64,000 nt of DNA, taken from positions 2,191 to 66,190 of the forward strand of contig WRLH01000017.1 of assembly GCA_009777715.1 (NCBI GenBank). The letters are read 5' to 3'. Of this stretch, positions 1 through 64,000 are shown piece by piece. How positions within the stretch are numbered: the stretch's first letter is position 1; every line of letters starts with the position of its first letter. This DNA is from Lachnospiraceae bacterium (lineage in GTDB: Bacteria > Bacillota > Clostridia > Lachnospirales > Lachnospiraceae). The notes below the pieces were generated by a model, which worked only from the letters and a program-made list of their open reading frames with translations, searched no databases and had not been told where the DNA came from. Position numbers and translations under genes: made by a program.

Positions 1-879
1 TTGGTTAAATTTAATTAAGTCAAGATGGAGTCCCATTCTTAGGTAATCAAGGATTATTTCAACGGGGTTTGCCCCGCTGTTTAGGCGGGTCGGGGACATT
101 AAAATATATGACCCGAATTTAAAGCGTTTAAAGGCGGCCTTTAAGGCGGCCATTTCATCAATCTTTTCATTTAAAATCGGCAGCCGCTTTTTTTCCATGC
201 CCCTAATGCTGTCAAGGACGCGGAAAATATAAGAAAAACAGACTATATAAGGCTCTATTTCTTTTTTGAAGCGAAAATAAGAAAGCAGGTTGTTTGCCAA
301 TATAACAAATAAAGCTGCTACGCCGATTGCCGGGGAGATAGTTATCAGCAGTATCGCAGCCACAAAACTAATGATTGAAAAATAGTGGGGGATATTTGAC
401 CGTTTGCCCAGCTTGTCAAGATAGCCTAGATAATCATAAATTGAATATTTTCCGGTCCGCCCAATCCGGGCATATAAAAATTGCCAACGGACGCGGTCAT
501 TGGGGTTATTGCGGAAATAGGTAATGATTTCTTCTCTTTTTTGCAGCACGTTTTTATCTATGCAGGGGCTGCGCAAAAGATAATAAAGATATTCTTCGCC
601 CGCCGAAGAATAGGTATGGTTCATGCGTTTAAATATTTCGTCCATTTCTAGGTCATGCCAAGTGATATCGTCAATAAAAAAACCTTTTTTCTTTCGCCAG
701 AAATAATGGCTTATGTTTTGGTATTGTTCCGCCACGTATTCACGCTTCGGCAAGCTGCCATAATCAGCGCGTAAAAACTTGGTAAATTTACGTTCATTTC
801 GTTTTTCTTGTATCCAGCCGGACAGCATAATAATAAAAACTATGCCAAAGGCGGCAAGGGCAAAAAAGAGATATTCCAT
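1..879 (-). CDS. MutS-related protein, membrane-anchored N-terminal part (partial; 3' end lies beyond the window start)
   Basis: Absent from the ORF track because it runs off the window edge. My translation from ATG 879-877 is MEYLFFALAAFGIVFIIML...DDITWHDLEMDEIFKRMNHTYSSAGEEYLYYLLRSP... and stays open to base 1 (293 codons). An N-terminal TM helix followed by this motif pattern is typical of MutS-family paralogues. The start lies 1 nt after the stop of the upstream amidohydrolase. Confidence 0.5.
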   Translation of the reverse strand, partial: MEYLFFALAAFGIVFIIMLSGWIQEKRNERKFTKFLRADYGSLPKREYVAEQYQNISHYFWRKKKGFFIDDITWHDLEMDEIFKRMNHTYSSAGEEYLYYLLRSPCIDKNVLQKREEIITYFRNNPNDRVRWQFLYARIGRTGKYSIYDYLGYLDKLGKRSNIPHYFSIISFVAAILLITISPAIGVAALFVILANNLLSYFRFKKEIEPYIVCFSYIFRVLDSIRGMEKKRLPILNEKIDEMAALKAAFKRFKFGSYILMSPTRLNSGANPVEIILDYLRMGLHLDLIKFNQ

Positions 880-880
880 G

Positions 881-2158
881 TTAAGCACCTTGATTTTTCA
901 CTCTATTAATAATCCCATTTGCTTTTGCATAAATATCCGCAACATCACCAACCAGAAATTCACCCTTTTCATAAAGAATGCGGCCATGAATCATTGTCAT
1001 CATGACATTTTGCTTGCTTCCGCTATATACGATATTGTTGGCAATATTGTTCATCGGCTGCATATTGGGCTGATTTAGGTCAAGCAAAATAAGGTCGGCA
1101 AAATTTCCCGCCGCCAAGCTCGTTGACTTATTAAGGCCCATGCACTTAGCTCCGTTTACGCAAGCCATCTTTAAGACTTCCATCGCCGGAACGGCGGCGG
1201 CATCGTTGTCACGGACTTTGGCGAGGCCAGTAACCAGGAACATTTCGCGGAACATATCAAGGCAATTGTTGCTTGCCGGCCCGTCAGTGCCAATCGCGAC
1301 AGGAATGTAATTTTTGAGGAACGCTGAAATCGGGGCAATCCCGCTGGCAAGCTTTAAATTTGAGGCCGGGTTAGTAACCGCATAAAGGCGCTTAGCCCGG
1401 AAAATGTTTAAATCTTCTTCAGTTAGGTGGACGCAGTGATAGCCGCCCCCGCCATAATCAAATATGCCCAAGTAATCAAGATATCCGACCGGGGTTTTTG
1501 CATACCTTTCAATGCACCCCTTTACTTCGTCAGCAGTTTCGCAAAGATGGGTAAAAACCGGGGCTTTATAATGCTTTGAAAGTTCGGCAATTTCCCTTAG
1601 CAATGATTCGCTGCAAGTATATTCAGCATGAAAGCCTAAATGATAAGAAGTAAGCGGATTGACATTATTGAGCTTTTCGTAGAACTGGGCAACCTGCTTG
1701 GGGGTCGTGCCAAAATTGTTGGCCGCCCCGACCTGGACACAGCGCATCCCCATTTCCTGACAGGCCGCCGCAATCGTTTCCTGGGCCATATACATCTCAA
1801 AAATGGCCGTGATTCCGCTGGTTAAATACTCTAGGATCGCCAGCTTTGTTAAATGATAAATATCATCGGCATTTAACTTTTCCTCAATGGGGAAAACTTG
1901 ATTGAATAACCAATCCGCCAGCGGCAAATCATCAGCATGGGAACGAAGAAGCGTCATGCCGGAGTGGGTATGGGCGTTTTTGAAGCCCGGCATCAGCAAA
2001 TTGCCTTGGCAATCAATTTCTTTATCCCAGTCAGTTAAAGCCGCCGGCTCCTCCCCGGCATAGGTAATTAATTCATCATTAATATGAATTTCGCCGCAAA
2101 AAAGGGGGCGGTTTTCTTCCATCGTTAAGATTCGGGCATTAAATAAGCGGATTTTCAT
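881..2158 (-). CDS. Amidohydrolase-family nucleoside/nucleobase deaminase (MtaD/chlorohydrolase-like)
   Basis: 425 aa. Contains the metal-binding motif PGFKNAHTHSGMTLLR, followed by DDLPLADWL and a later HL..T / GTDG pattern typical of amidohydrolase-superfamily deaminases. It is the last gene of a punA-cdd operon. Confidence 0.75.
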   Translation of the reverse strand: MKIRLFNARILTMEENRPLFCGEIHINDELITYAGEEPAALTDWDKEIDCQGNLLMPGFKNAHTHSGMTLLRSHADDLPLADWLFNQVFPIEEKLNADDIYHLTKLAILEYLTSGITAIFEMYMAQETIAAACQEMGMRCVQVGAANNFGTTPKQVAQFYEKLNNVNPLTSYHLGFHAEYTCSESLLREIAELSKHYKAPVFTHLCETADEVKGCIERYAKTPVGYLDYLGIFDYGGGGYHCVHLTEEDLNIFRAKRLYAVTNPASNLKLASGIAPISAFLKNYIPVAIGTDGPASNNCLDMFREMFLVTGLAKVRDNDAAAVPAMEVLKMACVNGAKCMGLNKSTSLAAGNFADLILLDLNQPNMQPMNNIANNIVYSGSKQNVMMTMIHGRILYEKGEFLVGDVADIYAKANGIINRVKNQGA

Positions 2159-2177
2159 TTTTCACCTCACAAAGTCA

Positions 2178-2609
2178 TCATATGCCAAGCTTTTCCGGCC
2201 CAAAGCTGGCTGGCAGTATTTCGTTTAAAGTAAAGATACGGTACTCTTCTTCGTTTTTTGCCACAATAACAGCAAACTCATCAGGGTTTAAGCAAAACTC
2301 ACGCATTACTTGGCGGCAGACACCACAAGGATAAGCAAATCCGGTGATTTCTTCGTCTCTTGGCCCGCCAACGACACAAACGGCTTTTAGTTTTGCGTTC
2401 CCCTCGCTGACCGCTTTAAAAATGGCGGTCCGTTCGGCACAGTTTGACGCGCCATAAGAAGCATTTTCGATATTTGCCCCCGTATAAACACGGTCGTCCT
2501 TGGTCAAAACAGAAGCACCAACAAGATAGCTTGAATAAGGGGCATAAGCCTTTGTCCTGGCGGCCAGTGCTGATTTTATCAGTTCAAGGATGGGTATATT
2601 TGTTTTAAT
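2178..2609 (-). CDS. cdd: Cytidine deaminase
   Basis: Zinc motifs CAERTAIF and PCGVCRQVMREF. The track ORF (2178-2507) starts at an internal TTG. The frame stays open upstream (IKTNIPILELIKSALAARTKAYAPYSSYLVGASVL) back to an ATT at 2609-2607. That ATT lies 4 nt after AAGGAGAG, and there is no in-frame ATG/GTG/TTG between it and the upstream stop. Confidence 0.85.
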   Translation of the reverse strand: MKTNIPILELIKSALAARTKAYAPYSSYLVGASVLTKDDRVYTGANIENASYGASNCAERTAIFKAVSEGNAKLKAVCVVGGPRDEEITGFAYPCGVCRQVMREFCLNPDEFAVIVAKNEEEYRIFTLNEILPASFGPEKLGI

Positions 2610-2625
2610 TTTACTCTCCTTTATA

Positions 2626-3474
2626 TTATGTAAGCTTAAAAGCTTTAATTGATTCAGTTACTAGCTTTTTGAAGCGCGGAGCAGCTTCATTTGCCGCTTC
2701 CTGCACTTCCTCATGCGTAAGCGGTGTTTCCGAAAGCCCGGCCGCCGGATTGCAAACACAAGATACCCCACATACTTTCATGCCCATGTGGTTTGCCGCT
2801 ATTGCTTCAACCGCCGTACTCATTCCGACAGCGGAAGCCCCCATTGCTTTAAACATCATGACTTCGGCCGGAGTTTCAAAGGAAGGGCCGGCCGCCTGGC
2901 CGTAAATGCCTTCGGGCAAGGGAATGTTTAGGCTGGCTGCTGTGACGCGGATAATATCATTTAACTCAGGGCGGTAAACCGTGCTCATGTCCGGGAAGCG
3001 CGTTCCAAGCTCATCAACATTTGCGCCAGTTAAGGGATTGGTCACAAAACTGCTGATATGGTCAGTAATCAGCATTAAAGTGCCAGCTTTCATATCCGCG
3101 CCGATACCGCCGGAAGCATTGGTGAGAAAAAGTATCTCTGCCCCTAATAAGCCCATCAGGCGGATTGGCAAGACAACATCGGAAATATGGTAGCCCTCAT
3201 AAAAATGAACCCGCCCTTTCATGCAGATAACCGGGACATCTTCGACATAACCAAAAACGAATTTCCCGGCGTGTCCCTCAACCGTTGATTGGGGGAAGCC
3301 ATCTATCTCGGCATAGTCAAGTTCGGCGCAAATCTTCATCGTTTCGGCATAATCACCTAGGCCAGAACCAAGCACCAAGGCAAGTTTTGGCTTAAAATCA
3401 GCAATGCCGGCGTTTTTTTGGAAATCAATTATGCTTTGTTTGCATTTAAGTAATTTTTCGTAAATTGGGTTCAT
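2626..3474 (-). CDS. punA: Purine nucleoside phosphorylase (trimeric PNP-I type)
   Basis: 282 aa. Motifs LGSGLG, EGHAGKFVFG, RVHFYEGY, LTNASGG, GPSFETPAE and GMSTAVE are characteristic of inosine/guanosine PNP. Confidence 0.9.
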   Translation of the reverse strand: MNPIYEKLLKCKQSIIDFQKNAGIADFKPKLALVLGSGLGDYAETMKICAELDYAEIDGFPQSTVEGHAGKFVFGYVEDVPVICMKGRVHFYEGYHISDVVLPIRLMGLLGAEILFLTNASGGIGADMKAGTLMLITDHISSFVTNPLTGANVDELGTRFPDMSTVYRPELNDIIRVTAASLNIPLPEGIYGQAAGPSFETPAEVMMFKAMGASAVGMSTAVEAIAANHMGMKVCGVSCVCNPAAGLSETPLTHEEVQEAANEAAPRFKKLVTESIKAFKLT

Positions 3475-3754
3475 TTATTCTCCTTTTCGCCACTATGCGT
3501 ATGCCCTCTCATGCCGCTCCGATTTAAAATACAAAGAAATATTTTTGCTTACGCTTCTGAATCCCATTGTAAATTAATTGTATATACTACAGGCATTTTT
3601 AACTCCTTTAATTCTTAATATAAATATATTATACCATGATTTCTAATGAAATCATGTCCCCGCCGGGGGATGCGCACTAAAACTGCGCTGGTATAATGTC
3701 TTAGTGACATTATACCATAAATTAATAAAAACGGATAGACTAAATTTGAACAGC

Positions 3755-3784
3755 AAAAAAGGTGACACTCGCGTCACCTTTTTT
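3755..3784 (-). terminator. Rho-independent terminator downstream of spoIVA (symmetrical, A6-stem-loop-stem-T6)
   Basis: AAAAAAGGTGAC-ACTCGC-GTCACCTTTTTT, located 20 nt past the spoIVA stop. Confidence 0.8.
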
Positions 3785-3804
3785 ACATAACTCTTGCCCA
3801 CTCA

Positions 3805-5292
3805 CTAAATAATAATGCACACCATCCCACCATTGCTGTCATTGACAATCTTTTGCATTGTTTCCTGTAATTTCAGCTGGCTTTCATCACCAATCATTGA
3901 AATCTTCCCGTTAATTCCGTCATTCACCAGCTGTTCAACTGTTTTGCCGAAAATATTTGTCTCCCAGATCCCCTCTTCGCTGGTATCGGCACTTGCAATA
4001 TATTGAATCAAATCCTTAGCCTGGTTTTCCGTCCCGACGATTGGTGAGATTTCGGTTTCAATATTTGCCTTAATCATGTGAATGCTTGGGCTTTCAGCTT
4101 TTATTTTAACCCCATATTTGTTGCCGTGCTTGATGATTTCCGGGCTTTCCAAACGAATTTCCTCGCGATCCGGGGTCACGACACCATATCCTTTCATTCT
4201 GACGGCATCGACGGCGTGTAAAACCTTGATATATTCGCGGCGCATTCTGGAAAGCTCACGCAGGACATTAAGCAGATGATACTCACTTTTTATGTCTTCG
4301 CCAATCAGCTCACTTAGCATTTCGTAATAATAAGTGTCATCAACCTCAAGCCAGACCTTCACACAGCCGTCAGACATACTGATCTGGTTCACTTTTGAAT
4401 TTTTGATATAGCTGCTTTCCAGCACAATTCCGCCGTCAACAACGCTTTTAATATTGCCAAGCTGTTTCATAAGGGCTTTGATATTGGAAACAATGTCAAC
4501 TTTCATCGGGTGGGTCGCCGGAAGCATTTCAACCCATTTTGGCATAAAAAATTCGACCATCGTCAGCGGAAATTCATACAAAATCCGTTCCATTATCGCG
4601 TGGATATCTTCTTTTTTGAGCTGCTCGCAATTTACCGGAAGCGCGGTAACATTGTATTTTCTCCGGATATCGTCAACCAGCATTTTTGCGTCATCGGAAT
4701 GGGGTTTTGCGGTATTTACCAACACGATAAAAGGCTTATGTATTTTCAATAGCTCCAAAATTGTCCGGTCTTCCGCTTCCTTGAAGCTTTCGCGGGGAAG
4801 GTCGCCAAAGCTTCCGTCACAGGTAATGACGATTCCGATTGTCGAATGGTCATTAATGACCTTTCGTGTACCTATTTCAGCGGCTTCAGTAAAAGGAATT
4901 TCCTGGCTCGACCATGGCGTTTTAACCATTCTTTCCGCATCATCTTCCATATGGCCGCTTGCGCCGTCAACCATATAACCGACACAATCGATTAAGCGGA
5001 CTTTTGCTTCAATTTCCCCGGCCAGCTTTATTTCTGCTGCTTCCTTGGGAATGAATTTGGGTTCGGTCGTGGTAATTGTCCGCCCGCCCGAGCTTTGCGG
5101 CATTTCATCAGTCGCCCGCTCCTTTTCAAATTCTTCATTCATATAAGGAAGCACCATCAAATCCATAAAACGCTTAATGAAAGTCGATTTTCCCGTCCTG
5201 ACCGGACCGACTACCCCGATATAAATTTCACCGCCACATCTTAATTGAATATCCTTATACAAGTCATAAGTACCGCTACTTAAATTTTCCAT
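3805..5292 (-). CDS. spoIVA: Stage IV sporulation protein A (spore coat morphogenetic ATPase)
   Basis: 495 aa. The N-terminus ...DIQLRCGGEIYIGVVGPVRTGKSTFIKRFMDLMVLP carries the Walker A motif. Overall length and C-terminus fit SpoIVA. Confidence 0.95.
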   Translation of the reverse strand: MENLSSGTYDLYKDIQLRCGGEIYIGVVGPVRTGKSTFIKRFMDLMVLPYMNEEFEKERATDEMPQSSGGRTITTTEPKFIPKEAAEIKLAGEIEAKVRLIDCVGYMVDGASGHMEDDAERMVKTPWSSQEIPFTEAAEIGTRKVINDHSTIGIVITCDGSFGDLPRESFKEAEDRTILELLKIHKPFIVLVNTAKPHSDDAKMLVDDIRRKYNVTALPVNCEQLKKEDIHAIMERILYEFPLTMVEFFMPKWVEMLPATHPMKVDIVSNIKALMKQLGNIKSVVDGGIVLESSYIKNSKVNQISMSDGCVKVWLEVDDTYYYEMLSELIGEDIKSEYHLLNVLRELSRMRREYIKVLHAVDAVRMKGYGVVTPDREEIRLESPEIIKHGNKYGVKIKAESPSIHMIKANIETEISPIVGTENQAKDLIQYIASADTSEEGIWETNIFGKTVEQLVNDGINGKISMIGDESQLKLQETMQKIVNDSNGGMVCIII

Positions 5293-5368
5293 GAAAAACT
5301 CCTTCCAAATCTTTACTGATTAAAGATATGCGAAAGGAGTTTTTATTATACGCAATATTTAGTTTATG

Positions 5369-8300
5369 CTACTTATTTCCGGTCTTAAGCTTGATTACCA
5401 CCGCCGCGCCGCAGCCAAGCATTATCGTTAAAACCCCGGCAAGGACAATTTGCATAAAGTTTTTATGGCCCATTAAGGCGGCGATGGCCGGGACTCGTTT
5501 TAGGGCTGGGCTGGCCGCCCGGACATCTTCTAAAACAGTTACGTCTTCGGTAAGGTACATAGGTTCATTTTCAGAGGCATAATCAGCATTTTCTCCATGT
5601 GAAACTTTGGCAAGTTCGGTTTCCAAATTCTTGCTTTCATCTTCACTTTTTTCTTCATTGTTTTCTATTACTTGAATGTTTTCAATCACTTGATTGCCTT
5701 CAATCACTTGCGGTTCTGAAACCGTTGCCCTGTCTGCCGGGGACGGAGTGGCTATGACAGTCTGGGGCGGGGCGGCTGCGACAGCCTGATTCGGTCCATT
5801 GCCCGTAGAACCATTGCTCATAGAGCCATTGCTCGTAGAGCCATTGTTCGCAGAACCATTACTCGTAGAACCATCGCTCGTAGAACCATTGCTCGTTGAG
5901 CCATTGCTCGTAGAACCATTGCTCGTTGAGTTTTGACCCGGAGTGCCTTGGTCCGGAGTGCTTTGCCCCGGAGTGCTTAAAGGCGGTGTTTCTTTTTGTG
6001 ATTGCCCGCTTTCTTCATTGGGAAGAGGGTCCGGTCCCGGTTCTTTATTATCTTTATCATCTTTATCATCTTTATTTTCGTTTTCATCGCTTCCGGCCGG
6101 GGAATCAGCTTTTGTTATGTTAACCGTTATCCCCTCCGGCTGGGTAAGCAAATAATTACCGCTAGCTAAGCCCGTCAGCTTAATATCAGCCGTCACCGCC
6201 CAAGTACCTGTCTGGTCACTTTGTGCAATGCCGTAACCCAAAGCAAAATCAAGCCTTGCTTTATCTTTATCTAAAGCTAAAACATCATTAAGCGTTCCGC
6301 CTGTTAAAACGACTTTATCTGTTCCGTCATAAGGGCGGTCTATTGCTTCCACGCCATCAATTGTGATGGTTCTCGGCGTAATCTGGGCATTTGCAAAAAT
6401 AGGCTGGCCAATCGGCAAATTATATTTCCAAGCATCGCTTGCGTTGCTTGTTGCATCGCTTGCGTTGCTTGTTGCATCGCTTGCGTTGCTTGTTGCATCG
6501 CTTGCGTTGCTTGCGTCATCGGTTGTTAGCACCGAATAACCGCTTGCAACCACCGTTACGCTATTTCCGGCATTAGCCGAGCTAAAAGCCGCCGTTCCAG
6601 TTTCCATCTTAATATTGTCATCATTGATAATGCCATTAAGGACTGGCAAAGTCACTATCTCGGCGAAAGTCCCGCCGTCATAAACCTTGGCAGCAACAGT
6701 TCCGTTGCTGAAAGTAAGATTTTTCTTTGCAATCGTAAAGCTTTCGCTTGTGCCGCTCCCGGCGTGGGTTTCACTTTCTAAAACAGCGGTCACGGTATAT
6801 ATGCCCGGCGCGGTTGGTTTCGTCTTGCTCGGCAGATAAATGTCACCGTTTAAAAGAGTGCCGGAATAGGAAAAAGTAAATGAATCTCCGCCCTCTGTTG
6901 CCTTCGCGCTTGGTTCACCAAGAACCATGCCGTAAAGTAAGCCAAGCGTTGGGGCATAGGCGGTTACAACAGCCGGAATTTTGTCAGTTTGGGTGGGCAA
7001 AAGGATATTCACCGTCAAATCCGGCTGGACCAAGATATAATTGGCGGCTTTTGTTCCGGTCAGCTTAATATCAGTAAGAACAGGCTTGTTATTCCCGGCG
7101 TTCGGATCAGCCATTTGCCCGCTTCCAAGGACGAAACTAAGCTTGGCTGGGTCGCCCAAATCAGAGTCTGCTACTCCGGTCAGCGTTCCGCCGTTTAGCG
7201 TTAAACTAGTATCTGTGCTAATATATTCCCGGCTGTCCGCTGTTACTCCGGCAATTGTGATTGTTTTTGGGTTTGCCGTCACATTAATGCTTGTTGAAAT
7301 TGAATCATATTTTTCATCGGAAGCTTTGGTCGCGGTAATCGTAAAAGTGCCTGTCCCAACGATAAGGACCGCTCCGGTGATGCTGTCAATGGTGGCAATA
7401 TTGGTATTGCTTGAGGAATAAGATACGCTCCCTGAACCGCTTCCGCCCTTTGTCCCGACGCTAAACTGATCCGCATAAGTTATCGCCGCAGGAATATCGG
7501 TAATTGACAATGGGTCTTGTGAAATATTTTCAGCACCGCTAATCGGCACAGCTTTGTCCGGCATTCCGTTATAGACCGGAATTTTAAAGACAAAAGCATT
7601 ATCAAGCGAATTTCGGTATGAATTAAAAGTTGTTATTGCTTCCGAACGCGGAGCTTGGATATTTTGCATATATTGATGGCTGTAGACACCATTCGAAACA
7701 TTAAACTTTTGCAAATAAAGAGTGTCCTGCCCTCTTTTTATGTAACTGTTGCCAATAAAAGCCGAACCGCCTTCAAGCGAGCGGTAGCGTGTCGTCCAGC
7801 CTTCATTCCGCGCCCGGGTCAGCCCGTTAACAATAACTTGCGTTGTCGTCTGGCCGGAAGCACCGATGTTAAAATAATTGTAAAGTCCCTCATAACCGGG
7901 ATACGCTCCCGAAATAAGCGCCGAACCGTTTGTTCCATGCTCTTGGCGTACCCGCCCGGCAAGATGGTAAGGGCTGATTCCGTTATTAGCTCCCAGCGTC
8001 ATAAAAGCCTGGGCGTATGTCCTCGTGTCACCGGGAATCAAACCGCTCATAAAAGTACCTTGCAGGATATTGGCCATTGAAGCATGATTATGGTATGAGC
8101 TGTTGTAGGTCAGCTGCTCGTATTGGAAAATATAGTTTTCAGTCAGATTGTTGCGCGGGTCCATGATATGAGAAACAGCGTCACTTGTTGCGATATGCCA
8201 GCGTCCCTCATACCATGCCCCAACCCATGCCGGAGTTGCCGTATCCCAAATCAGGCTGCGGTGAGCCGGATTAAGCTGGCCGCTGACCGAAGCCGCCCAA

Positions 8301-9283
8301 TCTTGGACGGTATTCATGCGGACAAAAGTCCATGAGGGATATTTATTTTTTAGTTCATACAAGGCCGGGCGGTAGCTTTCCGGGAATTGCTCGATATCGG
8401 GCGAACTGCTTATGCTAAAAGAGTTGGCCATCAAGCCAGTTTCAGCAAACGAAAAATCGGCAAAAGAAGCCGCCATAAAAAATGACTCAAAGCCATCAAG
8501 AAGCTCTAGTTCTTCATCTAAAAGCTGATCATCAATTTCCTCAACCACTTCCGGCATAAGCAAATAATTTTCCAGTAAAAGCAGACAATTTTCATAATGA
8601 ATGACTGCGTTTAACCAGCTAACAAGATGTTCCGCTTCCCATTTTAGCAAAAGTTCGTCCGAATAGGCCAGGAAACTGCTCTCAACATAACCGGAAAAGA
8701 GGGTAAAATCAGCATCCGTAATCTCCTGTTCCGTGTCTATATTATCATTTAGCAAATAAAAATTGACAAGATACCAAAACTCGCCGTCAATAAATTCTAT
8801 GCCGCGGATTTCAACCGTCTGGCCGGAATAAACGCGGGCTTTTGTTTCTGCGTCAAATGCAGGTGCTTCCTTTACGTCATAGTACTCACACAAATAAACC
8901 AGCGCAAACAAAGACTTCTCCGCGATAATGCCACTAAGGGCATTTACAGCGTTTTGTTCTTTATTTTTTGCCGTCTCGTCAGCTTCTTCCAATTGCTGTT
9001 TGAGAAAGTTAAGGTGGGCGTCTATTTCTTCTTCTGTTAAGCTGTTTTCATTCTCATTATTGGTTGGGGTGGGGTTGTCACTGCCATCAACAATCGATGT
9101 TTCGCCATTTTCAGCAGTCAGAAACTCTGAAACCGCTTCGTTTGCTGTTTCATTATTAGTGGCTAAGGTATTTATATATGTAAGGGTGCTGGTATAAAAA
9201 AGGATGGCGACCAGGGTAAGCGACAAAATCCGCCGTGAAAAACCTTTGCTTAATTTTTTCTTCTCTTTAATTTTCATCTTCAT
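5369..9283 (-). CDS. Large cell-surface peptidoglycan hydrolase: N-terminal signal/anchor, SH3-like region, glucosaminidase (LytD-like) domain, Ig-like and MBG-type repeats, low-complexity S/T/N/P region, C-terminal TM helix
   Basis: 1304 aa. The central segment PESYRPALYELKNKYPSWTFV...YHLAGRVRQEHG...YNYFNIGA...YIKRGQDTLYLQKFN matches the mannosyl-glycoprotein endo-beta-N-acetylglucosaminidase family. Repeated R.Y(D/I)GT...LTGGTL units are MBG-like. There is a hydrophobic C-terminal helix and I saw no LPXTG motif. Confidence 0.7.
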   Translation of the reverse strand: MKMKIKEKKKLSKGFSRRILSLTLVAILFYTSTLTYINTLATNNETANEAVSEFLTAENGETSIVDGSDNPTPTNNENENSLTEEEIDAHLNFLKQQLEEADETAKNKEQNAVNALSGIIAEKSLFALVYLCEYYDVKEAPAFDAETKARVYSGQTVEIRGIEFIDGEFWYLVNFYLLNDNIDTEQEITDADFTLFSGYVESSFLAYSDELLLKWEAEHLVSWLNAVIHYENCLLLLENYLLMPEVVEEIDDQLLDEELELLDGFESFFMAASFADFSFAETGLMANSFSISSSPDIEQFPESYRPALYELKNKYPSWTFVRMNTVQDWAASVSGQLNPAHRSLIWDTATPAWVGAWYEGRWHIATSDAVSHIMDPRNNLTENYIFQYEQLTYNSSYHNHASMANILQGTFMSGLIPGDTRTYAQAFMTLGANNGISPYHLAGRVRQEHGTNGSALISGAYPGYEGLYNYFNIGASGQTTTQVIVNGLTRARNEGWTTRYRSLEGGSAFIGNSYIKRGQDTLYLQKFNVSNGVYSHQYMQNIQAPRSEAITTFNSYRNSLDNAFVFKIPVYNGMPDKAVPISGAENISQDPLSITDIPAAITYADQFSVGTKGGSGSGSVSYSSSNTNIATIDSITGAVLIVGTGTFTITATKASDEKYDSISTSINVTANPKTITIAGVTADSREYISTDTSLTLNGGTLTGVADSDLGDPAKLSFVLGSGQMADPNAGNNKPVLTDIKLTGTKAANYILVQPDLTVNILLPTQTDKIPAVVTAYAPTLGLLYGMVLGEPSAKATEGGDSFTFSYSGTLLNGDIYLPSKTKPTAPGIYTVTAVLESETHAGSGTSESFTIAKKNLTFSNGTVAAKVYDGGTFAEIVTLPVLNGIINDDNIKMETGTAAFSSANAGNSVTVVASGYSVLTTDDASNASDATSNASDATSNASDATSNASDAWKYNLPIGQPIFANAQITPRTITIDGVEAIDRPYDGTDKVVLTGGTLNDVLALDKDKARLDFALGYGIAQSDQTGTWAVTADIKLTGLASGNYLLTQPEGITVNITKADSPAGSDENENKDDKDDKDNKEPGPDPLPNEESGQSQKETPPLSTPGQSTPDQGTPGQNSTSNGSTSNGSTSNGSTSDGSTSNGSANNGSTSNGSMSNGSTGNGPNQAVAAAPPQTVIATPSPADRATVSEPQVIEGNQVIENIQVIENNEEKSEDESKNLETELAKVSHGENADYASENEPMYLTEDVTVLEDVRAASPALKRVPAIAALMGHKNFMQIVLAGVLTIMLGCGAAVVIKLKTGNK
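5796..5930 (-). repeat. In-frame 15-bp tandem repeat x9 (CCATTGCTCGTAGAA) encoding (NGSTS)n in the 1304-aa protein
   Basis: I counted nine contiguous 15-nt units with a few substitutions. Confidence 0.9.
6432..6515 (-). repeat. In-frame 21-bp tandem repeat x4 (GCATCGCTTGCGTTGCTTGTT) encoding (SNASDAT)n
   Basis: Four contiguous 21-nt units. The protein shows ASNASDATSNASDATSNASDATSNASDA. Confidence 0.9.
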
Positions 9284-9413
9284 GCCTTTCTATGTGCATT
9301 TTTTCCAATCACCCTCTTTGGGGGTTCATGGCCATTTACATAATATCATTGACATAACTTCATTGACATAAAAAATTTATGTCAACTTCTTATTTATATA
9401 ATACCAAAATTGG

Positions 9414-9449
9414 AAAAAAAAGCAAGCTTTTTTTTGCTTGCTTTTTTTT
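9414..9449. terminator. Symmetrical A8-GCAAGC-T8-GCTTGC-T8 hairpin, candidate bidirectional terminator
   Basis: AAAAAAAAGCAAGCTTTTTTTTGCTTGCTTTTTTTT. The A-run and T-run can extend the stem. It sits between the repeat-filled tyrS 3' region and the promoter region of the 1304-aa gene. Confidence 0.5.
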
Positions 9450-9510
9450 CGAGCTTTTTTAATTGCATATGAAAAAATAATTACTGTAAAGTTAGTTGTT
9501 TTCGCTTATA

Positions 9511-9748
9511 CGAGAGTGTCGATTCATCGTCCGACTCGCTTTCGCTCCGAGAGAGACTCCGCGCGTTCGAGAGTGTCGATTCATCGTCCGACTCGCTTTC
9601 GCTCCGAGAGACTCCGCGCGTTCGAGAGTGTCGATTCATCGTCCGACTCGCTTTCGCTCCGAGAGAATCGTTGCGTTACATAAATTCGCAAAGTACGCGA
9701 ATTAAGTAACGACGATTCTCAAGGGTCGGTCTTATGAATCGCACTCTC
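9511..9748. repeat. Mosaic ERIC-like repeat: 55-57 bp unit x3 followed by a long imperfect hairpin centred on TTGCGTTACATAA...TTAAGTAACGA
   Basis: Units start at 9511, 9568 and 9623 (CGAGAGTGTCGATTCATCGTCCGACTCGCTTTCGCTCCGAGAG...). The closing arm GGTCGGTCTTATGAATCGCACTCTC is the imperfect reverse complement of the unit start. Confidence 0.85.
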
Positions 9749-9774
9749 TATCGCACGATGAAGTGTTTGGCTGT

Positions 9775-9799
9775 GTCATTGCGGACTTGTTCCGCAATC
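9775..9799 (-). repeat. REP-like hairpin (GTCATTGCGG-ACTTGTT-CCGCAATC)
   Basis: Member of the GATTGCGG-loop-CCGCAATGAC family, in inverted orientation. Confidence 0.85.
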
Positions 9800-9839
9800 C
9801 CAAAATCAAATCCGCAAAACGCAAAGCCGTAACTGTAAG

Positions 9840-10077
9840 GTACATGAGCAAAAAATTATCCGCGTCCTACCCTTTGAGACAAGAAATCATAAAATGCTCA
9901 ATTGAGTATGCAACAGAGTATATCATTCCAATAAGAATGCTAACATACCAGAGGTGTGTTAGCATTCTTGCCAGCGTTGCTGCCGAGCAACGCTTTTTTT
10001 ATGACCGAAAATTGGGCATTTTGCTTTTGATTTCGCAGTCACATGGTCAGGACGTGGGAATTTATTTGCTCATGTAC
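9840..10077. mobile_element. MITE-like nested palindrome, copy E1 (arms GTACATGAGCAAA...; variable central hairpins)
   Basis: The left arm GTACATGAGCAAAAAATT...CCCTTTGAGACAAGAAATCATAAAATGCTCAATTGAG and the right arm TTATGACCGAAAATTGGGCATTTT...TTTATTTGCTCATGTAC are imperfect inverted repeats. They are homologous to 55801-56041 and 57266-57476. Confidence 0.7.
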
Positions 10078-10098
10078 CCTGCTAACGAAATCTAGCGG

Positions 10099-10156
10099 GA
10101 TTGCGGAACAAATCCGCAATGACAGGCAAAGATTGCGGCGTGGGGGCCGCAATGAC
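10099..10156 (+). repeat. Two tandem REP-like hairpins (10099-10123, 10131-10156) 4 nt past the tyrS stop
   Basis: GATTGCGGAACAAATCCGCAATGAC and GATTGCGGCGTGGGGGCCGCAATGAC. Confidence 0.9.
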
Positions 10157-10159
10157 CCC

Positions 10160-11380
10160 TCACACCACAAACCTCCGGAAATGCTTCTTCCCCCTCTTTA
10201 CTAGCAAGCCCTCACCGCCAAAGCTGGCTTTAGTAAAAGCTTGCTTAAAATCCGTAACCTTTTCATTGTCAATTGAAACCCCGCCCTGCTCGACTGCCCG
10301 GCGGCCTTCGGAGCGGCTTAAAACCAGCTCGCCTTTGGTAAGAAGCGAAACAATATCAATGGCTTCATTTTCAAAATCATCATCAACAAGAACAGTCGTT
10401 GGAATTTCAGTACCGCCGCCCCCGGCAAACAAAGAAAGCGCCCCGGCCTTTGCTTTATCCGCTTCTTCTTTGCCGTGAACCATCTTTGTCACTTCAAAAG
10501 CCAAGATTTCTTTGGCTTCATTTAATCTGCTTCCCTCCCACTTGCTCATTTCCCCGATTTCGGCAAGGGGCAGGAAAGTCATCATTTTAAGGCATTTGAT
10601 GACCTCACTGTCAGCCACATTGCGCCAGTATTGGTAAAATTCAAACGGTGAAGTTTTTTCGGCGTCAATCCATAATGCCCCTTTGACGGTTTTGCCCATT
10701 TTGCTCCCATCTGCGTTAAGTAAAAGGGTATTCGTCAAGGCATAGGCTTTTTTGCCCAGCTTCCGGCGGATTAAATCAGCCCCTGCCAGCAAATTGCTCC
10801 ATTGGTCATCGCCGCCCAGCTGCATATTGCAGCCATATTTTTGGAAAAGCACATAATAATCATAGCTTTGCATAATCATATAGTTAAACTCAAGAAAGCT
10901 TAGGCCTTTTTCCATTCGCTGTTTATAGCATTCCGCCGTCAGCATCCGGTTGACGGAAAAATGGGCTCCCACTTCGCGTAACATATCTACATATTTTAAT
11001 TCGCGCAGCCAGTCAGCATTATTAACGAAGATCGCTTTGCCTTCGCCAAAATCAAGAAAATTTTCCATTTGCCGTTTAAAGCGTTCACCGTTTTCATCAA
11101 TCATGCTAGTCTCAAGCATTGAGCGCATATCTGTTTTTCCGCTTGGGTCGCCGACCATTCCTGTGCCGCCGCCGATTAGGACAATCGGGCGATTACCGGC
11201 CAGCTGCAAGCGTTTCATCATGCAAAAAGCCATGAAATGGCCGATATGGAGCGAGTTGGCAGTCGGGTCAAAGCCCATATAAAAAGTGGCTTTCCCGTTA
11301 TTAATCAGCTCCTTTATTTCCTCTTCATCGTTAAGCTGGGCAATCAAGCCCCGCGCTTTTAATTCTTCAAATAACTGCAT
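10160..11380 (-). CDS. tyrS: Tyrosine--tRNA ligase
   Basis: 406 aa. Has the class I HIGH motif (SLHIGHF), a KMGKT (KMSKS) motif and a C-terminal S4-like domain. AGGAGG lies 5 nt before the ATG. Confidence 0.95.
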   Translation of the reverse strand: MQLFEELKARGLIAQLNDEEEIKELINNGKATFYMGFDPTANSLHIGHFMAFCMMKRLQLAGNRPIVLIGGGTGMVGDPSGKTDMRSMLETSMIDENGERFKRQMENFLDFGEGKAIFVNNADWLRELKYVDMLREVGAHFSVNRMLTAECYKQRMEKGLSFLEFNYMIMQSYDYYVLFQKYGCNMQLGGDDQWSNLLAGADLIRRKLGKKAYALTNTLLLNADGSKMGKTVKGALWIDAEKTSPFEFYQYWRNVADSEVIKCLKMMTFLPLAEIGEMSKWEGSRLNEAKEILAFEVTKMVHGKEEADKAKAGALSLFAGGGGTEIPTTVLVDDDFENEAIDIVSLLTKGELVLSRSEGRRAVEQGGVSIDNEKVTDFKQAFTKASFGGEGLLVKRGKKHFRRFVV

Positions 11381-11444
11381 TTTTTCCTCCTAAAATAGTT
11401 TATGACAGCATTGCCTCAATTAAGCTTACCCATAACATATATAT

Positions 11445-11520
11445 CAAAAAACTTTAATTTCCACACTAAACTCAAAAAACTTTAGTTTTTTATAGAAAGT
11501 GGAAATTTAATTTCCACACT
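11445..11520. repeat. Terminator-like palindromic module (AAAAAACTTTAGTTTTTT + AGTGGAAATTTAATTTCCACACT), copy A, with a partial extra half
   Basis: The same module is seen at 45006-45068 and 55942-55990. It abuts the stop codon of the VWA gene. Confidence 0.8.
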
Positions 11521-11521
11521 A

Positions 11522-12724
11522 TCACTTTCTTAACATCAGCTCGTCCATGGCTTTTTTTAGGCCCGCAACGGTTAATTTGTACATCGGTAAGAGATTTTTA
11601 ACCGCCGTTTCCGCCTCGCGCCAAGGGGCATGGCCGGGTGCCATCTTTGGGTTAAGCCAGACAATCTTTCGGTAATTTTGCTTCAAAAGCTTTAGCCACA
11701 TGAATCCGGACAGGCCGCCGTTTGGCCCGCGGTAATTGCCGCTTTCGGAATAAAGCTCCTCCGGTGCCATCGCCGCGTCACCAACAATAATGACCTTGTA
11801 ATCACTTTCGAGGTTGCGAAACAGCCATTCTGTTTCGATCCAATCGCCGTTTTCGCATTCAGGAGTTTTATAAAGATGGGAATAAATGCAATTATGGAAA
11901 TAATAACACTTTACATCTTTATAATGATTCGCTTTATGGACCGATTGGAAAAGTTCATTTAAAAGTGATGTATAAGGTATCATTGTACCGCCTGAATCCA
12001 TTAAAAGCAAGAGCTTGACGGCATTTTTCCGCGGTTTTTCCATGACAATTTGCAAAAAGCCGCCATTAGTGCAGGTTTTATCGATTGTGCCGTTAATATC
12101 AAGCTCTGTTCTCGGAATGTCAAGCCGCGTTGAAAACTGCCGTAACTTCCTTAATGCCAATTGAAACTGCCGATTGTCAATAATCCGGTCGTCCCGGAAA
12201 TCCTTGTATTTGCGTTCACCCAAAACGGCAAAAGCAGATTGATGGCCAGACATTCCGCCAATGCGGATTCCGCCAAGGTTTGCCCCGGTGTTGCCAAATG
12301 AGGTCTTACCCATTGTGCCAATCCAGTAATTTCCGCCATTATGCTCGCTATCCTGCTCTTTTTTTCGCTCGTTTAACTTCGCTTCTATTTCATCTTTTGA
12401 CAAAGCTGGTTCTTCTTCCCGGTTTAACATACTGCGCAAATCTTCATTGACCAAGTCGGTCAATTCCTCTTTGTTAAGCCAGCGGAGCATTTCTTTGGAA
12501 ATGATGTCATTAGAATTAATGCCCTTAAAGCATTCATCAAAAGCAAGGTCAAACTTGTCATAGTCTGTTTCATTTTTGACAAGGACGGCGCGGGCAACAT
12601 AATAAAAGGCGGCCAGGCTGTTCTTGGCCAAATCCTTATTAAGCGCGTCTTGCAAGGTGAGCCATTCATTAAGGCTTATCTTTAAACCTTTGGCTTTTAA
12701 GGCATAAAAAAAATCAATGAACAT
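11522..12724 (-). CDS. VWA domain-containing protein (CoxE-like partner of a MoxR-class ATPase)
   Basis: 400 aa. The N-terminus MFIDFFYALKAKGLKISLNEWLTLQDAL and the C-terminal LLLMDSGGTM / IIVGDA pattern (VWA MIDAS-like) fit this family. It overlaps the upstream ATPase gene by 11 nt. Confidence 0.7.
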   Translation of the reverse strand: MFIDFFYALKAKGLKISLNEWLTLQDALNKDLAKNSLAAFYYVARAVLVKNETDYDKFDLAFDECFKGINSNDIISKEMLRWLNKEELTDLVNEDLRSMLNREEEPALSKDEIEAKLNERKKEQDSEHNGGNYWIGTMGKTSFGNTGANLGGIRIGGMSGHQSAFAVLGERKYKDFRDDRIIDNRQFQLALRKLRQFSTRLDIPRTELDINGTIDKTCTNGGFLQIVMEKPRKNAVKLLLLMDSGGTMIPYTSLLNELFQSVHKANHYKDVKCYYFHNCIYSHLYKTPECENGDWIETEWLFRNLESDYKVIIVGDAAMAPEELYSESGNYRGPNGGLSGFMWLKLLKQNYRKIVWLNPKMAPGHAPWREAETAVKNLLPMYKLTVAGLKKAMDELMLRK

Positions 12725-13532
12725 TCTTTATCACGTCCAAATCTTCATCTTTTTTGATGATTACGCCAATAAAAGGCAAGCTCTTTTTAAGTTGTTCCGC
12801 GCTTATTCCGCCAATTTGCAGGGCTTTTATCCAATCAATCAGTTCCGATGTGCTTGGCTTTTTACGCAGGTCACGAAGTGAGCGGATTTCATAAAAACGA
12901 TCCATTGCGCTTTTTAGCAGATTTTCCTCAACATCGGGATAATGGGTGCGGACGATTTTTTCCATCAAACCTGCATCAGGAAAATCAATATAATGGAAAA
13001 CCAAACGGCGCAGAAATGCGTCCGGCAATTCTTTTTCGGCATTTGAAGTAATAATTACAATCGGCCGTTGCTTTGCCTTGACCAAACTCTTTGTTTCATG
13101 GATATAAAATTCCATCTGGTCAAGCTCCCACAATAAATCATTGGGAAACTCAAGGTCGGCTTTGTCAATTTCATCAATCAAAAGGACAACCTGCTCTTCG
13201 GCTCTAAAGGCTTCGCCTAATTTACCCAAGGTAATATACCTCGCGATGTCGGAAACCCCTTCTTCGCCAAACTGGCCGTCATAAAGGCGGCGGATCGTAT
13301 CATAAGCATAAAGGCCTTCCTGGGCCTTAGTTGTTGATTTGATATTCCAAATAATCAGCTTTTTGTTAAGAGACTCGGCAACCGAAGCAGCAAGGCGCGT
13401 TTTCCCCGTGCCGGGTTCACCCTTAATTAACAAAGGTTTGCCCAGCGAAACCGCAACATTAACGGAAAGCTTTAGCTCCTCGGAAGCTACATAATCATCA
13501 GTGCCTGTAAAAATGCTCATGCTTATATCCAT
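12714..13532 (-). CDS. MoxR/CoxD-like AAA+ ATPase
   Basis: Walker A GEPGTGKT and Walker B LLIDEIDKA. The track ORF extends to 13619, but that N-terminus looks non-coding. ATG 13532 (MDISMSIF...) or ATG 13520 is more plausible, so the start is uncertain. Confidence 0.8.
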   Translation of the reverse strand: MDISMSIFTGTDDYVASEELKLSVNVAVSLGKPLLIKGEPGTGKTRLAASVAESLNKKLIIWNIKSTTKAQEGLYAYDTIRRLYDGQFGEEGVSDIARYITLGKLGEAFRAEEQVVLLIDEIDKADLEFPNDLLWELDQMEFYIHETKSLVKAKQRPIVIITSNAEKELPDAFLRRLVFHYIDFPDAGLMEKIVRTHYPDVEENLLKSAMDRFYEIRSLRDLRKKPSTSELIDWIKALQIGGISAEQLKKSLPFIGVIIKKDEDLDVIKNVH

Positions 13533-13634
13533 GTTCCTTTCTATAAAGTACGCTGTTATGTTAACCATCCACAAGAATCGTACACCAAAGCTGTGTTTCG
13601 TTTCTTGCCCCATCAGCAAAGCTTCCGTTTTTTC

Positions 13635-14204
13635 TCACACATCTAACTGCAACATTACTTCATTTTCGGCCTGCATTTTAAATTCTTCAATTTGGACCGG
13701 GTTCATCTGCGGCAAATCAGCCAAAGACTTAACCCCAAAGCAGCGCAAAAATTCCTCGGTCGTGCCAAATAACAGCGGACGGCCCGGCGCGTCTAGGCGG
13801 CCAAGTTCAGTTACTAAATCAAATTCAAGCAAGCGGTTAACGGCATGGTCACAGCTGACCCCGCGGATTTTTTCTATTTCGAGCCGCGTAATCGGCTGTT
13901 TGTAAGCAATAATTGAAAGTGTTTCCAAAACCGTTTCGCTCAAAACATATTTTCGCGGAGTTTTGGCTATTTTGATCAAATACTCATACATATCGCCGCG
14001 GGTACACATCTGGAAAGAATCTTCAAGCTCCAAAAGCGCCATGCCCCTAAAATCCTTTTCGTATTCGCTCTTCATTTCCAGAAGCATTTCATGCGTTGCC
14101 GCTTTTTCTTCTTCTATTACTGCCGCCAGCCTTTCGATTTCGACTGAATCACCCATCGTAAAAAGGATGGCTTCCAAGATGGCTTTTTTTTCTTTTCTTT
14201 CCAT
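13635..14204 (-). CDS. scpB: Segregation and condensation protein B
   Basis: 189 aa. ILEAILFTMGDSV..., and it lies immediately downstream of scpA. Confidence 0.9.
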   Translation of the reverse strand: MERKEKKAILEAILFTMGDSVEIERLAAVIEEEKAATHEMLLEMKSEYEKDFRGMALLELEDSFQMCTRGDMYEYLIKIAKTPRKYVLSETVLETLSIIAYKQPITRLEIEKIRGVSCDHAVNRLLEFDLVTELGRLDAPGRPLLFGTTEEFLRCFGVKSLADLPQMNPVQIEEFKMQAENEVMLQLDV

Positions 14205-14210
14205 GTTAAA

Positions 14211-15095
14211 CTATCTTTCCTCCAGCGTTTGCGTCTGCACTTGCGTCTGCACTTGCGTCTGCACTTGCGTCTGCACTTGCGTCTGCACTTGCTTTTTATC
14301 TTGCGCCAGCCCCTGCGTCTGCCCTTGCGCCAGCCCATGCGCTTGCTTTTTTGCTTTTGCCTGTTCAATAATTATGTCATCTTTAATATCATTTTGATAG
14401 ATAATGACCCGCCCCAGCTTCATTAACTCAAGCACGACAAGAAAGGTAACAATGATTTCCATTTTGCTTTGGCCTTGGGAAAGCAAGGCGGTAAAGCTAA
14501 AACGCTTGTGCTTTTCTAAATAAGCTTCAACAAACAGCATTTTTTGCTCAACGTTGATTTCGTCTTTTTCGACCTCGCTAAAAGTAGAACGGATGGGGTC
14601 AATTTTGTCAACTTGACGCTTTAGCATGGTTTTAAATATCTCATGAAGCTTTTGTAAATCCGCGTCCCCGAGCAAATCTTCATAATCAAACGGCTGGCGG
14701 TAATTCTTAACTTCATCGGGCAGTGACTGGGGTTTGAATAAATTGCGGCGGGCGTCAACTTGGCGGTCTTTTAACTCGGCGGACATATATTTGTACATTT
14801 TGTACTCAAGGAGCTTTTGGACTAGCTCGGCCCTGGGGTCTTCCTCTTCGCCATCTTCATTTTCGGCAGGGGGCAGGAGCATCCGGCATTTGATGTCAAG
14901 CAAGGTCGCGGCAATAACGAGAAATTCACTCATTAAATTCATGTCCTCGCTTTCAAGATGGCGGATATATTCCAAATATTGTTCGGTAATCAAAACGATG
15001 GGGATATCGTAGATATCGACTTTATTTTTTTCTATCAGGTGCAAAAGCAAGTCAAGAGGGCCTTCAAAAACCTGTAATTTCACTTGTAAGGGCAT
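14211..15095 (-). CDS. scpA: Segregation and condensation protein A (kleisin) with an unusual repetitive C-terminal tail
   Basis: 294 aa. The N-terminus LQVFEGPLDLLLHLIEKNKVDIYDIPI is typical of ScpA. The C-terminus carries (QVQT)n encoded by a 12-bp repeat. Confidence 0.9.
   Translation of the reverse strand: MPLQVKLQVFEGPLDLLLHLIEKNKVDIYDIPIVLITEQYLEYIRHLESEDMNLMSEFLVIAATLLDIKCRMLLPPAENEDGEEEDPRAELVQKLLEYKMYKYMSAELKDRQVDARRNLFKPQSLPDEVKNYRQPFDYEDLLGDADLQKLHEIFKTMLKRQVDKIDPIRSTFSEVEKDEINVEQKMLFVEAYLEKHKRFSFTALLSQGQSKMEIIVTFLVVLELMKLGRVIIYQNDIKDDIIIEQAKAKKQAHGLAQGQTQGLAQDKKQVQTQVQTQVQTQVQTQVQTQTLEER
14229..14292 (-). repeat. In-frame 12-bp tandem repeat x5 (TTGCGTCTGCAC) at the 3' end of scpA
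   Basis: I counted five perfect units at 14229-14288 plus a partial unit. It encodes QVQTQVQTQVQTQVQTQVQT. Confidence 0.9.
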
Positions 15096-15102
15096 ATTAT
15101 GT

Positions 15103-15209
15103 TAACTCCAAATTCCACTTGTTGACAGCGTTTTTTTAACTTCAAATTCCGCTTGCTTACGGCGGATAATTTTTCAACTCCAAAATTCCGCTTGTTTACG
15201 GCGGATAAA
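15103..15209. repeat. Three direct ~36-bp repeats filling the deoC-scpA intergenic region
   Basis: (T/C)AACT(C/T)CAAA(A)TTCC(A/G)CTTG(T/C)T(G/T)AC(A/G)GCG(GATAA), beginning near 15103, 15136 and 15175. Each contains a short CCGC...GCGG hairpin on the coding strand. Confidence 0.75.
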
Positions 15210-15210
15210 T

Positions 15211-15846
15211 TTAACTCACGATTTCAACTGTCCGGCTTGTCCCTAAGCGGGTCGCCCCGGCCTTTACCATCTTTTCTGCGTCTTTTTTGGTTCTGATACC
15301 GCCGGAGGCTTTAATGCCAAGGCGGCCGCCAATTTCTTCGTGCATTAAAGCGATATCGTCAGCCGTTGCCCCGCCGCTCGAAAAGCCCGTTGATGTTTTG
15401 ACAAAATCAGCACCCGCTTCCAAAACCAAACGGCAAGCAATCCGTTTCTCCTCGTCTGTAAGAAGGCAAGTTTCGATAATAACCTTTAATAGGGCGTTCC
15501 CGCAAGCTTCTTTAACGCTTTTTATTTCTTCACGGACAAAATGATAGTTTTTGTCTTTTAATGCGCCGACATTTATTACCATGTCGATTTCGTCCGCTCC
15601 GTCAATGACGGCCAGTTTTGTTTCTTCGTATTTCGCGGCCGTATTCATCTGCCCTAACGGAAAACCAATCACCGAACAGGCCTTTACGCTGCTGTCCTTT
15701 AGCTTTTCTTTTACAAAGGCGGTATAAAACCCATTAACACAAACGGACATAAAACCGTATTTCAAAGCTTCGGTGCAAATTTGGGTCACCGCTTCTAAGG
15801 TGGCATTGGGGTTAAGAATGGTGTGGTCAAATAGTTTGGGGTCCAT
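15211..15846 (-). CDS. deoC: Deoxyribose-phosphate aldolase
   Basis: 211 aa. The catalytic-lysine region is DFVKTSTGFSSGGAT, followed by IKASGGIRT. Confidence 0.92.
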   Translation of the reverse strand: MDPKLFDHTILNPNATLEAVTQICTEALKYGFMSVCVNGFYTAFVKEKLKDSSVKACSVIGFPLGQMNTAAKYEETKLAVIDGADEIDMVINVGALKDKNYHFVREEIKSVKEACGNALLKVIIETCLLTDEEKRIACRLVLEAGADFVKTSTGFSSGGATADDIALMHEEIGGRLGIKASGGIRTKKDAEKMVKAGATRLGTSRTVEIVS

Positions 15847-15961
15847 AGGGGTTAATTCCTTTCAGATATTTCATGCTCCCATAATTTCGCCGAGAGCTGC
15901 CAGCACGAATGAGACACTACGGATTGCTCCGCATTTCATGCTCCGTAATTTTACGGGTTTT

Positions 15962-16867
15962 CTAGTGTCTCATATGTATGACAACCAGCTCGCCGGGGTT
16001 AAAGAGCCTTAGCGGTAATATATGCGAGCCAAGCCCCCGGCTGACGATCATGGTTGATTTCTTGTCGGTAAATAAACCGCCGTCATATCTGGGGAAAAGG
16101 CGGTAACGCGGTGAAATTAGCCCGCCAACCAAAGGAAGCTTGACGATTCCGCCATGCAAATGGCCGGAAACAACCAAATCAGCCCCCCAATCAGCATAAA
16201 CAGGGAAGTATTCCGGATTGTGGGCAATGACAAGGTTGACGGCATCCGGGTTCGGTTCGCCGATTTTTTCATCTAGATACTCAACCGTCAATTCATTTTT
16301 ACCAAATCTTTTGTAAAAATCCCAGTCAAGCTCCAGCCCATATAAATTGAGGTTCAAGCCGGAAAGATATTCTTTTTCATTTAAAAGCCGCCTGACCGGA
16401 AGCTCGGCCACTGCCTTTTCGTATTCGATGGCCCGCGGCACATGATCCTTTTCCGCGAGGACAGTCAAGTTGGTTTCATGGTTGCCGTTCCCGTAATAAA
16501 CAGGATATTTTGAAGATAATAAGCGCAAAAATTCATAAGCCGGGGTATTGTCGCCTTTTCCGGCGGTAATCATGTCTCCGGCAATGATAATGAGATCCGG
16601 CGCAATCAAATCAATGGCATTCCACAAAACTTGATTATTCCTGCCAAACTGCTTGTTATGCAAATCGGTAATCAATAACAGCTTGGCATTTTTGGAAAGC
16701 CCGGTTGCGCAATAATAATACTCGCGCAGAATGAAGCGGTTAACATCGCGGACACCGACAATAATAAGCCAAATGACAATAAAAGCAATAACAGCAACGA
16801 TAATCTCTGCCGTCATATCCGCAATTTTTATTTTGGGAAAATTAAGTGTTTCCAAAATCTGCTCCAT
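15962..16867 (-). CDS. Membrane-anchored metallophosphoesterase (calcineurin-like)
   Basis: 301 aa with an N-terminal TM helix. Motifs are DLH, GDMI, GNGNHE, AHNP and SGHLHGG. Confidence 0.8.
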   Translation of the reverse strand: MEQILETLNFPKIKIADMTAEIIVAVIAFIVIWLIIVGVRDVNRFILREYYYCATGLSKNAKLLLITDLHNKQFGRNNQVLWNAIDLIAPDLIIIAGDMITAGKGDNTPAYEFLRLLSSKYPVYYGNGNHETNLTVLAEKDHVPRAIEYEKAVAELPVRRLLNEKEYLSGLNLNLYGLELDWDFYKRFGKNELTVEYLDEKIGEPNPDAVNLVIAHNPEYFPVYADWGADLVVSGHLHGGIVKLPLVGGLISPRYRLFPRYDGGLFTDKKSTMIVSRGLGSHILPLRLFNPGELVVIHMRH

Positions 16868-16932
16868 AAATGACTCCTATGATTGATATACATATAGAGT
16901 AACCTATTTTTCCGATTTCGACAAGTCTTTTG

Positions 16933-18123
16933 TCACACCAGCAATAATTTAAACGCCTTATGCAAATAATCAAAATAACCCGCTTTTTCTACTGTCATGG
17001 CGGAAAAAATCGAAACGCTGCCAACCCGCTCCCCATTTAGGCGGTAAACCGCTTCACCAATCGCGTCACCTTTATTGACTGGTGCAGTCAATTTTTCCGG
17101 CAGGTTAATGACTTTTTCAATTTGCGCTAAATCACTCCCTTTAATATCAAGATACTTAAACGGCCCTTGGTACTCAATCGCCACATAATCCAGAACACTT
17201 CCGCTAATGGGCAACTCCGGTAAAATATCTTCGTTTTTATCCTCGAATAATTGCGAAACCGTATAACCGTAATTTAGTAAAGCCATCGCTTCTTCAAAGC
17301 GCGTTTTTCCGCTTGGGGCAGCCATGATGACGGCTATTAAATCAATCCCATCACGGCTTGCGGTCGCCGAAAGGCAAAATTTTGCCTTAGATGTTGACCC
17401 TGTTTTAAGGCCTGTCGTCCATTCATACATACGCAAAAGCTTATTGGTGCTTGACAAAGTAAAGACCGATGAGCCTTGGGCAGTATTGTGGACGATGTCT
17501 TCCATCCAAATTTGGGTATATTCAAGCACCTCCGGATATTTTGTCACTAACTCACGGGAAAGGGTGGCGATATCCTTGGCGCTCATATAATGCTCGTCGT
17601 CGTCAGTAAGCCCGCTGCAATCAGTAAAATTGGTGTCCCTCATTCCAAGTTCCCTTGCCCGCTCATTCATCAGCTTGACAAACTCCGCCTCACTTCCGGC
17701 GATATGTTCAGCAACTGCAACACTGGCGTCATTTCCGGAAGCAACCGCAATGCACTTTATCAAAGTCTCAAGCGTCTGGATTTCCCCCTCTTCTAGAAAA
17801 ACCTGTGAGCCGCCCATTGATTTGGCATAAGCACTAGTGATAATCTCATGCTCAAGCTTTACCCGCCCTTTTTCAATAAAATCAAAAATAAGCAGCAGCG
17901 TCATGACTTTGGTAACGCTGGCCGGGGCTAATCGTTCATTGGCGTTTGATTCGGCAATGACCTGGCCTGTTTGCGCTTCAATCAGGATATATGAGGGGGT
18001 CTCTTTTATTGGTGCTTCGGCATATGAGGGAAAAGCGGGGGTCAAAATCAAGGTCAAGCTAAGGAAAACTAAGACAGCTTTCCGCAAAAATAATCTTACC
18101 GTTTTTGATTTAGGCATAGACAA
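16933..18123 (-). CDS. D-alanyl-D-alanine carboxypeptidase (S11 penicillin-binding protein)
   Basis: 396 aa. Has a signal peptide, SVTK (SxxK), SGND (SxN), KTGST (KTG) and a C-terminal PBP5-like domain. Confidence 0.88.
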   Translation of the reverse strand: MSMPKSKTVRLFLRKAVLVFLSLTLILTPAFPSYAEAPIKETPSYILIEAQTGQVIAESNANERLAPASVTKVMTLLLIFDFIEKGRVKLEHEIITSAYAKSMGGSQVFLEEGEIQTLETLIKCIAVASGNDASVAVAEHIAGSEAEFVKLMNERARELGMRDTNFTDCSGLTDDDEHYMSAKDIATLSRELVTKYPEVLEYTQIWMEDIVHNTAQGSSVFTLSSTNKLLRMYEWTTGLKTGSTSKAKFCLSATASRDGIDLIAVIMAAPSGKTRFEEAMALLNYGYTVSQLFEDKNEDILPELPISGSVLDYVAIEYQGPFKYLDIKGSDLAQIEKVINLPEKLTAPVNKGDAIGEAVYRLNGERVGSVSIFSAMTVEKAGYFDYLHKAFKLLLV

Positions 18124-18323
18124 ATAACTCCTAAACGTGCGTTCTTTAACAATGTCTATGCGCTATTAAGACAAATAATGCAAGTACAAAAAAATAGGGA
18201 ATCCAAAAAAAAAGAAAAATCGAGATTGGTAGATAAGCCCGATTTTTCTAATTGGTGCCGATAAACGATTCTTTAATGGGATTAACGCAATGTGTCCTGC
18301 GCATGAACGCGAATTACGCAATC

Positions 18324-18364
18324 AAAAGGTACTGCCCTCTGCAGGCCGGGCAGTACCTTTTTTT
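18324..18364 (-). terminator. Rho-independent terminator directly after rpsU
   Basis: On the coding strand: AAGGTACTGCCC-GGCCTGCAGA-GGGCAGTACCTTTT. It starts at the rpsU stop codon. Confidence 0.8.
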
Positions 18365-18539
18365 AATTAAATTTTCGTTTTCTCGCTGCTTCTGATTTCT
18401 TCTTGCGTCTGACGCTCGGTTTCTCATAATGCTCGCGCTTTCTGATTTCCTGCTGGATACCAGCTTTCGCGCAGCTTCTCTTAAAGCGGCGTAAGGCACT
18501 ATCTAAAGTTTCATTTTCTTTTACGATAACACTTGACAT
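18363..18539 (-). CDS. rpsU: 30S ribosomal protein S21
   Basis: Below the ORF-track size cutoff. My translation is [58 protein letters not shown] (58 aa). GGGAGG lies upstream. The track ORF 18314-18499 is an out-of-frame shadow of this gene. Confidence 0.93.
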
Positions 18540-18637
18540 TTTCCAACCCTCCCTTCAGCCCCAAAATCTCACGACTGCTGGGTTTTTCGCAAATTATACT
18601 TGCACTTTCTATATTATAAACATAAACTATATGCTCG

Positions 18638-19528
18638 TCAAGGGTTAATTTGCAGTTGCACAAAATCCGTGATATCAATTGATTGGGCAAAAATGCCGAT
18701 GCCTACGCAAAACAAAAGCACCGACAACGCAATCACGGCAAATTTATCCTTCTTGTTTTTGCGTTCGGGATTTAGTAATTTTCCGGCGCAAAAGTATAGG
18801 ACTGGCGCAAGTGCCGAAAGGACAAGATAAACGCCGACAAATTCAAGCTCAATTGTCACCGCTATGTCAATTTCGGCGACCGTAAATGAGCTATATCCGG
18901 CTGAAAGCGAAACAGCGTTATTCAGAAAATGATATAAGACCGGAAGCAAAAAGTTTTTTGTCCTAATCATCAGGTATGTAATGACAAAGCCCAAAATTGC
19001 CGTTGGCAAAAACCGATAAACATCAAGGTGGAAAAGCCCGAAGATGACCGCAACGATTAACATCACCCAAAATTCGCTCTTTATCTTTTTGAGCGTGAAT
19101 AAAATCGTCCCCCGGAATAAAACCTCTTCACAAATCCCCGGCATTACCGCAACAATAAAAAACGCCGCAATAAACGGGACTGACGCAAAGAAACTGCCCA
19201 GCGCATTGCTGACTTCCAGCATTCCGGGGAAAAAATATGCCGTTATCATCGTTACCGCATTAACGAAAATAAAAGTCGCAGCATACAGAAGTATTGTCCC
19301 AAAAAAATGCTTGGCGGTGATTTTTTTGATTGGCAATACTTCGCTTAATTTCCATTTAAATAGAAGCGGCGCAGCCAGTGCAATCAAAAGCAAGCCCAGC
19401 TGTGTCAGCATAAGCCCATACATTCCCCAATTCATCTGCATTGGGGTTGCGCCAAAGATAAGGAAAAGTAGCGCGATTGCTAATACTAAAGCTCCGATAT
19501 ACCATTGGGGGGTTATTTTTTTCTGCAT
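18638..19528 (-). CDS. CPBP-family intramembrane glutamic endopeptidase (CAAX protease-like)
   Basis: Multi-pass membrane protein with motifs EEVLFRG, FGLFH and HFLNN. The track ORF reaches 19636 by reading into a repeat. ATG 19528 (MQKKITPQWY) has AAGGAG 10 nt upstream. ATG 19537 and ATG 19549 are alternative starts. Confidence 0.8.
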   Translation of the reverse strand: MQKKITPQWYIGALVLAIALLFLIFGATPMQMNWGMYGLMLTQLGLLLIALAAPLLFKWKLSEVLPIKKITAKHFFGTILLYAATFIFVNAVTMITAYFFPGMLEVSNALGSFFASVPFIAAFFIVAVMPGICEEVLFRGTILFTLKKIKSEFWVMLIVAVIFGLFHLDVYRFLPTAILGFVITYLMIRTKNFLLPVLYHFLNNAVSLSAGYSSFTVAEIDIAVTIELEFVGVYLVLSALAPVLYFCAGKLLNPERKNKKDKFAVIALSVLLFCVGIGIFAQSIDITDFVQLQINP

Positions 19529-19554
19529 TTTGTTCATGCTCCTTTTCATTTTCC

Positions 19555-20001
19555 GCGTGAGGATTCTTTGCACTTCAATGCAGACCCGCTTTCGCTCGAT
19601 GTAAAACGTTGCGTTACATAAGTTCGTCAAAAACACGAACTATGTAACGACGTTTTACAACGGTCTGCGTTTGAAGTCAAAAATCCTCTCGCGAATACAC
19701 TACGCCGCGAGGGCGAAAGTGCGGTTCATAAGGCCGGGCCTTGAGATATCGTCAAAACGATTCTCTCGGAGCGAAAGCGTCCCGGACGATGAAGCGACAG
19801 CTTTCGTCCACGCGGAAAGATTCGCATTTGCATTGAAGTACAAAGAATCCTTACGCGGAAAAAATCCGGACGATGAAGCGACAGCTTTCCTCCACGCGGA
19901 AAGATTCGCGTCTGCATTGAAGTGCAAAGAATCCTCACGCGGAAAAAATCCAGACGGTGAAGCGACAGCTTTCGCCTACGCGGAAAGATTCGCGCCTCCT
20001 T
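19555..20001. repeat. Mosaic repeat array downstream of alaS: 138-nt long hairpin (19555-19692), a collapsed H-module, then an 84-bp unit x2.6 (19782-20001)
   Basis: Hairpin arms are GCGTGAGGATTCTTTGCACTTCAATGCAGACC and GGTCTGCGTTTGAAGTCAAAAATCCTCTCGC, around TTGCGTTACATAAGTTCG...CGAACTATGTAACGA. Unit starts are at 19782, 19866 and 19950. Confidence 0.85.
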
Positions 20002-20005
20002 TTGG

Positions 20006-22651
20006 CTACTCGCCGCCAGCGATCTGCGTCCGCAAAACCTTCTCTGCTTCGCTTAACGCTTCATCTATTCCGGCGGGATTTTTCCCTCCGGCCTGTGCCA
20101 TGCCTGGCCGTCCGCCGCCGCCGCCGCCGACTAGCGGAGCGATAGCCTTAATCAGATTCCCGGCATGGGCGCCTTTTGCTTGCGCTTTCTCGTCTGCCAT
20201 CGCCATTAGGTTTACTTTTCCGTCATTATCAGAAATGATTAAAATAACACCTGTTATTAATCGTTCTTTTTGCTGGTCGCCCAGCTCACGCAATCCATTC
20301 ATGTCAACGCCCGAGACTTTTACGGCCAGCAGTTTTACCCCGCCTAAATCAACTGCCTGATTCGCCACGTCACCTAACGCATTTTTGGCGGCCTTGCTCT
20401 TAAGCGATTCATTTTCACTATTAAGGCGTTTGATTTCATTAACCAAGCTCTCAACTTTATCCTTTAGGGCAGACGGTGTGGATTTTAGGCTGCGGGACAC
20501 ATCAAGCAAGACCTGTTCAATCTGCCAATAATACTCAAAAACGCCCCGGCCGGTTAAGGCCTCAATCCGGCGTACCCCGGCGGCAATCCCCGTTTCGGAA
20601 ATGATTTTAAAAGCCGTAATCGCGCTACTGTTTCCAACATGAGTCCCGCCGCATAATTCAACGGAATCACCCATCTCTACAACCCGGACATTTTCGCCAT
20701 ATTTTTCACCAAACAAAGCCATCGCGCCTTTTTCACGGGCTTTGGCTAAAGCCATTGTTTCAATATGAACCTCGATATTTTCAGCGATTTTTTCATTAAC
20801 AATTTTTTCAACGGTGCTGATCTCTTCGTCAGTAAGCGCAGAAAAATGGCTAAAATCAAACCTCAAACGGTCCTTATCAACATAAGAGCCAGCCTGTTCA
20901 ACATGAGTCCCCAGCACCAAGCGCAGAGCCTTTTGCAACAAATGGGTTGCGCTATGGTTTTTACAAATATCATTGCGGCTGTCAGGGTCAACGCTTAGCA
21001 TGGCGTTATCGCCAATTTTTAACATTCCACTAATTACTTTTCCCAGATGGCCGATTTTATCCCCGGTTAGTTTTATTGTTTCGCTAACAAGAAATTCGCC
21101 GTCCGCTGATTTGATGATGCCGCAATCGCCATTTTGGCCGCCGCCAGTTGGATAAAAACACGTCCGTTCAGTTATGACCGTCCCATTTTGGCCATCGGTT
21201 AAAGCTTCGGTCACTTCGCTATCGGTTGTCAGGGCGGTAATGTTTGCCTGGCAATCAAGGCTTAAATAGCCCGAAAATTCTGTTTTGAGGGCTGGATTAA
21301 GTTTTTCGTAAACGGTCGGGTCCGCTCCCATATAATTTGAGTCCTTGCGGGCTTTCCTTGCTTTATCCTGTTGCTCTTTCATAAAAGCATTAAAGCCGTC
21401 AACATCAACGCTAAAGCCTTTTTCCGCCATTATTTCAATCGTTAAGTCAAGCGGGAAACCAAAGGTGTCGTAAAGCTTAAACGCTTGCTGGCCGGATAAT
21501 TCCGTGCTTTTTTCATTTTTCATCTTTGTTTCGATTTCTAAAAGAATGGAAAGGCCTTGGTCAATCGTGCTGTTAAATTTATGCTCTTCTTGCTTTAGGA
21601 CATTATTAATAAAATTTCTTTTTTCATTTAATTCCGGATAACCGTCTTTGCTGCCGTCAATTACCTCATTGCCCAGCCCCACCAAAAAAGTACCCTGAAT
21701 CCCCAAAAGCCGCCCATGTCTTGCGGCCCGCCTGATTATTCTTCTAAGGACATAACCCCTGCCTTCATTGGTTGGCATGATTCCGTCAGAAATCATGAAC
21801 GTTGCGGAGCGGATATGGTCGGTGATAATCCGGATTGAAACGTCCCATTTATCCTTACTGCCATATTCTTTTAAAGCCAAGGCACAAACTTTTTCACGGA
21901 GCGAACGCATGGTATCAATGTCAAAAATCGATTCAACGTCCTGGACAGCCACCGCTAGGCGTTCCAAGCCCATTCCGGTATCGATGTTTTTTTGCTCAAG
22001 TTCGGTATAACCGCCTTTGCCGTCACCATCAAACTGGGTAAAAACGTTGTTCCAAATCTCAATATAGCGGTCACAGTCACAGCCGACCGTGCAATTTTTG
22101 CTTAAGCAGCCGTATTTTTCGCCGCGGTCATAATATACTTCCGAGCAAGGGCCGCAAGGACCTGCCCCATGCTCCCAAAAATTATCTTCTTTGCCAAAGC
22201 GGAAAATCCGCTCTTTGCTGATTCCGATTTCGTTTTCCCAAATCGCAAACGCTTCATCATCTTCAAGATATACAGAGGGATAAAGGCGGTTTGGGTCTAA
22301 ACCAATTATTTCGGTCAAAAATTCCCAGGTCCAGGCTAATGATTCGCGTTTGAAATAGTCGCCAAAGGAGAAGTTGCCGAGCATTTCAAAAAAAGTGCCG
22401 TGGCGGGCGGTTTTCCCAATGTTTTCGATATCGCCTGTGCGGATGCATTTTTGGCATGAAGCCGCCCGGTTTTTCGGGGGGATTGTTTGCCCGGTGAAGT
22501 AGGGTTTGAGGGGGGCCATTCCGGAATTTATCAAAAGCAGGCTATTATCATTATGCGGGACTAGGGACGCGCTTTTTAAGACGAGGTGGTCTTTGCTTTC
22601 AAAATAATCAAGAAACATTTTGCGCAGTTCGTTGACAGTGTAGGTTTTCAT
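20006..22651 (-). CDS. alaS: Alanine--tRNA ligase
   Basis: 881 aa. Has the class II core, an editing domain with the HSATHLL / CGGTH zinc motifs, and a C-terminal DHHA1-like region with a GGGGGG run. Confidence 0.96.
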   Translation of the reverse strand: MKTYTVNELRKMFLDYFESKDHLVLKSASLVPHNDNSLLLINSGMAPLKPYFTGQTIPPKNRAASCQKCIRTGDIENIGKTARHGTFFEMLGNFSFGDYFKRESLAWTWEFLTEIIGLDPNRLYPSVYLEDDEAFAIWENEIGISKERIFRFGKEDNFWEHGAGPCGPCSEVYYDRGEKYGCLSKNCTVGCDCDRYIEIWNNVFTQFDGDGKGGYTELEQKNIDTGMGLERLAVAVQDVESIFDIDTMRSLREKVCALALKEYGSKDKWDVSIRIITDHIRSATFMISDGIMPTNEGRGYVLRRIIRRAARHGRLLGIQGTFLVGLGNEVIDGSKDGYPELNEKRNFINNVLKQEEHKFNSTIDQGLSILLEIETKMKNEKSTELSGQQAFKLYDTFGFPLDLTIEIMAEKGFSVDVDGFNAFMKEQQDKARKARKDSNYMGADPTVYEKLNPALKTEFSGYLSLDCQANITALTTDSEVTEALTDGQNGTVITERTCFYPTGGGQNGDCGIIKSADGEFLVSETIKLTGDKIGHLGKVISGMLKIGDNAMLSVDPDSRNDICKNHSATHLLQKALRLVLGTHVEQAGSYVDKDRLRFDFSHFSALTDEEISTVEKIVNEKIAENIEVHIETMALAKAREKGAMALFGEKYGENVRVVEMGDSVELCGGTHVGNSSAITAFKIISETGIAAGVRRIEALTGRGVFEYYWQIEQVLLDVSRSLKSTPSALKDKVESLVNEIKRLNSENESLKSKAAKNALGDVANQAVDLGGVKLLAVKVSGVDMNGLRELGDQQKERLITGVILIISDNDGKVNLMAMADEKAQAKGAHAGNLIKAIAPLVGGGGGGRPGMAQAGGKNPAGIDEALSEAEKVLRTQIAGGE

Positions 22652-22691
22652 TGGGGGGGCTTCCTTTTTCTCTATTATTTTTGGGGGTTTT

Positions 22692-23404
22692 GCGTGAGGA
22701 TTCTTTGTCTCTGCGTTGTACGTTTACGGTTTCTCCGCGTGAGGATTCTTTGTCTCTGAGTTGTGCGTTTACGGTTTTCCGCGTGGGCGAAAGCTGTCGC
22801 TTCACCGTCCGGGACGCTTTCGCTCCGAGAGAATCATTGCGTTACATAAACTCACAAAATACGTGAGTTAAGTAACGATGATTCTCAAGGCCCGGCCTTA
22901 TGAACCGCACTTTCACCCTCACGGCTTAGCGCTATTCATATTTCAAGCCTCACGGCATAGGGTTGCGCTGTACGTTTGCCAATTCAACCTCACAGCGTGT
23001 GCTAGTCGTCTACCGTTTCAATCCTCACGGCATAGAGTTGCGCGAGAGGATTTTTGACTTCAAACGCAGACCGTTGTAAAACGTCGTTACTTAGTTCGTG
23101 CTTTTGACGAACTTATGTAACGCAACGTTTTACATCGAGCGAAAGCGCGTCTGCATTGAAGTGCAAAGAATCCTCCGTGTAGCATAAGCTTTCGCCCACG
23201 CGGATAGATCGCGCGTCTGCATTGAAGTGCAAAGAATCCTCCGCGTAGCATAAACTTTCGCCCACGCGGATAGATTGCGCGTCTGCATTGAAGTGCAAAG
23301 AATCCTCCGCGTAGCATAAGCTTTCGCCCAAGCGGTGAGATTGCGGGTACGCCCGCAATGACGTGTGGCCTGTGCGGATAGATTGCGGGTACGCCCGCAA
23401 TGAC
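22692..23404. repeat. Mosaic repeat array upstream of alaS: ~45-bp unit x2.3, H-module hairpin (22827-22886), four CCTCACGGC modules, 136-nt long hairpin (23042-23177), 66-bp unit x3 (23147-23344), two REP hairpins (23339-23362, 23381-23404)
   Basis: The modules are shared with 9511-9748 and 19555-20001. Unit starts are at 23147, 23213 and 23279. Confidence 0.85.
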
Positions 23405-23434
23405 AGCTCGCCGGAGTGACGGGCCACGCGCAAT

Positions 23435-24823
23435 CTAAAACGCGAACTTATCCGCGAAATAAGCCTCCAAATCCGCAATCGCAACCCTCTCCTGCTCCAT
23501 CGAATCACGAAACCTTACCGTTACGCTCTTGTCCTCTTCCGACTCAAAATCATAAGTAATGCAAAACGGCGTTCCAATCTCGTCCTGGCGGCGGTAACGC
23601 TTGCCAATATTTCCACGGTCGTCAAACTCACAATTATATCTCTTCGAAAGCAGGGCATAAATCTTTTCTGCTTCCTCATTAAGCTTTTTCGAAAGCGGGA
23701 AAATGCCAATTTTCACCGGGGCTAAAGCCGGGTGGAAATGAAGCACCGTCCGCATATCGCCATCACCTAAATCCTCTTCATCATAAGCCCCGCACAAAAA
23801 AGCCAGGAGCGTCCGGTCAACCCCAAGCGAGGGTTCGACCACATAAGGGACATAACGGATATTTTTTACATCATCAAAAAAAGATAAATCCTGCCCCGAA
23901 ACATTTTGATGCTGGGTAAGGTCGTAATCCGTCCGGTCAGCAATGCCCCAAAGTTCGCCCCAACCAAAGGGGAACAAAAACTCAATATCCGTTGTTGCTT
24001 TGGAATAAAAGGAAAGCTCTTCCTGGCCATGGTCACGAATCCGCATTTCCTCATCTTTCATGCCCAAATCCTTTAGCCACTTAATGCAAAAATCTTTCCA
24101 ATAAGCAAACCATAAAAGGTCGGTGTCCGGCTCACAAAAAAACTCAAGCTCCATCTGCTCAAACTCGCGTGTCCGGAAAATAAAATTGCCCGGCGTAATT
24201 TCATTGCGGAACGACTTGCCGATTTGGGCAATCCCAAAAGGCATTTTTTTCCGTGAGGTCCGTTGGACATTCTTAAAATTGACAAAAATGCCCTGGGCCG
24301 TTTCCGGGCGGAGGTAAACAACGTTTTTTGCATCCTCGGTTACGCCTTGGAAGGTTTTGAACATCAGATTAAACTGCCTGATGTCGGTAAAATTGTGCTT
24401 TCCGCAGGTCGGGCAAGGGACTTTATTTTTAATGATAAAATCATTCATTTTATCTAAATCCCAGCCGTCAAGGCCGCTTTCTAACTTAATTTCATTGGCG
24501 GCAACATAAGCTTCAATCGTCTGGTCAGCCCGCGACCTTGCCTTGCAGTCACGGCAATCCATCATTGGGTCGGAAAAGCTTTTAAGATGCCCCGAAGCTT
24601 CCCAAGTTTGCGGATTCATGATAATTGCGCTGTCCAAGCCGACATTATAAGGGCTTTCCATGACAAACTTCTGCCACCATGCTTTTTTGACATTATTCTT
24701 AAGCTCCACCCCTAAAGGGCCATAATCCCAGCTATTTGCCAGGCCGCCGTAAATCTCCGAGCCGGGATAAACAAAACCCCGCGCCTTTGCTAAAGCGACT
24801 ATTTTTTCCATTGTTTTTTCCAT
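23435..24823 (-). CDS. glyQS: Glycine--tRNA ligase (dimeric alpha2 type)
   Basis: 462 aa. [40 protein letters not shown] is typical of GlyQS, with class II motifs and a C-terminal anticodon-binding domain. Confidence 0.95.
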
Positions 24824-24926
24824 ATATTATACTCATACTCCTTTCAAAATCTGGAAGCTTTGAACGTAGCCCATAATTTTAATCCGAATCCAGATTCGGT
24901 TCGAATCCATGATTCGGGTTTTCTTC

Positions 24927-25589
24927 TTACTTAAATAAAATATAAATCAGTTCATCGCTGACATCTAAAATCATAACCGAATTACGACCATGCCATGCCG
25001 CAATTCCATTGCTTACGTATGAAATTCTCCCAAAAACCTCAACCGAAAGCGGCCCGATTTCCCGGTGTTCATTGGTAATCAGGATAAAATAATCTTTCAT
25101 TGCGTCCAAATCGTCTTTATCGATGGTTTTTTCTTCATCATTGATATCATGCAAAATCTGGTTTAGCCTTAAACCACTATTTAAGGCTTCTTCAATTGTG
25201 CCGACGAAAAAAACCGCTTCATTATATAAAGCATATGCTTCACGGTCAGCAAATTTAAGGACGGCATTAACTATTTCTTCTTCCACAAGGACATTTTCGG
25301 CCGTCATGCTTTCCGTCCCGGTTTTTTCATTAAAAGCTAAAACTTCATCATTAATCATGTGATAAAGCTCATCGACATTATAATAATACTCGCTGAAGTT
25401 ATCCACCAAAGTCGCGGTTATGCTAAGGTCGCTATTTACTTTGATGGCATTTTCTAATTTGAAATCGGGAACGAAATCTTCCGTTTTATTGCACCCGGTT
25501 AAGGAAAATGCAATTAAAATAGCCAAAAAAGCCGGATAAATAATTTTCATTTTGCGTTGTTTCATATAAGCCTTTCTATTATTATCCAC
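24927..25589 (-). CDS. Hypothetical lipoprotein
   Basis: 220 aa. Has a signal peptide with the lipobox LTGC. I recognise no family. Confidence 0.5.
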   Translation of the reverse strand: MDNNRKAYMKQRKMKIIYPAFLAILIAFSLTGCNKTEDFVPDFKLENAIKVNSDLSITATLVDNFSEYYYNVDELYHMINDEVLAFNEKTGTESMTAENVLVEEEIVNAVLKFADREAYALYNEAVFFVGTIEEALNSGLRLNQILHDINDEEKTIDKDDLDAMKDYFILITNEHREIGPLSVEVFGRISYVSNGIAAWHGRNSVMILDVSDELIYILFK

Positions 25590-25784
25590 ACACCAAAAAA
25601 TGTGCTGGCATTGTTGCTAGAGACTGCTGTCGCGCAATCCCTTTTTCAAGTATAAACGACAAATGAAGCTTTTTCAACTATAACTGGCATTAAAATAAAA
25701 TTTTTCTTATGGGAAATATTTTGCGGTATAATTAAGCATAGGAAATTTACTTGCTAATATAGCTCTGACACACTACGAATTATT

Positions 25785-26468
25785 CTAGCATTCCCTTGGC
25801 TCTGACAAGCTTTCCAAAATCTCTAAGCTTTTTAATGATTTATCAATGAAGCGGAGGCGGAAAATATCCGCGATTTCTGCTATTTCAGCTAGAATTTCGG
25901 GCAGAACTTGAAAATTAAAGAGTTTTTCGATGCCTTGGCTTGTTATGTAATCAAGGGCAAAAATGGTCGGCTCTAAAAAATCTGCCGATTTTCCTACGCG
26001 CTTTGGCGGGCCGGGGTACTCGCCATTTAAACTTAAGGCTTTGATTTCAAAAACATAGCGGATTAGGCGGTTATCATATGCCTGATGGCTTAAGGCTTTT
26101 AAGGCTTGGTAAAGCAGATTAAGCATCATTTTTTCATCGTTATTTTCGCGGGTATAATAATCCATCAGCTCCAGAAAATACATTCCATAAAAAGCTGCTT
26201 CAAAATCTGACCTTAAATGAGGGAAGAAATTGCTTATTTCTGCTTCGCTTAAATTAAAGGAAGAGCGGCCATGATAGAGGGTAAAAATGCCAAAGCTAAA
26301 AGGATTGGTGGCCAGGAGCAGGCGGCTATTCTGCCGTCTTGCCCCTTTGGCAAAAGCCGCGATTTTCCCTTTTTCCCCGGTAAGCAGGACAATTCTTCTG
26401 TCATACTCCCCGATTGGCTCGGCTTTAAGGACAATGCCCGTGACTTTTTCGGTACTCAAGTCAATCAT
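25785..26468 (-). CDS. recO: DNA repair protein RecO
   Basis: 227 aa with an N-terminal OB-fold pattern (GIVLKAEPIGEYDRRIVLLTGEKGKI). Sits in the conserved era-yqzL-recO context. Confidence 0.85.
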   Translation of the reverse strand: MIDLSTEKVTGIVLKAEPIGEYDRRIVLLTGEKGKIAAFAKGARRQNSRLLLATNPFSFGIFTLYHGRSSFNLSEAEISNFFPHLRSDFEAAFYGMYFLELMDYYTRENNDEKMMLNLLYQALKALSHQAYDNRLIRYVFEIKALSLNGEYPGPPKRVGKSADFLEPTIFALDYITSQGIEKLFNFQVLPEILAEIAEIADIFRLRFIDKSLKSLEILESLSEPREC

Positions 26469-26604
26469 TTACCTTTCCAACGACTCTGCTCGTTTCATCA
26501 TTATTTTTTGCTTTCAAAAAATCCAAATAGTCACTGACCGTCCCCGATGTCAAGAAATGGTCCCATTCTTTTTCTTCTTCTGATCCCGGTATTCGATTAA
26601 GCAT
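26461..26604 (-). CDS. yqzL: YqzL-family small protein
   Basis: Below the ORF-track cutoff. My translation is MLNRIPGSEEEKEWDHFLTSGTVSDYLDFLKAKNNDETSRVVGKVND (47 aa). It has the F..TG.(V/I)..YL motif and the era/recO position typical of YqzL. Its stop overlaps the recO start by 8 nt. Confidence 0.7.
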   Translation of the reverse strand: MLNRIPGSEEEKEWDHFLTSGTVSDYLDFLKAKNNDETSRVVGKVND

Positions 26605-26827
26605 TTTTATTTCCACACTCCTTTGCTAAGTCATTAAAATTCCATGGAATTAATTTTCATATGAAAGCAATTCCAATGAAAGTAATTTCTTTTAACTCTA
26701 TATTGAAAGTATTTTTCATGAAAATCATCCCCATGACACTTAGGATTTCAAAAAATGCTTATTTTTATTCATAATACTGTTCCGCATAGTTGTTCAGCAC
26801 ATTGCTTCGCACATTGCTCCGCTGCCT

Positions 26828-27718
26828 TTAGTCATAATACGGCCGATAACCCAAATCCTTAAGCAAAAACTCACTGTCGCGCCAGTCTTTTTTGACTTTG
26901 ACCCACAGCTTTAAAAAAACTTTCTGCTTAAGCAGCTGCTCAATTTCATAGCGGGCGTTTGTGCCGATTTTTTTGAGCATTTCCCCGCTTTTTCCAATAA
27001 TAATCCGCTTGTGCGAATCGCGTTCACAAATAATCACCGCATTGATTTCATAAAGCTTGCCCTTTTTTTTCATTGTTTCGATGACCACCGTAATGCCGTG
27101 GGGGATTTCATCATTTAGGGTATGGAGTGCCTTTTCGCGGATCAGTTCCGCCACAATATGGCGTTCCGGCTGGTCGGTTAGGGCATCTTCTTCATAATAA
27201 GGTTCACCCTCCGGCAGGTAATCAACAATGCAGGAAACAAGCTTATCGGTATTGTCTTTTTCGCGGGCAGAAACCGGGATGATTTCCGCAAAATCCATTT
27301 CATTTCTGTAAACATCAATCACCCGGTAAAGCTCTTCTTTTTTGACCATGTCGATTTTATTTACCACCAAAATAACCGGAACGCGGACATTTTTGAGCTG
27401 TTCGATAATATGCCGCTCACCGCCGCCGATAAAGCTTACTGGCTCAACCAGCCACAGGATTAAATCAACGTCCCTTAAGCTTTGATTGGCAATATTTACC
27501 ATATATTCACCCAAGCGGTTTTTTGCCTTGTGAATGCCCGGAGTATCAAGAAAAATAATTTGGGCTCCGTCAAGGGTCAGGATTGCTTGAATGCAGTTCC
27601 TTGTTGTTTGCGGTTTATTTGAGGTAATGGCTATTTTTTGCCCGACCAGGCCGTTCATCAAAGTCGATTTCCCGACATTGGGACGGCCCAGCAGGGTCAC
27701 AAATCCGGATTTGTGCAT
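26828..27718 (-). CDS. era: GTPase Era
   Basis: 296 aa. G1 GRPNVGKST, G3 DTPG, G4 NKID, and a C-terminal KH domain. Confidence 0.95.
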   Translation of the reverse strand: MHKSGFVTLLGRPNVGKSTLMNGLVGQKIAITSNKPQTTRNCIQAILTLDGAQIIFLDTPGIHKAKNRLGEYMVNIANQSLRDVDLILWLVEPVSFIGGGERHIIEQLKNVRVPVILVVNKIDMVKKEELYRVIDVYRNEMDFAEIIPVSAREKDNTDKLVSCIVDYLPEGEPYYEEDALTDQPERHIVAELIREKALHTLNDEIPHGITVVIETMKKKGKLYEINAVIICERDSHKRIIIGKSGEMLKKIGTNARYEIEQLLKQKVFLKLWVKVKKDWRDSEFLLKDLGYRPYYD

Positions 27719-27732
27719 ATTTTGTCCTTTTT

Positions 27733-28770
27733 TTATTTTTCTTGATTATCACCATCATAATTAGGCGGAACTTGATAAGCTTGGCTATCGTTTTTCACCT
27801 TTGATTTCTTGAGGCTAAACCTTATCGTAAATACTATTGCCGTAATAATGACCGCCCAGATTACAAGGAATGGGCTGTTGATGAACAGCCAGATAAAGAA
27901 ATTCGAAATTCCGCGGCCAACCGCCCTTAAGCTGCTTGAAAAACCGATCCTTATTTTTTCGCCAAAGCTAAGCTCTTCGACAATCGTCAGCTCCGTAACT
28001 TCCTGGACCGACAAAGAAACCGTGCTATAGGCAACCAAGTTGTCAAAGGTCTTTAATTGTGAACCCAGCCATTCCATATGGTAACGGACTTCAGACATAC
28101 GCTGTTCAAGCAAGAGGATATCTTCAATTGATTCTGCCCTGGCCAAAAGTTCAAGCAGCCTGTCATGTTCAACTTCGAGGGCTTCTTTTCTGCTTTCGGT
28201 ATCGGCATATTGAAGCGTCACGTCACGGATGCTTTCGTAATGATAAAGGACGTTAGAAATATTGCTGACCATATTGATGAAGCTGTCGTATGAATCAGCC
28301 GGAATCCTGATTGTCATATAGGCGTTACGGCTTTGGACTCCGCCATAACCAAAACGTGAGTTATTACTGGTGTTAAAATTCTCCATGTAACCGCCAAGGC
28401 TTTCAACCCGGAACTGGATATCTGAAAGCAGGAAATCAAATTCTTCCGTCTCAACATTAAGGTTCGCGTCGCGGATAAGTTTTCGGAATGCCAAATCACT
28501 AACCGCGGTTGAGTCTGGCGCATTTTGCGTGGCATTTTGCCTTAAACTGCTGTCTTCTTGCATTTCGTAAGCTTCATTAGAAACTACGTCAGCAGTAATG
28601 CCAAATGACGCGCCGCCACTTGAAGACGCAGTCCCCATTTCTTCCATCATCGGGACTATCGCCCGCGGGGCCATCTCGGTCATTTCGTATGAATCAGCGC
28701 GGCCCGCCGAACAGGCGGATAAAATAACAGTTGTTATTATTACTAAGACCAAACTTACATATTTTTTCAT
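27733..28770 (-). CDS. DUF4349-like lipoprotein with a C-terminal TM segment
   Basis: The track ORF reaches 28872 by reading through REP hairpins. ATG 28770 (MKKYVSLVLVIITTVILSACS, with a lipobox) has GGAGGAGAG upstream. Confidence 0.55.
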   Translation of the reverse strand: MKKYVSLVLVIITTVILSACSAGRADSYEMTEMAPRAIVPMMEEMGTASSSGGASFGITADVVSNEAYEMQEDSSLRQNATQNAPDSTAVSDLAFRKLIRDANLNVETEEFDFLLSDIQFRVESLGGYMENFNTSNNSRFGYGGVQSRNAYMTIRIPADSYDSFINMVSNISNVLYHYESIRDVTLQYADTESRKEALEVEHDRLLELLARAESIEDILLLEQRMSEVRYHMEWLGSQLKTFDNLVAYSTVSLSVQEVTELTIVEELSFGEKIRIGFSSSLRAVGRGISNFFIWLFINSPFLVIWAVIITAIVFTIRFSLKKSKVKNDSQAYQVPPNYDGDNQEK

Positions 28771-28790
28771 AATCTCTCCTCCAAATTCCA

Positions 28791-28914
28791 GATTGCGGGT
28801 CAGGCCCGCAATGACAATACCTTGGCGTGATTGCGGGTCAGGCCTGCAATGACAATAAATTGCTTGCGTCACCAGGGCCTCCGAGCCGCGTCATTGCGGG
28901 CTTGACCCGCAATC
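28791..28914. repeat. Cluster of three REP-like hairpins (28791-28815 +, 28829-28853 +, 28890-28914 -)
   Basis: GATTGCGGGTCAGGCCCGCAATGAC, GATTGCGGGTCAGGCCTGCAATGAC and GTCATTGCGGGCTTGACCCGCAATC, plus a GGCCTCCGAGCCGC half-site. Confidence 0.9.
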
Positions 28915-28917
28915 TCC

Positions 28918-31842
28918 TCACAGCAATAGCGGCATGACCGCCTTAAACATCTCTTTGTGTTCATTAATTTTTTCTTCCGCCCCGACCACGCAAAAACATT
29001 CATAACCAATAAATGCCTCAACATAGCGGTACAAACCGCGGATTGTTTCTAAGTCGGTTGACAAAAGCTCATCGCGTTCTTTTTGGATTCTCTCAAAGCT
29101 AAGGCCGCTCATATACGCCGTCATCGAATATGCACCCTTTGCCGCCGGATTCATCGGCGTATCTAGGTCGCCGATTGCCCCAATGACGAAGCCATTAATC
29201 GCCCGTTCATCAGCTTGGTAATCGCGGATAAACAAAGCCGCCTTTTCAAAAATCTCATTCGTCCGCTTAAGATGAGGGTCGCGGTATGAGACAAAGTAGC
29301 TGTCGCCAGTCCGCGTAAAATTGCACATACATCCATAAGCTCCGCCCAGAACCCGGATTTGCGTCCACAGATACTCATAACCCATCATCACCTTTAGCAC
29401 CTTTAGCGCGCCAGTATAAGGTAAGCCAGCAGTGATGAAATTCCCGGCCCGGCAGACATACTGCACCTGCCCGGCGGTCATGAAGCCCTCGTTTAGCTTT
29501 TTTGCTTCATATTCGTAGCTTCCGGCTTCGAGCGGGCATTTAAACAGGCTGGCGGCAAAATCCTTTACTGCTTCCGCGATAATATAACCGTCCTCGGAAG
29601 CGGTATAGTCAACCAGCAAATTTTCCGCTCTAAATAGATACGTTGCCAGCGTCTTAAGTTTATGGCTTAAATCTGATTTTTTTTCTTCATAATTCGCCAT
29701 CAAGTCTGAAAGCAAGCGATATTGGGCAATTCCGCTCATCGTGTCAGCCAAAGAAGCCGTTTCGGAAAAATATGATAATGTCCTAAGGGCAGAAAGGCTG
29801 TGGCCGCTGCTTTGCATTGTTGCTTCCATTTTTGACTTCATTTCGGCAATGATTTCATATAACCGCTTGCTGTCGTCAAATTTTGATGTTAGGACAATCT
29901 CATTAATTAGTTCAAAGGCTTTAGGGATATTTTCATATAAAACCTTAACATTTATTTCTAATTTTGCTTGATATTCCGTGGTTTTTTCGGAATTTACATA
30001 AGATGTGACAGTTGTGATGACCCCGCCAGTATAAATGTTTATTTCATTAAACAAATCGGCGAAAGCATAGTTTTCCGTGTCAACCAAAGCTAAGGTTGAT
30101 TTCAGTATGCCTAAATAAGGAAGCAATTGGCCGGGGATTTTCATAATGTCAAAAATAAAGCGCAGATACCCAATCCCATTGGTAAAAATATTGTGGTATA
30201 AAATATCCGTCCCGTCAGCTTTCCGAAGCTCATTAACAAATTCAACCGCTTCCTTGCGGATATCTTCGCGGTTAAGCATGGGGATTTTTAATAAATCCTC
30301 CGGCTTGCTTGGCTCTCTTTGATAAAGAGCAAGCTCTTCCTTCTCGCTGACAATCGTTTTTATTTCGTCGGCGGTAAGGCTTTTTTGGTATTTTTTTAGC
30401 CTGTCCGCTAGTTTTTCATCGTTGGCAGCAGTTAAGCCGCAAACAGGCAAGACCTTCATCATCGTTTTGTGGGGGTTAGAAAGCAAATAATCTTTGATTA
30501 AATTTTCAAAATAATCCGTTTCAATTGCTTCTTTTAGGAAACTAAAAGTATCTAGGGCTTCCAAATATAAGAATGGCTTTCCTTCATCATAAATCCAGCT
30601 GTCGAGGGCTTGAAGCCCATAAATCAAGCCTTTGGGATAAGAGCCAAAATCAGCCTCGCGGTAGCGGAACTCATAGAGATTAAGACCAGCCCTTAGGGCT
30701 TTTTTGTCAAGGCCATTATTGACCAGCTCGGTCAATGTGCTATTGATAACCGCAATGAACTCATCTTCCCTTTCACTTTTAGCGTCTTTGGCAATGACGC
30801 TAAAATAAGGCTGGCCAATGCCCATTTCCATAATGCTGCTGATATCCTTGCCGAGACGCTTGTCTAAGAGGGCTTGCTTTAACTTCGCCCCTTGGGCGCC
30901 TAACAGCGCGTAATCTAGGATCTGGAAAGCCAGATAAAGGCGGGCATCAACCCCGATATTGAGGGCAGTATTGTAAGTAAGGTAAGTGCTTTCGTTTGTG
31001 TCCTCGCCGTCAAGGACGGGGTACTCTTTGTTTAGGTAAAGCGGTTCGGTAAAACTTTCTTGATGGATAATGGTAGAATCAATCTCAAGCCGCTCAAAGC
31101 GGGATAAATACACCTCATCAAGAAACTTAAGCCGTTCCGCAACATCAACATCGCCATAAAGATAAATAAAGCTGTTTGACGGATGGTAATAGCTTTTGTG
31201 GAAATCAAGGAACTGCTGATAAGATAGGCTGGGAATAACGGCCGGGTCGCCGCCTGACTCAAGCCCATATGTCCCATTAGGATAAAGGGAAGCAGTAATC
31301 TCTTTTTCGACAACATCATCGGGGGTCGAAAAAGCGCCTTTCATTTCATTATAAACAACACCGTTTAGGGTAAGGTCTTCTTTTTCATCTTGCAGCACAT
31401 AATGCCAGCCTTCCTGCTGGAAAATCTTTTTTTCTTTGTAGATATTGGGATAAAAAACCGCGTCAAGATAGACGTGCATCAAATTGGCAAAATCCTTTTT
31501 ATTACAGCTTGCAACCGGGTAAACGGTTTTGTCAGGATAGGTCATCGCATTAAGGAATGTATTAAGCGAGCCTTTAACCAGCTCAATAAAAGGGTCTTTG
31601 GCCGGGAATTTTTCTGAGCCGCATAAGACGCAATGCTCCAGGATATGGGCAACGCCAGTCGAGTCCGTTGGCGGGGTGCGAAACGCGATATAAAAGACTT
31701 TGTTGTCGTCGTCATTTAGTAAAAGGGTAATTCTTGCCCCGGTTTTACGGTGCTTTAAGAGCAGCCCTTGGGATTTTAAATCGCCAATCGGGCGGTCTTC
31801 AATGATTTCGTAGATTTCGGTGTTGATGTCGGTGGTTTTCAT
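28918..31842 (-). CDS. M16C-family zinc metallopeptidase (PreP/insulinase-like)
   Basis: 974 aa. Has the inverted zinc motif HILEH followed by CVLCGS. Length and architecture fit presequence-protease-like M16C enzymes. Confidence 0.88.
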   Translation of the reverse strand: MKTTDINTEIYEIIEDRPIGDLKSQGLLLKHRKTGARITLLLNDDDNKVFYIAFRTPPTDSTGVAHILEHCVLCGSEKFPAKDPFIELVKGSLNTFLNAMTYPDKTVYPVASCNKKDFANLMHVYLDAVFYPNIYKEKKIFQQEGWHYVLQDEKEDLTLNGVVYNEMKGAFSTPDDVVEKEITASLYPNGTYGLESGGDPAVIPSLSYQQFLDFHKSYYHPSNSFIYLYGDVDVAERLKFLDEVYLSRFERLEIDSTIIHQESFTEPLYLNKEYPVLDGEDTNESTYLTYNTALNIGVDARLYLAFQILDYALLGAQGAKLKQALLDKRLGKDISSIMEMGIGQPYFSVIAKDAKSEREDEFIAVINSTLTELVNNGLDKKALRAGLNLYEFRYREADFGSYPKGLIYGLQALDSWIYDEGKPFLYLEALDTFSFLKEAIETDYFENLIKDYLLSNPHKTMMKVLPVCGLTAANDEKLADRLKKYQKSLTADEIKTIVSEKEELALYQREPSKPEDLLKIPMLNREDIRKEAVEFVNELRKADGTDILYHNIFTNGIGYLRFIFDIMKIPGQLLPYLGILKSTLALVDTENYAFADLFNEINIYTGGVITTVTSYVNSEKTTEYQAKLEINVKVLYENIPKAFELINEIVLTSKFDDSKRLYEIIAEMKSKMEATMQSSGHSLSALRTLSYFSETASLADTMSGIAQYRLLSDLMANYEEKKSDLSHKLKTLATYLFRAENLLVDYTASEDGYIIAEAVKDFAASLFKCPLEAGSYEYEAKKLNEGFMTAGQVQYVCRAGNFITAGLPYTGALKVLKVMMGYEYLWTQIRVLGGAYGCMCNFTRTGDSYFVSYRDPHLKRTNEIFEKAALFIRDYQADERAINGFVIGAIGDLDTPMNPAAKGAYSMTAYMSGLSFERIQKERDELLSTDLETIRGLYRYVEAFIGYECFCVVGAEEKINEHKEMFKAVMPLLL

Positions 31843-32120
31843 ATGGCCTCTTTTCTAATAGCAGGTAATTGGTAAATTGTGTCTGGGTCAATGTCTATAC
31901 ATTTGCTCCCATCTTTGTCTCCCCCTATATCCCAAGCAAGCGTATCATTTAAAATTGTACAAGCTCCGATAAAGACATTAATATCCCGGAGTGGTTCAAA
32001 AATTGGCTTATTAAGTAAATCGGCCATATTGTATAAAACAATTTTACCATCGTGAAAATAAACCGTGACGGTATAATCATGATGTGGCAGTACTTGCACT
32101 ATTTCAGGAAAATAATCCAT
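31839..32120 (-). CDS. DUF2442 domain-containing protein
   Basis: 93 aa. The small-protein pattern (..VLPHHDYTVTVYFHDGKIVLYNM..) and its pairing with an upstream DUF4160 gene fit DUF2442. Its stop overlaps the peptidase start (ATGA). Confidence 0.6.
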   Translation of the reverse strand: MDYFPEIVQVLPHHDYTVTVYFHDGKIVLYNMADLLNKPIFEPLRDINVFIGACTILNDTLAWDIGGDKDGSKCIDIDPDTIYQLPAIRKEAI

Positions 32121-32130
32121 TTTTTGCTCC

Positions 32131-32391
32131 TTACATGAGGGGATTAATATTATTTAATTCTTTGCCGTCCTTGGCAAGCTCCCAGTTTTGCATTAATTCA
32201 TCATGATGTATTTCACACCATGCAAGAACAAGTTTCATTTGTTTGGATGGCAAAAAACCCTTGCTGATTCTTGCTTTCGAAATCTCAATAAGGGCTTTAT
32301 TATTATTATATTCTGCATGGAAATGCGGTGGATTGTGGTCATCATAATACATTGTGACCCTAATTCCATAAAATAATGATATTTCTGGCAA
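32131..32391 (-). CDS. DUF4160 domain-containing protein
   Basis: 86 aa. ISLFYGIRVTMYYDDHNPPHFHAEY is the hallmark DUF4160 motif. It uses a TTG start 7 nt after AAGGAG. Confidence 0.7.
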   Translation of the reverse strand: MPEISLFYGIRVTMYYDDHNPPHFHAEYNNNKALIEISKARISKGFLPSKQMKLVLAWCEIHHDELMQNWELAKDGKELNNINPLM

Positions 32392-32426
32392 TTATATTCT
32401 CCTTATGGTTTTGATTGTCTTTATTA

Positions 32427-32552
32427 TACCACGCACGAGCCAAGTAAATCAATTCAATATTTGTACCACAAACCACACGCACGAGCCAAGTAAATCCTTT
32501 TAAGGGAAAATGCGAAGCATTTTTATAAGTCGATACGTCAGTATCGACTTAT
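32427..32552. repeat. ~85-bp twin-hairpin repeat, copy 1 (plus a partial duplicated head)
   Basis: TGTACCACAAACCACACGCACGAGCCAAGTAAATCC...AAAATGCGAAGCATTTTTATAAGTCGATACGTCAGTATCGACTTAT. An inverted copy lies at 62981-63061. Confidence 0.8.
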
Positions 32553-33773
32553 TTACTCCCCCAGCACCTTAAGGACAAGCTCCGCGATTTTCTGATGCCC
32601 CAGCGGATTCGGGTGAATGATGTCAAAGCTTAAATTCATCTTAGCAAGGTCAAGATAATAATTCATCAGCTCGCTTAAAGCTTCCATGTCAGCAAAGATT
32701 AAGTCAACGTCAGCGATCAAATAACCATAATTTTGCTCTGTAAAATTTTTTTGCTCTGTAAAATTTTTTTGCTCTGTAAAATTTTTTTGCTCTGTAAAAT
32801 TTTTTTGCTCTGCAAAATGATGCCCTGCAAAAATAATTTCATTAATTGCCTGTGTGTATGCCCCGGCTTGCCCGGCCAGATCAAGCTCTAACCCTAGCAC
32901 CGCTTCGGGAATTGGGTTGTAAAGCGTGTTGACAACGAGGGTTGCGCTGGGGGCATTCTCCTTAAGCCATGCGATAATTTCTGAAAACTCGGCCGCAAAA
33001 TCAGCGATTCCCTCTTCCATCTCGGCGGTCAATTCTTCGGGCAAAGGGCCTGCTAAAACCGCCAGCGGATTATTGGCGTTAAGCTCGTTCATGCGGGCAA
33101 AAATTTCCATTGAATCACCAAAAATTAAGGTTGCCCTTTGCAAAAATTCCCCGATTCTAAGTAAGTCAGACAAAGAAAAATTCTCCGATATGCCTTGAAG
33201 TTCAGCATTCAGCCCCTCAAATTCCCCGGCCACGCCCATGGCGTCAATCGCAATCGTGCCAACATCGGCAATCATGTCCGTGATGGCCTGGAAATCCGGA
33301 AGATAACTTATCATGGGCTTAAGGATATTGTTTCCGCCGATATTAAGGGAAATAATCCGCGCATTATTAATGGCATTAAGTTCATCTGCGTTCAAGCTAG
33401 AAAGCTGTTCCAGAAGCATTCCGGTTGTTAGCCCGGTTGCGCTAAAATTCTCGTAACGGTTCACGTCGCCTAATTCACTAAGCCGCTCAAAGACCAAATC
33501 CGGGTATCGCTCTTCTAAGGAAACGCCGTACCCGGCCGGGATTGAATCACCCAGCGCGATAAAAAAAAGCGGCTCGGGCTCTGGCTCTGGTTCTGGCTCT
33601 ACCTGCGCTTCCTCAAGGGTCAAAAAATCAAACGCACCGCTTCCCTCTTGCTGGCCCAGATTTAAGTTTTGCCCCTCATTATTTTTCTTAAGCAGCACGG
33701 CAATAATAACACCTGTTATTAAAAGGCACAAGATGAGGAATAAGATGATGACTTGATAAGTTGTTTTTTTCAT
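32553..33773 (-). CDS. Membrane-anchored SGNH/GDSL-family hydrolase
   Basis: 406 aa. Has an N-terminal TM helix, block I FIALGDSIPAGYG, block III GGNN and a C-terminal HPNPLGH. It contains an internal (EQKNFT)n repeat. Confidence 0.75.
   Translation of the reverse strand: MKKTTYQVIILFLILCLLITGVIIAVLLKKNNEGQNLNLGQQEGSGAFDFLTLEEAQVEPEPEPEPEPLFFIALGDSIPAGYGVSLEERYPDLVFERLSELGDVNRYENFSATGLTTGMLLEQLSSLNADELNAINNARIISLNIGGNNILKPMISYLPDFQAITDMIADVGTIAIDAMGVAGEFEGLNAELQGISENFSLSDLLRIGEFLQRATLIFGDSMEIFARMNELNANNPLAVLAGPLPEELTAEMEEGIADFAAEFSEIIAWLKENAPSATLVVNTLYNPIPEAVLGLELDLAGQAGAYTQAINEIIFAGHHFAEQKNFTEQKNFTEQKNFTEQKNFTEQNYGYLIADVDLIFADMEALSELMNYYLDLAKMNLSFDIIHPNPLGHQKIAELVLKVLGE
32733..32818 (-). 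repeat. In-frame 18-bp tandem repeat x4.7 (TTGCTCTGTAAAATTTTT) inside the SGNH hydrolase gene
   Basis: Units are at 32733, 32751, 32769 and 32787, with a partial unit at 32805. It encodes FTEQKNFTEQKNFTEQKNFTEQKNFTEQN. Confidence 0.9.
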
Positions 33774-33789
33774 TTATCTCCTATATAAT
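33761..33789 (+). promoter_or_regulatory. Candidate sigma-A promoter TTGTTT-17-TATAAT placed 7 nt before the PIG-L ATG (a leaderless transcript is possible)
   Basis: TTGTTT at 33761-33766, a 17-nt spacer, TATAAT at 33784-33789, then ACCTACT and ATG 33797. There is no Shine-Dalgarno sequence before the ATG. Confidence 0.4.
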
Positions 33790-33796
33790 ACCTACT

Positions 33797-34639
33797 ATGA
33801 ACCTAACCAACCCAAACGCCCAGCTTTTTATCCCCGGCGGAACTAACGAAAAAACCGCCTTAGAAAGAATAACCCATCTTTGTATCGCCGCCCACCAAGA
33901 CGATGTAGAAATCATGGCTTATGGCCCGATTGCTGAATGCTACAATTCAGAAAGCAAATGGTTTGGTGCGGTGGTCGTAACTGATGGGTCTGGTTCACTG
34001 CGTGATGGTTCGCCGCCGGGCGGTAAAGCCAATGCCGAAATCAAAGCAATCCGCGCCGTTGAGCAAAACAAAGCGGCCTTAATCGGCAGGTATTCAGCCA
34101 TGCTCCAGTTAGGTTACGAAAGCAAAGCGGTCAAAAAACCAAATGCTTCATGCACCGCGGAAATGGCCGCCATTGTCTGCGCGTGCCGCCCCCAGTTCTT
34201 ATTTACCCACAATCTATTCGACAAGCACGATACCCATGTCGCTATTGCCATGCGTTTACTGGAAGCACTCCAGCTTGTCCCGGAAAACCTACGCCCGGAA
34301 AAAGTCTATGCCCTTGAGGTATGGCGCGGACTTGACTGGCTAAATGACGAGGCAAAAGTCATTTTTGACACCGCGCCTTATCCGGAGCTTGCGTTAGAGC
34401 TTTTAAGCGTCTTTGCCTCCCAAATAAAAGGCGGTAAGCGTTATGACTTAGCCGCAATGGGCCGCCGCGTTGGCAACGCGACCTTTTTGGCTCCTGATTC
34501 GGTTGACGAAAAAAGTTCCCTTACTTACGGCATGGATATGACCGCATTGGTCAGAAATCCTGACCTTAATGGTTTTATCAATGCCCATCTTGACGAGTTT
34601 CGCCGTGATGTCCTTAACCGGATTATGCGGACGAGCTAA
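33797..34639 (+). CDS. PIG-L/LmbE-family deacetylase
   Basis: The motif CIAAHQDDVEIM corresponds to AHPDDE. The N-terminus MNLTNPNAQLFIPGG fits the family. The track start at 33761 (TTG) would overlap the divergent gene start. Confidence 0.75.
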   Translation: MNLTNPNAQLFIPGGTNEKTALERITHLCIAAHQDDVEIMAYGPIAECYNSESKWFGAVVVTDGSGSLRDGSPPGGKANAEIKAIRAVEQNKAALIGRYSAMLQLGYESKAVKKPNASCTAEMAAIVCACRPQFLFTHNLFDKHDTHVAIAMRLLEALQLVPENLRPEKVYALEVWRGLDWLNDEAKVIFDTAPYPELALELLSVFASQIKGGKRYDLAAMGRRVGNATFLAPDSVDEKSSLTYGMDMTALVRNPDLNGFINAHLDEFRRDVLNRIMRTS

Positions 34640-34642
34640 TTT

Positions 34643-35584
34643 TCAAACTACCCCGGCCAAAGCTGCCCCGATTATCCCGGCATCGTTGCCCAGTGAAGCA
34701 ATCCGGATTTCGGTATTCCGTACCGGATGCCGGAACGTCGATTTTTCGACCATTTCCCTGACGGGCAGCAGCATCGCGTCACCCTCATTGCTGATTCCGC
34801 CGCCGATCGTGATTATTTCCGGCTGGAAAATATTGACAATGCTGCTAAGGCCGCTGGCAAGATAATTAAGATATTTATTAACAACCAGCTGGCCGGAAGC
34901 GTCACCCTCACCTTTTGCAATAAAGGCCGTCTGCCCATCAACCAAATGTTTATCAGGGGCGATTTGCCACATGGTGCTAGCCGGGTCGATGTCCATCTGC
35001 TCTTTCGTAAGGGCAATCAGACCGCTCGCTGAAGCATATTTTTCCCAGCAGCCTTTTGCTCCGCAGTTACATGATTTTCCATCATGGATAAAGGCCATAT
35101 GCCCGATTTCACCGCCGATCTGGTTAAAGCCGGTAAAAATTTTGCCATTGATGACAATGCCGCCGCCAATGCCGGTCCCTAATGTAATCATGACCATATT
35201 GGCACAGCCTTTGGCGCTTCCGGCATAGGCTTCCCCAAAAGCGGCCGCGTCAGCATCGTTTAGCAAGTGGATTTTGACGTTCCATTTTTCCTTGAGCATA
35301 TCCGCAAGAGAGGCATTAGTTAAGGGCAGGTTGGCGCAGAAAATCACTTTTCCGCTGTCATTGTCAACCGGGCCGGGAATGCCTAAGCCAATTGAGGTGA
35401 TTTTGCTTTCACTTAACCCGGCTTTATCGCAAGCTTCGGCAATAATCGTTTTGATGTCATCGATGATTGCATTCGCGCCTTTGTCATTTATGGTCGGGCG
35501 TTTGGCTTTTGCGAGTATTTCGCCCTCTTTGGTAACGACTCCGGCGACAAGGTTCGTTCCGCCGACATCTACTCCTATGTGCAT
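34643..35584 (-). CDS. glcK: ROK-family glucokinase
   Basis: 313 aa. Has the DVGGTN ATP-binding motif and the zinc motif CNCGAKGCWE. AGGAGA lies upstream. Confidence 0.85.
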   Translation of the reverse strand: MHIGVDVGGTNLVAGVVTKEGEILAKAKRPTINDKGANAIIDDIKTIIAEACDKAGLSESKITSIGLGIPGPVDNDSGKVIFCANLPLTNASLADMLKEKWNVKIHLLNDADAAAFGEAYAGSAKGCANMVMITLGTGIGGGIVINGKIFTGFNQIGGEIGHMAFIHDGKSCNCGAKGCWEKYASASGLIALTKEQMDIDPASTMWQIAPDKHLVDGQTAFIAKGEGDASGQLVVNKYLNYLASGLSSIVNIFQPEIITIGGGISNEGDAMLLPVREMVEKSTFRHPVRNTEIRIASLGNDAGIIGAALAGVV

Positions 35585-35608
35585 GGTTATTCTCCTATGA
35601 AGTTTATA

Positions 35609-35721
35609 GATTGCGGGTCAAGCCCGCAATGACGTAAAATGGGGTCATTCCGCAATGACGTAAAAGGGGGTCATTCCGCAATGACGTAAAAGGGGGTCAT
35701 TGCGGCCTCCGAGCCGCAATC
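35609..35721. repeat. REP cluster: REP(+) 35609-35633, two collapsed copies GTCATTCCGCAATGAC (35644-35659, 35670-35685) within a 26-bp tandem unit, REP(-) 35696-35721
   Basis: Read directly from the sequence. The last REP overlaps the stop codon of the 674-aa gene. Confidence 0.9.
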
Positions 35722-37721
35722 TCCTCAATCTCCCATAAATAAGCGGCCGACACATACGCGGTCGGTATACTGCTAGTATAATTAATCGCTGCCCAGCCAT
35801 TGCTTATCCCGGTCACCCTGACGATGTCCCCGGCGCGTAAAGTGCCGACAACCCTGCCATTCATGCCCGGCGCGTTCCGGACAAACAAGCGCGAAGCCGG
35901 GCTTATGTTAACAGCATATGCCGTCACCTGACCAAGGCTTACTTCTGTTTCCAAAGGCCTGACAGGTCCGCTAAGATGGTTAAGGTACATGACTGCCAGC
36001 CATGTCCCGGTATGGGCAAGCACCCACTCGCCATCAGGGCTAAATTCGATTATCTCAACAACCGTCCCCCTTGCCAATCTGCCGACCAGCGGGAAATGAG
36101 TTCCCGGCCCGCTTCTTTCATTTAAAAAATTCGCATTGACAGTATATAAAGACTTGGCTGGCGTTGGTGGCTCTGGCTTTTTACTCACTTCCTGCGTAAC
36201 TATTATATTTGCCACGTTTGACCGATACCGCACCGCTCCGCCAATCAAACTGCCCGATCCGCGGAAACCGTTTGTCCAGCTCTCTATCACGCCGTGATTC
36301 CTGACCGTGCCGCCATTATAAAGTGTTACTCCGTTGGGGATGTTAAGGACCGAAGTCCCCGGTATATTAAGCGTATAACCCTCCGCAATGATCAAATTTT
36401 CACTTAGCGTCACATTGCCATAAACCGTTGCCTTATCATCTTCAAACAAGATTCCCCGTGAACCGGGGGCGGCAATTAATGGGGAAAATATATCAAATGA
36501 AGAAAGATCAGAAAGTACCGCTGATGACGCATATATCATCAGGTTGTCTTTTATGATCAGGCTTCCTGCTGTCACAATGCCGCCCGTTTGATCACTGCCT
36601 GCTCCGCCTGTGATCTGCCCCACCGGGCCGTTTCCGGAGAATGTAATAATGCTTGCAGCTCCACCACTTGTAACAATCCCTCTTTCGCCGCCGCTAATTG
36701 CCCCTGTCGTACCCGAAATAGTGATGTTCCGGCCGGTAATTCCGCTCGATTCGGTTCCGCTAACCGACCAGGCTTCGCAAAAATTGACAACACCCCCCCC
36801 CGCCAATGCCCAAATTCCATTGCCACCGCCGGAAATGTTTCCGATCGTGCCGCCAATTGTGACGTTCATGGCCAAAATGCCGTTAATTGTAGCGGAAATG
36901 CTTTCTACTTCCCCGCCAATGGTGATATTGCCGTTATTAGCCCAAATGCCATGGGCAGGAGGGCCTAAGTCGAAAATGGTAATGCCGCTTATCGCCCCGG
37001 TTGATCCTAAGATGGTGACATTACCAAGATAGGCTTCAATTGCACTCGCTATCCCCGAAATATTCCCCGTCCTGCCCTCAATGGTAACGCTTTGATTGGC
37101 TAAAATTCCGTTTCTATCCGTCCCGGTAATATTGCCAACGTCTCCGGAGATAATAATATTGCCGGCCGCCGACCTAATGCCAGTATTACCGCTAATAGCC
37201 AAAACCGTGCCGGAGATTATGATATCGTTAACCGCGTAAATACCGGTGCCGCCTGTTGCGCCTGTTGCTGAAATACTGCCGATGCTTCCATCGATTGTCA
37301 CATTCCCAAAAGCCTCAAGTCCGCTCATGGATAATTTTGACTCAATAACAATATCCTCACCTTGGCCGCGGATAATGGCGTCTTCATACAGGACTAGCGC
37401 AGGATAATTAACCTCGCTGGTAATCTTCGTGCCCGGGGAAAGGGTAATGTCTTTGGCGTGCGTAACTACGACCGGGCGGCCGCCACTATCGCCGGCAAGG
37501 AGAATTGCGTCCGGGGTAGCTATCATGATGATATTTCCCCCGGCACCAGAATCTCCGTGGATAAAAAAGCCTTCGCCAACATAACCGTCCGGCAAAGCCG
37601 CCAGTGCCGTCAGGTCAAACACAGTGGGCATGGGTGCCGGACTGGCGTATGCCGCTTTTGGGATTAGTAAGGCAAACGCTAGGGCTAGCAATGCCAATAA
37701 TGGGTAAAATCGTTTCTTCAT
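35697..37721 (-). CDS. Secreted beta-helix-repeat protein with two C-terminal SH3b domains (paralogue P1)
   Basis: 674 aa. Has a signal peptide (...AAYA/SPAP) and roughly 20-residue periodic G.I.I.G..G.I.G...GI repeats. A PEPPTPAK linker is followed by two SH3b-like modules (YTVNANFLNERSGPG...; VNISPASRLFVRNAPGMNG...). Confidence 0.7.
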   Translation of the reverse strand: MKKRFYPLLALLALAFALLIPKAAYASPAPMPTVFDLTALAALPDGYVGEGFFIHGDSGAGGNIIMIATPDAILLAGDSGGRPVVVTHAKDITLSPGTKITSEVNYPALVLYEDAIIRGQGEDIVIESKLSMSGLEAFGNVTIDGSIGSISATGATGGTGIYAVNDIIISGTVLAISGNTGIRSAAGNIIISGDVGNITGTDRNGILANQSVTIEGRTGNISGIASAIEAYLGNVTILGSTGAISGITIFDLGPPAHGIWANNGNITIGGEVESISATINGILAMNVTIGGTIGNISGGGNGIWALAGGGVVNFCEAWSVSGTESSGITGRNITISGTTGAISGGERGIVTSGGAASIITFSGNGPVGQITGGAGSDQTGGIVTAGSLIIKDNLMIYASSAVLSDLSSFDIFSPLIAAPGSRGILFEDDKATVYGNVTLSENLIIAEGYTLNIPGTSVLNIPNGVTLYNGGTVRNHGVIESWTNGFRGSGSLIGGAVRYRSNVANIIVTQEVSKKPEPPTPAKSLYTVNANFLNERSGPGTHFPLVGRLARGTVVEIIEFSPDGEWVLAHTGTWLAVMYLNHLSGPVRPLETEVSLGQVTAYAVNISPASRLFVRNAPGMNGRVVGTLRAGDIVRVTGISNGWAAINYTSSIPTAYVSAAYLWEIEEIAARRPQ

Positions 37722-37742
37722 AAAATCTCCTATGGGTTTATA

Positions 37743-37820
37743 GATTGCGGGTCAAGCCCGCAATGACGTAAAAGGGTCAAGCACGTAAAATAAGGTCATT
37801 GCGGCCTCCGAGCCGCAATC
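37743..37820. repeat. REP pair: REP(+) 37743-37767 and REP(-) 37795-37820, between P1 and P2
   Basis: Same arrangement and flanks (TCTCCTATG.GTTTATAGATTGCGGG) as the cluster at 35592-35721. Confidence 0.9.
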
Positions 37821-37827
37821 TTGAAAT

Positions 37828-40158
37828 CTAATTCTGCCGCAAATACTGCGCCGACACATAAGCGGTCGGTATGCCGCTGGTATAATTAATCGTCGCCCAG
37901 CCATTGCTTAACCCGGTCACCCTGACAATGTCCCCGGCGCGTAAAGTGCCGACTATCCGTCCGTTCATGCCCGGCGCGTTCCGGACAAACAGGCGCGAGG
38001 CCGGGCTTATATTAACGGCATATGCCATTACGCGGCCTGGGCTTGCTTCTGTTTCTAATGGCCTGACAGGGCCGCTAAGATGGTTAAGGTACATTAATGA
38101 CAGCCACGTCCCGGTATGGGCAAGCACCCAATCGCCATCAGGGCTAAATTCGATTATCTCTACAACCGTCCCCCTTGCCAATCTGCCGACTAGTGGGAAA
38201 TGAGTCCCCGGCCCGCTTCTTTCATTTAAAAAAGTAGCATTGACTGTATATAGAGACTTGGCTGGCGTTGGTGGATCTGGCTGTTCAGCCACTTCTGCTT
38301 GGGCTGCTGTATTTGGCACATTTGACCGATAACGCACTGGTGTGCCAATCAAAGTGCCGCTTCCACCAAAACCGCCGATCCGGCTTTCGATCACGCCATG
38401 ATTAATAATCGTCCCATTATTCGTTAATGTAATCCAGTTGGGAATCGTTAAAACGCTTCCTTGCGGTATGGTCAGCGTCTGGTATTCCCCAATCGTTAGG
38501 CTGTGCTTTAGCGTCACATTGCCGTAGACTGTGCATTCGTTATGGCTAAGCAAGATCCCTTGTGAACCAGGGGCCGGAAAGCTAGGGACTTCGCCGCTTA
38601 TTGAAGAGTCCCATGTCCAAACTGACGACGCATAAACAACGCGGCTGTCTTTTAGCACGAGGTCTCCGTACACGCTATAAATGCCGCCATCCCCCCCCCC
38701 GATCTGCCCGGTCGTGCCGTTTCCGGAAATGATGACATCGCCAGAACGTACGGCAATGCCTTTGCCGTCAGTTCCGCCATTTATCGCGCCGGTTGTCCCA
38801 GAGATAAGGACCCCGCCACTGTCTGAATTAATGCCGCCCAGGCCGCCATAAATGCTCCCCGTCGTCCCGGAAATAGTGACTCCAAGAGTTGCAACAAGGC
38901 CTCCACCGGAATCTCCGCCGCTAATCGCGCCGGTAGTCCCGGAGATTGTAATATCCCCCGCTCCTGCGCGGATGCCGTTAATTGTTCCTTGTATTCTCTC
39001 TGTCCTGCCAGCGATGGTGACATCTCCTGATTGTGTAATAATTCCATTAAAGGCACCGTAAATGTTCCCGGTCTGGCCCAGGATGGTGATATTGCCGTTA
39101 TTAGCTATAATGCCGCTCCCGCTGGGGCCCATGCCGCCAATATCGCCGAACGTCCCGGTTAGCGTAACGCCATTTACTGCGCCGATGGCGTGATTTCCAT
39201 GGCCGTAGATGTTAACGTCGCTGCCATCACCCCTTACAACTGCTTCGTGGTTAAGCCTTAGGGCCGGTTCAGTCGTCGAATCGCTCATAATCTTTGTCCC
39301 GGCCGCCAAGGTTATGTCTGTCGCATAAGTAATGACGACCGAGCGGCCGCCGCTATCGCCGGTCAGGATAATCGGCACGTTGTTTTCGGTAATGATAATG
39401 TTATTAAGGCTAATCATCCAGCTTGGGCCGGCAGCATTGTCAGGCGCAGCTGACAGTTCATCAAGGTCAAAAGTCATCGGGGGAGCGGCTGTCCATGTCG
39501 CCGTATACCACCGATGGCCAAAGGATCCAACCGGGATATGGACGCTCATCGTTGGTTCTGAAAGCCCTGTCCCCGTCCAGCCGGCAAAGGTAAAGTTTTG
39601 CTTGGTCGGGTTATTTAAGGTAATCGACTGATGATCCATAAAGCTTCCATAAATCGAAAACTGGACTGGGTTAGGGGTTAATGGGTTGACTGTCCCGCCG
39701 TCAAGGTCATAGAATATATCGTAAAGCACAGCACCCCACTCCGCTTGGACCGATATGTCGGAAGTAACAACGGTGTCAGCATCAAACGGCTCGATGCCTG
39801 TACCCGGATTATATAACCAGCCGTGGAAATAAAAACCGTCTCGCTCCGGGTCAGCCGGAAACCTCGTCCCTACTGTCTCGCCGTCAGCTACCGAGATGAC
39901 GATATTACCCGGATTAGGGGTGTAACCGTGGAAAAAAGTGACCGTGTGAGTGCCGGAGGCCCAGACGTTAAGCGTAAATGCCAGCATTAGCGTTAGCGTC
40001 AGAGCCAGTGTCAGCACCAGCCTCACCAGCACTGCACCAGCGTTAGCGTTAGCACTGGCGTTAGGGCCTGCGTTAGCACTGGCGTTAGCCCCTGCGTTAG
40101 CACTGGCGTTAGGGCTAAAGATTTTAGGATTTGGGGGGAAATTTGCTTTTGGTTTCAT
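37828..40158 (-). CDS. Secreted protein: low-complexity N-terminus, two Listeria-Bacteroides-type repeats, beta-helix repeats, two C-terminal SH3b domains (paralogue P2)
   Basis: 776 aa. HTVTFF...DGFYFHGW... and YDIFYDLDGG...FTFAGWTG resemble Flg_new-type repeats. The passenger and C-terminal modules are homologous to P1 and P3. Confidence 0.7.
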   Translation of the reverse strand: MKPKANFPPNPKIFSPNASANAGANASANAGPNASANANAGAVLVRLVLTLALTLTLMLAFTLNVWASGTHTVTFFHGYTPNPGNIVISVADGETVGTRFPADPERDGFYFHGWLYNPGTGIEPFDADTVVTSDISVQAEWGAVLYDIFYDLDGGTVNPLTPNPVQFSIYGSFMDHQSITLNNPTKQNFTFAGWTGTGLSEPTMSVHIPVGSFGHRWYTATWTAAPPMTFDLDELSAAPDNAAGPSWMISLNNIIITENNVPIILTGDSGGRSVVITYATDITLAAGTKIMSDSTTEPALRLNHEAVVRGDGSDVNIYGHGNHAIGAVNGVTLTGTFGDIGGMGPSGSGIIANNGNITILGQTGNIYGAFNGIITQSGDVTIAGRTERIQGTINGIRAGAGDITISGTTGAISGGDSGGGLVATLGVTISGTTGSIYGGLGGINSDSGGVLISGTTGAINGGTDGKGIAVRSGDVIISGNGTTGQIGGGDGGIYSVYGDLVLKDSRVVYASSVWTWDSSISGEVPSFPAPGSQGILLSHNECTVYGNVTLKHSLTIGEYQTLTIPQGSVLTIPNWITLTNNGTIINHGVIESRIGGFGGSGTLIGTPVRYRSNVPNTAAQAEVAEQPDPPTPAKSLYTVNATFLNERSGPGTHFPLVGRLARGTVVEIIEFSPDGDWVLAHTGTWLSLMYLNHLSGPVRPLETEASPGRVMAYAVNISPASRLFVRNAPGMNGRIVGTLRAGDIVRVTGLSNGWATINYTSGIPTAYVSAQYLRQN

Positions 40159-40275
40159 TTTTCTCCTTTTTTATATGTTTGGCAAAATAAAGGCTTTCAA
40201 CTTAAGCATTTATCTGCTATACTATTAATGATACCACAATCTCCCCTCATCAGCAAACCAAATCAAGGAGCAATT

Positions 40276-40752
40276 ATGAAAAATATCAAAGACAAAGGCA
40301 CAATTTTAATCGGCTTACTCGAAAAATACTCAAAATTCTTCGAAGTGGCAATTGCATTTTTGCTGCTGGCAGTCATCACCATCAAGCTCGTTGACGTTTT
40401 CCTTGTCCTAATCGATGTGGACATCGCGATTATGAACATGGAGTTTGAAAGCGTCCTCACTTTGGTCTTTAACTTGGTCATCGGCATTGAGTTCACCAAA
40501 ATGCTGATCAAACATACACCCGAAACCGTCCTTGACGTCCTTTTATTCGTCATCGCCCGGCAGATGGTCGTCCACGGCGAGGGCAACTTCAATATCCTGC
40601 TTGGCGTTATCGCTATTATCGGCATTTTTGCCACCAAAAAATACCTCGTTGACGCGAAAAAATACCGTGATGATGAACTCGTGCTTGAGGAAGCTTCTTT
40701 AGCCCCGCATGAAACGCTTGAGGGGGAGGGTGGCGCAAAGGATGGTAAATAA
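40276..40752 (+). CDS. PsiE-like (phosphate-starvation-inducible E family) membrane protein
   Basis: ATG 40276 (MKNIKDKG) lies 5 nt after AAGGAGC. Four hydrophobic helices with IGIEFTKMLIKH...LLFVIARQMVV resemble PsiE. The track start at 40228 is unlikely. Confidence 0.55.
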   Translation: MKNIKDKGTILIGLLEKYSKFFEVAIAFLLLAVITIKLVDVFLVLIDVDIAIMNMEFESVLTLVFNLVIGIEFTKMLIKHTPETVLDVLLFVIARQMVVHGEGNFNILLGVIAIIGIFATKKYLVDAKKYRDDELVLEEASLAPHETLEGEGGAKDGK

Positions 40753-42306
40753 TTATTTTTCTATTATTTTCCAGGACCCGGTTTTATTAGACCCAATTCT
40801 TAATAGAATGCCATCCTGCTTCAATGCTTTTGTCTCACGCTCAATTGTTCTTGAGGACAAACCTGTTGCTTCTGCCAGTTGCTTCTTTGACATACTGGGG
40901 TTTTTCTCCAGCAGACCGATAATTAACTTGTGCCGATTTATACCGCCATTTATACCGCCATTTATACCGCCATTTATACCGCCATTTATACCGCCATTTA
41001 TACCGCCATTTATACCGCCATTTATATCATCATCTATTTCCTTACTGACATTAAACGCCTCATGTGCATAAATCGTTGCTATGAAATAATGACGGTCTTC
41101 ATCTGTTTCAAACTCCGGAGTCGGTGAACCGTTAATTTTTAAAGCTCGCAAAATCTTTGTAACGCCTGTTGATTTCTTTTCTGATAAATCTATTTCCTTA
41201 AAAAATTCACCTATGCGCCGATTGCGGTAACGTCTTGAAACAGCAAGTCCATTACTAAACTTTACCATATCAATGTGCTTCTCCGGGCCGGGATGATTGA
41301 TGACCATGATACGATTTAAGTAAATGCGAATTTCGACCGGCTCGTAAATACTATAGGATTTATGAAAAACTGCATTTACCAAAACTTCTTCCAATGCGTC
41401 ATATGGATAATTGAAAAATCGGTCTGCTTCAGCACGGTCACGATGCTTTACTACTTTTTCTTCGATTACGTTTGTCTTAATATACGAAAGAGCGTCGCGT
41501 ACCTGCTTATGTATCGGCCCTTTGAATATCTTTTCAACAAAATCATCAGATCCTTCGGCTTCTGGCGAGTTAAACCGTATCAGTTCAATTTGTGAGCATG
41601 GATGGAATTTTTCTGGCTTGTCCGAAAACATAAGTAAGCCAATGTTTCGGATATCGTATCCTGTATCGGTTACATTCGCTACTTCAAGGGCCGTAAGAAT
41701 GTCGCCTAGAGGCCTCTTGTCAATTTCACTGGCAAGTGAGCTGTTGCTCTCAACTAGATAATCCTCAAGATAAGCTCGGCGAATATCAGTGATTTTCGCT
41801 TCACGATTGACACGGTCATCTAATGGCACTGAAGTAAATTTCATAAAAAGTTCGTTAAGATCATCTCGTCTGGCAATAGTTTTTACTGATGACGGCTTAA
41901 TCCAAAACACTTTATTTGATTTGGTTTTTGCATAAATATCTTCGGGAGCTGAATATGGGCCGGCATCGCCACCTGAACACCAAAGATATAATAAGCATTT
42001 TTCCTGATAACGTATTATCTCAGATTTCGGAATATAGCGTGGTTCAATGAAATTGCAAAACCTAAATAACTCTTGCTGGATTTTATCTAATTCATTTTCA
42101 TCAACTCCGATGGGTGGTAAAATAGGGCGGCCATTCTTCTCTTCTATGCCAATGACGACATAACCGCCATTCGTATTCGAAAAATCATTAGCATATGCAC
42201 AAATGGTGGTAATAATCTCAGATGGATTCCAGCCACGTTTGTATTCCACGCGGTCATTTTCGACTATGCGGCCTTCTAATAGGGTTTCTAATTTTAGGGG
42301 AATCAT
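40753..42306 (-). CDS. AlbA_2 (Schlafen-like) / HATPase_c_4 / C-terminal winged-HTH protein (putative ATP-binding transcriptional regulator)
   Basis: The N-terminus LLEGRIVENDRVEYKRGWNP is the AlbA_2 hallmark, and the central VLVNAVFHKSY...INHPG matches HATPase_c_4. The C-terminal LLEKNPSMSKKQLAEATGLSSRTIERETKAL is an HTH. ATG 42306 lies 4 nt after the P3 stop, with AAGGTG upstream. Confidence 0.75.
   Translation of the reverse strand: MIPLKLETLLEGRIVENDRVEYKRGWNPSEIITTICAYANDFSNTNGGYVVIGIEEKNGRPILPPIGVDENELDKIQQELFRFCNFIEPRYIPKSEIIRYQEKCLLYLWCSGGDAGPYSAPEDIYAKTKSNKVFWIKPSSVKTIARRDDLNELFMKFTSVPLDDRVNREAKITDIRRAYLEDYLVESNSSLASEIDKRPLGDILTALEVANVTDTGYDIRNIGLLMFSDKPEKFHPCSQIELIRFNSPEAEGSDDFVEKIFKGPIHKQVRDALSYIKTNVIEEKVVKHRDRAEADRFFNYPYDALEEVLVNAVFHKSYSIYEPVEIRIYLNRIMVINHPGPEKHIDMVKFSNGLAVSRRYRNRRIGEFFKEIDLSEKKSTGVTKILRALKINGSPTPEFETDEDRHYFIATIYAHEAFNVSKEIDDDINGGINGGINGGINGGINGGINGGINGGINRHKLIIGLLEKNPSMSKKQLAEATGLSSRTIERETKALKQDGILLRIGSNKTGSWKIIEK
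40931..41026 (-). repeat. In-frame 12-bp tandem repeat x7 (+1 degenerate) CCGCCATTTATA encoding (GGIN)7
   Basis: Seven perfect units at 40943-41026, preceded by TGCCGATTTATA. It sits in the linker before the C-terminal HTH. Confidence 0.92.
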
Positions 42307-42310
42307 ATTG

Positions 42311-44794
42311 TCACCTTTGGTCAATCTCCTGCAAATACCGCGCCGCCACATACGCGGTCGGTATACCACTAGTATAATTAATCGCCGCCCAGCCATTGCT
42401 TAATCCGGTCACCCTGACGATGTCCCCGGCGCGTAAAGTGCCGACTATCCGCCCATTCATGCCCGGCGCGTTCCGGACAAACAGGCGCGAGGCCGGGCTT
42501 ATATTAACAGCATATGCCGTCACCCGCTCTTGGCTTGCTTCTGTTTCTAAAGGCCGGACCGGCCCGCTAAGATGGTTAAGGTAATTAACTGACAGCCACG
42601 TTCCGGTATGGGCAAGCACCCACTCGCCATCAGGGCTAAACTCAATTATCTCAACAACCGTCCCTCTTGCCAATCTGCCGACTAGTGGGAAACCAGTCCC
42701 CGGTCCGCTTCTTTCATTTAAATAAGTAGCATTCACAGTATAGAAAGATTTCGCGGGGGCAGGCTCTGGCTTTTCTGTCACACTCGCTGGCGGTACGCTT
42801 TGGGGCGGCGTATTCGACCGATACCGCACCGCTCCGCCGACTAAAACACCGCTTCCCCTAACGCCATCTACCCGGCTGTCAATCGTGCCATGGTTAAGAA
42901 TCGTCCCGCTGTTATTAAGCGTCCCGTTATTCGTAAGGATAATGCTTTGTGGAATCGTAAGGCTATTGCCGCTTGGCACAGACAAAGACTGGTGGCGTTG
43001 AAGAACCAAATTGCGCCTTAATGTGACATCGCCGTAAACCCTGCCGCTTGGGAAATCTTTTCCCCCGGTGAATAATATGCCCTGTGAATTATGGGTGGGA
43101 TTAAGGGGGACTTGATTAAAACCATCAGATGTAGATACGCCTGTCGCGTAAACGACACTATTGTTTGCGATTGTAAAGCTGTCGGCCAGAATGGCGGTCG
43201 GGATATAATGACCTGTGTATTCTAATGACGTTCCGGAGATTTGCCCCACCGTGCCGGAAATATATATATTTTCGCCCGCTTGCAGGCATATGCCAAGGCC
43301 AACATCGATATTGCCGACTGATCCGTCAATTTCAATTGATATAGAGCCATAAGGCGCATAGATAGCATTTGCGAAAGAATCAAAGTCGGAAGCTTTAATA
43401 TTACCCACCGAGCCAGAAATGATGATATCAGAGATAATGGAGATAATGGCTGGGTTGCCAATAATATTGCCGACCGTCCCATTTATATCAACCGTCCCAA
43501 CTCCTGAAATGGCTGAATTGACAGCATTTATTCCGCCAATCCGGCCAGATATTGAAATAATGTCAAATTCTCGGTTAGAATTTTGTTGTATTCCAACGCT
43601 CGCGGAAACATAATCTATATTTCCGTTTATTATTATACCCACATTTGCATAAATGCCAACTGTCCCTTTAATTAACGAGATATTGCCATCTTGGCCAATA
43701 ACAGCATTATCACACCGGATGGCAGTATGGGCTTCAATTTTATTTATCACCCCATCGATAATAACATTGCCATTTGCATGAATCCCATTGCCATAGGAAA
43801 TACCGAGCATAGAATCAACGACATCTCCGCCCCCTATAAAGCCAATCCGGGCAGTATCGGTAATCCTTGCGTTCCCCCCAGCCCGTATTCCTTCCCCGGC
43901 CGCCAACCCCTCTAAGGCCTCTATCCCGCCAATCGTGGCTGTGATGGTAATATTATCACCCAAGATGGCAACACTATTGCCAGATTGCCCTATGCTTCCG
44001 GCGTTAATGTTGCCGAATTCACCGGAAAGCGTCACATCGCCAGCGGCAAAAATGCCATGGCTGAATCCATTTATCCAAATCTCGCTGCCCTCGCCATGGA
44101 TTGTTGCACCATCTGGAACTACAAGAGCCATCCCGGCGCCCTCATTGCGCATAATCTTTGTATTATCCAAAATGGTGATGTCCAAGGACTCTTGAATAAC
44201 GACCGAGCCCATCCAATAACCACCTTTGAGGACAACAGACGAAGTGCCAAAGACGGTGATAGTATTATTAGCATAATCAACATTATAATCACTATGACCA
44301 GGAACTAGATTGTCAAAGTCAATGACAAGCGGGCATTCGCAAGGGTCTTGGCCGCAGTCAAGGCAAATTACTATGTTTACTATACATACGCAAGGGTCTT
44401 CCCCGCAGTCGGGGCATAATGCGAATAATGAGATGTCCCCGCTAAGCTCTGTAATTTTTGTGATTTCGAAGTCGGTGTTGCCGGATTGGTTGGGGTCTTC
44501 GTCTTCGATGGAATTGTTTTCCAAGGAAGTGGAATCTTCTTTGGGATTATTTTCGATGGAAAGGTTTTCCATGTTGTCAATGGAAAGGTTGTTGATGGAA
44601 AGATTTTCTTTGGAAAGATTTTCCATATTGTCTAAACTCATAAGTTCTGTTGCCGCCAAAGGGAACGGCTTTAGAATCAAGGCAAAGACCAGCAGTAAGG
44701 CGATTGCTTTGGCAAATGCCTTGGCATGGGCGGGTTTGGTTAATAAGCTTTCGCGAGTATGGAGTGCTGATTTCGTGAATATATTTCGTTTCAT
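42311..44794 (-). CDS. Secreted protein: NLS-rich repeats, twin C.DCG.DPC.C motifs, beta-helix repeats, two C-terminal SH3b domains (paralogue P3)
   Basis: ATG 44794 (MKRNIFTKSAL...) lies 7 nt after AAAGGA. The track start at 44890 is unlikely. The C-terminal ~150 aa are nearly identical to P1 and P2. Confidence 0.7.
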   Translation of the reverse strand: MKRNIFTKSALHTRESLLTKPAHAKAFAKAIALLLVFALILKPFPLAATELMSLDNMENLSKENLSINNLSIDNMENLSIENNPKEDSTSLENNSIEDEDPNQSGNTDFEITKITELSGDISLFALCPDCGEDPCVCIVNIVICLDCGQDPCECPLVIDFDNLVPGHSDYNVDYANNTITVFGTSSVVLKGGYWMGSVVIQESLDITILDNTKIMRNEGAGMALVVPDGATIHGEGSEIWINGFSHGIFAAGDVTLSGEFGNINAGSIGQSGNSVAILGDNITITATIGGIEALEGLAAGEGIRAGGNARITDTARIGFIGGGDVVDSMLGISYGNGIHANGNVIIDGVINKIEAHTAIRCDNAVIGQDGNISLIKGTVGIYANVGIIINGNIDYVSASVGIQQNSNREFDIISISGRIGGINAVNSAISGVGTVDINGTVGNIIGNPAIISIISDIIISGSVGNIKASDFDSFANAIYAPYGSISIEIDGSVGNIDVGLGICLQAGENIYISGTVGQISGTSLEYTGHYIPTAILADSFTIANNSVVYATGVSTSDGFNQVPLNPTHNSQGILFTGGKDFPSGRVYGDVTLRRNLVLQRHQSLSVPSGNSLTIPQSIILTNNGTLNNSGTILNHGTIDSRVDGVRGSGVLVGGAVRYRSNTPPQSVPPASVTEKPEPAPAKSFYTVNATYLNERSGPGTGFPLVGRLARGTVVEIIEFSPDGEWVLAHTGTWLSVNYLNHLSGPVRPLETEASQERVTAYAVNISPASRLFVRNAPGMNGRIVGTLRAGDIVRVTGLSNGWAAINYTSGIPTAYVAARYLQEIDQR

Positions 44795-44916
44795 GGGTGA
44801 TTCCTTTCTATATATCATATCCATAATTGGCGAGCCATCGTAAAGGTTAATTCTCATTGTTAGTTTAATATAATTTTGGCGGAAATGCAATAGCTTTTTT
44901 GTTGACTGGTGTGGTC

Positions 44917-44959
44917 AAAAAAATGACCCTGTTCCAAGACGGGAACAAGGGTAAAAAAA
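44917..44959 (-). terminator. Rho-independent terminator separating the Rpn gene from the P3 promoter region
   Basis: Coding strand: TTTTTTTACCCTTGTTCCC-GTCTT-GGAACAGGGTCATTTTTTT. Confidence 0.7.
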
Positions 44960-45005
44960 GCTGGGCGGAAGTATTGGCGAAAGATTACGATTATCAAACT
45001 TAAAC

Positions 45006-45068
45006 CCAAAAAACTAAAGTTTTTAACACTTTAGTTTTTTAGAAAGTGGAAATTTTAATCTTCACACT
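45006..45068. repeat. Terminator-like palindromic module, copy B (AAAAAACTAAAGTTTTT...AGTGGAAATTTTAATCTTCACACT)
   Basis: Homologous to 11445-11520 and 55942-55990. Its end supplies the last codons and the TGA of the Rpn gene. Confidence 0.8.
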
Positions 45069-46048
45069 AGCACTTCCTGATATGCAAGGATTTTTTCAAC
45101 GCTTTCCTTAGTAATCTTCGCTATTTTTGCTATTTCCTCAACCGGATAGCCAGCTTCATACATATTCAAGATAATTTCGGCTTTGCCTTTTACTACGCCC
45201 TTTTCTATGCCCTTTTCTATACCCTCTTCTATGCCTTCCATAAAAACCATTTCGCCTAATCCTGACATCTTCTTTACCTCCTGGCTTAGTGACTTGCTAT
45301 ATTTAACGTGGTTTTCCAATACTTTATATGATTTCTTCGTCCGCGGATAAAACAAGGCGTTCATAATCCGGATTATTTCTTCGGTATTGTCATCGTCCGG
45401 ATCACCCAGCCTGATTATGACCATCGTCATTAAATCATTGTCACCCGGTTGAGTCTCTATGTCCTTGCTGTTCCAAGTGTTAACTAGCTCATATTGGGAA
45501 ATTGTGTTGCGTAAATCTTTCGGCACATTTTCCCGGCAGATAAAGATATTATAGACTTTCGCCAAAACGGTGTAGTCAGTCTTTGCTGTCGGGGCCGCTA
45601 TTTGTGAGCCAATCATCCTTGACATATAGTATATGCCGCGCTTTTCGATCGGATATCCCGGCCTATAGTTTCCCTGTGCCTCTACATCAACGTAAATATA
45701 ACAAGCAACTTCCTCATTAGAAAGTTTCGGGTTAATGACCTTAAAATATACATCGAACCGCGACATCATTTCATTTAGTGCTTTAAATTCAGGATTCAGC
45801 CCCTCAATCCGGTTTTGGTTAGTCCTGCCCGGCGCAACTTCTGTCACATTGCTGATTTTATCAGCTTCTATGCAATCGGCAATTTCCTGATATGACATAT
45901 CCTTAAATTCTTTGGCGGTATGCTTAAGCAATATGGCAAGGAACTCTTTATTCGATAAAATCTCTTTGCTCGTGTCATCTAACTGCGGAGCTTTGTCGGT
46001 TATCTGTAGTGAACTTGCTGCTGCTTCGCTCATTTCAATTTTGCCCAA
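45062..46048 (-). CDS. Rpn-family recombination-promoting nuclease / putative transposase (PD-(D/E)XK)
   Basis: 328 aa. Core ..FDVYFKV...YIYVDVEAQGNY.., and a C-terminal EGIEEGIEKGIEKG...ILNMYEAGYPVEEIAKIAKITKESVEKIL tail typical of this family. Confidence 0.65.
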   Translation of the reverse strand: MGKIEMSEAAASSLQITDKAPQLDDTSKEILSNKEFLAILLKHTAKEFKDMSYQEIADCIEADKISNVTEVAPGRTNQNRIEGLNPEFKALNEMMSRFDVYFKVINPKLSNEEVACYIYVDVEAQGNYRPGYPIEKRGIYYMSRMIGSQIAAPTAKTDYTVLAKVYNIFICRENVPKDLRNTISQYELVNTWNSKDIETQPGDNDLMTMVIIRLGDPDDDNTEEIIRIMNALFYPRTKKSYKVLENHVKYSKSLSQEVKKMSGLGEMVFMEGIEEGIEKGIEKGVVKGKAEIILNMYEAGYPVEEIAKIAKITKESVEKILAYQEVLV

Positions 46049-46153
46049 TTTTCTGTCATTCTCCTATCCTCTGATTCCTGCCAACTTAATTATAACATAT
46101 TCGGGCTGACAGTTAAATAGTTTTTTACGCCCATCTTAATTGCTTGATTGCTC

Positions 46154-47059
46154 CTACAGCTCATACGGCGTTTGCTGGTAAACATAATAATTGACCCAGT
46201 TGCTGTAAAAATTAATGCTGTGTGAACGCCATTGCAAATGCGGCTTTTTCGCCATGTCATTGTCAGGGTAGTAATTAAGGGGCATTTTTATTGCCAAGCC
46301 TTTCCCAATATCGCGGACGTATTCATTATGAAGGGTCAGGCGGTCATATTCCGGGTGGCCGAACACAAAAATCTGCTTGCCTTCATCGGCTTCACACAGG
46401 AAAATGCCCGCTTCTTTTGATTTAGCCAGCACCTTAAGCCTGCCATTTTTATGAATTGCTTCTTCGTCGCTGGCGGTATGGCGGCTATGCGGAATCATGA
46501 AAACATCATCAAAGCCGCGGACAAGCGGTATTTTCCGGTTAATGATTGTATGTTCATAAACACCGAACAATTTTTCCGGCAGGGATTTTTTTCCAATGCC
46601 ATAATGATAATAAAGGGCGGCCTGGGCACCCCAGCAGATATGAAAGGTTGAGGTGACATTACGCTTTGACCATTCCATTATTTCACATAATTCTGCCCAA
46701 TAATCAACCTCTTCAAAGGGCAGATGTTCAATCGGGGCCCCGGTGATAATCAAGCCGTCAAATTTTTGCTGTTTTAAATTTTCAAAGTTATCATAAAACT
46801 TATTCAGGTGGCTGCTGTCCGTATTAAGGGAAACGTGGCTGTCGATTTTCATAAAAGTTACGTCTATTTGGAGCGGGGTATTGGATAATCCGCGCAGTAA
46901 TTGCAGTTCGGTGTCTTGTTTGATTGGCATCAAATTAAGGATGCAGATTTGCAGCGGGCGGATATCTTGCGATATTGCCCTTAGTTCGTCCATCACGAAG
47001 ATGTTTTCGTTTTCAAGGATTTCCTTGGCTGGTAATTGGCTTTGAATTTTGATTGGCAT
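46154..47059 (-). CDS. metA: Homoserine O-acyltransferase (MetA family)
   Basis: 301 aa. [23 protein letters not shown]..., [14 protein letters not shown] and CWGAQAA (catalytic Cys) are typical of MetA. Confidence 0.92.
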
Positions 47060-47122
47060 GGTTGCTCTCCGTTTTACTATGGTTTTTCGTTTGAAGTCAA
47101 ACTTACGAACCGAATTATCCCC

Positions 47123-49081
47123 CTACCCCAGATACTCCCCGGCAAATTCGTCCTCGGTCACCACCGGAATCCCCAATTCCTTGGCGGTCTTGTTCTTTGA
47201 CGAGTTCGAGGCATTGTCATTATTTATTAAGGCTTTGGTTTTTGAACTTACCGATCCGGTCACTTTTCCGCCCCGCTTTTCTATTTCTTCCTTTAGTTCA
47301 TGGCGGGTAAAATTATTAAGGCTTCCGGTAATGACAAAACTTAGGCCGTCAAGATTCCTGGCGGTGGTTTCAGTTTTCGCCGTTTCAATGTAAAGTTCGT
47401 TAAGGAGCTTGTCAAGCTCTTCGCTATTCTTTCCGGCCCGGAAATAATCATATAATGAAGCGGCAATCACTTCACCGATTCCCTCGATACCGCTAAGCTC
47501 TTCGATTGTCGCATTCCGAAGCCTTTCAATATCATCATCAAACTCACGGCATAACATTTTCGCGTTCGCCGCGCCGATGTTTAGGATGCCCAAGCCGTAA
47601 ATCACGCGGGGCAAGGTCGTCTTTCTGGCAATATCAATGCTTTTGATGAGATTTTGATAAGATTTTTCGCCGAAGCCCTCCATCGTGATGATATCCTGAC
47701 GGTAATTTTCCAAATGGAATAAATCAGCATAAGTGCGGATAAAGCCCTTGCCGATAAATTTTTCTAAAGTCGCTTCACTCATTCCGGCGATGTTTAGGGC
47801 GTTCCGGCTGACCAGCAAGGTAAATGATTTTATTTTTTTGACCCCGCAATCAGGGTTAAAGCAATAAAGGGATTTAACATCACTTACGCTATGGATTTTC
47901 GTTTCTTTTCCGCAAGCCGGGCATTTAGCCGGGACTATGACCGAGTCAGAGCAAGTCAGGTTTTCGGCAATTTGAGGAATAATCATATTTGCTTTATAAA
48001 CGCTGATCCGGTCGCCAATGCCAAGCTTTAGGTTCTTAAGGATGCTGATATTGTGGACTGATGCGCGGCTTATGGTCGTCCCCTCTAACTCAACCGGGGC
48101 AAAAATCGCAACCGGGTTAATAAGGCCTGTCCGGCTCGGGCTCCATTCAATTTCGAGCAGGGTTGTTTCGCGGATCTCATCTTCCCACTTAAATGCCATC
48201 GAATCGCGGGGGAATTTTGCGGTCGCGCCAAGGCTTTCACCATAAGCGATATCATCATAGCTAATCACCAGGCCATCAGAGGGGATATCACTACTCTTAA
48301 CCTTTTCCTCATATTGCCCGATTATTAAGTTAAGGTTATTTTCATCAACCAGGGTAAAATCAACAACTAAAAAACCTTGCGCTTTTAAAAATGACATCTG
48401 TTCTTTGCGGAAAGCAAACTCTTTTCCGGCCGCTTTGACAATGGCAAAGGCAAAAAACCTGACCATTCTGGCCGCGGTTACTTTATTATTGAGCTGCCTG
48501 ACTGAACCGCTTGAAAGATTGCGCGGATTTTTGTAAAGCTCTTCGGTTTCTGGAAGTGCTTCATTTATTTGGGTAAAATCGCTGTAGGTGATTACCGCTT
48601 CGCCCCTTAAAACCAATTCTTGCTTAAACGGGATGGTCAATGGCAAATCAAGAAAGGCCCGCGCATTGCCTGTCACCACCTCGCCGATTTCGCCGTTCCC
48701 TCTGGTGACAGCTTTTGCAAGTTTTCCGTCATTGTAGGTAAGGACAACCGTCAAACCGTCCAATTTCCATGATAAAATTCCTTGCTTGTCTTTAAGCCAA
48801 TCTTTAAGCTCTTCACGATTTTTGGTTTTGCCAAGGGAAAGCATCGGTTTTTCATGGCGTTCTTTGGGAAGCTCTAAAACGGCTTCATAACCTACATATT
48901 GTGTCGGGCTGTTTGACAAGCTAAAGCCTGTTTCTTTTTCAAGCAAGCTAAGCTCATCATATAATTTATCATATTCGTAATTGCTCATTATTTCCCGGTC
49001 TTCGGCGTAATAAGCCCGCGCTGCCGCTGATAAAGTTTCGGTCAGTTCTTTAATCCGGGCGATTGTGGGGGAGTTTTCCAT
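47123..49081 (-). CDS. ligA: NAD-dependent DNA ligase
   Basis: The adenylation motif is region WKLDG, with a Cys4 zinc finger (CPACG...C.NPDC), HhH and BRCT domains. ATG 49081 (MENSPTIARIKEL) is preceded by GAGAGG. The track start at 49108 is a TTG. Confidence 0.95.
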   Translation of the reverse strand: MENSPTIARIKELTETLSAAARAYYAEDREIMSNYEYDKLYDELSLLEKETGFSLSNSPTQYVGYEAVLELPKERHEKPMLSLGKTKNREELKDWLKDKQGILSWKLDGLTVVLTYNDGKLAKAVTRGNGEIGEVVTGNARAFLDLPLTIPFKQELVLRGEAVITYSDFTQINEALPETEELYKNPRNLSSGSVRQLNNKVTAARMVRFFAFAIVKAAGKEFAFRKEQMSFLKAQGFLVVDFTLVDENNLNLIIGQYEEKVKSSDIPSDGLVISYDDIAYGESLGATAKFPRDSMAFKWEDEIRETTLLEIEWSPSRTGLINPVAIFAPVELEGTTISRASVHNISILKNLKLGIGDRISVYKANMIIPQIAENLTCSDSVIVPAKCPACGKETKIHSVSDVKSLYCFNPDCGVKKIKSFTLLVSRNALNIAGMSEATLEKFIGKGFIRTYADLFHLENYRQDIITMEGFGEKSYQNLIKSIDIARKTTLPRVIYGLGILNIGAANAKMLCREFDDDIERLRNATIEELSGIEGIGEVIAASLYDYFRAGKNSEELDKLLNELYIETAKTETTARNLDGLSFVITGSLNNFTRHELKEEIEKRGGKVTGSVSSKTKALINNDNASNSSKNKTAKELGIPVVTEDEFAGEYLG

Positions 49082-49122
49082 CTGTACCTCTCTAAAGTGT
49101 TTATACAAGTACTTTCAAGGGG

Positions 49123-49204
49123 GATTGCGGCGCAGGGCCGCAATGACACAATGTTTACACAAGTACATTTCAAGGGAAATATGCGGCTTGGGGGCCGCAA
49201 TGAC
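49123..49204 (+). repeat. Two REP-like hairpins (49123-49147; degenerate 49179-49204) within a ~57-bp tandem duplication
   Basis: GTTTATACAAGTACTTTCAAGGGGGATTGCGGCGCAGGGCCGCAATGACACAA is followed by GTTTACACAAGTACATTTCAAGGGAAATATGCGGCTTGGGGGCCGCAATGACACAA. Confidence 0.85.
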
Positions 49205-49249
49205 ACAAGTGTTTACACCGGAATGGCATGGTGTTTTAAATAACACTTG

Positions 49250-50005
49250 TTATTTAACTATATGTTGTGGTTGACATAAACTGACTTTTCCCGCCAAATT
49301 ATGCCCCATGCCCACGCTTTGGTATAAGGCCTTAAGTTCGTCATGCAAAATCCGGCGGTGTTCACCGGGTTTTAAATTTGCAAGTCCAATATTGATAATC
49401 CGTGTCCTTTTTAGTTTTTTGACCCGGTATCCGCAAACTTCGCACATTCTTCTTATCTGTCTATTGACTCCTTGGGTCAAAATAATTGTAAAAGTATACT
49501 TTCCCAATTGCTTAATCCGGCAGGGTTTTGTTTTTATTTTTAATTCCGGAAGATAAATTCCGCCGGATAATTTCGCTATCATATCAGCTGTTATTTCTTT
49601 ATCTACTTTAACCTCATATTCTTTTTCATTTCCTTCCGCGCCGCCCATCATCTTGCTGATTAAGTCCCCGTCATTCGTCATAAGTAAAAGGCCTTCAGAA
49701 TCCTTGTCAAGGCGGCCGGAATAAGTTAAGCGGACCGGGTAATGTAAAACATCTTTAACTATTTTTTTGGCAAAGCGGTCTTTTTCGGTGCAGGTTACGC
49801 CAATCGGTTTGTAAAACGCCAAGACGATTTTTTCTTCTTGCTGGCTAAGTTTTTTGCCGCCGACAGTAACAACATCGCTTGGGCTGATCTCCATTCCCAT
49901 GACCGCGGCTATTTCGTTTACCGTTACTTTTCCTGCTTTGATTAATTTGTCTGCGTCACGCCGGGAGCAAGTCCCCGCTGCGGCGATGAATTTATTAAGC
50001 CTCAT
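49250..50005 (-). CDS. Pseudouridine synthase, RsuA/RluB family
   Basis: 251 aa. Has an N-terminal S4 domain (MRLNKFIAAAGTCSRRDADKLI) and the catalytic motif GRLDKDSEGLLLMTNDG. Confidence 0.88.
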   Translation of the reverse strand: MRLNKFIAAAGTCSRRDADKLIKAGKVTVNEIAAVMGMEISPSDVVTVGGKKLSQQEEKIVLAFYKPIGVTCTEKDRFAKKIVKDVLHYPVRLTYSGRLDKDSEGLLLMTNDGDLISKMMGGAEGNEKEYEVKVDKEITADMIAKLSGGIYLPELKIKTKPCRIKQLGKYTFTIILTQGVNRQIRRMCEVCGYRVKKLKRTRIINIGLANLKPGEHRRILHDELKALYQSVGMGHNLAGKVSLCQPQHIVK

Positions 50006-50014
50006 GTTTTATAC

Positions 50015-51355
50015 CTAGGGATTGCGGCGCGGGGGCAGCAATGACAACGGCTGCAGATCGCTATCCCCAGCCTCATCCCTCATATACTTCTTGTATTTGT
50101 CCCGGTCCGCCACATGGCATCTGACGGTCATGGCAGCCCCCTCTTCAAAATACTGAAGCTTTTTTATTTCGGCATTTTCTATAAAATATGACGTAACAGC
50201 ACCATCTTGATAGGGAATAAGCACGTCCATTTCCTGATAATCGGCAAAAACTATGTCAATAATCATTTCGGTCAGCTCCTCAATGCCAATCTGCTTGCTG
50301 GCGGAAATATAAATCCGGTTTTCGTCCATTTTGAACGGTATATCTTCCATGCACTTATCCGCTTTATTATAGACATAAATCATCGGGATATGGGCAGCCC
50401 CCAGCTCCGTAAGGGTCGCCAGCGTGTCTTTAATATGGGCTTGGTGCTGGTCGTCCGCAAAATCAATGACATGGAGTAAAAGGTCGGCTTCTTTTACTTC
50501 TTCAAGTGTTGAATGGAAAGCCTTAATCAAGCTATGGGGCAAATTGTGAATAAAGCCAACCGTATCAGAAAGCAGGAAAACCGGGCTACTGCCATTATCA
50601 ATCCGCCTGACCGTCGTGTCAAGGGTTGCAAAAAGCATATCTTTTTCCAAAACTTTTTTCTCGTCATCTTCCATATACGTATCAACCATTGCGTTAAGGA
50701 GCGTTGATTTCCCGGCGTTGGTATAGCCAACCAGCGAGACGAGCGGAAGCCGTGATTCCATGCGCTTTTTCCGCTTCACCAAACGCCCGGCCGCCACTTC
50801 CTTTAGCTCCCGGCGCAGTTCGTCAAGGCGGTGGTTAATTTTCCGCTTGTCAAGCTCTAACTTCTTTTCACCCAATCCCCGGCTTGACTTGCTTCCGCTT
50901 GTTCCGGCCTGTCTGGTTAGGGCTTCGTGCATTCCGACAAGGCGCGGCAGCAGGTACTGGAGTTTGGCGGCTTCAACCTGCAATTTTGCCTCGCTGCTTT
51001 CCGCCCTTTTTTCAAAGATATCCAAAATAAGCGCGGTCCTGTCCATCACCGGGCATTCAATTTCTTTTTGCAGATTGCGTAATTGGGTCGGGGATAAAGA
51101 ATCATAAAAAACGATGATGTCCGCATTAAGAGCCTTGGCCGCTTCCCGGATTTCTTCGGCTTTTCCTGTTCCCACATATAATGAGCGGTGCTTTTCGGGC
51201 ATATTTTGGGTCAAAACGCCCACCACTTCCATCTGGCTTGCTTCGGCAAGTTTTTCCAGTTCTTCCATGCAAGCATCGAAATCAGGCTCAGCCCCTGTAT
51301 TTACGCCCACTAAAATGGCGCGTTCTTCGCGTTCGTAAGTTTCAATTTTTTCCAT
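50015..51355 (-). CDS. hflX: GTPase HflX
   Basis: The HflX N-domain is followed by G1 GYTNAGKST, DTVGF and NKAD. I chose ATG 51355 as the start. The track start at 51376 is a TTG and remains possible. Confidence 0.9.
   Translation of the reverse strand: MEKIETYEREERAILVGVNTGAEPDFDACMEELEKLAEASQMEVVGVLTQNMPEKHRSLYVGTGKAEEIREAAKALNADIIVFYDSLSPTQLRNLQKEIECPVMDRTALILDIFEKRAESSEAKLQVEAAKLQYLLPRLVGMHEALTRQAGTSGSKSSRGLGEKKLELDKRKINHRLDELRRELKEVAAGRLVKRKKRMESRLPLVSLVGYTNAGKSTLLNAMVDTYMEDDEKKVLEKDMLFATLDTTVRRIDNGSSPVFLLSDTVGFIHNLPHSLIKAFHSTLEEVKEADLLLHVIDFADDQHQAHIKDTLATLTELGAAHIPMIYVYNKADKCMEDIPFKMDENRIYISASKQIGIEELTEMIIDIVFADYQEMDVLIPYQDGAVTSYFIENAEIKKLQYFEEGAAMTVRCHVADRDKYKKYMRDEAGDSDLQPLSLLPPRRNP
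50020..50045 (+). repeat. REP-like hairpin lying inside the last codons of hflX
   Basis: GATTGCGGCGCGGGGGCAGCAATGAC. On the coding strand it reads ..CTG TCA TTG CTG CCC CCG CGC CGC AAT CCC TAG. Confidence 0.85.
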
Positions 51356-51414
51356 ATTTTTCCAATTATCCTCCAAAGCTGGCGACTTGAGCGTAGCTCA
51401 TAATCTCATCCCAT

Positions 51415-52746
51415 TTATCTAGTTAACTCATCAATAATCGCAAAATAATCAGCAAAGGTTTTTGCCGAGCAAGCCGGGTTTTTGATGGTAATTTTGCCAG
51501 TTTTCAGTCCAATCAGCGTAAAAGCCATTGCCATGCGGTGGTCTTCGTATGTTTCGATTAAAAAGTTTTTTTCAAGCTCTTCTGCCAGCGGTTTGATTAA
51601 AATCCCGCTTTCATTTTCGATTAAATGACAGGTTACCCCCAACCGCGTAAGTTCTTGCCAAGCGGCCAAAAGCCGATCTGACTCTTGCTTACGGATATGC
51701 GCTACGTTGGTAATTTTCGTTTCTGTAAAAGCAAACGGTGCAATTGCCGCGTATGTCAGGACTTGGTCAGAAAAATCCTGCATATCGATTATCATGCCGG
51801 GGTATTTGCTTAAATGCCTTCCCCTTACCCAGATTCCCGCTTTGGTTTCTTCTAAATTGCAGCCAATTTTTTCCAATAAGAATAAAAATTTCAAATCGCC
51901 CTGCAAAGTATTAAGGAAGACATTTTTCACCAGGACATTAACCCTTAACAGCGGGGCAAGCGCGTAAAAATAACAAGCTGCCGAAAGATCCGGCTCAATC
52001 TGGTATTCATTAATGCCAAATTCTTTAGTTTGGCTAACATCATATCTGTTTCCGTCTTTTTTAGTTTCAATTCCAAAATCCGCCATCATTTTAAGAGTCA
52101 GGTTAATATATGCGCCATCGCTCCGTTCACCTGTCAGCAAAAGCCTAAGCCCTGTCTTCATAATCGCTCCGGTGAGTAAAAACGCGCTGGCAAATTGGCT
52201 GCTTATGTTTGTGTCAACGGAAATTAATGAGGGGACAGCCTGTTTTCCTAGTTCCGAAGTAATCTTAAGGGGAAAAAAACCTTCTTTTCCGAGGCATTTT
52301 ATTTCTACGCCCAGCGAACGTAAGATTTCAATGGCTTGCGCCATCGGCCGTTTTTTCATCTGCTTGGACGCTTCAATAATATATTCGCCGCCGCTAAGGC
52401 TAAGAAAAACCACCAGAAACCGGGCCGCTGTTCCGGCACTCCGTACATTTATCGTGGCTTTACGGACAGGAATTTGCCCCGCCAAGCCAAAAACGGTTAC
52501 TTCTTTTTTCTCTTCATTAATAAGAAGCTTAAAACCAAGCGCTTTCAGGCAATCAAGCATTGCCAAGGTATCATCACTAAACAGCACTCCTTTTAATAGG
52601 CAGCGTTTGGCGGAAATGGCCGCCAGCAGCAAGGCCCGGTTGGTAATGCTTTTTGAGCCGGGCACCGAAACCGTGATCTCTTTTCCGCCCGCATATTTTT
52701 TTACTTTGTATAAATCGTCCACGTGGTATATTATACATGATTTCAA
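51415..52746 (-). CDS. aroA: 3-phosphoshikimate 1-carboxyvinyltransferase (EPSP synthase)
   Basis: The motif VSVPGSKSITNRALLLAA and the length fit EPSP synthase. The start is uncertain: TTG 52746 in the track, or in-frame GTG codons a few codons downstream. Confidence 0.9.
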   Translation of the reverse strand: MKSCIIYHVDDLYKVKKYAGGKEITVSVPGSKSITNRALLLAAISAKRCLLKGVLFSDDTLAMLDCLKALGFKLLINEEKKEVTVFGLAGQIPVRKATINVRSAGTAARFLVVFLSLSGGEYIIEASKQMKKRPMAQAIEILRSLGVEIKCLGKEGFFPLKITSELGKQAVPSLISVDTNISSQFASAFLLTGAIMKTGLRLLLTGERSDGAYINLTLKMMADFGIETKKDGNRYDVSQTKEFGINEYQIEPDLSAACYFYALAPLLRVNVLVKNVFLNTLQGDLKFLFLLEKIGCNLEETKAGIWVRGRHLSKYPGMIIDMQDFSDQVLTYAAIAPFAFTETKITNVAHIRKQESDRLLAAWQELTRLGVTCHLIENESGILIKPLAEELEKNFLIETYEDHRMAMAFTLIGLKTGKITIKNPACSAKTFADYFAIIDELTR

Positions 52747-52761
52747 AAGCTAAGGCAAACC

Positions 52762-52790
52762 TTGACATGATTAAGCTGGCACAATATAAT
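52762..52790 (+). promoter_or_regulatory. Consensus sigma-A promoter for the DAHP synthase gene
   Basis: TTGACA (52762-52767), a 17-nt spacer and TATAAT (52785-52790), located 63 nt upstream of ATG 52854. Confidence 0.75.
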
Positions 52791-52853
52791 ATTGATGGTT
52801 ATTTTCTGCCCCCAGGCATTAATTAAGATTGGAAAGATTGGAGACAAAGAACC

Positions 52854-53882
52854 ATGTCATTTGATTTTATAAAAAAACTCCCCACCCCCGACATTATCCG
52901 GGTCGAATACCCCATTCCGGTTGAGCTTACCCGCATAAAAGAAGCGCGTGATGAAGAAATAAAAAAAGTAATTACTGGCGAGAGCAAAAAGTTTCTCGTT
53001 ATTATCGGCCCATGTTCCGCCGATAACGAAGAACCAGTCTGCGAGTATATCCGCCGCCTTGCTTCGATAAATGACAAAGTAAAAGACAAATTAATCCTTA
53101 TCCCCCGGATTTATACCAACAAGCCCCGGACAACAGGCGAGGGCTACAAAGGAATCAGCCACCAGCCCGACCCCGAAAAAAAGCCGGACTTCCTTGCCGG
53201 GCTGATTGCCATGCGGGAAATGCACATTCGCGCCATCAGGGAAACCGGGCTGACGGCCGCTGATGAAATGCTTTATCCGGAAAACTGGCGTTATGTCTCG
53301 GATATCCTTTCATATGTGGCAATCGGGGCGCGTTCGGTTGAAGACCAGCAGCACCGCTTGACGGTCAGCGGTTTTGACGTCCCCGCCGGAATGAAAAACC
53401 CCACCAGCGGCGACTTTACTGTCATGCTCAATTCGGTCCATGCCGCCCAGCAGAGCCATTCCTTTGTTTATCGCGGCTGGGAAGTTAACACGACCGGAAA
53501 TCCTTTGGCACATACTGTCCTGCGCGGAGCGGTCAACAACCTTGGCCAAAGCATTCCCAACTACCATTATGAAGATTTGCACTTGCTTCTTAGTTTATAC
53601 AATGAAAGAAATTTGGCAAACCCGGCTTGCATTATCGACTCAAACCACAATAATTCCAACAAGCAATACAAAGAGCAAATCCGGATTGTCAAGGAAGTTA
53701 TGCACAGCCGCAAGCTTAGCCCTGATATCCATCAATTAATCAAAGGGGTAATGGTTGAAAGCTATCTTGAAGAAGGGGCCCAGAAAATAGGCGAGGGGAC
53801 TTACGGCCGCTCAATCACCGACCCATGCTTAGGCTGGGCTGATACGGAAAGATTGATTTATGATATTGCGGATTACGAATAA
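52854..53882 (+). CDS. 3-deoxy-7-phosphoheptulonate (DAHP) synthase, class I
   Basis: 342 aa. IIGPCSADNEE, TNKPRTT and the overall pattern fit AroF/G/H-type enzymes. GGAGA lies 9 nt upstream. Confidence 0.9.
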   Translation: MSFDFIKKLPTPDIIRVEYPIPVELTRIKEARDEEIKKVITGESKKFLVIIGPCSADNEEPVCEYIRRLASINDKVKDKLILIPRIYTNKPRTTGEGYKGISHQPDPEKKPDFLAGLIAMREMHIRAIRETGLTAADEMLYPENWRYVSDILSYVAIGARSVEDQQHRLTVSGFDVPAGMKNPTSGDFTVMLNSVHAAQQSHSFVYRGWEVNTTGNPLAHTVLRGAVNNLGQSIPNYHYEDLHLLLSLYNERNLANPACIIDSNHNNSNKQYKEQIRIVKEVMHSRKLSPDIHQLIKGVMVESYLEEGAQKIGEGTYGRSITDPCLGWADTERLIYDIADYE

Positions 53883-54003
53883 ATCTTGCGGGCTAGAATA
53901 AGCTTGTTTTTTAGTTTTGATTGTAAAGATGTGGCAGAAAAGCCACGGCGTGTATCATTAATTTATCCATGCTCGTTGCAAAGTCTGGATACTTTCAATC
54001 TTT

Positions 54004-54900
54004 TCAGCGTCTTGGATGGGCCTTGGCATACATATCACGCATCCGGTTATGTTGCATATTGGCGTAAATCTGCGTTGTTGAGATATCAGAATGGCCAAGC
54101 ATTTCCTGCACAATCTGTAAATCCGCCCCATTTTCGATTAAATGCGCGGCAAAAGAATGCCTTAGCGTATGGGGAGTGATATCCGCGCTGATTCCGGCTT
54201 TTTTGGCATAAAATTTGATCAGCTTCCAAAATCCTTGCCTGCTCATGGGCTGGCCTTGGCAATTAACAAATAAAATTTCGTTTTCGGGATTTTCAATCAT
54301 CTGCTCTCTGCCGCCGCTTAAGTATTTGAGAATCGCTGTCCTTGCCGCGCTGCCAAAAGGGATAATCCGCTCTTTTCCGGTGCTTTTGCTTCCGTAAGAG
54401 CAAATAATATAACCCATCTGTAAATTTAGGTCTGTCATTTTAAGTGAAACCAGCTCCGTCACCCTGATACCTGTCGCATAAAGCAGTTCCAGCATTGCTT
54501 TATCGCGAAGCTCTTTAGGCGTCGCCCCGGCCGGCTGCTCTAATAAACGGATTACCTCTGATGTCGATAAAACATCGGGAGCTTTCCTTTCAATCCGGGG
54601 GGCTTTTAAAACATCTGAAACGTCAACCGCAATCATTCCCTCTTTCATCATATAATAATAAAAAGCTTTGATGGAAGATATGTTCCGGGAAATTGTGGCG
54701 GCGGAAAACTTATTTTTTTCAAGGAATAAAATATATGAATTAAGATTGGTCACGGTAATATCGGAAACATTGGCAATTCCTTGCTGTCTCATATAAAGAT
54801 TCACTTTATTAAGGTCACGGCGATAAGACATTGCTGTATTATCAGAAGTTTTCTTAGTATTATGTAAATAAGAAATGAATGAGTTGATTACTTGTTCCAT
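54004..54900 (-). CDS. xerD: Site-specific tyrosine recombinase XerD/XerC
   Basis: Contains the R...HxxR...Y catalytic set (ATGIRVTEL; HTLRHSFAAHL; LGHSDISTTQIYA). ATG 54900 (MEQVINSFISYL) is preferred over the longer track ORF. Confidence 0.85.
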   Translation of the reverse strand: MEQVINSFISYLHNTKKTSDNTAMSYRRDLNKVNLYMRQQGIANVSDITVTNLNSYILFLEKNKFSAATISRNISSIKAFYYYMMKEGMIAVDVSDVLKAPRIERKAPDVLSTSEVIRLLEQPAGATPKELRDKAMLELLYATGIRVTELVSLKMTDLNLQMGYIICSYGSKSTGKERIIPFGSAARTAILKYLSGGREQMIENPENEILFVNCQGQPMSRQGFWKLIKFYAKKAGISADITPHTLRHSFAAHLIENGADLQIVQEMLGHSDISTTQIYANMQHNRMRDMYAKAHPRR

Positions 54901-55064
54901 ATCTTTAAAAATCTCCCTGGTTTCCGGCTGGTAAGTTTTATTATAATCGCAATCGGCAAGAAATGCAAACACTAATTTCCTTTATTTTAAGCTATTTTCA
55001 GTCATTTTTTTCCAGATACAATATCTCGTAATTTTTATAAAAAATTACACAAGATATAGGCTGG

Positions 55065-55664
55065 CTAAAATATTTTTAATAATTCGGTCAGGATGATTGG
55101 GTTTACATAACTTTCCAAAATACTGCCAATTATGACAACTCCAAAAATCCATAATAAAATAGCCCCTTTCCTTAACAGGTAATGCTTTTGGGTTGGGGCC
55201 TTTTCCGTAACCCGGTTGGGGAAGTAAAATCTCATGCACAGCTGGCAGCCCCAGTTTAGAAGCATTATCCATGCCGGGACCAGCAAAAGCTGCTGGGGGA
55301 ATACTCCGGCAAAAAAAAGCAGGATTCCTTTAAAGCCATAGCGGATTACCGCGGCCGTCAGGAACATTCCGGTTAAGACTCCCTGCCAGGCAACAAACAG
55401 GTATGACGCGATAATGCCGATAAAGGTGGTGGAAAAAATAATTAAGATAAAGGCGGTTTTTAGTCTTTCAAAAAGGGTGTAGCGCAGCAGCATTGTGCCG
55501 TCAACATTAAGGTATTTGATCCGGCTTAGGGTGCTGGAGTTTAGGATTCCGCCATCACTTAGGAAATAGGTTTTGGCGATATTCATAATTAAAATGCCAG
55601 CAATGAAGCTGCCAGCAAATGTTAAAAGCCATTTAAGATAACGTTCGGTTTCTCTTCTTGCCAT
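55065..55664 (-). CDS. spoIIM: Stage II sporulation protein M
   Basis: 199 aa with five predicted TM helices and a C-terminal ILESYVNPIIL. Its position next to xerD is typical of SpoIIM. Confidence 0.6.
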   Translation of the reverse strand: MARRETERYLKWLLTFAGSFIAGILIMNIAKTYFLSDGGILNSSTLSRIKYLNVDGTMLLRYTLFERLKTAFILIIFSTTFIGIIASYLFVAWQGVLTGMFLTAAVIRYGFKGILLFFAGVFPQQLLLVPAWIMLLNWGCQLCMRFYFPNRVTEKAPTQKHYLLRKGAILLWIFGVVIIGSILESYVNPIILTELLKIF

Positions 55665-55742
55665 CGCATTCTCCTAGCTGTAACATTATATGCTGGCTTG
55701 TTCAAGTAATTCTCTTTTTTGCCCGGCTCGCTTTTGGCCTGC

Positions 55743-55768
55743 GTCATTGCGGCCTCCGAGCTGCAATC
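55743..55768 (-). repeat. REP-like hairpin (GTCATTGCGGCCTCCGAGCTGCAATC)
   Basis: Family member with one stem mismatch. Confidence 0.85.
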
Positions 55769-55800
55769 TGGGCCCGACCCGCTTTCATTATTTTAGTACA

Positions 55801-56041
55801 GTACATGAGTAAATAAATTTCTACGCCTGCCCGGGAGACTTCGAAATCAAAGGACTAAAATGCCCAATTTTCGGCCATAATTTGCTCCTCAATTGAGCAT
55901 TTTACACCTCTTGCATTTCACAAGCGTAGCTTGTGAAACTGCAAAAAACTAAAGTTTTTTATAAAAAGTGGAAATTTTAATTTCCACACTATGATTTTCT
56001 TGTCTCAAAGGGCAGGGCATAGAAATTTTTTGCTCATGTAC
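55801..56041. mobile_element. MITE-like nested palindrome, copy E2, interrupted by an ~85-bp insertion (55905-55989) that carries the AGTGGAAAT module
   Basis: The arms match 57266-57476. In E3 the right arm reads GCATTTTATGATTTC without interruption. In E2 the same site reads GCATTTTA[CACCTC...CCACAC]TATGATTTT. Confidence 0.75.
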
Positions 56042-56135
56042 TTTACAATCTAGCCAAGCCTAGCGGGTCAGGCGATTACTAAACACTTTACCTTGCGATA
56101 GAGAGTGCGATAAAATGTTTAAATCGCACTCTCTG

Positions 56136-56162
56136 ACTAATATGATTGTTGATAGGGATATA
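56136..56162. repeat. Left 27-bp inverted repeat of the XRE cassette
   Basis: ACTAATATGATTGTTGATAGGGATATA. It matches the reverse complement of 57083-57109 at 25 of 27 positions. Confidence 0.85.
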
Positions 56163-56254
56163 TTTTCTATCCTGTGGCAATAGGAGTGTTTTGGCAAACA
56201 GGGAGTGTATGACAAATAGGACGCTTGCCACAGCTACAACGCAAAAAATACTTA

Positions 56255-56935
56255 TTAGGCACGATGTTCCTCGCATAATAACGCAAATATATGCTTCACA
56301 TCCTCAGTTGAGTTAAGTCCGAGAGTTATGAAATGGCATTGTTTATAGTCTACGCCCTCAAATGTGTATATCATAGTGTAAGGACATTTATTGCATTGAC
56401 AGCTTTTGCAATCATTGCACCTGAAATTCGCCTTTATGTATTCCGGCATATCGTTGATAACATGCATATAATTTGAGCAGTTCTGCAAAGCGAGCCTTAC
56501 AACGATGTTGTCGTTTTCAATATCCATTCTGATGATAAAATCATCCTTATCTGGATTGTTGAATATTGAGCTGCAGCTGTTAAAAACTGCGTCAAATACA
56601 TTGTATTCGTTTTTGTAGCTTATCGTGAAGCTAAACCTATCTTTCATCTTTTGGTAAAGCAGCAACGCAAACTCACTGCTCTTACCGTCTACGGCATCCG
56701 CGAAGTCCTGAAAAGCTGTGTCTTGTGCGGCGAATGGCAAAAGCATCGAGTCTATCGAGCAATTCAATATCTGTGCCAACAACGGGAGCAGAGCCGTTTC
56801 AGGCAAAGTATGTCCATTTTCCCATTTGCTTATTGCCTGTGCGGTTATTCCGACTTTTTCAGCCAATTCCTCTTGTGTGAGTTTGCTTTGCTTACGCAAA
56901 GCGGCAATTTTATTGCCTACTGCCACGTTATCCAT
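56255..56935 (-). CDS. XRE-family HTH regulator fused to a Cys-rich C-terminal domain
   Basis: ATG 56935 lies 9 nt after GGAGG. The HTH is IAALRKQSKLTQEELAEKVGITAQAISKWENG. The C-terminus FRCNDCKSCQCNKCPYTMIYTFEGVDYKQCHF suggests a metal-binding module of unknown family. Confidence 0.7.
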   Translation of the reverse strand: MDNVAVGNKIAALRKQSKLTQEELAEKVGITAQAISKWENGHTLPETALLPLLAQILNCSIDSMLLPFAAQDTAFQDFADAVDGKSSEFALLLYQKMKDRFSFTISYKNEYNVFDAVFNSCSSIFNNPDKDDFIIRMDIENDNIVVRLALQNCSNYMHVINDMPEYIKANFRCNDCKSCQCNKCPYTMIYTFEGVDYKQCHFITLGLNSTEDVKHIFALLCEEHRA

Positions 56936-57031
56936 ACATAAAACCTCCAACTATAATAATTTTATAATAAATTAATTATAGCTCCTATAAACTCATTTTT
57001 CCATGTAATACAGGTTGTTTTTTCGGAAACA

Positions 57032-57052
57032 AACTTAACTTGAAGTTAAGTT
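57032..57052. promoter_or_regulatory. Perfect 21-bp palindrome AACTTAACTT-G-AAGTTAAGTT upstream of the XRE gene (candidate operator)
   Basis: Read directly from the sequence. It lies about 97-117 nt upstream of the XRE start, inside the inverted-repeat-bounded cassette. Confidence 0.4.
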
Positions 57053-57082
57053 CTGAAAATATAAATTTTATACGTACATCCT

Positions 57083-57109
57083 TATATCCCTATCAGCAAC
57101 CATATTAGT
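57083..57109. repeat. Right 27-bp inverted repeat of the XRE cassette
   Basis: TATATCCCTATCAGCAACCATATTAGT. Confidence 0.85.
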
Positions 57110-57124
57110 TTTGGTCTGCGTTAT

Positions 57125-57149
57125 GTCATTGCGGACTTGCTCCGCAATC
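57125..57149 (-). repeat. REP-like hairpin (GTCATTGCGGACTTGCTCCGCAATC), left end of the composite palindrome
   Basis: Family member. Its partner in opposite orientation is at 57667-57692. Confidence 0.9.
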
Positions 57150-57265
57150 TCACTATTCTGTTTACGTGTCACACGCACTCACCCGCACTCCGCGCGTGAT
57201 TTGCACTCCGCGCGTTTGAGAGCTGCCGATTCATCGCCCGACCCGCAATCTCATTATTTTGTAAA

Positions 57266-57476
57266 GTACATGAGCAAATAAATTTCTACGCCTGCCCGGG
57301 AGACTTCGAAATCAAAGACTAAAATGCCCAATTCTCGGTCATAAAAATAAATCGCGGCAAATTCCTATTTTATATACAGGAATCTTGCTCGCGATTTTTT
57401 TTATTTGGTCCTCAATTGAGCATTTTATGATTTCTTGTCTCAAAGGGCAGGGCGTAGAAAATTTTTGCTCATGTAC
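57266..57476. mobile_element. MITE-like nested palindrome, copy E3 (uninterrupted)
   Basis: GTACATGAGCAAATAAATTTCTACGCCTGCCCGGGAGACTTCGAAATCAAAGACTAAAATGCCCAATTCTCGG...central AAATCGCGG..CGCGATTTTTTTT hairpin...CCTCAATTGAGCATTTTATGATTTCTTGTCTCAAAGGGCAGGGCGTAGAAAATTTTTGCTCATGTAC. Confidence 0.75.
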
Positions 57477-57666
57477 TTTACAATCTAGTCAAGCCTAGCG
57501 GGTCAGGCGATTACTAAACACTTTACCGTGCGATAGAGAGTGCGATTCATAAGACCGACCCTTGAGAAAACGTCAAAACGATTCTCTCGGAGCGAAAGCG
57601 GGTCGGGCGGTGAATCGGCAGCTCTCAAACGCGCGGAGTATGAATCACGCGAAAACACCATAATGG

Positions 57667-57692
57667 GATTGCGGCTCGGAGGCCGCAATGAC
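57667..57692 (+). repeat. REP-like hairpin (GATTGCGGCTCGGAGGCCGCAATGAC), right end of the composite palindrome
   Basis: Family member, 9 nt downstream of the NUDIX stop codon. Confidence 0.9.
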
Positions 57693-57700
57693 GCACACTC

Positions 57701-58258
57701 TCAAACGCGCGGAGTGCGAGTTGCGAGCGAAGTATGGGCAAGATACGCCATAATCGCCGCAACTGTCTTTGAATCCTGAATCTCGCAAGCAAAAATCTTT
57801 TGGCAAAGCGAGTCAACATCATGAGCCTCTACATTGATATACTCGTCCTCGTCCAAATCCTGCTGGCCAGATTTTAACCCTCTCGCCACATAAATATCAA
57901 TTTTTTCATTGCAAAATGCCACCGTGGTATAAATAGAAATCAATAATTCGAAAGAATCAGCGGCATACCCGGTCTCTTCAAGCAACTCACGCCGCGCCGC
58001 TTCAATGGTCGGCTCGCCCTTATAATCAACGCAGCCCGCCGGAATCTCCAACGTATATCGCTCCAGGGCATTACGGTATTGGCGGACCATGATTAATTTT
58101 CCGTCATCACGCACCGCAATAACGGCAGCTGCCCCTTGGTGGTCAATAAAATCCCATTTAGCAATATTCCCATTCGGAATCTGCATTGTGTCCTCATAAA
58201 AATCAATCACATTCCCTTTGTGGACAAGGTCTCTTTTTAACCGCTTAATTTCTTCCAT
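57701..58258 (-). CDS. NUDIX hydrolase (ADP-ribose pyrophosphatase-like)
   Basis: 185 aa. The Nudix box is GCVDYKGEPTIEAARRELLEETGY. The last ~7 codons and the stop lie in a repeat module. Confidence 0.85.
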   Translation of the reverse strand: MEEIKRLKRDLVHKGNVIDFYEDTMQIPNGNIAKWDFIDHQGAAAVIAVRDDGKLIMVRQYRNALERYTLEIPAGCVDYKGEPTIEAARRELLEETGYAADSFELLISIYTTVAFCNEKIDIYVARGLKSGQQDLDEDEYINVEAHDVDSLCQKIFACEIQDSKTVAAIMAYLAHTSLATRTPRV

Positions 58259-58262
58259 GGCT

Positions 58263-59537
58263 TTACATCTCCTCTAAAAACTTCCTGACACTAACAAGCT
58301 TTAAGCAAAGAACAAACAAATCCATCGCCTTGCGCAAATCTTCCACGCTCGGAAATGACGGCGCAATCCGGATATTGCTGTCGTTTGGGTCAAGCCCATC
58401 AGGATATGCCGCCCCGGCCTTTGTCATTGTTACCCCTGCTTCCTTTAATAGTGAAATAATCGCCTTTGCGCTCCCATTAATGCCGTCAAATGATATAAAA
58501 TAACCGCCTTTTGGTTTCTGCCATGTCCCAATCCCCAGGCCGCCAACTTCTTGCTCCAATTTATCAAGCACGATTTCAAATTTGGGCCTTAAAAGGGCAG
58601 CGTGTTTTTCCATATGGGCCTTAATGAAAGCCGGATCGCGGAAAAATTTTACATGACGGAGCATATTAAGCTTATCCGCACCAATCGTTTTAGCACCCAT
58701 GGAAGCTTTAATAAAATCAAGATTGGCTTTTGAAGCACAAAGAGCCGAAATGCCAGCTCCGGCAAAACTAATCTTTGAAAATGAAGAAAAATAATAAACC
58801 AGATCGGGGTTACCTGCTTTCTTGCATTCAGAAAAAAGGTCAAGGATTTCATCTTGCTCATCTTCATATAAATGATGGATCGCGTAAGCATTATCCCAAT
58901 AAATGCGGAAATCCTCGGCGGCGGGCTTAAGACAGGCAAATCTTTTTACCGTCTCATCACTATAGCTTATGCCTTGCGGATTGGAATATTTTGGCACGCA
59001 CCAAATCCCTTTGACCGATTTATCCTCATTTACGTATTTTTCGACTATCGCCATGTCCGGGCCGCTTTCAGACATCGGAATCGTAATCATTTCAATTCCA
59101 AAATGCCCGGTTATCCTAAAATGGCGGTCGTAACCCGGAGCTGGGCAAAGAAATTTCACTTTTTCACTTAAGTACCACGGCGGCGAGCCATTTACGCCAT
59201 GGGTCACCGAATTAGAAATCATGTCGTACATCAAATTCAAGCTGGAATTTCCGCTCACAAACACATTTTCAAACGGAACGGAAAGCAATTCAGAAAATAA
59301 AACCCTTGCTTCCTTTATCCCGGCCAAACCGCCGTAATTGCGGCAGTCAATCCCATCACTTGTATGAGTTTCATCAATTGCCAGCATCCGATTGCTTAGA
59401 TCAAGCTGCTCCGGTGAGGGTTTGCCCCTTGACATATCAAGTTTTAAGCCTTTTTTCTTCGCTTCATCATAGCTTGCTTCCAATTCTTTTAGCAAGCCTA
59501 AAAACTCTGATTTTGATAAATTTTCGTATTTTTTCAT
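58263..59537 (-). CDS. Class I/II PLP-dependent aminotransferase
   Basis: ATG 59537 (MKKYENLSKSEF) overlaps the upstream stop (ATGA). The PLP-lysine context is YYFSSFSKISFAGAG. The track start at 59639 is unlikely. Confidence 0.75.
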   Translation of the reverse strand: MKKYENLSKSEFLGLLKELEASYDEAKKKGLKLDMSRGKPSPEQLDLSNRMLAIDETHTSDGIDCRNYGGLAGIKEARVLFSELLSVPFENVFVSGNSSLNLMYDMISNSVTHGVNGSPPWYLSEKVKFLCPAPGYDRHFRITGHFGIEMITIPMSESGPDMAIVEKYVNEDKSVKGIWCVPKYSNPQGISYSDETVKRFACLKPAAEDFRIYWDNAYAIHHLYEDEQDEILDLFSECKKAGNPDLVYYFSSFSKISFAGAGISALCASKANLDFIKASMGAKTIGADKLNMLRHVKFFRDPAFIKAHMEKHAALLRPKFEIVLDKLEQEVGGLGIGTWQKPKGGYFISFDGINGSAKAIISLLKEAGVTMTKAGAAYPDGLDPNDSNIRIAPSFPSVEDLRKAMDLFVLCLKLVSVRKFLEEM

Positions 59538-61174
59538 AAATTCATTTGCTCCACTGCTTTCGCAACTGCCTCCGCCACCAGCACACCGTCCATTGTCGCT
59601 GAAATAATGCCCCCGGCATAACCTGCCCCCTCGCCGCAAGGGTATAGCCCATCATAATTTGCCCGGAAAAATTCGTCACGAGGAATCCTTACCGGGCTCG
59701 ATGTCCGGCTTTCAATCCCGGCGACTAAGGTCATGTCATCGTCAAAGCCGGGTATTTTTTGCCCAAATTCATTCATTGCGTCAAGAAATGCTTTGTTCAT
59801 TTCATCATCCAGAATTTCATGGACAGGGGCAAAGCAAAAATCGCCTTTGGTGCTGGGAATATTTTTATCCGTGCTGACAGCCAAATCTTCCGTCCCCAAG
59901 ACCGCTTTTTTAAAATCACCTAAATATGAAACGGGAATTTTGCCATTGCCAATTTGGTATGCCTTTTCTTCCAGCTTTCTTTGATACTCAATCCCGCTAA
60001 GCGGGTGGTTTAGGCCAAGCTTATGGGGATTAACCGCCATCACAATCGCGCTGTTGGCACTTTCCCCGGCCCGGTCACTATAGCTCATTCCATTGATCGA
60101 AAGAAAGCCTTTCTCGGTCGAAGCATTAACGATGAATCCGCCCGGACACATACAAAACGAATAAGCTGTTTTGCTGGCCAGCTTGTAATCAGCCGCCCCC
60201 AGCACTTTGTGATAATTTACCCCATGCTGGATTTTATTGATTAACACCTGCGGATGCTCAACCCTTAAGCCGACCGAAAAAGGTTTTGCTTCCATCTTGA
60301 CGCCATTTTGGTAAAGGGCATGGAACGTGTCCCTTGCACTATGCCCGATGGCCAAGATGACATAATCCGCTTTTAATTCTTCATTTTCATTAATAATAAC
60401 ACCTGTTATTTTATTTCCATGACGAGAAAACCCGGTTACTTTCTGGCCAAAACGGACTTCACCGCCATTTAGGATAATCTGCTTTCTGATGTCCTTAATA
60501 ATGTTTCTTAGCACATCGGTGCCCAGATGCGGTTTCTGCTCGTAGAGAATTTCCGCCGGGGCCCCGGCTTTTTTAAGAATCGACAGGACCGCTTTTTTTA
60601 TCCCCCTTGGGTCTTTAACCTGCGTACTTAGTTTTCCGTCCGAAAAAGTCCCTGCCCCGCCTTCGCCGAACAAAACATTGGATTCGGGGTTTAGGATTCC
60701 CTCATTAAAGAAGCGGTTTATCGTTTCCGTCCGCTCCCGGACCGCTTCGCCCCGCTCCAGAATAATCGGGCAAAAGCCGGAAAGCGCCAGCATATAGCCG
60801 CAAAACAGACCCGCCGGGCCAGCCCCGATGATGACCGGGCGGCTTTTAGTTTTGCCCGCGCGGTAAGGAAAAGAGTATTTCGCTTCTTCATTAACTGAAA
60901 TCGCTTTAACCTTAAGCTTCTTAATTAGATTATGCTCAAGCTCCGCCTTGCTTTGCTTTTCATTTGCCCCAAAATCAGGCTTTATGTCAACAGTATAACT
61001 ATAAAAAAGTTGCGGTTTTTTCCTTGCATCAACCGAACGCCTGATGATTTGGTATGTAAAAGAAGCACCCGGCTTTAAATTAAGCAGCCTTTTGATTTTG
61101 GCTTTTAGTTTTTCAGCGGGATTTTCCGTCTTGTCATTTTTTATTAATACCCGCAGTTGGTTTATTCTAATCAT
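59534..61174 (-). CDS. FAD-dependent protein (COG2509-like uncharacterised dehydrogenase)
   Basis: 546 aa. Has the dinucleotide-binding motif VIIGAGPAGLF, and the C-terminus LYPCGEGAGYAGGI is typical of this family. Confidence 0.7.
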   Translation of the reverse strand: MIRINQLRVLIKNDKTENPAEKLKAKIKRLLNLKPGASFTYQIIRRSVDARKKPQLFYSYTVDIKPDFGANEKQSKAELEHNLIKKLKVKAISVNEEAKYSFPYRAGKTKSRPVIIGAGPAGLFCGYMLALSGFCPIILERGEAVRERTETINRFFNEGILNPESNVLFGEGGAGTFSDGKLSTQVKDPRGIKKAVLSILKKAGAPAEILYEQKPHLGTDVLRNIIKDIRKQIILNGGEVRFGQKVTGFSRHGNKITGVIINENEELKADYVILAIGHSARDTFHALYQNGVKMEAKPFSVGLRVEHPQVLINKIQHGVNYHKVLGAADYKLASKTAYSFCMCPGGFIVNASTEKGFLSINGMSYSDRAGESANSAIVMAVNPHKLGLNHPLSGIEYQRKLEEKAYQIGNGKIPVSYLGDFKKAVLGTEDLAVSTDKNIPSTKGDFCFAPVHEILDDEMNKAFLDAMNEFGQKIPGFDDDMTLVAGIESRTSSPVRIPRDEFFRANYDGLYPCGEGAGYAGGIISATMDGVLVAEAVAKAVEQMNL

Positions 61175-62411
61175 TTTTCACCTGATTTTTCACCCCGCTC
61201 CCGGCAACATATCCGCTCGACCACGCCCATTGGAGATTGTAACCGCCGCACCGCCCATCAACATCAATTATTTCCCCGGCAAAAAAAAGGCCCGGCACTT
61301 TAAGCGACTCTAAATCGTCACTAAGGCCCTCAAGCTCCACGCCCCCGGCGCAAACCTGCGCATTTGCAAGAGAATCCGGCCGGGCAACTTCGAATTTTAG
61401 GTGGCGGTAGCTGTCAAGCAGCCCTTTCATTTTGTCATTGCCAATCTTGCTTACTCTTTCATTTTGCTTAAGCCCATGCAAAGATATCATTACTTGGTTA
61501 ATTTTTTTGTTTGCCATCCCCAGCAAAAATTCCGCCACGGTTCTTTCCGCAAATAATGTAAGCCGCTTAGAGCAAAATTCTTCGTATTCGGCCGCGGTCA
61601 TGTCGGGGAAAAAATCGACCAGCACAATCGCCCGTTCGCCGCGCGTCAAAGCATAAGCTGCCGTCCGGGAAAGCTGAAAAACCGGAATCCCGGAAATAGC
61701 CTGCGCAGTAAATTGTAATTCCCCGATTTCCGTCTGCTTTATTGTTCCGTTGACCAGCACAGTCAATTTTGCCCAGCAGCGGACTCCGGCTAAACTTTTT
61801 AAAAATTCTTCCTTGCATTTAAGCTTGCAAAGGCCAGGCACAAGCTTTACGACCTGATGGCCAAGCGACTCGGCCATCTCATATCCGCTTTCGCCTTCGT
61901 CATTTTTCCCATAAGCCATGCTGCCACAGGCAATGATTACTTTATCAAAAACATCACTCCCCACGTTAAACTGATTATTTTTCTTTTCCAGCGTTTTTAT
62001 CTCAGTTTCGCACACGACTAAAACGCCCAATTCCAAAAGCCGTAACCTAAGCGCGTCAAGAACCACGTTTGCTTGCTCTGGATAAGGATAAAGATAGCCG
62101 CCTTTGTTGCGGATCATCACGCCAAGGCTTTCGAAAAAGCTGATTGTCTCTTTTACCGAAAATTGAGCCAATATTTTCCCAACCCGCTCCGGCATTGATG
62201 TATAAAATTCATTGATTTCCATTTTGGCATTGCTTAAATTGCATTTGCCGTTCCCGGTCACAAGAAGTTTTTGCCCGACGCGGGCTTTTCTTTCATATAG
62301 TGTCACCGAGCAGCCCAAAGAAGCTGCCCTTATCGCTGCCATCATTCCTGAAGCTCCTGCCCCGATTACAGCCACTTTAATTTTTTCCACCAAATTTACT
62401 CCCTGCGACAT
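61167..62411 (-). CDS. NAD(P)/FAD-dependent oxidoreductase, HI0933/BaiN-like
   Basis: 414 aa. Has VAVIGAGASGMMAA, and the C-terminus GLFFAGEIIDVDGRCGGYNLQWAWSSG is typical of the family. It overlaps the next gene by 8 nt. Confidence 0.8.
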   Translation of the reverse strand: MSQGVNLVEKIKVAVIGAGASGMMAAIRAASLGCSVTLYERKARVGQKLLVTGNGKCNLSNAKMEINEFYTSMPERVGKILAQFSVKETISFFESLGVMIRNKGGYLYPYPEQANVVLDALRLRLLELGVLVVCETEIKTLEKKNNQFNVGSDVFDKVIIACGSMAYGKNDEGESGYEMAESLGHQVVKLVPGLCKLKCKEEFLKSLAGVRCWAKLTVLVNGTIKQTEIGELQFTAQAISGIPVFQLSRTAAYALTRGERAIVLVDFFPDMTAAEYEEFCSKRLTLFAERTVAEFLLGMANKKINQVMISLHGLKQNERVSKIGNDKMKGLLDSYRHLKFEVARPDSLANAQVCAGGVELEGLSDDLESLKVPGLFFAGEIIDVDGRCGGYNLQWAWSSGYVAGSGVKNQVKND

Positions 62412-62441
62412 TTTCTAAGGCTCGCCCCATTTAAGCCAATA

Positions 62442-62723
62442 CTATATTATAGCACAAAAAAAAATTACAACAACTCTTGGCCTTGGGCATGGGAGCATGG
62501 AGCCCCACCCATTGAAACCAACGGTTGATATATCCCCATGCAATAAATAAGCCCCTAAAACGAATAAAGCAACCAACAAACAGGCGGGAATAAAAGTGAT
62601 TACAGAAACTGCGATTTGTTTATACAAAGTATCGGGTGCTTTGAATTTGACTGCGTTTTTCGGCAAGACACCTACTGGTAGTTGAGAGTTGTCTTTGAAA
62701 AAACCTTTATAAACAAGTTTCAT
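62442..62723 (-). pseudogene. Probable truncated DUF3267-like membrane (zincin-type) protein fragment
   Basis: 93 aa. MKLVYKGFFKDNSQLPVGVLPKNAVKFKAPD plus one TM helix resembles the N-terminus of DUF3267 proteins. It ends before any HExxH-type region. Confidence 0.3.
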
Positions 62724-62938
62724 ATTCTTTTTCTCCCATTTGTGATTGCTTCTCTAACAATATCTTCATGACTTGCTTTAATTCTCTGTGCCAAAACAAA
62801 AATCCCCTTTGTAAAATATCATGCGTTACATATCCTCGTTATTTTACTTTCCTGAATTTCTTTTGTCAAGAACCTATGGATAACCGAGGCGATACGTTCA
62901 TCGTAACTTACGTTTTTTTCTTGTCTGGATTTTGGCAT
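62720..62938 (-). pseudogene. TetR-like HTH remnant with an in-frame TGA
   Basis: My translation from ATG 62938 is MPKSRQEKNVSYDERIASVIHRFLTKEIQESKITRICNA*YFTKGIFVLAQRIKASHEDIVREAITNGRKRI*. The internal TGA is at 62821-62819. Only about 72 codons are present, and there is no ligand-binding domain. Confidence 0.3.
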
Positions 62939-62962
62939 AATAAAACTTCTCCTTTAAAATTG

Positions 62963-63061
62963 TGTGGATTTATGGTACAATGTCGGTACTGACGTACCGA
63001 CTTATAAAAATGCTTCGCATTTTAGGATTTAATTGGCTCGTGCGTGTGGATTTATGGTACA
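62963..63061. repeat. ~85-bp twin-hairpin repeat, copy 2 (inverted relative to 32462-32552), bracketed by the 18-bp direct repeat GTGTGGATTTATGGTACA
   Basis: GTCGGTACTGACGTACCGACTTATAAAAATGCTTCGCATTTTAGGATTTAATTGGCTCGTGCGTGTGGATTTATGGTACA. The direct repeats are at 62963-62980 and 63044-63061. Confidence 0.8.
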
Positions 63062-63122
63062 ATTATCATAGAAAAAGCGATTTGCCATTTCTTGCAAGCC
63101 GCTTTAACATTTGGATGGGGGT

Positions 63123-63386
63123 GTGAAATTTTTGGCTGAATTAACTTCCTTAAGAAATATCGGTAAAGAATTAGAAAGAAAATTAAAGTCTATTGGTATT
63201 TTCACGGCAGAAGAATTAAAAGAAGCTGGCAGTAAAGATGCCTTCTTCAAACTAAAGCTACACTACCCAAATGTATGCCTTGTTCATCTTTATACTCTTG
63301 AGGGAGCAATTTCTGATGTTGAATATAACCAATTGCCAGAAGATGTAAAATGCACCTTGAAAGAGTTTAGCGATAGTTTGAAGTAG
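63123..63386 (+). CDS. TfoX C-terminal domain protein
   Basis: LTSLRNIGKELERKLKSIGIFTAEELKEAGSKDAFFKLK resembles the helix-hairpin-helix of TfoX_C. The start is uncertain: GTG 63123, TTG 63111 or TTG 63132. Confidence 0.5.
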   Translation: MKFLAELTSLRNIGKELERKLKSIGIFTAEELKEAGSKDAFFKLKLHYPNVCLVHLYTLEGAISDVEYNQLPEDVKCTLKEFSDSLK

Positions 63387-63392
63387 GTTTGC

Positions 63393-63493
63393 AAAATGCC
63401 CAATTTTCGGTCATAAAAATAAATCGCGGCAAATTCCTACTTTGTGAACACCGAACTAAAGTTCGTGGAATCTTGCTCGCGATTATTTATTGG
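63393..63493. repeat. Fragment of the MITE-like element (central hairpin plus one inner arm)
   Basis: AAAATGCCCAATTTTCGGTCATAAAAATAAATCGCGGCAAATTCC...GGAATCTTGCTCGCGATTATTTATTGG matches the core of 57300-57410. Confidence 0.7.
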
Positions 63494-63539
63494 AGAATCT
63501 TCCTTACAAAACAGAGTCGTCTCCAGCTGTTTCTAATAA

Positions 63540-64000
63540 TCATTCTGTGTAATTATTCTTTTCAAATTTCGTAATCTGAAAAGAACGCTCTAAAGCCTTT
63601 TCAATTTGCACATCAACATTATCAACTGTTTCCTCAACTCCTACATTTAGCTTTACTTGAATAAAATACTCAAGCGTTCCATTATTACCTGTTATTGGGC
63701 TGTTCGTTATCGCAAGAACAGATATATTCATTTCCAAAAATCTGTGGCACAAATTTCCTAGAAGACTGCGCAAGGTATCCGGATCATTTATCCTGCCGTT
63801 TCGACGAATTTCCGAAGACTCCACTTCATATATGGGTTTCACAAGGCAAACGACAATGCCAGGCCGCCCCTTAAATATCTCCATACATATTGGCAATGCT
63901 CTTGTTAACGATAAGTAAGATAAATCCAAGGTAATAATTTCAGGCACTGGCTCTAGATTACAGAGTGCTTGATCACTTAAATTTGTACGCTCCATATTAA
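63540..64000 (-). CDS. TlyA/FtsJ-like RNA methyltransferase, C-terminal part (the ORF is open to the window end and probably continues beyond it)
   Basis: TLDLSYLSLTRALPICMEIFKGRPGIVVCLVKPIYEV...SPITGNNGTLEYF parallels the TlyA pattern DVSFISL...LVKPQFE...SPI.G..GN.EFL. There is no stop codon between 63995 and base 64000. Confidence 0.45.
   Translation of the reverse strand, partial: NMERTNLSDQALCNLEPVPEIITLDLSYLSLTRALPICMEIFKGRPGIVVCLVKPIYEVESSEIRRNGRINDPDTLRSLLGNLCHRFLEMNISVLAITNSPITGNNGTLEYFIQVKLNVGVEETVDNVDVQIEKALERSFQITKFEKNNYTE

Follow-up and report, generated by a model that had tools for sequence, protein, structure and literature searches.

The gene for P1, a predicted cell-wall protein of 674 aa (ORF and translation at 35697–37721, minus strand), is traversed by an uninterrupted run of nine G, and the question that this locus raises is whether the run works as a slippage-prone switch or is an ordinary accident of codon choice. 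Read directly from the sequence, the tract is a C9 homopolymer at 36793–36801 on the plus strand of the window (the whole 64-kb stretch of DNA that was analyzed), where the preliminary description had placed it, and it lies in frame within the CDS. On the coding strand it reads GCG GGG GGG GGT, for Ala307 and Gly308–310 in the context ..GIWALAGGGVVNF.., and comprises the last base of the Ala307 codon (GCG), the complete codons of Gly308 and Gly309 (GGG GGG), and positions 1 and 2 of the Gly310 codon (GGT). This position, codon 307 of 674, is at 45% of the gene; the frame is open at G9, and P1 is in the ON state in the present assembly. A G/C homopolymer of at least 7 nt in an ORF or promoter is sufficient to call a candidate phase-variable locus, and efficient switching has been demonstrated for those of at least 8 nt (PMC6321876), a range that includes the G9 in the P1 ORF.

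The features of P1 fit those of a Gram-positive cell-wall protein anchored by SH3b domains, as predicted from its signal peptide and C-terminal SH3_3 domains. Inspection of the translation indicated a putative Sec signal peptide in residues 1–26 (MKKRFYPLLALLALAFALLIPKAAYA, followed by S; 37644–37721, minus strand), and Pfam identified SH3_3 in two stretches (E = 4e-17). These correspond to a first SH3b wall-binding domain in residues ~526–583 (35973–36146, minus strand; boundaries by motif position) and a second one in residues ~601–663 (35733–35921, minus strand; best Pfam stretch, 610–662). The Gly/Ile-rich repeat passenger delimited with the AlphaFold2 model (residues ~30–500; 36222–37634, minus strand) is covered by no Pfam family. 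In this model, residues ~30–305 form regular, short, stacked beta-strand rungs with pLDDT >90, and the passenger 3′ of the tract is modeled with lower confidence; a PDB fold search retrieved beta-helix proteins as top matches (Cthe_2159, tapirins, and tailspikes), all of them non-significant (E ≥0.37). Together, the signal peptide, the two SH3_3 domains and the modeled beta-strand solenoid agree with the surface-protein setting assumed at the outset. Comparison with the paralogues P2 and P3 and with the AlphaFold2 model also delimited a P1-specific insertion, GGGVVNFCEAWSVSGTESSGIT (residues 308–329; 36735–36800, minus strand), which is missing in both paralogues, has a pLDDT below 50, and has its first three residues encoded by the G9 tract.

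The truncation of P1 that had been anticipated for a slip of one base was reproduced by frame arithmetic in silico on the P1 ORF. A +1 slip (G10) leads to a TAG stop at 36760–36762 (minus strand), giving a product of 320 aa with a tail of 10 out-of-frame residues; a −1 slip (G8) leads to a TGA stop at 36572–36574 (minus strand), giving a product of 382 aa with a tail of 73 out-of-frame residues, in the same frame as a 94-aa ORF at 36572–36856. Both products retain the signal peptide and ~280 residues at the N-terminal end of the predicted beta-solenoid, but are missing the final ~40% of the passenger together with both SH3b domains; in either case the opposite change restores the frame. As a mechanism, we propose that during replication G9 would gain or lose one G at a rate far above that of mutation in ordinary sequence, and that translation would then end at one of these two stops, leaving a product with no wall anchors. 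A cell with the slipped tract would no longer display full-length P1, and at most a truncated piece would be released, until a second slip restored the frame. Judged from its sequence, the tract is a plausible on/off switch, prone to slippage and of a familiar type; we infer that its length varies in the population, that the change is reversible, and that it is kept by selection.

How far chance accounts for the run depends on the model. With independent bases, the window contains two G/C runs of at least 9 nt (the P1 tract and a C10 at 38691–38700 in the adjoining paralogue) against 0.17 expected (P ~0.012), and the 3.1-Mb genome contains 12 against ~4.6 expected from base composition. Conversely, synonymous codon shuffling across all genes (200 replicates) predicted 9.6 runs of at least 9 nt in genes, where 9 were observed, and the chance of such a run in P1, given its amino acid sequence and codon usage, was ~3.5%. 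The run is therefore locally unusual, yet not very unlikely genome-wide, and the initial claim of a run very unlikely by chance was overstated. Both results of the codon model count in favor of an accidental homopolymer, arisen by synonymous drift in a Gly-rich, weakly constrained loop, whose slip mutants would be loss-of-function alleles that are purged; we assign to this explanation a substantial minority share of the probability. The distribution of run lengths argues against it. In the same shuffling, the ratio of observed to expected G/C runs decreased from 0.90 for length 5 to 0.75, 0.48, and 0.23 for lengths 6, 7, and 8, and rebounded to 0.74 for length 9 and 1.42 for length 10, with one run of length 12 against 0.22 expected; A/T runs remained depleted, with ratios of 0.15 for length 9 and 0 for length 10. 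Had the depletion at length 8 persisted, ~2.2 G/C runs of at least 9 nt would be expected in genes, vs. the 9 observed. A pressure that depletes runs of 7–8 nt 2- to 4-fold should hit those of 9–10 nt harder, but runs of at least 9 nt were not depleted.

Six of the 12 long runs in the genome, classified post hoc, are in or beside genes for secreted, surface or glycan-modification functions. Besides P1 and P2, these genes encode a GH10-like xylanase, with the run in its signal peptide, a GtrB-like GT2 outside the window, with a G12 at codons 10–13, and a DUF6056/GT_STM0557_N membrane protein; the sixth run lies directly 3′ of a GtrII glucosyltransferase gene. Equally long runs occur in housekeeping genes, namely a C10 in a RapZ-like gene and a C9 in a PurF-like gene, as an accidental origin would allow. 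Elsewhere, a SAM-methyltransferase domain is split exactly at a G9 run into an N-terminal piece (profile positions 3–23) and a C-terminal piece (positions 29–109), and a G10 would restore the frame; a gene split by its tract speaks against accident, as do the tract-linked differences between assemblies described below. Within the genus, the GT2 and the methyltransferase had essentially no orthologues, apart from a single 46% match that starts past the position of the tract.

A sister tract occurs in P2 (37828–40158), where the run at 38691–38700 (minus strand) is a G10 reading ATC GGG GGG GGG GAT, for Gly487–489. Its position is not homologous to that of the P1 tract, which indicates that the two tracts originated independently, and the homologous IGGGD site of P3 is interrupted (ATA GGG GGC GGA GAT). 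P1–P3 contain 33 sites with two or three consecutive Gly; uninterrupted GGG codons were found at only two of them, those of the P1 and P2 tracts, all the others being interrupted. Independent long runs in two adjacent paralogues are hard to reconcile with an accidental homopolymer: the joint chance of runs of at least 9 nt in P1 and P2, calculated post hoc, is ~5e-4, and rises to ~3e-3 when any pair among the three paralogues is allowed.

Several observations weaken the case for a switch maintained by selection and favor an accidental run. Repeats are normally suppressed in the middle of genes, and selected switches favor the 5′ end (PMC3315296, PMC2831843), whereas the P1 run is near mid-gene. 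Moreover, the modeled loop that the tract starts is of low confidence and specific to P1, a place where a neutral Gly run would be tolerated. The mismatch repair genes mutS and mutL are intact in this genome, and slippage rates should therefore be below those in Campylobacter or Helicobacter. Campylobacter jejuni and C. coli are not known to possess MutS/MutL-type mismatch repair. The proposal of a phase-switch candidate thus retains the support of the gene setting, the frame arithmetic and the genomic context; it is as a selected switch that it is weakened, by the position of the run, the intact MutS/MutL, and the runs in housekeeping genes.

The assembly under study is of metagenome type, with 64 contigs and an estimated contamination of 4.6%, and an artifact of sequencing or assembly has to be weighed, such that the true tract length or the downstream sequence differs or that two haplotypes were joined at the run. 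An exact-protein look-up with P2 retrieved contig k141_195608 from the independent ENA assembly ERZ27257348, which differs from the window by two SNPs in 8355 nt and does not extend past the tract, as would suit an artifact. That it ends 2 nt before this run counts in favor of mutability; on the other hand, the end is not inside the run, where a de Bruijn graph would be expected to break a contig under simple heterogeneity in length. A look-up with the neighboring glucokinase gene (glcK) retrieved another contig of ERZ27257348 (L004) that starts inside the 3′ SH3b region of P1, with 13 mismatches and a gap of one base within its initial ~103 nt; this break is due to the paralogue repeat and not to the tract. 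Presence or absence of the 22-aa insertion was considered as a cause of the ENA break, and no flanking direct repeat was found at the insertion, except for a 7-mer inside it. Within the assembly under study, one contig ends 4 nt after another G9; a tendency of this assembly to break at runs was rejected, with only 1 of 128 contig ends touching a long run. The G9 frame stays open for 364 further codons and leads into two SH3b domains closely matching those of P2 and P3, which is incompatible with a miscall of one base in either direction, and we consider an artifact improbable.

Through flanking genes (UDP-glucose dehydrogenase, a GT2 of 234 aa, a methyltransferase, and a 604-aa membrane protein), other tracts could be compared among assemblies. 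One run is a C9 here, and a JGI contig has a C12 at its start but shows 100% identity otherwise over 4588 nt; another is a G12 here, and an ENA contig with zero mismatches in 6.9 kb has G12+T at its start. Three runs are of equal length here and in the ENA assembly (the G10 of P2, and the G10 and C9 of C8); the constancy of the P2 tract in two assemblies is in line with an accidental homopolymer. The escape of long G/C runs from the depletion of 7–8-mers, their clustering in surface and glycan genes and the tract-linked differences at other loci favor the reading of these runs as contingency loci.

P1 is known, in the databases searched, only from this genome and one ENA assembly, and no orthologue was found in any of the collections. 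Among 40 relatives, there was no P1 DNA beyond a 34-nt match in one genome, G030 (88% identity, E 1.1e-4), and the SH3b domains were the sole protein matches. A search of 5.8 billion proteins retrieved only P1, P2, and four relatives at no more than 39% identity; the N-terminal piece of 306 aa and a mid piece had no match as queries, the products of cut genes being apparently not indexed. Likewise, no P1 was detected in JGI metagenome contigs, by flank pattern or by protein, or in GTDB genome contigs, and exact-protein records were absent for P1, LysS, GT2, and RapZ, with GreA found only on a 1.2-kb JGI contig.

Least probable in our view is slippage at the RNA level, by polymerase stutter or ribosomal frameshifting at G9, which would yield full-length P1 and a minority of released 320/382-aa forms from unchanged DNA; transcription is known to slip at homopolymers of ~9, as in the poly(A) case of Buchnera (Orsi et al., PMC2831843), and the truncated forms would keep the signal peptide and an N-terminal solenoid predicted to be well folded, but a programmed event is backed neither by a stimulatory element nor by a conserved alternative frame or a homologue, and both out-of-frame tails are random-like.

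Our preferred reading, to which we give about an even chance, is that G9 is a slippage-prone in-frame homopolymer in a species-specific surface-protein gene, whose product is secreted and held on peptidoglycan by its two SH3b domains, and one of approximately ten long poly-G/C contingency-like loci. We hold it doubtful that these make up a small poly-G/C “phasome” of ~10 loci in a mismatch-repair-proficient Lachnospiraceae of a termite-gut-type community, with P1 and P2, owing to the mid-gene location of their runs, not simply turned off but toggling between a wall-anchored form and a released, anchor-less beta-solenoid fragment. Besides the two wall-protein paralogues, such a set would comprise glycan modifiers of the Gtr type, a secreted xylanase, and a methyltransferase.

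A handful of pathogens provide the textbook examples of homopolymer contingency loci, which are, to our knowledge, poorly documented among commensal Clostridia of the gut. Should P1, P2, and the remaining long G/C runs indeed switch, an uncultured, fiber-degrading member of the Lachnospiraceae would, despite intact mismatch repair, show stochastic variation in its wall proteins and surface glycans. This would be relevant to the pressure that phages and hosts exert in gut communities, and frameshifts or contig breaks at such runs in metagenome-assembled genomes would be biology rather than error. If the P1 run does not switch, it is an ordinary codon-choice accident.

Phase variation in Campylobacter is driven by poly-G runs of at least 8 nt, lengths 9 and 10 being dominant (PMC6321876). 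As in the genome described here, the runs surveyed with PhasomeIt in C. jejuni and C. coli are intragenic and mostly of G on the coding strand, lengths 9/10 dominate, and frameshifts cause truncation; genes for surface structures and glycan modification are enriched there, a feature that the present genome may share (PMC6321876). They differ in that variation was shown experimentally and between isolates and in that the runs are far above chance (PMC6321876); here, repair genes are present, over-representation is visible only as an escape from depletion, and length variation at P1 is a prediction. The poly-C tract of the Gardnerella sialidase gene nanH3 resembles that of P1 as an in-ORF G/C homopolymer in a Gram-positive, wall-associated extracellular protein, leading to a full-length or truncated product (bioRxiv 10.1101/2020.09.16.300947). 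Unlike in P1, heterogeneity of nanH3 length within a culture was revealed by cloning and sequencing, and the catalytic domain is lost (bioRxiv 10.1101/2020.09.16.300947); the run in P1 is mid-gene, and truncation would remove the anchors and the distal passenger.

Mismatch repair proficiency is shared with two Firmicutes, Listeria monocytogenes, with a 5′ A7/A6 run in inlA, and Bacillus subtilis, with an A8/A9 run in swrA (Orsi et al., 2010, PMC2831843). Homopolymer frameshifts in these genes reversibly inactivate a surface or behavior gene at ~1e-7 to 1e-4, the swrA run switching at 1e-5 to 1e-4 (PMC2831843). These are, however, poly(A) runs in the first ~10 codons, leaving very short peptides (PMC2831843), whereas the poly(G) of P1 is at codon 307. 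In Neisseria, the poly-G runs of lgt and pgtA are, like that of P1, within the coding sequence and not confined to its extreme 5′ end (PMC2192423, PMC2193922). They belong to Gram-negative pathogens with proven switching of surface structures and occur in glycosyltransferase genes (PMC2192423, PMC2193922), whereas P1 is a structural wall protein; a closer analogue to lgt and pgtA in this genome is the GtrB-like GT2 with its G12.

On the + strand, nine consecutive C occupy window positions 36793-36801, within the 2025-nt ORF (35697-37721, minus strand) that encodes P1, a predicted secreted wall protein of 674 aa. On the coding strand the run begins at nucleotide 921 and reads GCG GGG GGG GGT, for Ala307 and Gly308-310 (..GIWALAGGGVVNF..), in agreement with the coordinates and codons of the preliminary description. 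That description also placed the tract in a surface-protein gene, a setting borne out by a typical Sec signal peptide at the N-terminus of P1 (MKKRFYPLLALLALAFALLIPKAAYA/S, by inspection) and, C-terminally, by two regions matching Pfam SH3_3 (bacterial SH3; E = 4e-17). Residues 30-500 are not covered by any Pfam family; in an AlphaFold2 model built from a six-sequence alignment, residues ~30-305 form regular short strands with pLDDT > 90, which fits a beta-solenoid. A PDB fold search with P1 gave no significant match, the top entries being the beta-helix proteins Cthe_2159, tapirins and tailspikes (E >= 0.37).

The next gene, P2 (37828-40158), is 51% identical to P1 overall and nearly identical in the SH3b part, and a third paralogue, P3, lies at 42311-44794. 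Forty related genomes have the SH3b domains alone in common with P1, their sequences yielding no counterpart of the passenger (the Gly/Ile-rich repeat region), and a search of 5.8 billion proteins retrieved just four distant relatives; the passenger is species-specific.

The tract glycines start a 22-residue segment, GGGVVNFCEAWSVSGTESSGIT (residues 308-329), that is missing from both P2 and P3; nowhere else inside the N-terminal solenoid does pLDDT fall below 50. The tract site is therefore weakly constrained in the protein, and a Gly added or removed in frame should be harmless. Out of frame, the claim that a slip of one base truncates P1 with loss of both SH3b anchors proved right in its arithmetic: in silico, a +1 slip to G10 reaches a TAG at 36760-36762 and gives a product of 320 aa, and a -1 slip to G8 reaches a TGA at 36572-36574 and gives 382 aa with a 73-aa out-of-frame tail. 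Both products retain the signal peptide and about 280 solenoid residues, without the distal ~40% of the passenger or either SH3b domain, and such variants would end display of full-length anchored P1. Our preferred reading, which we regard as an even call, is that the G9 is a slippage-prone contingency tract, ON in this assembly, and would belong to a small group of poly-G/C loci in the genome.

The main rival, to which we give a real if minority chance of being correct, is that the run arose neutrally through codon choice in a loop that tolerates it. The genome comprises 64 contigs (3.1 Mb, 42.9% GC), and its Era protein, ~71% identical to those of Lachnospiraceae MAGs, places the organism in that family. 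With independent bases, 0.17 G/C runs of at least 9 nt are expected in the 64-kb window and 2 are observed (P about 0.012), and in the whole genome about 4.6 are expected against 12 observed; synonymous shuffling of all genes, however, predicts 9.6 where 9 are seen. GGG accounts for 23% of Gly codons; with the amino-acid sequences and codon usage taken as given, a run >= 9 would arise in P1 with a probability of about 3.5%, and a run >= 10 in P2 with one of about 1.4%. The tract had been called very unlikely by chance, which these values show to be overstated.

What carries information is how the runs are distributed over length. Under codon shuffling, the observed/expected ratio of G/C runs declines from 0.90 (length 5) through 0.75 (6) and 0.48 (7) to 0.23 (8), and then rebounds to 0.74 at length 9 and 1.42 at length 10; at length 12 a single run is seen where 0.22 would be expected. 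If depletion of the strength seen for 8-mers (three quarters removed) applied to runs >= 9, about two would be left, whereas nine are present. The ratio for A/T runs is still declining at these lengths (0.15 at length 9, 0 at length 10); within genes there are 21 A/T homopolymers of length 9 against 139 expected and 0 of length 10 against 43, a very strong depletion with no rebound, unlike that of G/C. Within P1-P3, 31 of the 33 GG/GGG sites are encoded by interrupted codons, in most cases led by GGC, and the only all-GGG sites are P1 308 and P2 487; at the P3 counterpart of the P2 IGGGD site the codons are ATA GGG GGC GGA GAT. The P1 and P2 tracts lie at non-homologous positions, so they arose independently.

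The genome holds 12 G/C runs of at least 9 nt in all. Besides the P1 tract, contig C17, which carries the window, has a G10 in P2 (window 38691-38700). A GtrB-like GT2 that includes a GtrA transmembrane domain has a G12 (C15:22937-22948; L008 4937-4948) at its codons 10-13; a C9 (C8:67547-67555, locus L010) lies at codon ~55, PPP on the coding strand, of a DUF6056/GT_STM0557_N membrane protein whose gene adjoins Glf, a GT2 and GtrA in a glycan locus; and a G10 (C32:3351) falls at the signal-peptide end of a large GH10-like secreted enzyme. Another G10 (C8:97294-97303; L011 5294-5303) is 19 nt past the stop of a GtrII-type glucosyltransferase, directly behind a GTG bearing a GAGGGG Shine-Dalgarno-like motif; at G11 the GTG frame would enter a downstream 154-aa ORF, and this run may be a start-proximal switch. 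A class-I SAM-methyltransferase (C13:34324-35093; L007 4324-5093) is broken exactly at its internal G9 (C13:34490-34498) into an upstream 58-aa piece (Methyltransf_31 positions 3-23) and a downstream 201-aa piece in a different frame (positions 29-109), which a G10 would rejoin as a single ORF. The split gene looks like an OFF-state contingency gene; its G9 recurs unchanged in a second sample, however, and the gene may instead be a pseudogene that has become fixed. The remaining runs are a C9 in a DNA methyltransferase, 8 codons before its end (C31:2723), a C10 in a prophage ORF adjoining terminase (C59:8759), a G9 lying 4 nt away from the end of a contig (C16:68083), and two in housekeeping genes, a C10 at codon 33 (PPP) of a RapZ-like P-loop gene (C13:55217-55226) and a C9, GGG when read on the coding strand, in a gene for a PurF-like amidotransferase (C16:47563-47571). 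Equally long runs in housekeeping genes count against a selected switch, and these two would be useful internal controls in a read-level comparison. In raw counts regardless of GC, runs >= 9 are present in 8/8 other genomes of the genus searched, with at least 14 separate runs, the longest of 13 nt, in one of them (G001), and are absent from several other genera of the family.

Exact-protein look-ups retrieved contigs from ENA ERZ27257348 and JGI 3300002469 of essentially the same strain (99.98-100% identity over about 60 kb pairwise). The P2 G10, the C8 G10 and the C8 C9 are unchanged in length in the former, as is the methyltransferase G9 in the latter. JGI contig L113, otherwise 100% identical over 4588 nt, starts within the C8:67547 run (nt 1-12) with 12 C against the C9 here; ERZ contig L115 starts within the GT2 run (nt 1-13) with G12 plus an extra T against G12, and zero mismatches in 6.9 kb. 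ERZ contig k141_195608 has two SNPs relative to the window in 8355 nt, with P2 and its G10 intact, and terminates at ...GGGCATTG, 2 nt short of the P1 G9. It can be no coincidence that three contigs have an end only a few bases from, or inside, a long run; this points either to tract lengths that varied in the populations sampled or to a systematic difficulty in reading such runs. In the genome's own assembly, 1 of 128 contig ends is at a long run. The break at P1 precedes the run, whereas simple length polymorphism predicts one inside it, and we therefore rate it as suggestive only. Slippage at the RNA level and an error of assembly are minor alternatives.

Another ERZ contig (L004) picks up only in the SH3b region of P1, its first 103 nt paralogue-like, and this break is repeat-induced. 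Over its final ~100 nt (window 35850-35953), the second SH3b region of P1 differs from nt 1-103 of ENA contig L004 at 13 positions and by one single-base gap, and the ENA version resembles P3 there (94%); beyond nt 103 all downstream sequence is identical, which suggests gene conversion among paralogues or an assembly chimera. Near window 32767 there is also a small rearrangement or indel (window ~32750-32790, L004 ~3135-3190), where the BLAST segments overlap by ~50 nt.

Against a selected switch also stand the mid-gene position of the tract, at 45% of gene length, and an intact mismatch-repair pair, MutS (884 aa) and MutL (621 aa), both uninterrupted. In general, repeats are kept rare in the middle of genes and are commoner towards the ends (PMC3315296), and the 5' end is favoured for efficient inactivation (PMC2831843). 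With MutS and MutL intact, slippage rates should be closer to the 1e-5 to 1e-4 given for swrA in B. subtilis (as cited in PMC2831843) than to those of Campylobacter. Poly-G phase-variable genes are known from Campylobacter and Neisseria (PMC6321876, PMC2192423), and further examples of the kind are Gardnerella nanH3 (bioRxiv 10.1101/2020.09.16.300947) and Listeria inlA (PMC2831843); homopolymer switches being so well known already, the P1 tract is a candidate member of a familiar class.

Follow-up and report, generated by a model that had tools for sequence, protein, structure and literature searches.

The locus raises the question of whether ten consecutive G residues, set in frame within a gene for a predicted surface protein, serve as a slippage-prone switch of that gene or are simply tolerated by it. 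The gene, P2, lies with two paralogues, P1 and P3, in the stretch of 64,000 nucleotides analysed here (the window). A translational phase-variation (contingency) switch for P2 is the best reading of the run, with a probability of about 0.5. The mechanism is of a known kind; we infer both that the run slips at a useful rate despite mismatch repair and that it has been kept by selection.

The tract and the protein that carries it

P2 (37828-40158, minus strand) is an open reading frame of 776 aa, described here from its domain matches and predicted structure. It is preceded by an AGGAG ribosome-binding site (40163-40167, minus strand) 4 nt before the ATG (40158-40156), and a terminator-like hairpin with a T-rich tail (37798-37819, minus strand) follows directly 3′ of its stop, which makes separate transcription units probable for P2 and P1. 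The protein comprises a signal peptide, two Flg_new (Listeria-Bacteroides) repeats, a Gly-rich β-solenoid passenger at about residues 225-610, a Pro-rich linker, and a C-terminal tandem SH3_3 (SH3b) wall-binding module (37831-38260, minus strand; Pfam), in which SH3_3 matches two stretches, the best at residues 721-773. This module lies downstream of the tract and is nearly identical among P1, P2, and P3. The signal peptide, Flg_new repeats, SH3_3 pair, and predicted solenoid, together with passenger homologues that are SLH-anchored, mark it as a surface-exposed envelope product, and P2 is probably secreted and bound to the wall through SH3b. The solenoid is predicted with a pLDDT above 90 over residues 230-470, and its strands run on to about residue 610, with values of 68-80 past the point at which a frameshift would cut the protein. 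A fold search of the P2 model against the PDB returned no significant match; its top entries were all β-helix proteins (E > 0.5).

The DNA itself shows the tract, the frame it lies in, and what a one-G change would do. Ten C on the plus strand at 38691-38700 are ten G on the minus strand, which span codons 487-489 (GGG GGG GGG) and the first base of the GAT at codon 490; the coding strand reads ATC GGG GGG GGG GAT (I486 G487 G488 G489 D490; local peptide GQIGGGDGG), just as the preliminary description had it when it placed an in-frame G10 after about 486 codons of P2. P2 thus contains an uninterrupted G/C run within its reading frame, 63% into the coding sequence, long enough to be hypermutable by the usual measure of 6-8 or more G/C; the search cut-off for such runs in PMC5084427 was 6. 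Gain or loss of one G brings a stop 5-12 codons further on. A TAG at 38675-38677 (minus strand) is reached by G11 or G8, with a product of 493-494 aa, and a TAA at 38652-38654 (minus strand) by G9 or G12, with a product of 501-502 aa. A one-unit change therefore abolishes the full-length product (776 aa to 493-502 aa): the last ~280 of 776 residues (36%) are gone, both SH3_3 domains among them, and any frameshift at the G10 would cost P2 its SH3b module. A role as a G-quadruplex was set aside, since a lone G10 with no further G-runs nearby did not seem credible as an intramolecular quadruplex.

One might suspect that sequencing or assembly produced the run length itself, through a homopolymer miscall, say, or the poly-G artefact of two-colour Illumina chemistry, given that the genome is a metagenome-type assembly of 64 contigs and that several long runs of the genus lie at or near contig ends. 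The P2 run, however, lies inside its contig, 25 kb away from the end, and the frame stays open through it into the C-terminal module, homologous in frame to P1 and P3, which fixes the length at 10, or at 10 plus or minus a multiple of 3. An independent MEGAHIT assembly (ENA ERZ27257348, contig k141_195608, 27.8 kb), which diverges from this one elsewhere by one SNP and two indels, also reads G10 in P2. The independent assembly and the open frame together indicate that the length is not an assembly slip, and an artefact, named in the preliminary description as something that would undo its proposal, is very improbable.

Codon choice, paralogues, and chance

The P2 protein does not need the run, as its first Gly (487) is not conserved (P1, P3, and a pair of homologues in other MAGs show T, S, S, or F there), and as its other Gly runs are coded otherwise: the remaining 12 all begin GGC or GGT. 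Across the genome, GGC fills the first two positions of Gly-Gly-Gly triplets 77-81% of the time, as against 42% overall, and GGG is depleted there. Neither the protein sequence nor the usual codon choice dictates the G10.

P1 (35697-37721, minus strand; 674 aa) has the same passenger and SH3b module as P2, without the Flg_new repeats, and carries its own mid-gene G9 (36793-36801, minus strand; GCG GGG GGG GGT, around codons 307-310), whereas the longest G run of P3 (42311-44890, minus strand) does not exceed 6. Both facts had been anticipated, the one as a second tract 1.9 kb away in a paralogue and the other as the lack of any tract above six in P3. The two runs occupy non-homologous sites. 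In the aligned paralogues, the P2 site reads ACA GGC GGA in P1 and TCC GGA ACG in P3, and the P1 site reads AGT GGC GGG GTC in P2; a homologous, conserved GGG motif behind both runs is ruled out, since they fall in different alignment columns.

Compared with a plain shuffle of the window, runs of 8 are not impressive (5 overlapping matches against a mean of 2.4). Genome-wide, G/C runs of lengths 5-8 number 2016, 362, 67, and 11, a decay of about 0.18-fold per added base, and then level off at 6, 5, 0, and 1 for lengths 9, 10, 11, and 12, so that 12 runs of at least 9 are observed where about 2.4 would be extrapolated from the decay. When codons are shuffled synonymously, keeping each protein and each gene's codon usage (100 shuffles), runs of 6, 7, and 8 prove under-represented (328 vs. 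444, 53 vs. 116, and 7 vs. 31), a 1.4- to 4.4-fold depletion, while coding runs of at least 9 are not depleted and equal random codon use (9 observed vs. 10.1).

This last equality counts against a switch and favors an alternative that we hold possible, though with less conviction, in which the run is a tolerated by-product without selected switching: three Gly codons drifted to GGG, or a long run grew by an in-frame slip, and the run, recent and housed in a dispensable P2, would slip occasionally, with the frameshifted cells being lost. The mid-gene position of the run would suit such an origin as well. It is harder to reconcile with the strong avoidance of runs of 6-8 alongside the sparing of longer ones, since neutrality with purifying selection should purge the long runs hardest. 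Nor does it readily account for two neighboring paralogues carrying runs at different sites, as the synonymous shuffle gave a mean of 0.06 runs of at least 9 in P1 and P2 combined and two in none of 100 shuffles. The earlier argument that runs in two of three paralogues strengthen the case for switching is therefore a fair one.

Long runs in the genome and its lineage

Most of the 12 runs of at least 9 in this genome lie in envelope or glycan genes. They include a G12 at codons 10-13 of a GT2+GtrA glycosyltransferase gene, and long runs are also present in the genes for a DUF6056/GT_STM0557_N membrane protein, the signal peptide of a GH10 protein, and a DNA methylase. A SAM methyltransferase gene is frameshifted exactly at its own G9; read through the run, its product matches Methyltransf_25 over positions 1-97 of 97. 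A sister genome, G001, has runs up to G10-G13 in the genes for a YfhO protein, a lipoprotein signal peptide, and two paralogous membrane proteins, both of the latter being split exactly at the run. There is, in other words, a set of tract loci, some of them in the OFF frame, namely the methyltransferase gene and the two split genes of the sister genome; frameshifts at runs in MAGs could also be consensus or sequencing errors. In the sister species, too, long runs fall mostly in envelope or glycan genes, and several across the genome and its sister species stand at 5′ ends or in signal peptides, a distribution that argues against mere tolerance. On the other side, a C10 in rapZ and a G9 in a GATase_7 gene show that long runs are tolerated in housekeeping-type genes without obvious need for switching, which counts against a switch in P2 and is what a tolerated run would predict.

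Two assemblies in all cover the P2 tract, and both read G10 despite the SNP and indels that separate them elsewhere, an identity that counts against a switch and again fits a tolerated run. A search with the full-length P2 protein was dominated by the Flg_new repeats, and 40 relatives match P2 in its SH3b and Flg_new parts only, with no P2 orthologue among them. The P2 passenger was sought in metagenome contigs and genome contigs without a find, and the exact P2 flanks with 7-13 bases in place of the run gave zero matches in metagenome contigs. A protein search with the passenger alone returned only distant, SLH-anchored homologues from other genomes, none with a long run and none with a G/C run above 6. 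At the other loci, independent MEGAHIT contigs break off 2 nt short of the P1 G9 and right on the final G of the GT2 G12, the pattern that conflicting reads would produce; the second assembly passes unchanged through the C9 of the DUF6056 gene, and exact products of rapZ and lysS were not found on record in the same comparison. No orthologue of the methyltransferase was found in the genus, and it is absent from the lysS neighborhoods of 80 other genomes. The GT2 gene has one genus homologue, 46% identical, in which the N-terminal extension that holds the tract is missing. Most genes with tracts, P1 and P2 among them, are without orthologues in sister species and so are young accessory genes, as would suit a tolerated run.

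Runs of at least 9 occur in all eight same-genus genomes, compared with 17 of 30 from other genera in the same family. Lost mismatch repair is excluded as their cause, since MutS and MutL are present in eight of nine genus genomes, the ninth being only 53% complete. In this genome, both are present with long open frames, so that slips should be partly corrected, a point against a switch and in favor of a by-product. A wider proposal, which we consider doubtful, is that this genus of uncultured, mismatch-repair-proficient gut Clostridia may keep a poly-G/C "phasome" in accessory envelope genes (glycosyltransferases, methyltransferases, YfhO/DUF6056 membrane proteins, secreted glycosidases, and β-solenoid wall proteins), with P1 and P2 toggled between wall-bound and released forms through the mid-gene placement of their runs before SH3b.

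The proposed switch and known systems

Under the contingency-switch reading, P2 would be ON in the sequenced, G10 state. During replication, the nascent or template strand would mispair within the run, adding or losing one G; the shifted frame would end translation 5-12 codons later, and the product of ~494-501 aa, deprived of the last solenoid turns and both SH3b anchors, would no longer be displayed by the cell until a second slip restored the frame. With P1 carrying its own G9 at another site, the neighboring paralogues could be switched independently, and the population would be mixed for surface display. The stochastic ON/OFF expression put forward in the preliminary description thus stands in part: truncation by a single G, the unusual codons, and the long runs elsewhere in this genome and its sister species, some in genes out of frame at the run, speak for it, but length variation was not seen and the case is circumstantial. 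The position also counts against a switch, since classic translational phase switches lie near the 5′ end (PMC2831843, PMC2823697), whereas this run lies 63% into its gene.

Alternatively, that position may point to a change from anchored to released protein and not to ON/OFF switching. The run follows ~260 of the ~385 residues of the passenger and precedes the linker and SH3_3, so the product of ~494-501 aa would retain the signal peptide, the Flg_new repeats, and the greater part of the solenoid while losing SH3b; the P1 run is likewise mid-gene, and the term "C-terminal phase variation" has been put forward for late-frame shifts that alter rather than abolish a protein (PMC2823697). The cut, however, falls inside the predicted solenoid, and a passenger without its last turns or cap may misfold and be degraded, which leaves this alternative unlikely. 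Far less probable still is an action at the RNA level, by transcriptional slippage or ribosomal frameshifting, that would yield a fixed share of truncated or recoded protein from an invariant gene. Both shifted frames run into a stop after 5-12 codons and open no other domain, and the productive cases generally known use mostly A or T runs. Long homopolymers can nonetheless make RNA polymerase slip, and PMC2831843 cites heterogeneous transcripts at poly(A) runs.

If the run in P2 is merely a tolerated codon run, the finding is an ordinary one. If P2, P1, and the other tract genes truly switch, the cell surface and glycan coat of these symbionts would vary stochastically, possibly driven by phages, protists, or host factors, and a single MAG consensus would hide that diversity. 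In practice, a MAG gene that is frameshifted at a homopolymer, as the methyltransferase gene is here, should not be annotated as a pseudogene or written off as a sequencing error by default. Slippage switches are textbook material for a few pathogens, and to our knowledge barely documented in anaerobic gut Firmicutes, where invertible promoters and shufflons are the usual explanation for surface variation.

The poly-G/C loci of Neisseria, Campylobacter, and Helicobacter, among them the hmbR and hpuA haemoglobin receptors and Campylobacter surface-glycan genes (PMC3786947, PMC5084427, PMC8355987), resemble P2 in having a G/C homopolymer of at least 8 within the frame of a surface or envelope gene, where one base leads to a premature stop. 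As in the present genome, there are several such loci, with glycosyltransferase, methyltransferase, and surface-protein genes making up many of them, and Neisseria, in which intragenic G tracts switch surface structures, has mismatch repair (PMC5084427), with MutS and MutL present as they are here. These loci differ from P2 in lying near the 5′ end and not mid-gene, in belonging to Gram-negative pathogens and not to an uncultured, spore-forming Clostridia gut symbiont, and in having been proven by length variation among reads and strains together with phenotype, whereas at P2 both assemblies read G10. The C-terminal phase variation of Helicobacter canadensis (Snyder et al. 2010, PMC2823697) likewise involves a homopolymer late enough that protein is still made. 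There the shift alters few C-terminal residues, whereas in P2, with its tract at 63% of the coding sequence, it removes ~280 residues (36%), which sets P2 apart from that class.

Chlamydial Pmps have a repeat-rich β-helical passenger, as P2 is predicted to have. They are Gram-negative autotransporters with a C-terminal β-barrel, in contrast to P2, which has SH3b wall-binding domains and no barrel: a Pfam search of P2 gave zero autotransporter families and placed two SH3_3 domains, not an outer-membrane β-barrel translocator, at its C-terminus, so that it does not qualify as an autotransporter or Pmp-type β-helix adhesin, and neither Pfam nor protein searches found sequence homology between P2 and the Pmps. 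What the pmp families share with P1-P3 is that, among paralogous surface proteins, only some carry a long coding poly-G; two sequencing efforts differed on the runs of the Pmps, which were in frame in the one and frameshifted in the other (PMC3323650).

The sortase-dependent pilus clusters of Bifidobacterium breve UCC2003 encode pilus subunits instead of a β-solenoid/SH3b protein; their reference state is OFF, with slippage turning them ON, whereas P2 is ON as sequenced, and they have been demonstrated by maximum-depth sequencing and in mice (PMC9187656). In both cases the host is a Gram-positive gut commensal and a surface-structure gene bears a G tract, of ~9-11 in B. breve; there the intragenic tract switches the structure, slippage deciding whether it is made, as it would for P2, and equivalent tracts recur across the genus (PMC9187656).

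The run in its gene and protein

Ten consecutive C on the + strand at 38691-38700 read on the coding (-) strand as ATC GGG GGG GGG GAT and span I486 to D490 of the 776-aa open reading frame of P2 (37828-40158), one of three paralogous surface-protein genes; sequence and translation thus agree with the preliminary description, which had placed the run inside P2 at about codon 486 within the peptide GQIGGGDGG. The gene has a ribosome-binding site (AGGAG, 4 nt 5′ of the ATG) and a terminator-like hairpin 3′ of its stop, both on the (-) strand. Its signal-peptide n-region (40030-40120) is unusually long; a degenerate ASANAG repeat (SPNASANAGANASANAGPNASANANAG) precedes the hydrophobic core, and codons 7-9 contain a C6 run. 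The sole other run of at least 8 in the window is a G9 at 36793-36801 in the paralogue P1 (35697-37721), and the longest in P3 (42311-44890) is at most 6, as had also been described.

Pfam identifies two Flg_new (Listeria-Bacteroides) repeats near the P2 N-terminus and two SH3_3 domains at the C-terminus, the latter ruling out an autotransporter, and matches no family in the middle, or passenger, region (about residues 225-610). There AlphaFold, working from a shallow alignment, confidently predicts a regular all-beta solenoid; pLDDT exceeds 90 in residues 230-470 and is 68-86 from there to residue 610. A fold search with this model returned no significant relative; every long match, none of them significant, is a beta-helix protein (EtpA, Ag43, pertactin, PfbA, and tailspikes). 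By sequence, the passenger is related only to P1, P3, and a few proteins from other MAGs labelled Oscillospiraceae; these last have SLH wall anchors in place of SH3b. Considering the Pfam domains, the model and these homologues, P2 is a secreted protein with a beta-solenoid passenger and is probably wall-bound.

The run occupies a solenoid turn of the model, ~120 residues ahead of the solenoid end. By computation, G9 or G12 closes the frame after 501-502 aa (TAA 38654-38652) and G11 or G8 after 493-494 aa (TAG 38677-38675); a three-base change gains or loses one glycine and keeps the frame. Any frameshift at the run deletes both SH3b domains together with the linker and the final turns of the solenoid, and it seems improbable that the resulting truncated, anchor-less product is itself functional and released.

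Codon statistics and long runs elsewhere

The protein itself does not need the run, because P1, P3, and two homologues have T, S, S or F at residue 487; the homologous DNA is ACA GGC GGA in P1 and TCC GGA ACG in P3. The run also departs from the codon habit of its gene, whose remaining 12 glycine runs all start with GGC or GGT. The genome in which the window lies at C17:2191-66190 (3.1 Mb, 64 contigs, 42.9% G+C) avoids G runs: the first two codons of its 386 Gly-Gly-Gly tripeptides are GGC in 77% and 81%, versus 42% overall, and GGG in 14.5% and 9%, versus 23% overall. Against a synonymous-codon shuffle of 2379 long ORFs (the gene set here, as for the tripeptides, being a long-ORF approximation, not gene-finder output), depletion is seen in runs of 6, 7, and 8 (328, 53, and 7 observed versus 444, 116, and 31 shuffled) and not in runs of at least 9 (9 versus 10.1). 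Genome-wide counts drop 0.18-fold per extra base to length 8 and then plateau, with 12 runs of at least 9 counted versus about 2.4 extrapolated from the decay. This split pattern bears on the main rival to slippage switching, namely a codon run that is tolerated, and not selected for, in an accessory gene of recent origin, which we consider possible without favoring it. Long runs are no commoner than careless codon use gives, their coding total equaling the random-codon expectation, which helps to keep switching unproven; yet they escape an avoidance that steepens with length. For P1 and P2 together, the shuffles yielded a mean of 0.06 runs of at least 9 and never two, and the two runs occupy different alignment columns.

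P1 and P2 hold two of the twelve. The gene of a GT2+GtrA glycosyltransferase (C15:22910-24040) carries a G12 at codons 10-13, within an N-terminal extension missing from its sole genus homologue (46% identical, in G007, another species). Others are a C9 in a DUF6056/GT_STM0557_N membrane protein, a G10 within the stretch encoding the signal peptide of a >1157-aa GH10 protein (C32:3351-3360), a run at the 3′ end of an N6/N4 DNA methylase gene, a G10 7 nt 5′ of an ATG, and one run at a contig end. At C8:97294-97303, a G10 directly follows a GTG start with a GAGGGG ribosome-binding site; the assembled frame ends after 12 codons and G11 would open a downstream 154-aa ORF, possibly making this an OFF state. 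The SAM methyltransferase gene just 3′ of lysS (C13:34324-35093) is frameshifted exactly at its G9 (C13:34490-34498), the motif-I part (VLDVGCGQG) lying in one frame and the remainder in another. Translated through the run, the gene covers the complete Methyltransf_25/11 domain (joined pieces, Methyltransf_25 positions 1-97 of 97, 64 bits; C-terminal piece alone, 39 bits); it appears to be in the OFF phase, unless the consensus is in error. LysS finds its best match among the named genomes scanned in a MAG labelled Acetatifactor sp. (73% identity). The last two runs, a C10 encoding PPP in rapZ (C13:55217-55226) and a G9 encoding GGG in a GATase_7 (PurF-like) gene (C16:47563-47571), indicate that long runs occur in housekeeping-type genes too.

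Runs of at least 9 are found in all eight other species of the genus and in 17 of 30 other genera of the family. The genome of one congener, G001, measures 2.3 Mb and contains about 13 runs in the range G10-G13. The 11 examined include one in a lipoprotein signal peptide, one in a YfhO gene, and one in a gene with a PglD_N domain. Also in G001, each of two paralogous genes for multi-pass membrane proteins is split precisely at a run, at a homologous position; the loci L017 (G11, 1001-1011) and L019 (G10, 1001-1010) read …KNGGGG and …FSGGG. Lost mismatch repair is rejected as the source of the runs, because this genome and every reasonably complete genus member encode MutS and MutL in long open frames. 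A G28 in G007 (C3:9698-9725), about 40 nt beyond a GroEL-like gene and 93 nt from a contig end, may be a poly-G sequencing artefact and not biology.

A second assembly and the standing of the proposed switching

An ENA assembly of the same organism (ERZ27257348, MEGAHIT) shows these differences from ours: one SNP at 37769; 36 nt of tandem repeat at 32731-32766, where our window has the 18-nt unit TTTTGCTCTGTAAAATTT in two additional copies; and, elsewhere, an indel of 33 nt (C15:21608-21640). Its 27.8-kb contig k141_195608 carries P2 with the same G10, and this agreement suggests that the majority length is a stable 10. That the run is an artefact of sequencing or assembly, the refuting case raised in the preliminary description, is very unlikely given that two assemblies return one length and that the reading frame continues uninterrupted through the run and on into a conserved module. 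The DUF6056 C9 is likewise passed through unchanged. Contig k141_195608 ends at 36802-36804, 2 nt short of the P1 G9, and another (L034) terminates precisely at the final G of the glycosyltransferase G12; such ends fit read disagreement, which is only suggestive, as poor read quality after poly-G would also give rise to them. P1 is broken again inside its SH3b module, where k141_254125 starts (35850-35952) with P3-like bases that indicate paralogue collapse.

Because of the genome-wide and genus-wide run pattern, slippage switching is the most likely reading of the G10, at a probability of roughly 0.5. The stochastic ON/OFF expression first proposed is partly supported, by tract anatomy and run pattern, and stops short of proof: the two assemblies compared reveal no length variation at the P2 tract, mismatch repair is intact, the run is placed in the middle of the gene as opposed to near the 5′ end (PMC2831843, PMC2823697), and two runs sit in housekeeping-type genes.

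Likeness to known poly-G loci

The ‘C-terminal phase variation’ of PMC2823697 differs from, and was rejected as a description of, P2, where a frameshift costs 36% of the protein. In its anatomy the G10 is like a classic intragenic contingency tract; the mechanism proposed is of the same kind as that of the poly-G loci of Neisseria, Campylobacter, and Helicobacter (PMC5084427, PMC8355987, PMC3786947). The G-tract of the Bifidobacterium breve pilus likewise belongs to a Gram-positive gut commensal (PMC9187656), and the chlamydial pmp paralogues, as do P1, P2, and P3, carry poly-G runs in only some members (PMC3323650).

Follow-up and report, generated by a model that had tools for sequence, protein, structure and literature searches.

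Inverted repeats around an XRE-family regulator gene at the NUDIX/spoIIM junction of a Lachnospiraceae bacterium, and a putative cassette family in termite-gut Clostridia

The NUDIX/spoIIM junction and the repeats within it

Between the start of spoIIM (55664) and the stop codon of the NUDIX gene (57701) in the window, by which we mean the whole 64-kb stretch of Lachnospiraceae DNA analyzed here, there is a gap of 2036 nt filled with dispersed repeats, and among these lies a small cassette that carries a regulator gene between inverted repeats (Table 1). The initial annotation had placed the cassette in a repeat-filled gap of 2 kb and had supposed that the two bordering genes are usually close neighbors, and the relatives bear this out: where SpoIIM is 78-80% identical (L065, L066, L067) the NUDIX-spoIIM spacing is 66-71 nt and the XRE gene is absent. 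The synteny aminotransferase-NUDIX-spoIIM-xerD-DAHP synthase is kept in L066/L067 and L068, with three genes between xerD and DAHP synthase in L064, and xerD, found at 54004-54972 in the window, 1.2 kb from the cassette, is a syntenic neighbor also in relatives that lack the cassette. Other, unrelated insertions are present in the NUDIX/spoIIM gap of relatives. The intergenic region is ancestrally about 70 nt long, and REP-type mosaic repeats have also accumulated in it in the window genome. For genome annotation, the cassette family accounts for an anomaly of 2 kb where a sporulation gene meets its conserved neighbor.

Table 1. Features of the cassette, its flanks and the bordering genes (positions in the window)
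Feature	Position	Strand	Remarks
spoIIM, border of the ancestral junction	55065..55664	-	Pfam SpoIIM, E = 1.7e-14
Left flank, one copy of the mosaic dispersed intergenic repeat	55732..56134	+	direct repeat of the right flank
TIR at the gene-end (distal) end	56136..56162	.	family core 56138-56162
Family linker, 3' of the cargo stop codon	56163..56254	-	aligns with the linker of L014, L021, L046, L049
XRE-family regulator gene, 226 aa	56255..56935	-	HTH_3 and Cys-cluster C-terminal alpha/beta domain
XRE leader and promoter	56975..57023	-	conserved AAAAAACAACCTGTATTACATGG (57001-57023), then TGGAAA-17-TATAAT (57003 to 56975)
Perfect 21-bp palindrome	57032..57052	.	AACTTAACTTCAAGTTAAGTT; putative operator of the XRE protein
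Conserved subterminal P-end segment	57056..57082	-	window sequence AGGATGTACGTATAAAATTTATATTTT; family consensus AGGGAAGCGTAGAAAATTTATATTWT
TIR at the gene-start end (P-end)	57083..57109	.	family core 57083-57107; 25/27 complementary to 56136-56162
Right flank, second copy of the mosaic repeat	57110..57700	+	57110-57547, then further inverted modules to the NUDIX stop codon
NUDIX hydrolase gene, other border of the ancestral junction	57701..58258	-	Pfam NUDIX, E = 1.2e-13

A REP-like hairpin occupies 55743-55768 of the left flank, a REPIN-like inverted doublet follows at 55796-56046, and a hairpin with a 12-bp stem lies at 56100-56134; the right-flank repeat (57110-57547) is 95-97% identical to the left flank in the shared blocks. 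Modules of these flanks recur at 9500-9900, 19550-19990 and 22776-23350, and a comparison with other copies of the mosaic repeat (9738-9800) suggests that at the cassette site about 15 nt have been replaced, the repeat not being cleanly interrupted. A near-identical strain, known from a second, independent assembly, has exactly the same arrangement and orientation. The GTAG-tag motif GCGTAGAAAATTT has one further occurrence in the window, and a link between the cassette and the flanking repeats through this tag was set aside as too weak.

The 27-bp inverted repeats that had been described as bracketing the cassette are real, the sequence ACTAATATGATTGTTGATAGGGATATA (56136-56162) being able to pair with 57083-57109 at 25 of its 27 bases. 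The terminal repeat (TIR) has two copies within the window when up to three mismatches are allowed, 100 dinucleotide-preserving shuffles of the window contained none, and it is far above chance expectation. According to the comparison with the other loci described below, the conserved termini of the window cassette are 56138 and 57107, which gives a repeat of 25 nt and a cassette of 970 bp, the two additional matching bases on each side being specific to the NUDIX/spoIIM locus; the size of the segment is in this way 970-974 bp, depending on whether the family core or the full 27-bp match defines the terminus. The ends are slightly degenerate, with two mismatches between the arms and two in the P-end motif, and the window copy may now be immobile.

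On the distal side, the linker of the window copy contains the motifs AAGTATTTTTTGCGTTG (56237-56253) and GTCCTATTTGTCATAC (56207-56222) together with the hexamer tract GTAGCTGTGGCAAGC (56223-56237), as well as a 9-bp stem in which 56172-56180 pairs with 56225-56233, and the z-score for its folding as single-stranded DNA is -2.5; the family-consensus motif ATTTTCTACG within the linker reads as the P-end's CGTAGAAAAT on the opposite strand. The TIR ends (P-end and distal end) fold no better than shuffles (z = -1.1, -0.2, +1.3), and there is no internal dyad in the TIR. When 54000-59000 was compared with Rfam at E <= 1, and the complete window at gathering thresholds, sub-threshold noise or nothing was returned, and by this comparison the repeats are not a known RNA.

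The regulator gene and its putative operator

The XRE gene is, as the initial annotation had it, the only credible gene between the arms, and its ATG lies 8 nt after a GGAGG. The N-terminal Cro/C1-type helix-turn-helix domain by which XRE proteins are recognized is present: HTH_3 (PF01381) is matched at residues 10-62 (E = 7e-17, Pfam), and in Foldseek this part matches the HTH domains of P22 c2, C.BclI and ClgR with TM values of 0.65-0.87 (target-normalized). The C-terminal domain carries a cysteine cluster of the form FRCxDCxSCxCxxCPY...QCH, and about 85 full-length homologues at 48-71% identity keep C153, C176, C179, C184, C200 and H201 invariant. The AlphaFold model has a pLDDT of 89.5 over the full protein and 90.3 over the C-terminal domain; no Pfam family matched the C-terminal 160 residues, and the structure search that had been proposed for the Cys-rich domain gave no significant PDB match. 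YjbR/DUF419-like folds were the best structure matches of this domain and were rejected, with TM values of only 0.35-0.54 and E > 0.3. A family of regulators of roughly 230 aa, having a conserved Cys-cluster domain with neither a Pfam nor a PDB relative, is in this way brought to attention.

The perfect 21-bp palindrome noted initially was located upstream of the gene (Table 1), and a corresponding dyad, AACTTAAC-N5-GTTAAGTT, is found about 100-120 nt upstream of the XRE homologues in L005, L006 and L007, and in degenerate form in L009. The homologues in L005, L006 and L007 sit in unrelated loci without terminal repeats, and a check for repeats in the flanks of these three and of L009 found only weak AT-rich chance pairs; homologues elsewhere retain the palindrome and the leader and have no TIR, P-end or linker. 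The gene had also been credited with its own promoter region, and indeed the promoter-like site scores 10/12 and the leader motif is kept in the homologues of L005 and L006, a conservation from which it follows that the leader/promoter region arrived together with the XRE gene. The palindrome is probably, on the strength of its recurrence in front of homologues, the protein's own operator. Once resident, the cargo probably represses its own gene through binding to the 21-bp palindrome and would sense a signal via the Cys cluster, and this signal could perhaps be redox state or a metal.

Other loci with the same ends

The initial annotation had suggested looking for further copies of the terminal repeat, and the search brought to light 16 further loci in which the 25-nt core, TAATATGRTTGTTGATAGGGATATA, recurs almost unchanged; these belong to MAGs of termite-gut Oscillospiraceae and Defluviitaleaceae and to unbinned contigs of the same metagenomes. 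The genome scan, with ATGNTTGNTGATAGGGATATA as query, gave 18 matches where about 4 were expected by chance (2 x 596 Gb / 4^19), and 11 of the 18 are in termite-gut MAGs, with 22-25 of 25 bases and subterminal similarity besides. The MAGs with the TIR are Oscillospiraceae bins 47, 69, 70, 102 and 109, Gx485_bin182 and Defluviitaleaceae bin142, each with a low number of copies (1-2). The metagenome scan added more TIR loci, again from termite-gut samples, which are those of PMC7024585. L044 and L052 match the TIR at 24 of 25 positions. Pattern matches in Herbinix/Clostridiales, marine contigs, Erwinia, Psychrobacter and Cronbergia, and in Aquificales, Bacteroidales, C. liquoris and one viral contig, were rejected, since neither the outer TAAT nor similarity in the subterminal bases is present in them; in the Herbinix group the match falls within a coding motif that is conserved, has the sequence MIGDRDIDILAAKNAG and is HAD-like by eye.

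Inverted pairs of the TIR bound cassettes of 0.46-1.24 kb (1073 bp in L014, 1052 in L022, 461 in L024, 1073 in L046 and 766 in L061), and no complete cassette is longer than about 1.24 kb; those of L049 and L038 have degenerate distal ends. Read in the sense of the genes, the layout consists of the 25-nt TIR, about 26 conserved subterminal bases, a variable cargo gene, the linker, optionally the gene of a RAYT-like Y1 (HUH) tyrosine transposase or an endonuclease-like DUF559 gene, and the inverted TIR. The P-end 25-mer with 0-3 mismatches terminates cassettes in L014, L022, L024, L046, L049 and L061, among others, and the distal TIR of the window (56138-56162) is identical at 25 of 25 positions to the distal repeats of L014, L020, L022, L028 and L035. 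Thirteen aligned P-ends agree over about 50 nt and diverge from precisely the point where the ribosome-binding site of the cargo starts. A sigma-70 scan of the L024 P-end detected no inward-facing promoter, the only site in L024 being TTAATA-16-TATAAT, which reads inward from the distal TIR; from its position the P-end could be a promoter, or it may be a site where a transposase binds. In L014, L021, L046 and L049 the linker separates the first cargo gene from the gene for Y1 or DUF559.

The cargo is diverse: Pfam assigns GNAT (4 different), Glyoxalase/VOC, YCII (2), FMN_red, DUF3788-like, DUF559 and Y1_Tnp, and methyltransferase-like and TPR-like proteins were assigned by inspection only. At one site, occupied in the two strains of L046 and L061, the cargo differs, while the left 36 nt are identical and the block on the right, made up of the distal end of the cassette and its flank, agrees at 98.8% over 249 nt, with the same orientation in both. 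Among eight loci with both ends, the flanks have no duplication longer than 2 bp (possibly TA), and nearly every terminus begins with TA; in L014 and L022 the gene upstream terminates at the TAA of the TIR, and the predictions of a TA duplication conflict between these two. The loci compared include no transposition event, no excised form and no filled and empty pair at nucleotide resolution. The cassette is unmatched in 72,556 plasmids and 50,697 phage records, and no insertion sequence with these termini was met with in the genome, metagenome and viral scans or in the plasmid and phage collections. No description of such a cassette family was found in the literature searched. By these comparisons the window repeats are the conserved ends of a family of small cassettes with different accessory genes in termite-gut Clostridia.

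A Y1 gene is present in 5 of the 17 distinct TIR loci. In L014 a GNAT gene and the Y1 gene lie between TIRs at 2588-2612 and 3636-3660, and L049 is similar. The proteins of L014 and L049 match PF01797 with 25.4 bits and NCBIfam REP_Tyr_transpos with 71 and 56 bits, which is below the equivalog cutoff of 80 bits, and by eye the motifs are intact: HUH (NHIH), WQ and the tyrosine motif (YIDENP). In the four loci where the end of the gene is intact (L014, L028, L035, L049) the 3' junction is constant, with the stop codon, 5 nt and then the TIR, and the last 128-154 nt of the gene together with the TIR are 89-96% identical in DNA, the TIR-linked proteins being 45-59% identical to that of L014. By this junction Y1 looks like a resident of the family and not like random cargo. 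Two homologues sampled independently of the TIR (P0258, 54% identity; P0183, 70%) are not flanked by it and carry classical REPs with GTAG and a GC hairpin, and P0183 is closer to the Y1 of L014 than is the TIR-linked Y1 of L049; since such homologues lack the TIR, the Y1 genes could themselves be passengers. Neither a Y1 nor a DUF559 gene is present in the window cassette or in the 64-kb window, and the window copy, being without a transposase, is therefore non-autonomous.

Mode of movement and comparison with known systems

The explanation that we prefer, and that we judge to be somewhat better than even, is that the window segment is a TIR-bounded cassette of a family that circulates among termite-gut Clostridia and is moved in trans, Y1 being the favored enzyme. 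The cassette would move, or would have moved, by means of an enzyme supplied in trans, most likely the family's own Y1 acting on the ends, as has been proposed for TIRtrons; the conserved P-end would help to express the cargo, and cargo could have been exchanged through recombination between the conserved ends. The window copy keeps the linker without Y1 and for this reason looks like a derivative that lost the Y1 gene. Among the possibilities that the initial annotation had put forward, that of a non-autonomous mobile cassette is favored, as the same termini bound unrelated cargo in unrelated loci of several bacterial families, relatives have no such cassette between NUDIX and spoIIM, XRE homologues lack the repeats, and the window has no Y1 or DUF559 gene; the possibility of a remnant of a larger element holds in part, in that the linker which precedes Y1 in fuller members is kept. 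Of the outcomes that had been named as unfavorable to a mobile element, neither the lack of any other copy of the repeat nor the same gene without inverted repeats at this position in relatives occurred in the material compared. Against the preferred explanation stand the presence of only two TIR copies in the window, the lack of a Y1 or DUF559 gene there, and ends without hairpin folding, known Y1 HUH enzymes acting on single-stranded hairpins; moreover, the two large direct repeats that abut the cassette allow its arrival by homologous recombination instead of transposition.

As to the mobilizing enzyme, we infer that Y1, in a TIRtron-like arrangement, is to be favored, and that the main rival is an unseen DDE insertion sequence. 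According to this rival, which we consider possible though rather unlikely, the cassette derives, as a mobile insertion cassette or MITE-like element, from a conventional DDE insertion sequence (for example, a TA-duplicating one of the IS630/mariner type), moved in trans by a transposase encoded on a full-length IS that failed to assemble in these MAGs, with Y1 and DUF559 as frequent passengers. The architecture is the classical one, 25-nt TIRs and passenger genes with no transposase inside, the TA at nearly every terminus is compatible with a 2-bp TA duplication, many matches lie near contig ends, as expected of a multicopy IS-related sequence that breaks assemblies, and the Y1 homologues picked independently lack the TIR. 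However, none of the 17 TIR loci has a DDE transposase beside the TIR, no complete cassette exceeds the size given above, the plasmid and phage collections contain no match, and the ends are asymmetric, a P-end of 50 nt facing a distal block of 128-154 nt that overlaps the 3' end of Y1, which is better explained by a resident Y1. The window copy could also be an immobile relic that never transposed to its present place and that arrived or persists through homologous recombination between the direct mosaic repeats of roughly 400 nt (55732-56134 and 57110-57547), or through general recombination with foreign DNA, the TIRs being fossils of an old element. These repeats directly abut the TIRs, the arms differ at two positions and the P-end motif is degenerate, the near-identical strain has the same arrangement, and relatives have unrelated insertions in the same gap. 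We nevertheless regard the relic as improbable: it leaves unexplained the identical TIRs around different cargo in other bacterial families, and the TIRs have kept 24-25 of their 25 bases, with Y1 proteins that have diverged to 45-59% identity, which implies selection on the ends and hence a family that is functional now or was so recently. With regard to the origin of the window copy, moreover, it is compatible with the preferred explanation.

The readings that involve recombination at the repeats themselves appear far weaker. An invertible segment, flipped by a recombinase with an effect on the expression of the regulator or its neighbors, had been among the initial proposals, and an inverted pair of 25-27 bp about 0.9 kb apart is indeed within the known range of invertons, with a tyrosine recombinase gene, xerD, 1.2 kb away; this we hold to be very improbable, and the proposal finds no support. 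Since gene, operator and promoter are all inside the repeats, inversion would not switch the XRE gene; the orientation is constant in two independent assemblies, and likewise in L046 and L061; xerD is syntenic in relatives that lack the cassette, no dedicated invertase is linked to the window copy and no recombinase gene accompanies the other TIR-bounded cassettes examined; and the content varies between loci, which inversion cannot produce. Scarcely credible is a Xer/dif-type module, in which the neighboring XerD would act on the repeats as XerC/XerD sites in inverse orientation: there is a discrete gene module between inverted sites of ~27 bp, with no transposase and with xerD adjacent, but against what we take to be the dif/pdif sequences of E. 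coli, B. subtilis and Acinetobacter, the TIR agrees at only 11 of 25-28 aligned positions, fewer than shuffles do on average, an internal dyad around a 6-bp spacer is lacking, and the linkage to xerD is ancestral synteny. Finally, the inverted repeat might have arisen by chance or serve regulation, for instance as a pair of operators for the XRE protein, and mark no element boundary, given that XRE proteins bind dyad sites and that one arm is upstream of the gene. No chance matches are expected, however, the conserved operator is the 21-bp palindrome and not the TIR, the XRE homologues lack the TIR, and the TIR bounds cassettes that lack the XRE gene, so that by sequence comparison this reading is effectively refuted.

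With respect to the systems already described, the cassette is like mobile insertion cassettes, or MICs (MIC231 of the Bacillus cereus group; the qnrS2/qnrD MICs), in that IS-like TIRs bracket passengers without a transposase over about 0.5-2 kb, and the window copy, which contains the XRE gene only, is such a TIR-bracketed passenger. By definition the ends of a MIC match those of a known IS, which supplies the transposase for its movement, and MICs have target-site duplications; for the cassette family, in contrast, the scans and the plasmid and phage collections yielded no parent IS, the flanks show no duplication beyond a possible TA, the ends are asymmetric, with a conserved gene-start end of 50 nt, and the sole transposase-like gene inside the family is a Y1 HUH gene and not a DDE one. 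The pdif modules of Acinetobacter plasmids are similar as gene modules between inverse sites of ~27-28 bp, without a transposase and with shared boundaries around different cargo, but the TIR has neither XerC/XerD arms nor similarity to dif (as presumed above), and the cassettes are chromosomal and not on plasmids.

Y1 enzymes of the RAYT type are widespread and often regarded as domesticated, and their described substrates are REP/REPIN repeats without cargo. The genomes that host the cassette family are rich in GTAG REPs/REPINs and RAYT genes, and the likeness to the REPIN/RAYT system (Bertels and Rainey, 2011, PMC3116915; PMC5581495) consists in non-autonomous inverted-repeat units tied to a RAYT-family Y1, with the GTAG-containing motif CGTAGAAAAT adjoining the cassette TIR. 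REPs, however, are hairpin palindromes of 20-40 nt in tens to hundreds of copies, with short spacing and no cargo, whereas the cassette 25-mer has no hairpin and is of low copy number, with arms 0.4-1.2 kb apart and always a gene between them. An identity of the TIR as a REP hairpin was rejected, given the folding z-scores reported above, the two copies in 64 kb and the genes enclosed by the pairs.

The closest arrangement is that of the TIRtrons (TIRYT), RAYT-like genes flanked by TIRs that also form repeat families (Di Nocera et al., 2013, PMC3733652; subclass 2.1 and others in Quentin et al., 2018, PMC6006769). There, as in L014 and L049 exactly, a RAYT-like Y1 HUH gene (Y---NP) lies between long TIRs that are not REP hairpins, and the TIRs are also dispersed as a moderately repeated family. 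The differences are that the TIR TAATATGRTTGTTGATAGGGATATA is unrelated to the GGGGWSAS consensus reported for most TIRtrons (PMC3733652) and lacks that motif, that the family adds a variable cargo upstream of Y1, a promoter-like end and a linker, that many of its copies, including that of the window, hold cargo without Y1, and that its hosts are termite-gut Clostridia. TIRtrons have been described only twice, and the passages of the two accounts consulted mention neither passengers nor derivatives that bear cargo (PMC3733652; PMC6006769). The window element, which has no TIRYT gene, is at most a non-autonomous derivative of a TIRtron. A bolder and more doubtful proposition is that these are the first recognized cargo-carrying derivatives of the RAYT/TIRYT system, with a Y1 HUH enzyme mobilizing, in cis and in trans, promoter-bearing cassettes of swappable genes.

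With integron gene cassettes the family shares a size of about 0.5-1 kb, usually a single gene, and exchangeable cargo between conserved boundaries (L046 and L061), and the cassettes of environmental integrons typically carry GNAT acetyltransferases and glyoxalase/VOC proteins. The TIR cassettes differ in having no apparent attC, array, attI or intI, the sole integrase-family gene near the window cassette being the syntenic xerD, and in being solitary, with TIRs on both sides, dispersed in the chromosome and provided with their own conserved upstream segment. If the bolder proposition were true, the family would constitute a functional analogue of the integron built on an HUH enzyme, shuffling detoxification, acetyltransferase and regulator genes across families of termite-gut Clostridia. 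A family whose interchangeable accessory genes lie between the same 25-nt ends, next to a conserved gene-start end, would open a new way for genes to pass among gut Firmicutes, the cargo so far comprising GNATs, VOC, YCII, a flavoprotein and a regulator; the defined ends and the candidate enzymes provide a concrete substrate for testing whether RAYT-like enzymes move genes.

The cassette and its surroundings

The NUDIX gene and spoIIM, separated by 2036 nt in the window, enclose two 27-bp inverted repeats (56136-56162, ACTAATATGATTGTTGATAGGGATATA, and 57083-57109) which are complementary at 25 of 27 positions and are the only copies of the 27-mer in the window with up to three mismatches allowed (none in 100 shuffles). 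The sole credible gene between the repeats (56255-56935, minus strand; 226 aa) has GGAGG 8 nt ahead of its ATG and an HTH_3 domain at residues 10-62 (Pfam, E = 7e-17); a perfect 21-bp palindrome, at 57032-57052, is also enclosed. The repeats, the sole gene, the palindrome and the repeat-filled gap of about 2 kb were all part of the initial annotation and are borne out here, as is its statement that these genes are usually close neighbours: NUDIX and spoIIM are 66-71 nt apart in the relatives L065 (SpoIIM 80% identical) and L066/L067 (78%), the latter keeping the full synteny aminotransferase-NUDIX-spoIIM-xerD-DAHP synthase. This short gap in the more distant relatives is the ancestral state. 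The same junction carries unrelated insertions in two other relatives, one with a methyltransferase, PadR and DUF2812 and the other with a 213-aa ORF (L064, 2767-4929; L068, 4081-4722), and thus seems to be a place of recurrent integration or of variation.

In a near-identical strain (ENA ERZ27257348 k141_195608) the arrangement is that of the window, and over 2.1 kb the two differ by no more than four transitions, clustered in a 50-bp part of the XRE gene (56607-56655), two of them non-synonymous (H to R, I to V). The clustering points to a short patch of gene conversion or to an assembly of mixed strains.

The gap is made of dispersed intergenic repeats, so that the cassette sits in a repeat-colonised region, the 27-mer itself not being one of those repeats; both copies of the mosaic repeat directly adjoin the inverted repeats (see the table). 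The REP-like hairpins are high-copy, intergenic and often in tandem or inverted clusters. No RAYT gene is present in the 64-kb window, and no Rfam family matches the cassette region or the whole window. The REPIN-like doublets have differing small, terminator-like hairpin modules inserted between their arms, and their unit has the stretch GCGTAGAAA(A)TTT in common with the cassette subterminal motif. The 84-nt and 66-nt arrays flank a segment of about 3.3 kb that is bounded by inverted repeats of 135 nt with 98% complementarity (19559-19693, 23041-23175), and some of the short-period tandem repeats are probably within genes for repetitive proteins.

Features of the window and cassettes of the family (positions in the window unless a locus is named)
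Feature	Position	Length	Remarks
Window cassette linker	56163-56254		aligned with the family linker
Mosaic repeat	55732-56134; direct repeat at 57110-57547	~400 nt	95-97% identity in shared blocks
Further mosaic modules	9500-9900; 19550-19990; 22776-23350; 63386-63450
REP-like hairpin GTCATTGCGG-N7-CCGCAATC	e.g. 10114-10156; 23353-23404; 28806-28899; 35624-35705; 37758-37804; 49138-49204; 55743-55768; 57125-57149; 57667-57692		at least 25 window sites
REPIN-like inverted doublets of GGGCAGGSCGTAGAAAWTTTTTGCTCATGTACTTTACAA	55796-56046; 57259-57483	unit ~39 nt	arms 147-177 nt apart
Pieces related to GGGCAGGSCGTAGAAAWTTTTTGCTCATGTACTTTACAA	9851-9906; 63386-63450
Tandem arrays	19782-19993; 23145-23348	84 nt (x3) and 66 nt (x3)	built from mosaic intergenic modules
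Short-period tandem repeats	5766-5975; 6432-6536; 14205-14360; 40032-40115; 40924-41055; 32731-32820	periods 15, 21, 12, 12, 12, 18 nt
Three paralogous blocks	35724; 37828; 42320	300 nt
DUF559 gene	L046 8932-9560; oriented cassette positions ~580-1073		nested inside TIR cassette
Window cassette		970 bp	both ends
L014 cassette		1073 bp	both ends
L022 cassette		1052 bp	both ends
L024 cassette		461 bp	both ends
L046 cassette		1073 bp	both ends
L061 cassette		766 bp	both ends
L049 cassette		~1240 bp	distal repeat degenerate
L038 cassette		~520 bp	distal repeat degenerate

Cassettes with common ends and varied genes

A scan of one genome per GTDB species with the pattern ATGNTTGNTGATAGGGATATA gave 18 matches against about four expected by chance (arithmetic estimate). 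Eleven lie in termite-gut MAGs (Oscillospiraceae Th196P3 bins 47, 69, 70, 102 and 109, Gx485_bin182 and Defluviitaleaceae bin142), and there the likeness spans the full 25-nt terminal inverted repeat (TIR; TAATATGRTTGTTGATAGGGATATA) and sequence beyond it; the others show no such extension and seem to be coincidences, by chance or in coding sequence. More TIR loci came from the metagenome scan, again in samples of the termite-gut type, and the Th196 MAGs come from the guts of higher termites (PMC7024585). With duplicates merged there are 17 distinct loci, eight of them with both ends present. Two contigs outside termite-linked samples (L044 1395-1419, L052 7554-7578) match the TIR at 24 of 25 positions, including the outer TAAT, with no subterminal similarity, and are either coding coincidences or distant relatives of the family.

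Read in the sense of the gene, each cassette consists of the TIR, some 26 conserved bases (AGGGAAGCGTAGAAAATTTATATTWT), the cargo gene, a linker, an optional second gene and the inverted TIR. The similarity beyond the TIR ends exactly at the ribosome-binding site of the cargo, and the linker begins at or just past its stop codon with (T)AATAAGCATTTTCTACGTTG, followed by two to four YGGCTG and then by TGGCAAGCRTCCTATTTGTCATACAAATAG with a small hairpin. ATTTTCTACG of the linker is reverse-complementary to CGTAGAAAAT of the subterminal segment, so that the two form another inverted repeat, inside the first, on either side of the cargo. Both the subterminal motif (GTAGAAAATTTATATTA, with GGAGG and a start codon after it) and the linker motif (AAGCATTTTCTAC) are found, too, at places that have no outer TIR (L070 1427-1971, L055 5041-5192, L049 5613-5630), in L070 bracketing a NUDIX gene beside a classical GTAG REPIN, so that the inner repeat may be a module in its own right. 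In two loci the TIR supplies, with its initial TAA, the stop codon for the host gene that precedes it, which encodes a histidine kinase (L014 2588-2590) or a ComF-like protein (L022 4337-4339), and these insertions are therefore exactly at gene 3′ ends.

The cargo comprises, by Pfam, four different GNAT acetyltransferases, a glyoxalase/VOC protein, two YCII proteins, an FMN reductase and a DUF3788-like 316-aa protein, and, by inspection only, a methyltransferase-like and a TPR-like protein; in the window it is the XRE regulator. The second gene takes two forms. One is a DUF559 gene (Pfam, E = 4e-28), which has a Vsr-like endonuclease fold and lies between the arms of a GC-rich inverted repeat of its own, about 40 nt long (ATTCCCCTCCTTGGAGGGGTG...GGGGTGGTTA), and of which L024, L048, L061 and L020 retain just the 3′ end and that repeat; gene and repeat look like a second, even smaller selfish unit. 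The other is a RAYT-like HUH tyrosine transposase gene, Y1 (PF01797, 25.4 bits; NCBIfam REP_Tyr_transpos, 71 and 56 bits against a cutoff of 80), whose motifs NHIH, WQ and YIDENP put it into class 2 of PMC6006769.

Evidence for an exchange of cargo comes from two different termite metagenomes (L046, L061), where the same chromosomal site bears differing cargo between the same ends, the left flank being identical over 36 nt and the right block (distal cassette end and flank) 98.8% over 249 nt. The window copy has the TIR, a slightly degenerate gene-start end, the linker and the distal TIR, with no second gene, and is very probably a member of this TIR-bounded, horizontally distributed family, inserted here. 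As no transposase is found in the cassette or elsewhere in the 64 kb, the copy is non-autonomous; that first reading of it, a mobile cassette lacking a transposase, agrees both with this and with the varied cargo of the family.

The XRE regulator

Full-length members of the XRE family number about 85 (48-71% identity), and the homologues examined lie in unrelated contexts in which TIR, gene-start end and linker are all absent. They retain the upstream AACTTAAC-N5-GTTAAGTT dyad, some also the next AAAAAACAACYTGTAWTACATGG leader, so that the gene was captured with its own operator and promoter (promoter-like site TGGAAA-17-TATAAT). The N-terminal domain superposes on the HTH domains of P22 c2, C.BclI and ClgR. 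The Cys-rich domain that had been noted behind it stands as an alpha/beta fold, well modelled by AlphaFold (mean pLDDT 90.3 alone, pTM 0.86; full protein 89.5), and has no significant PDB match (best YjbR/DUF419-like, TM 0.35-0.54, E > 0.3), and the C-terminal 160 residues of the protein match no Pfam family even at E = 10. Residues C153, C176, C179, C184, C200 and H201 are invariant (FRCxDCxSCxCxxCPY...QCH), and the model is least certain in the Cys loop (pLDDT 66-75), as would be expected had the prediction left out a bound metal or Fe-S cluster. The protein probably functions as an autoregulated repressor in which one domain senses a metal or the redox state.

Proposed mobilisation and known systems

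Several other explanations of the repeats were rejected. An invertible segment acted on in trans, also proposed in the initial annotation, finds no support, the orientation being constant across the independent assemblies compared and promoter and gene both lying inside the repeats, and xerD is an ancestral neighbour; the TIR has neither the likeness to dif nor the dyad structure of an Xer/dif module; a REP or REPIN is contradicted by the lack of a hairpin, the low copy number and the gene always being enclosed; and if the repeats were a pair of XRE operators they would not also bound cassettes without an XRE gene, the operator being the 21-bp palindrome.

Y1, in five of the 17 loci, is the sole transposase-like gene inside the family, and we tentatively propose that its enzyme could mobilise the cassettes, the window copy being non-autonomous. 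All four loci with an intact gene end (L014, L028, L035, L049) share one junction, namely stop codon, 5 nt and TIR. The Y1 proteins have only 45-59% identity to that of L014, yet over the final 128-154 nt of the gene and the TIR the DNA is 89-96% identical, and the TIRs match at 24-25 of 25 positions. Such conserved ends around a free interior look like cis-acting transposon ends. Against Y1, the known enzymes of this type have hairpin substrates, and folding analysis gave no hairpin at the cassette ends; Y1 homologues are very numerous (at least 1,998), and two of them sampled irrespective of the TIR (54% and 70% identity) are flanked by GTAG and GC-hairpin REPs, not by the TIR; and the cassette flanks show no target-site duplication beyond a possible TA. 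The main rival is a DDE insertion sequence of conventional type that failed to assemble, such as an IS630-like element duplicating TA. No DDE element with these termini was found in the genome, metagenome and viral scans, nor in plasmid or phage collections. The layout of Y1 and TIR fits the published, little-studied TIRtron/TIRYT arrangement (PMC3733652; PMC6006769). The explanation combining the TIR cassette family with Y1 is one that we favour with modest confidence.

The ingredients are known: TIR-bounded passenger cassettes (MICs), TIR-flanked RAYT-like genes (TIRtrons) and single-gene cassettes that can be exchanged (integrons, pdif modules). Their combination as seen here in termite-gut Clostridia was not found in the literature searched; it joins a conserved 25-nt TIR and its gene-start end of 50 nt to an inner inverted repeat that contains GTAG, a linker, accessory genes that can replace one another and, in some members, a Y1 or DUF559 gene.
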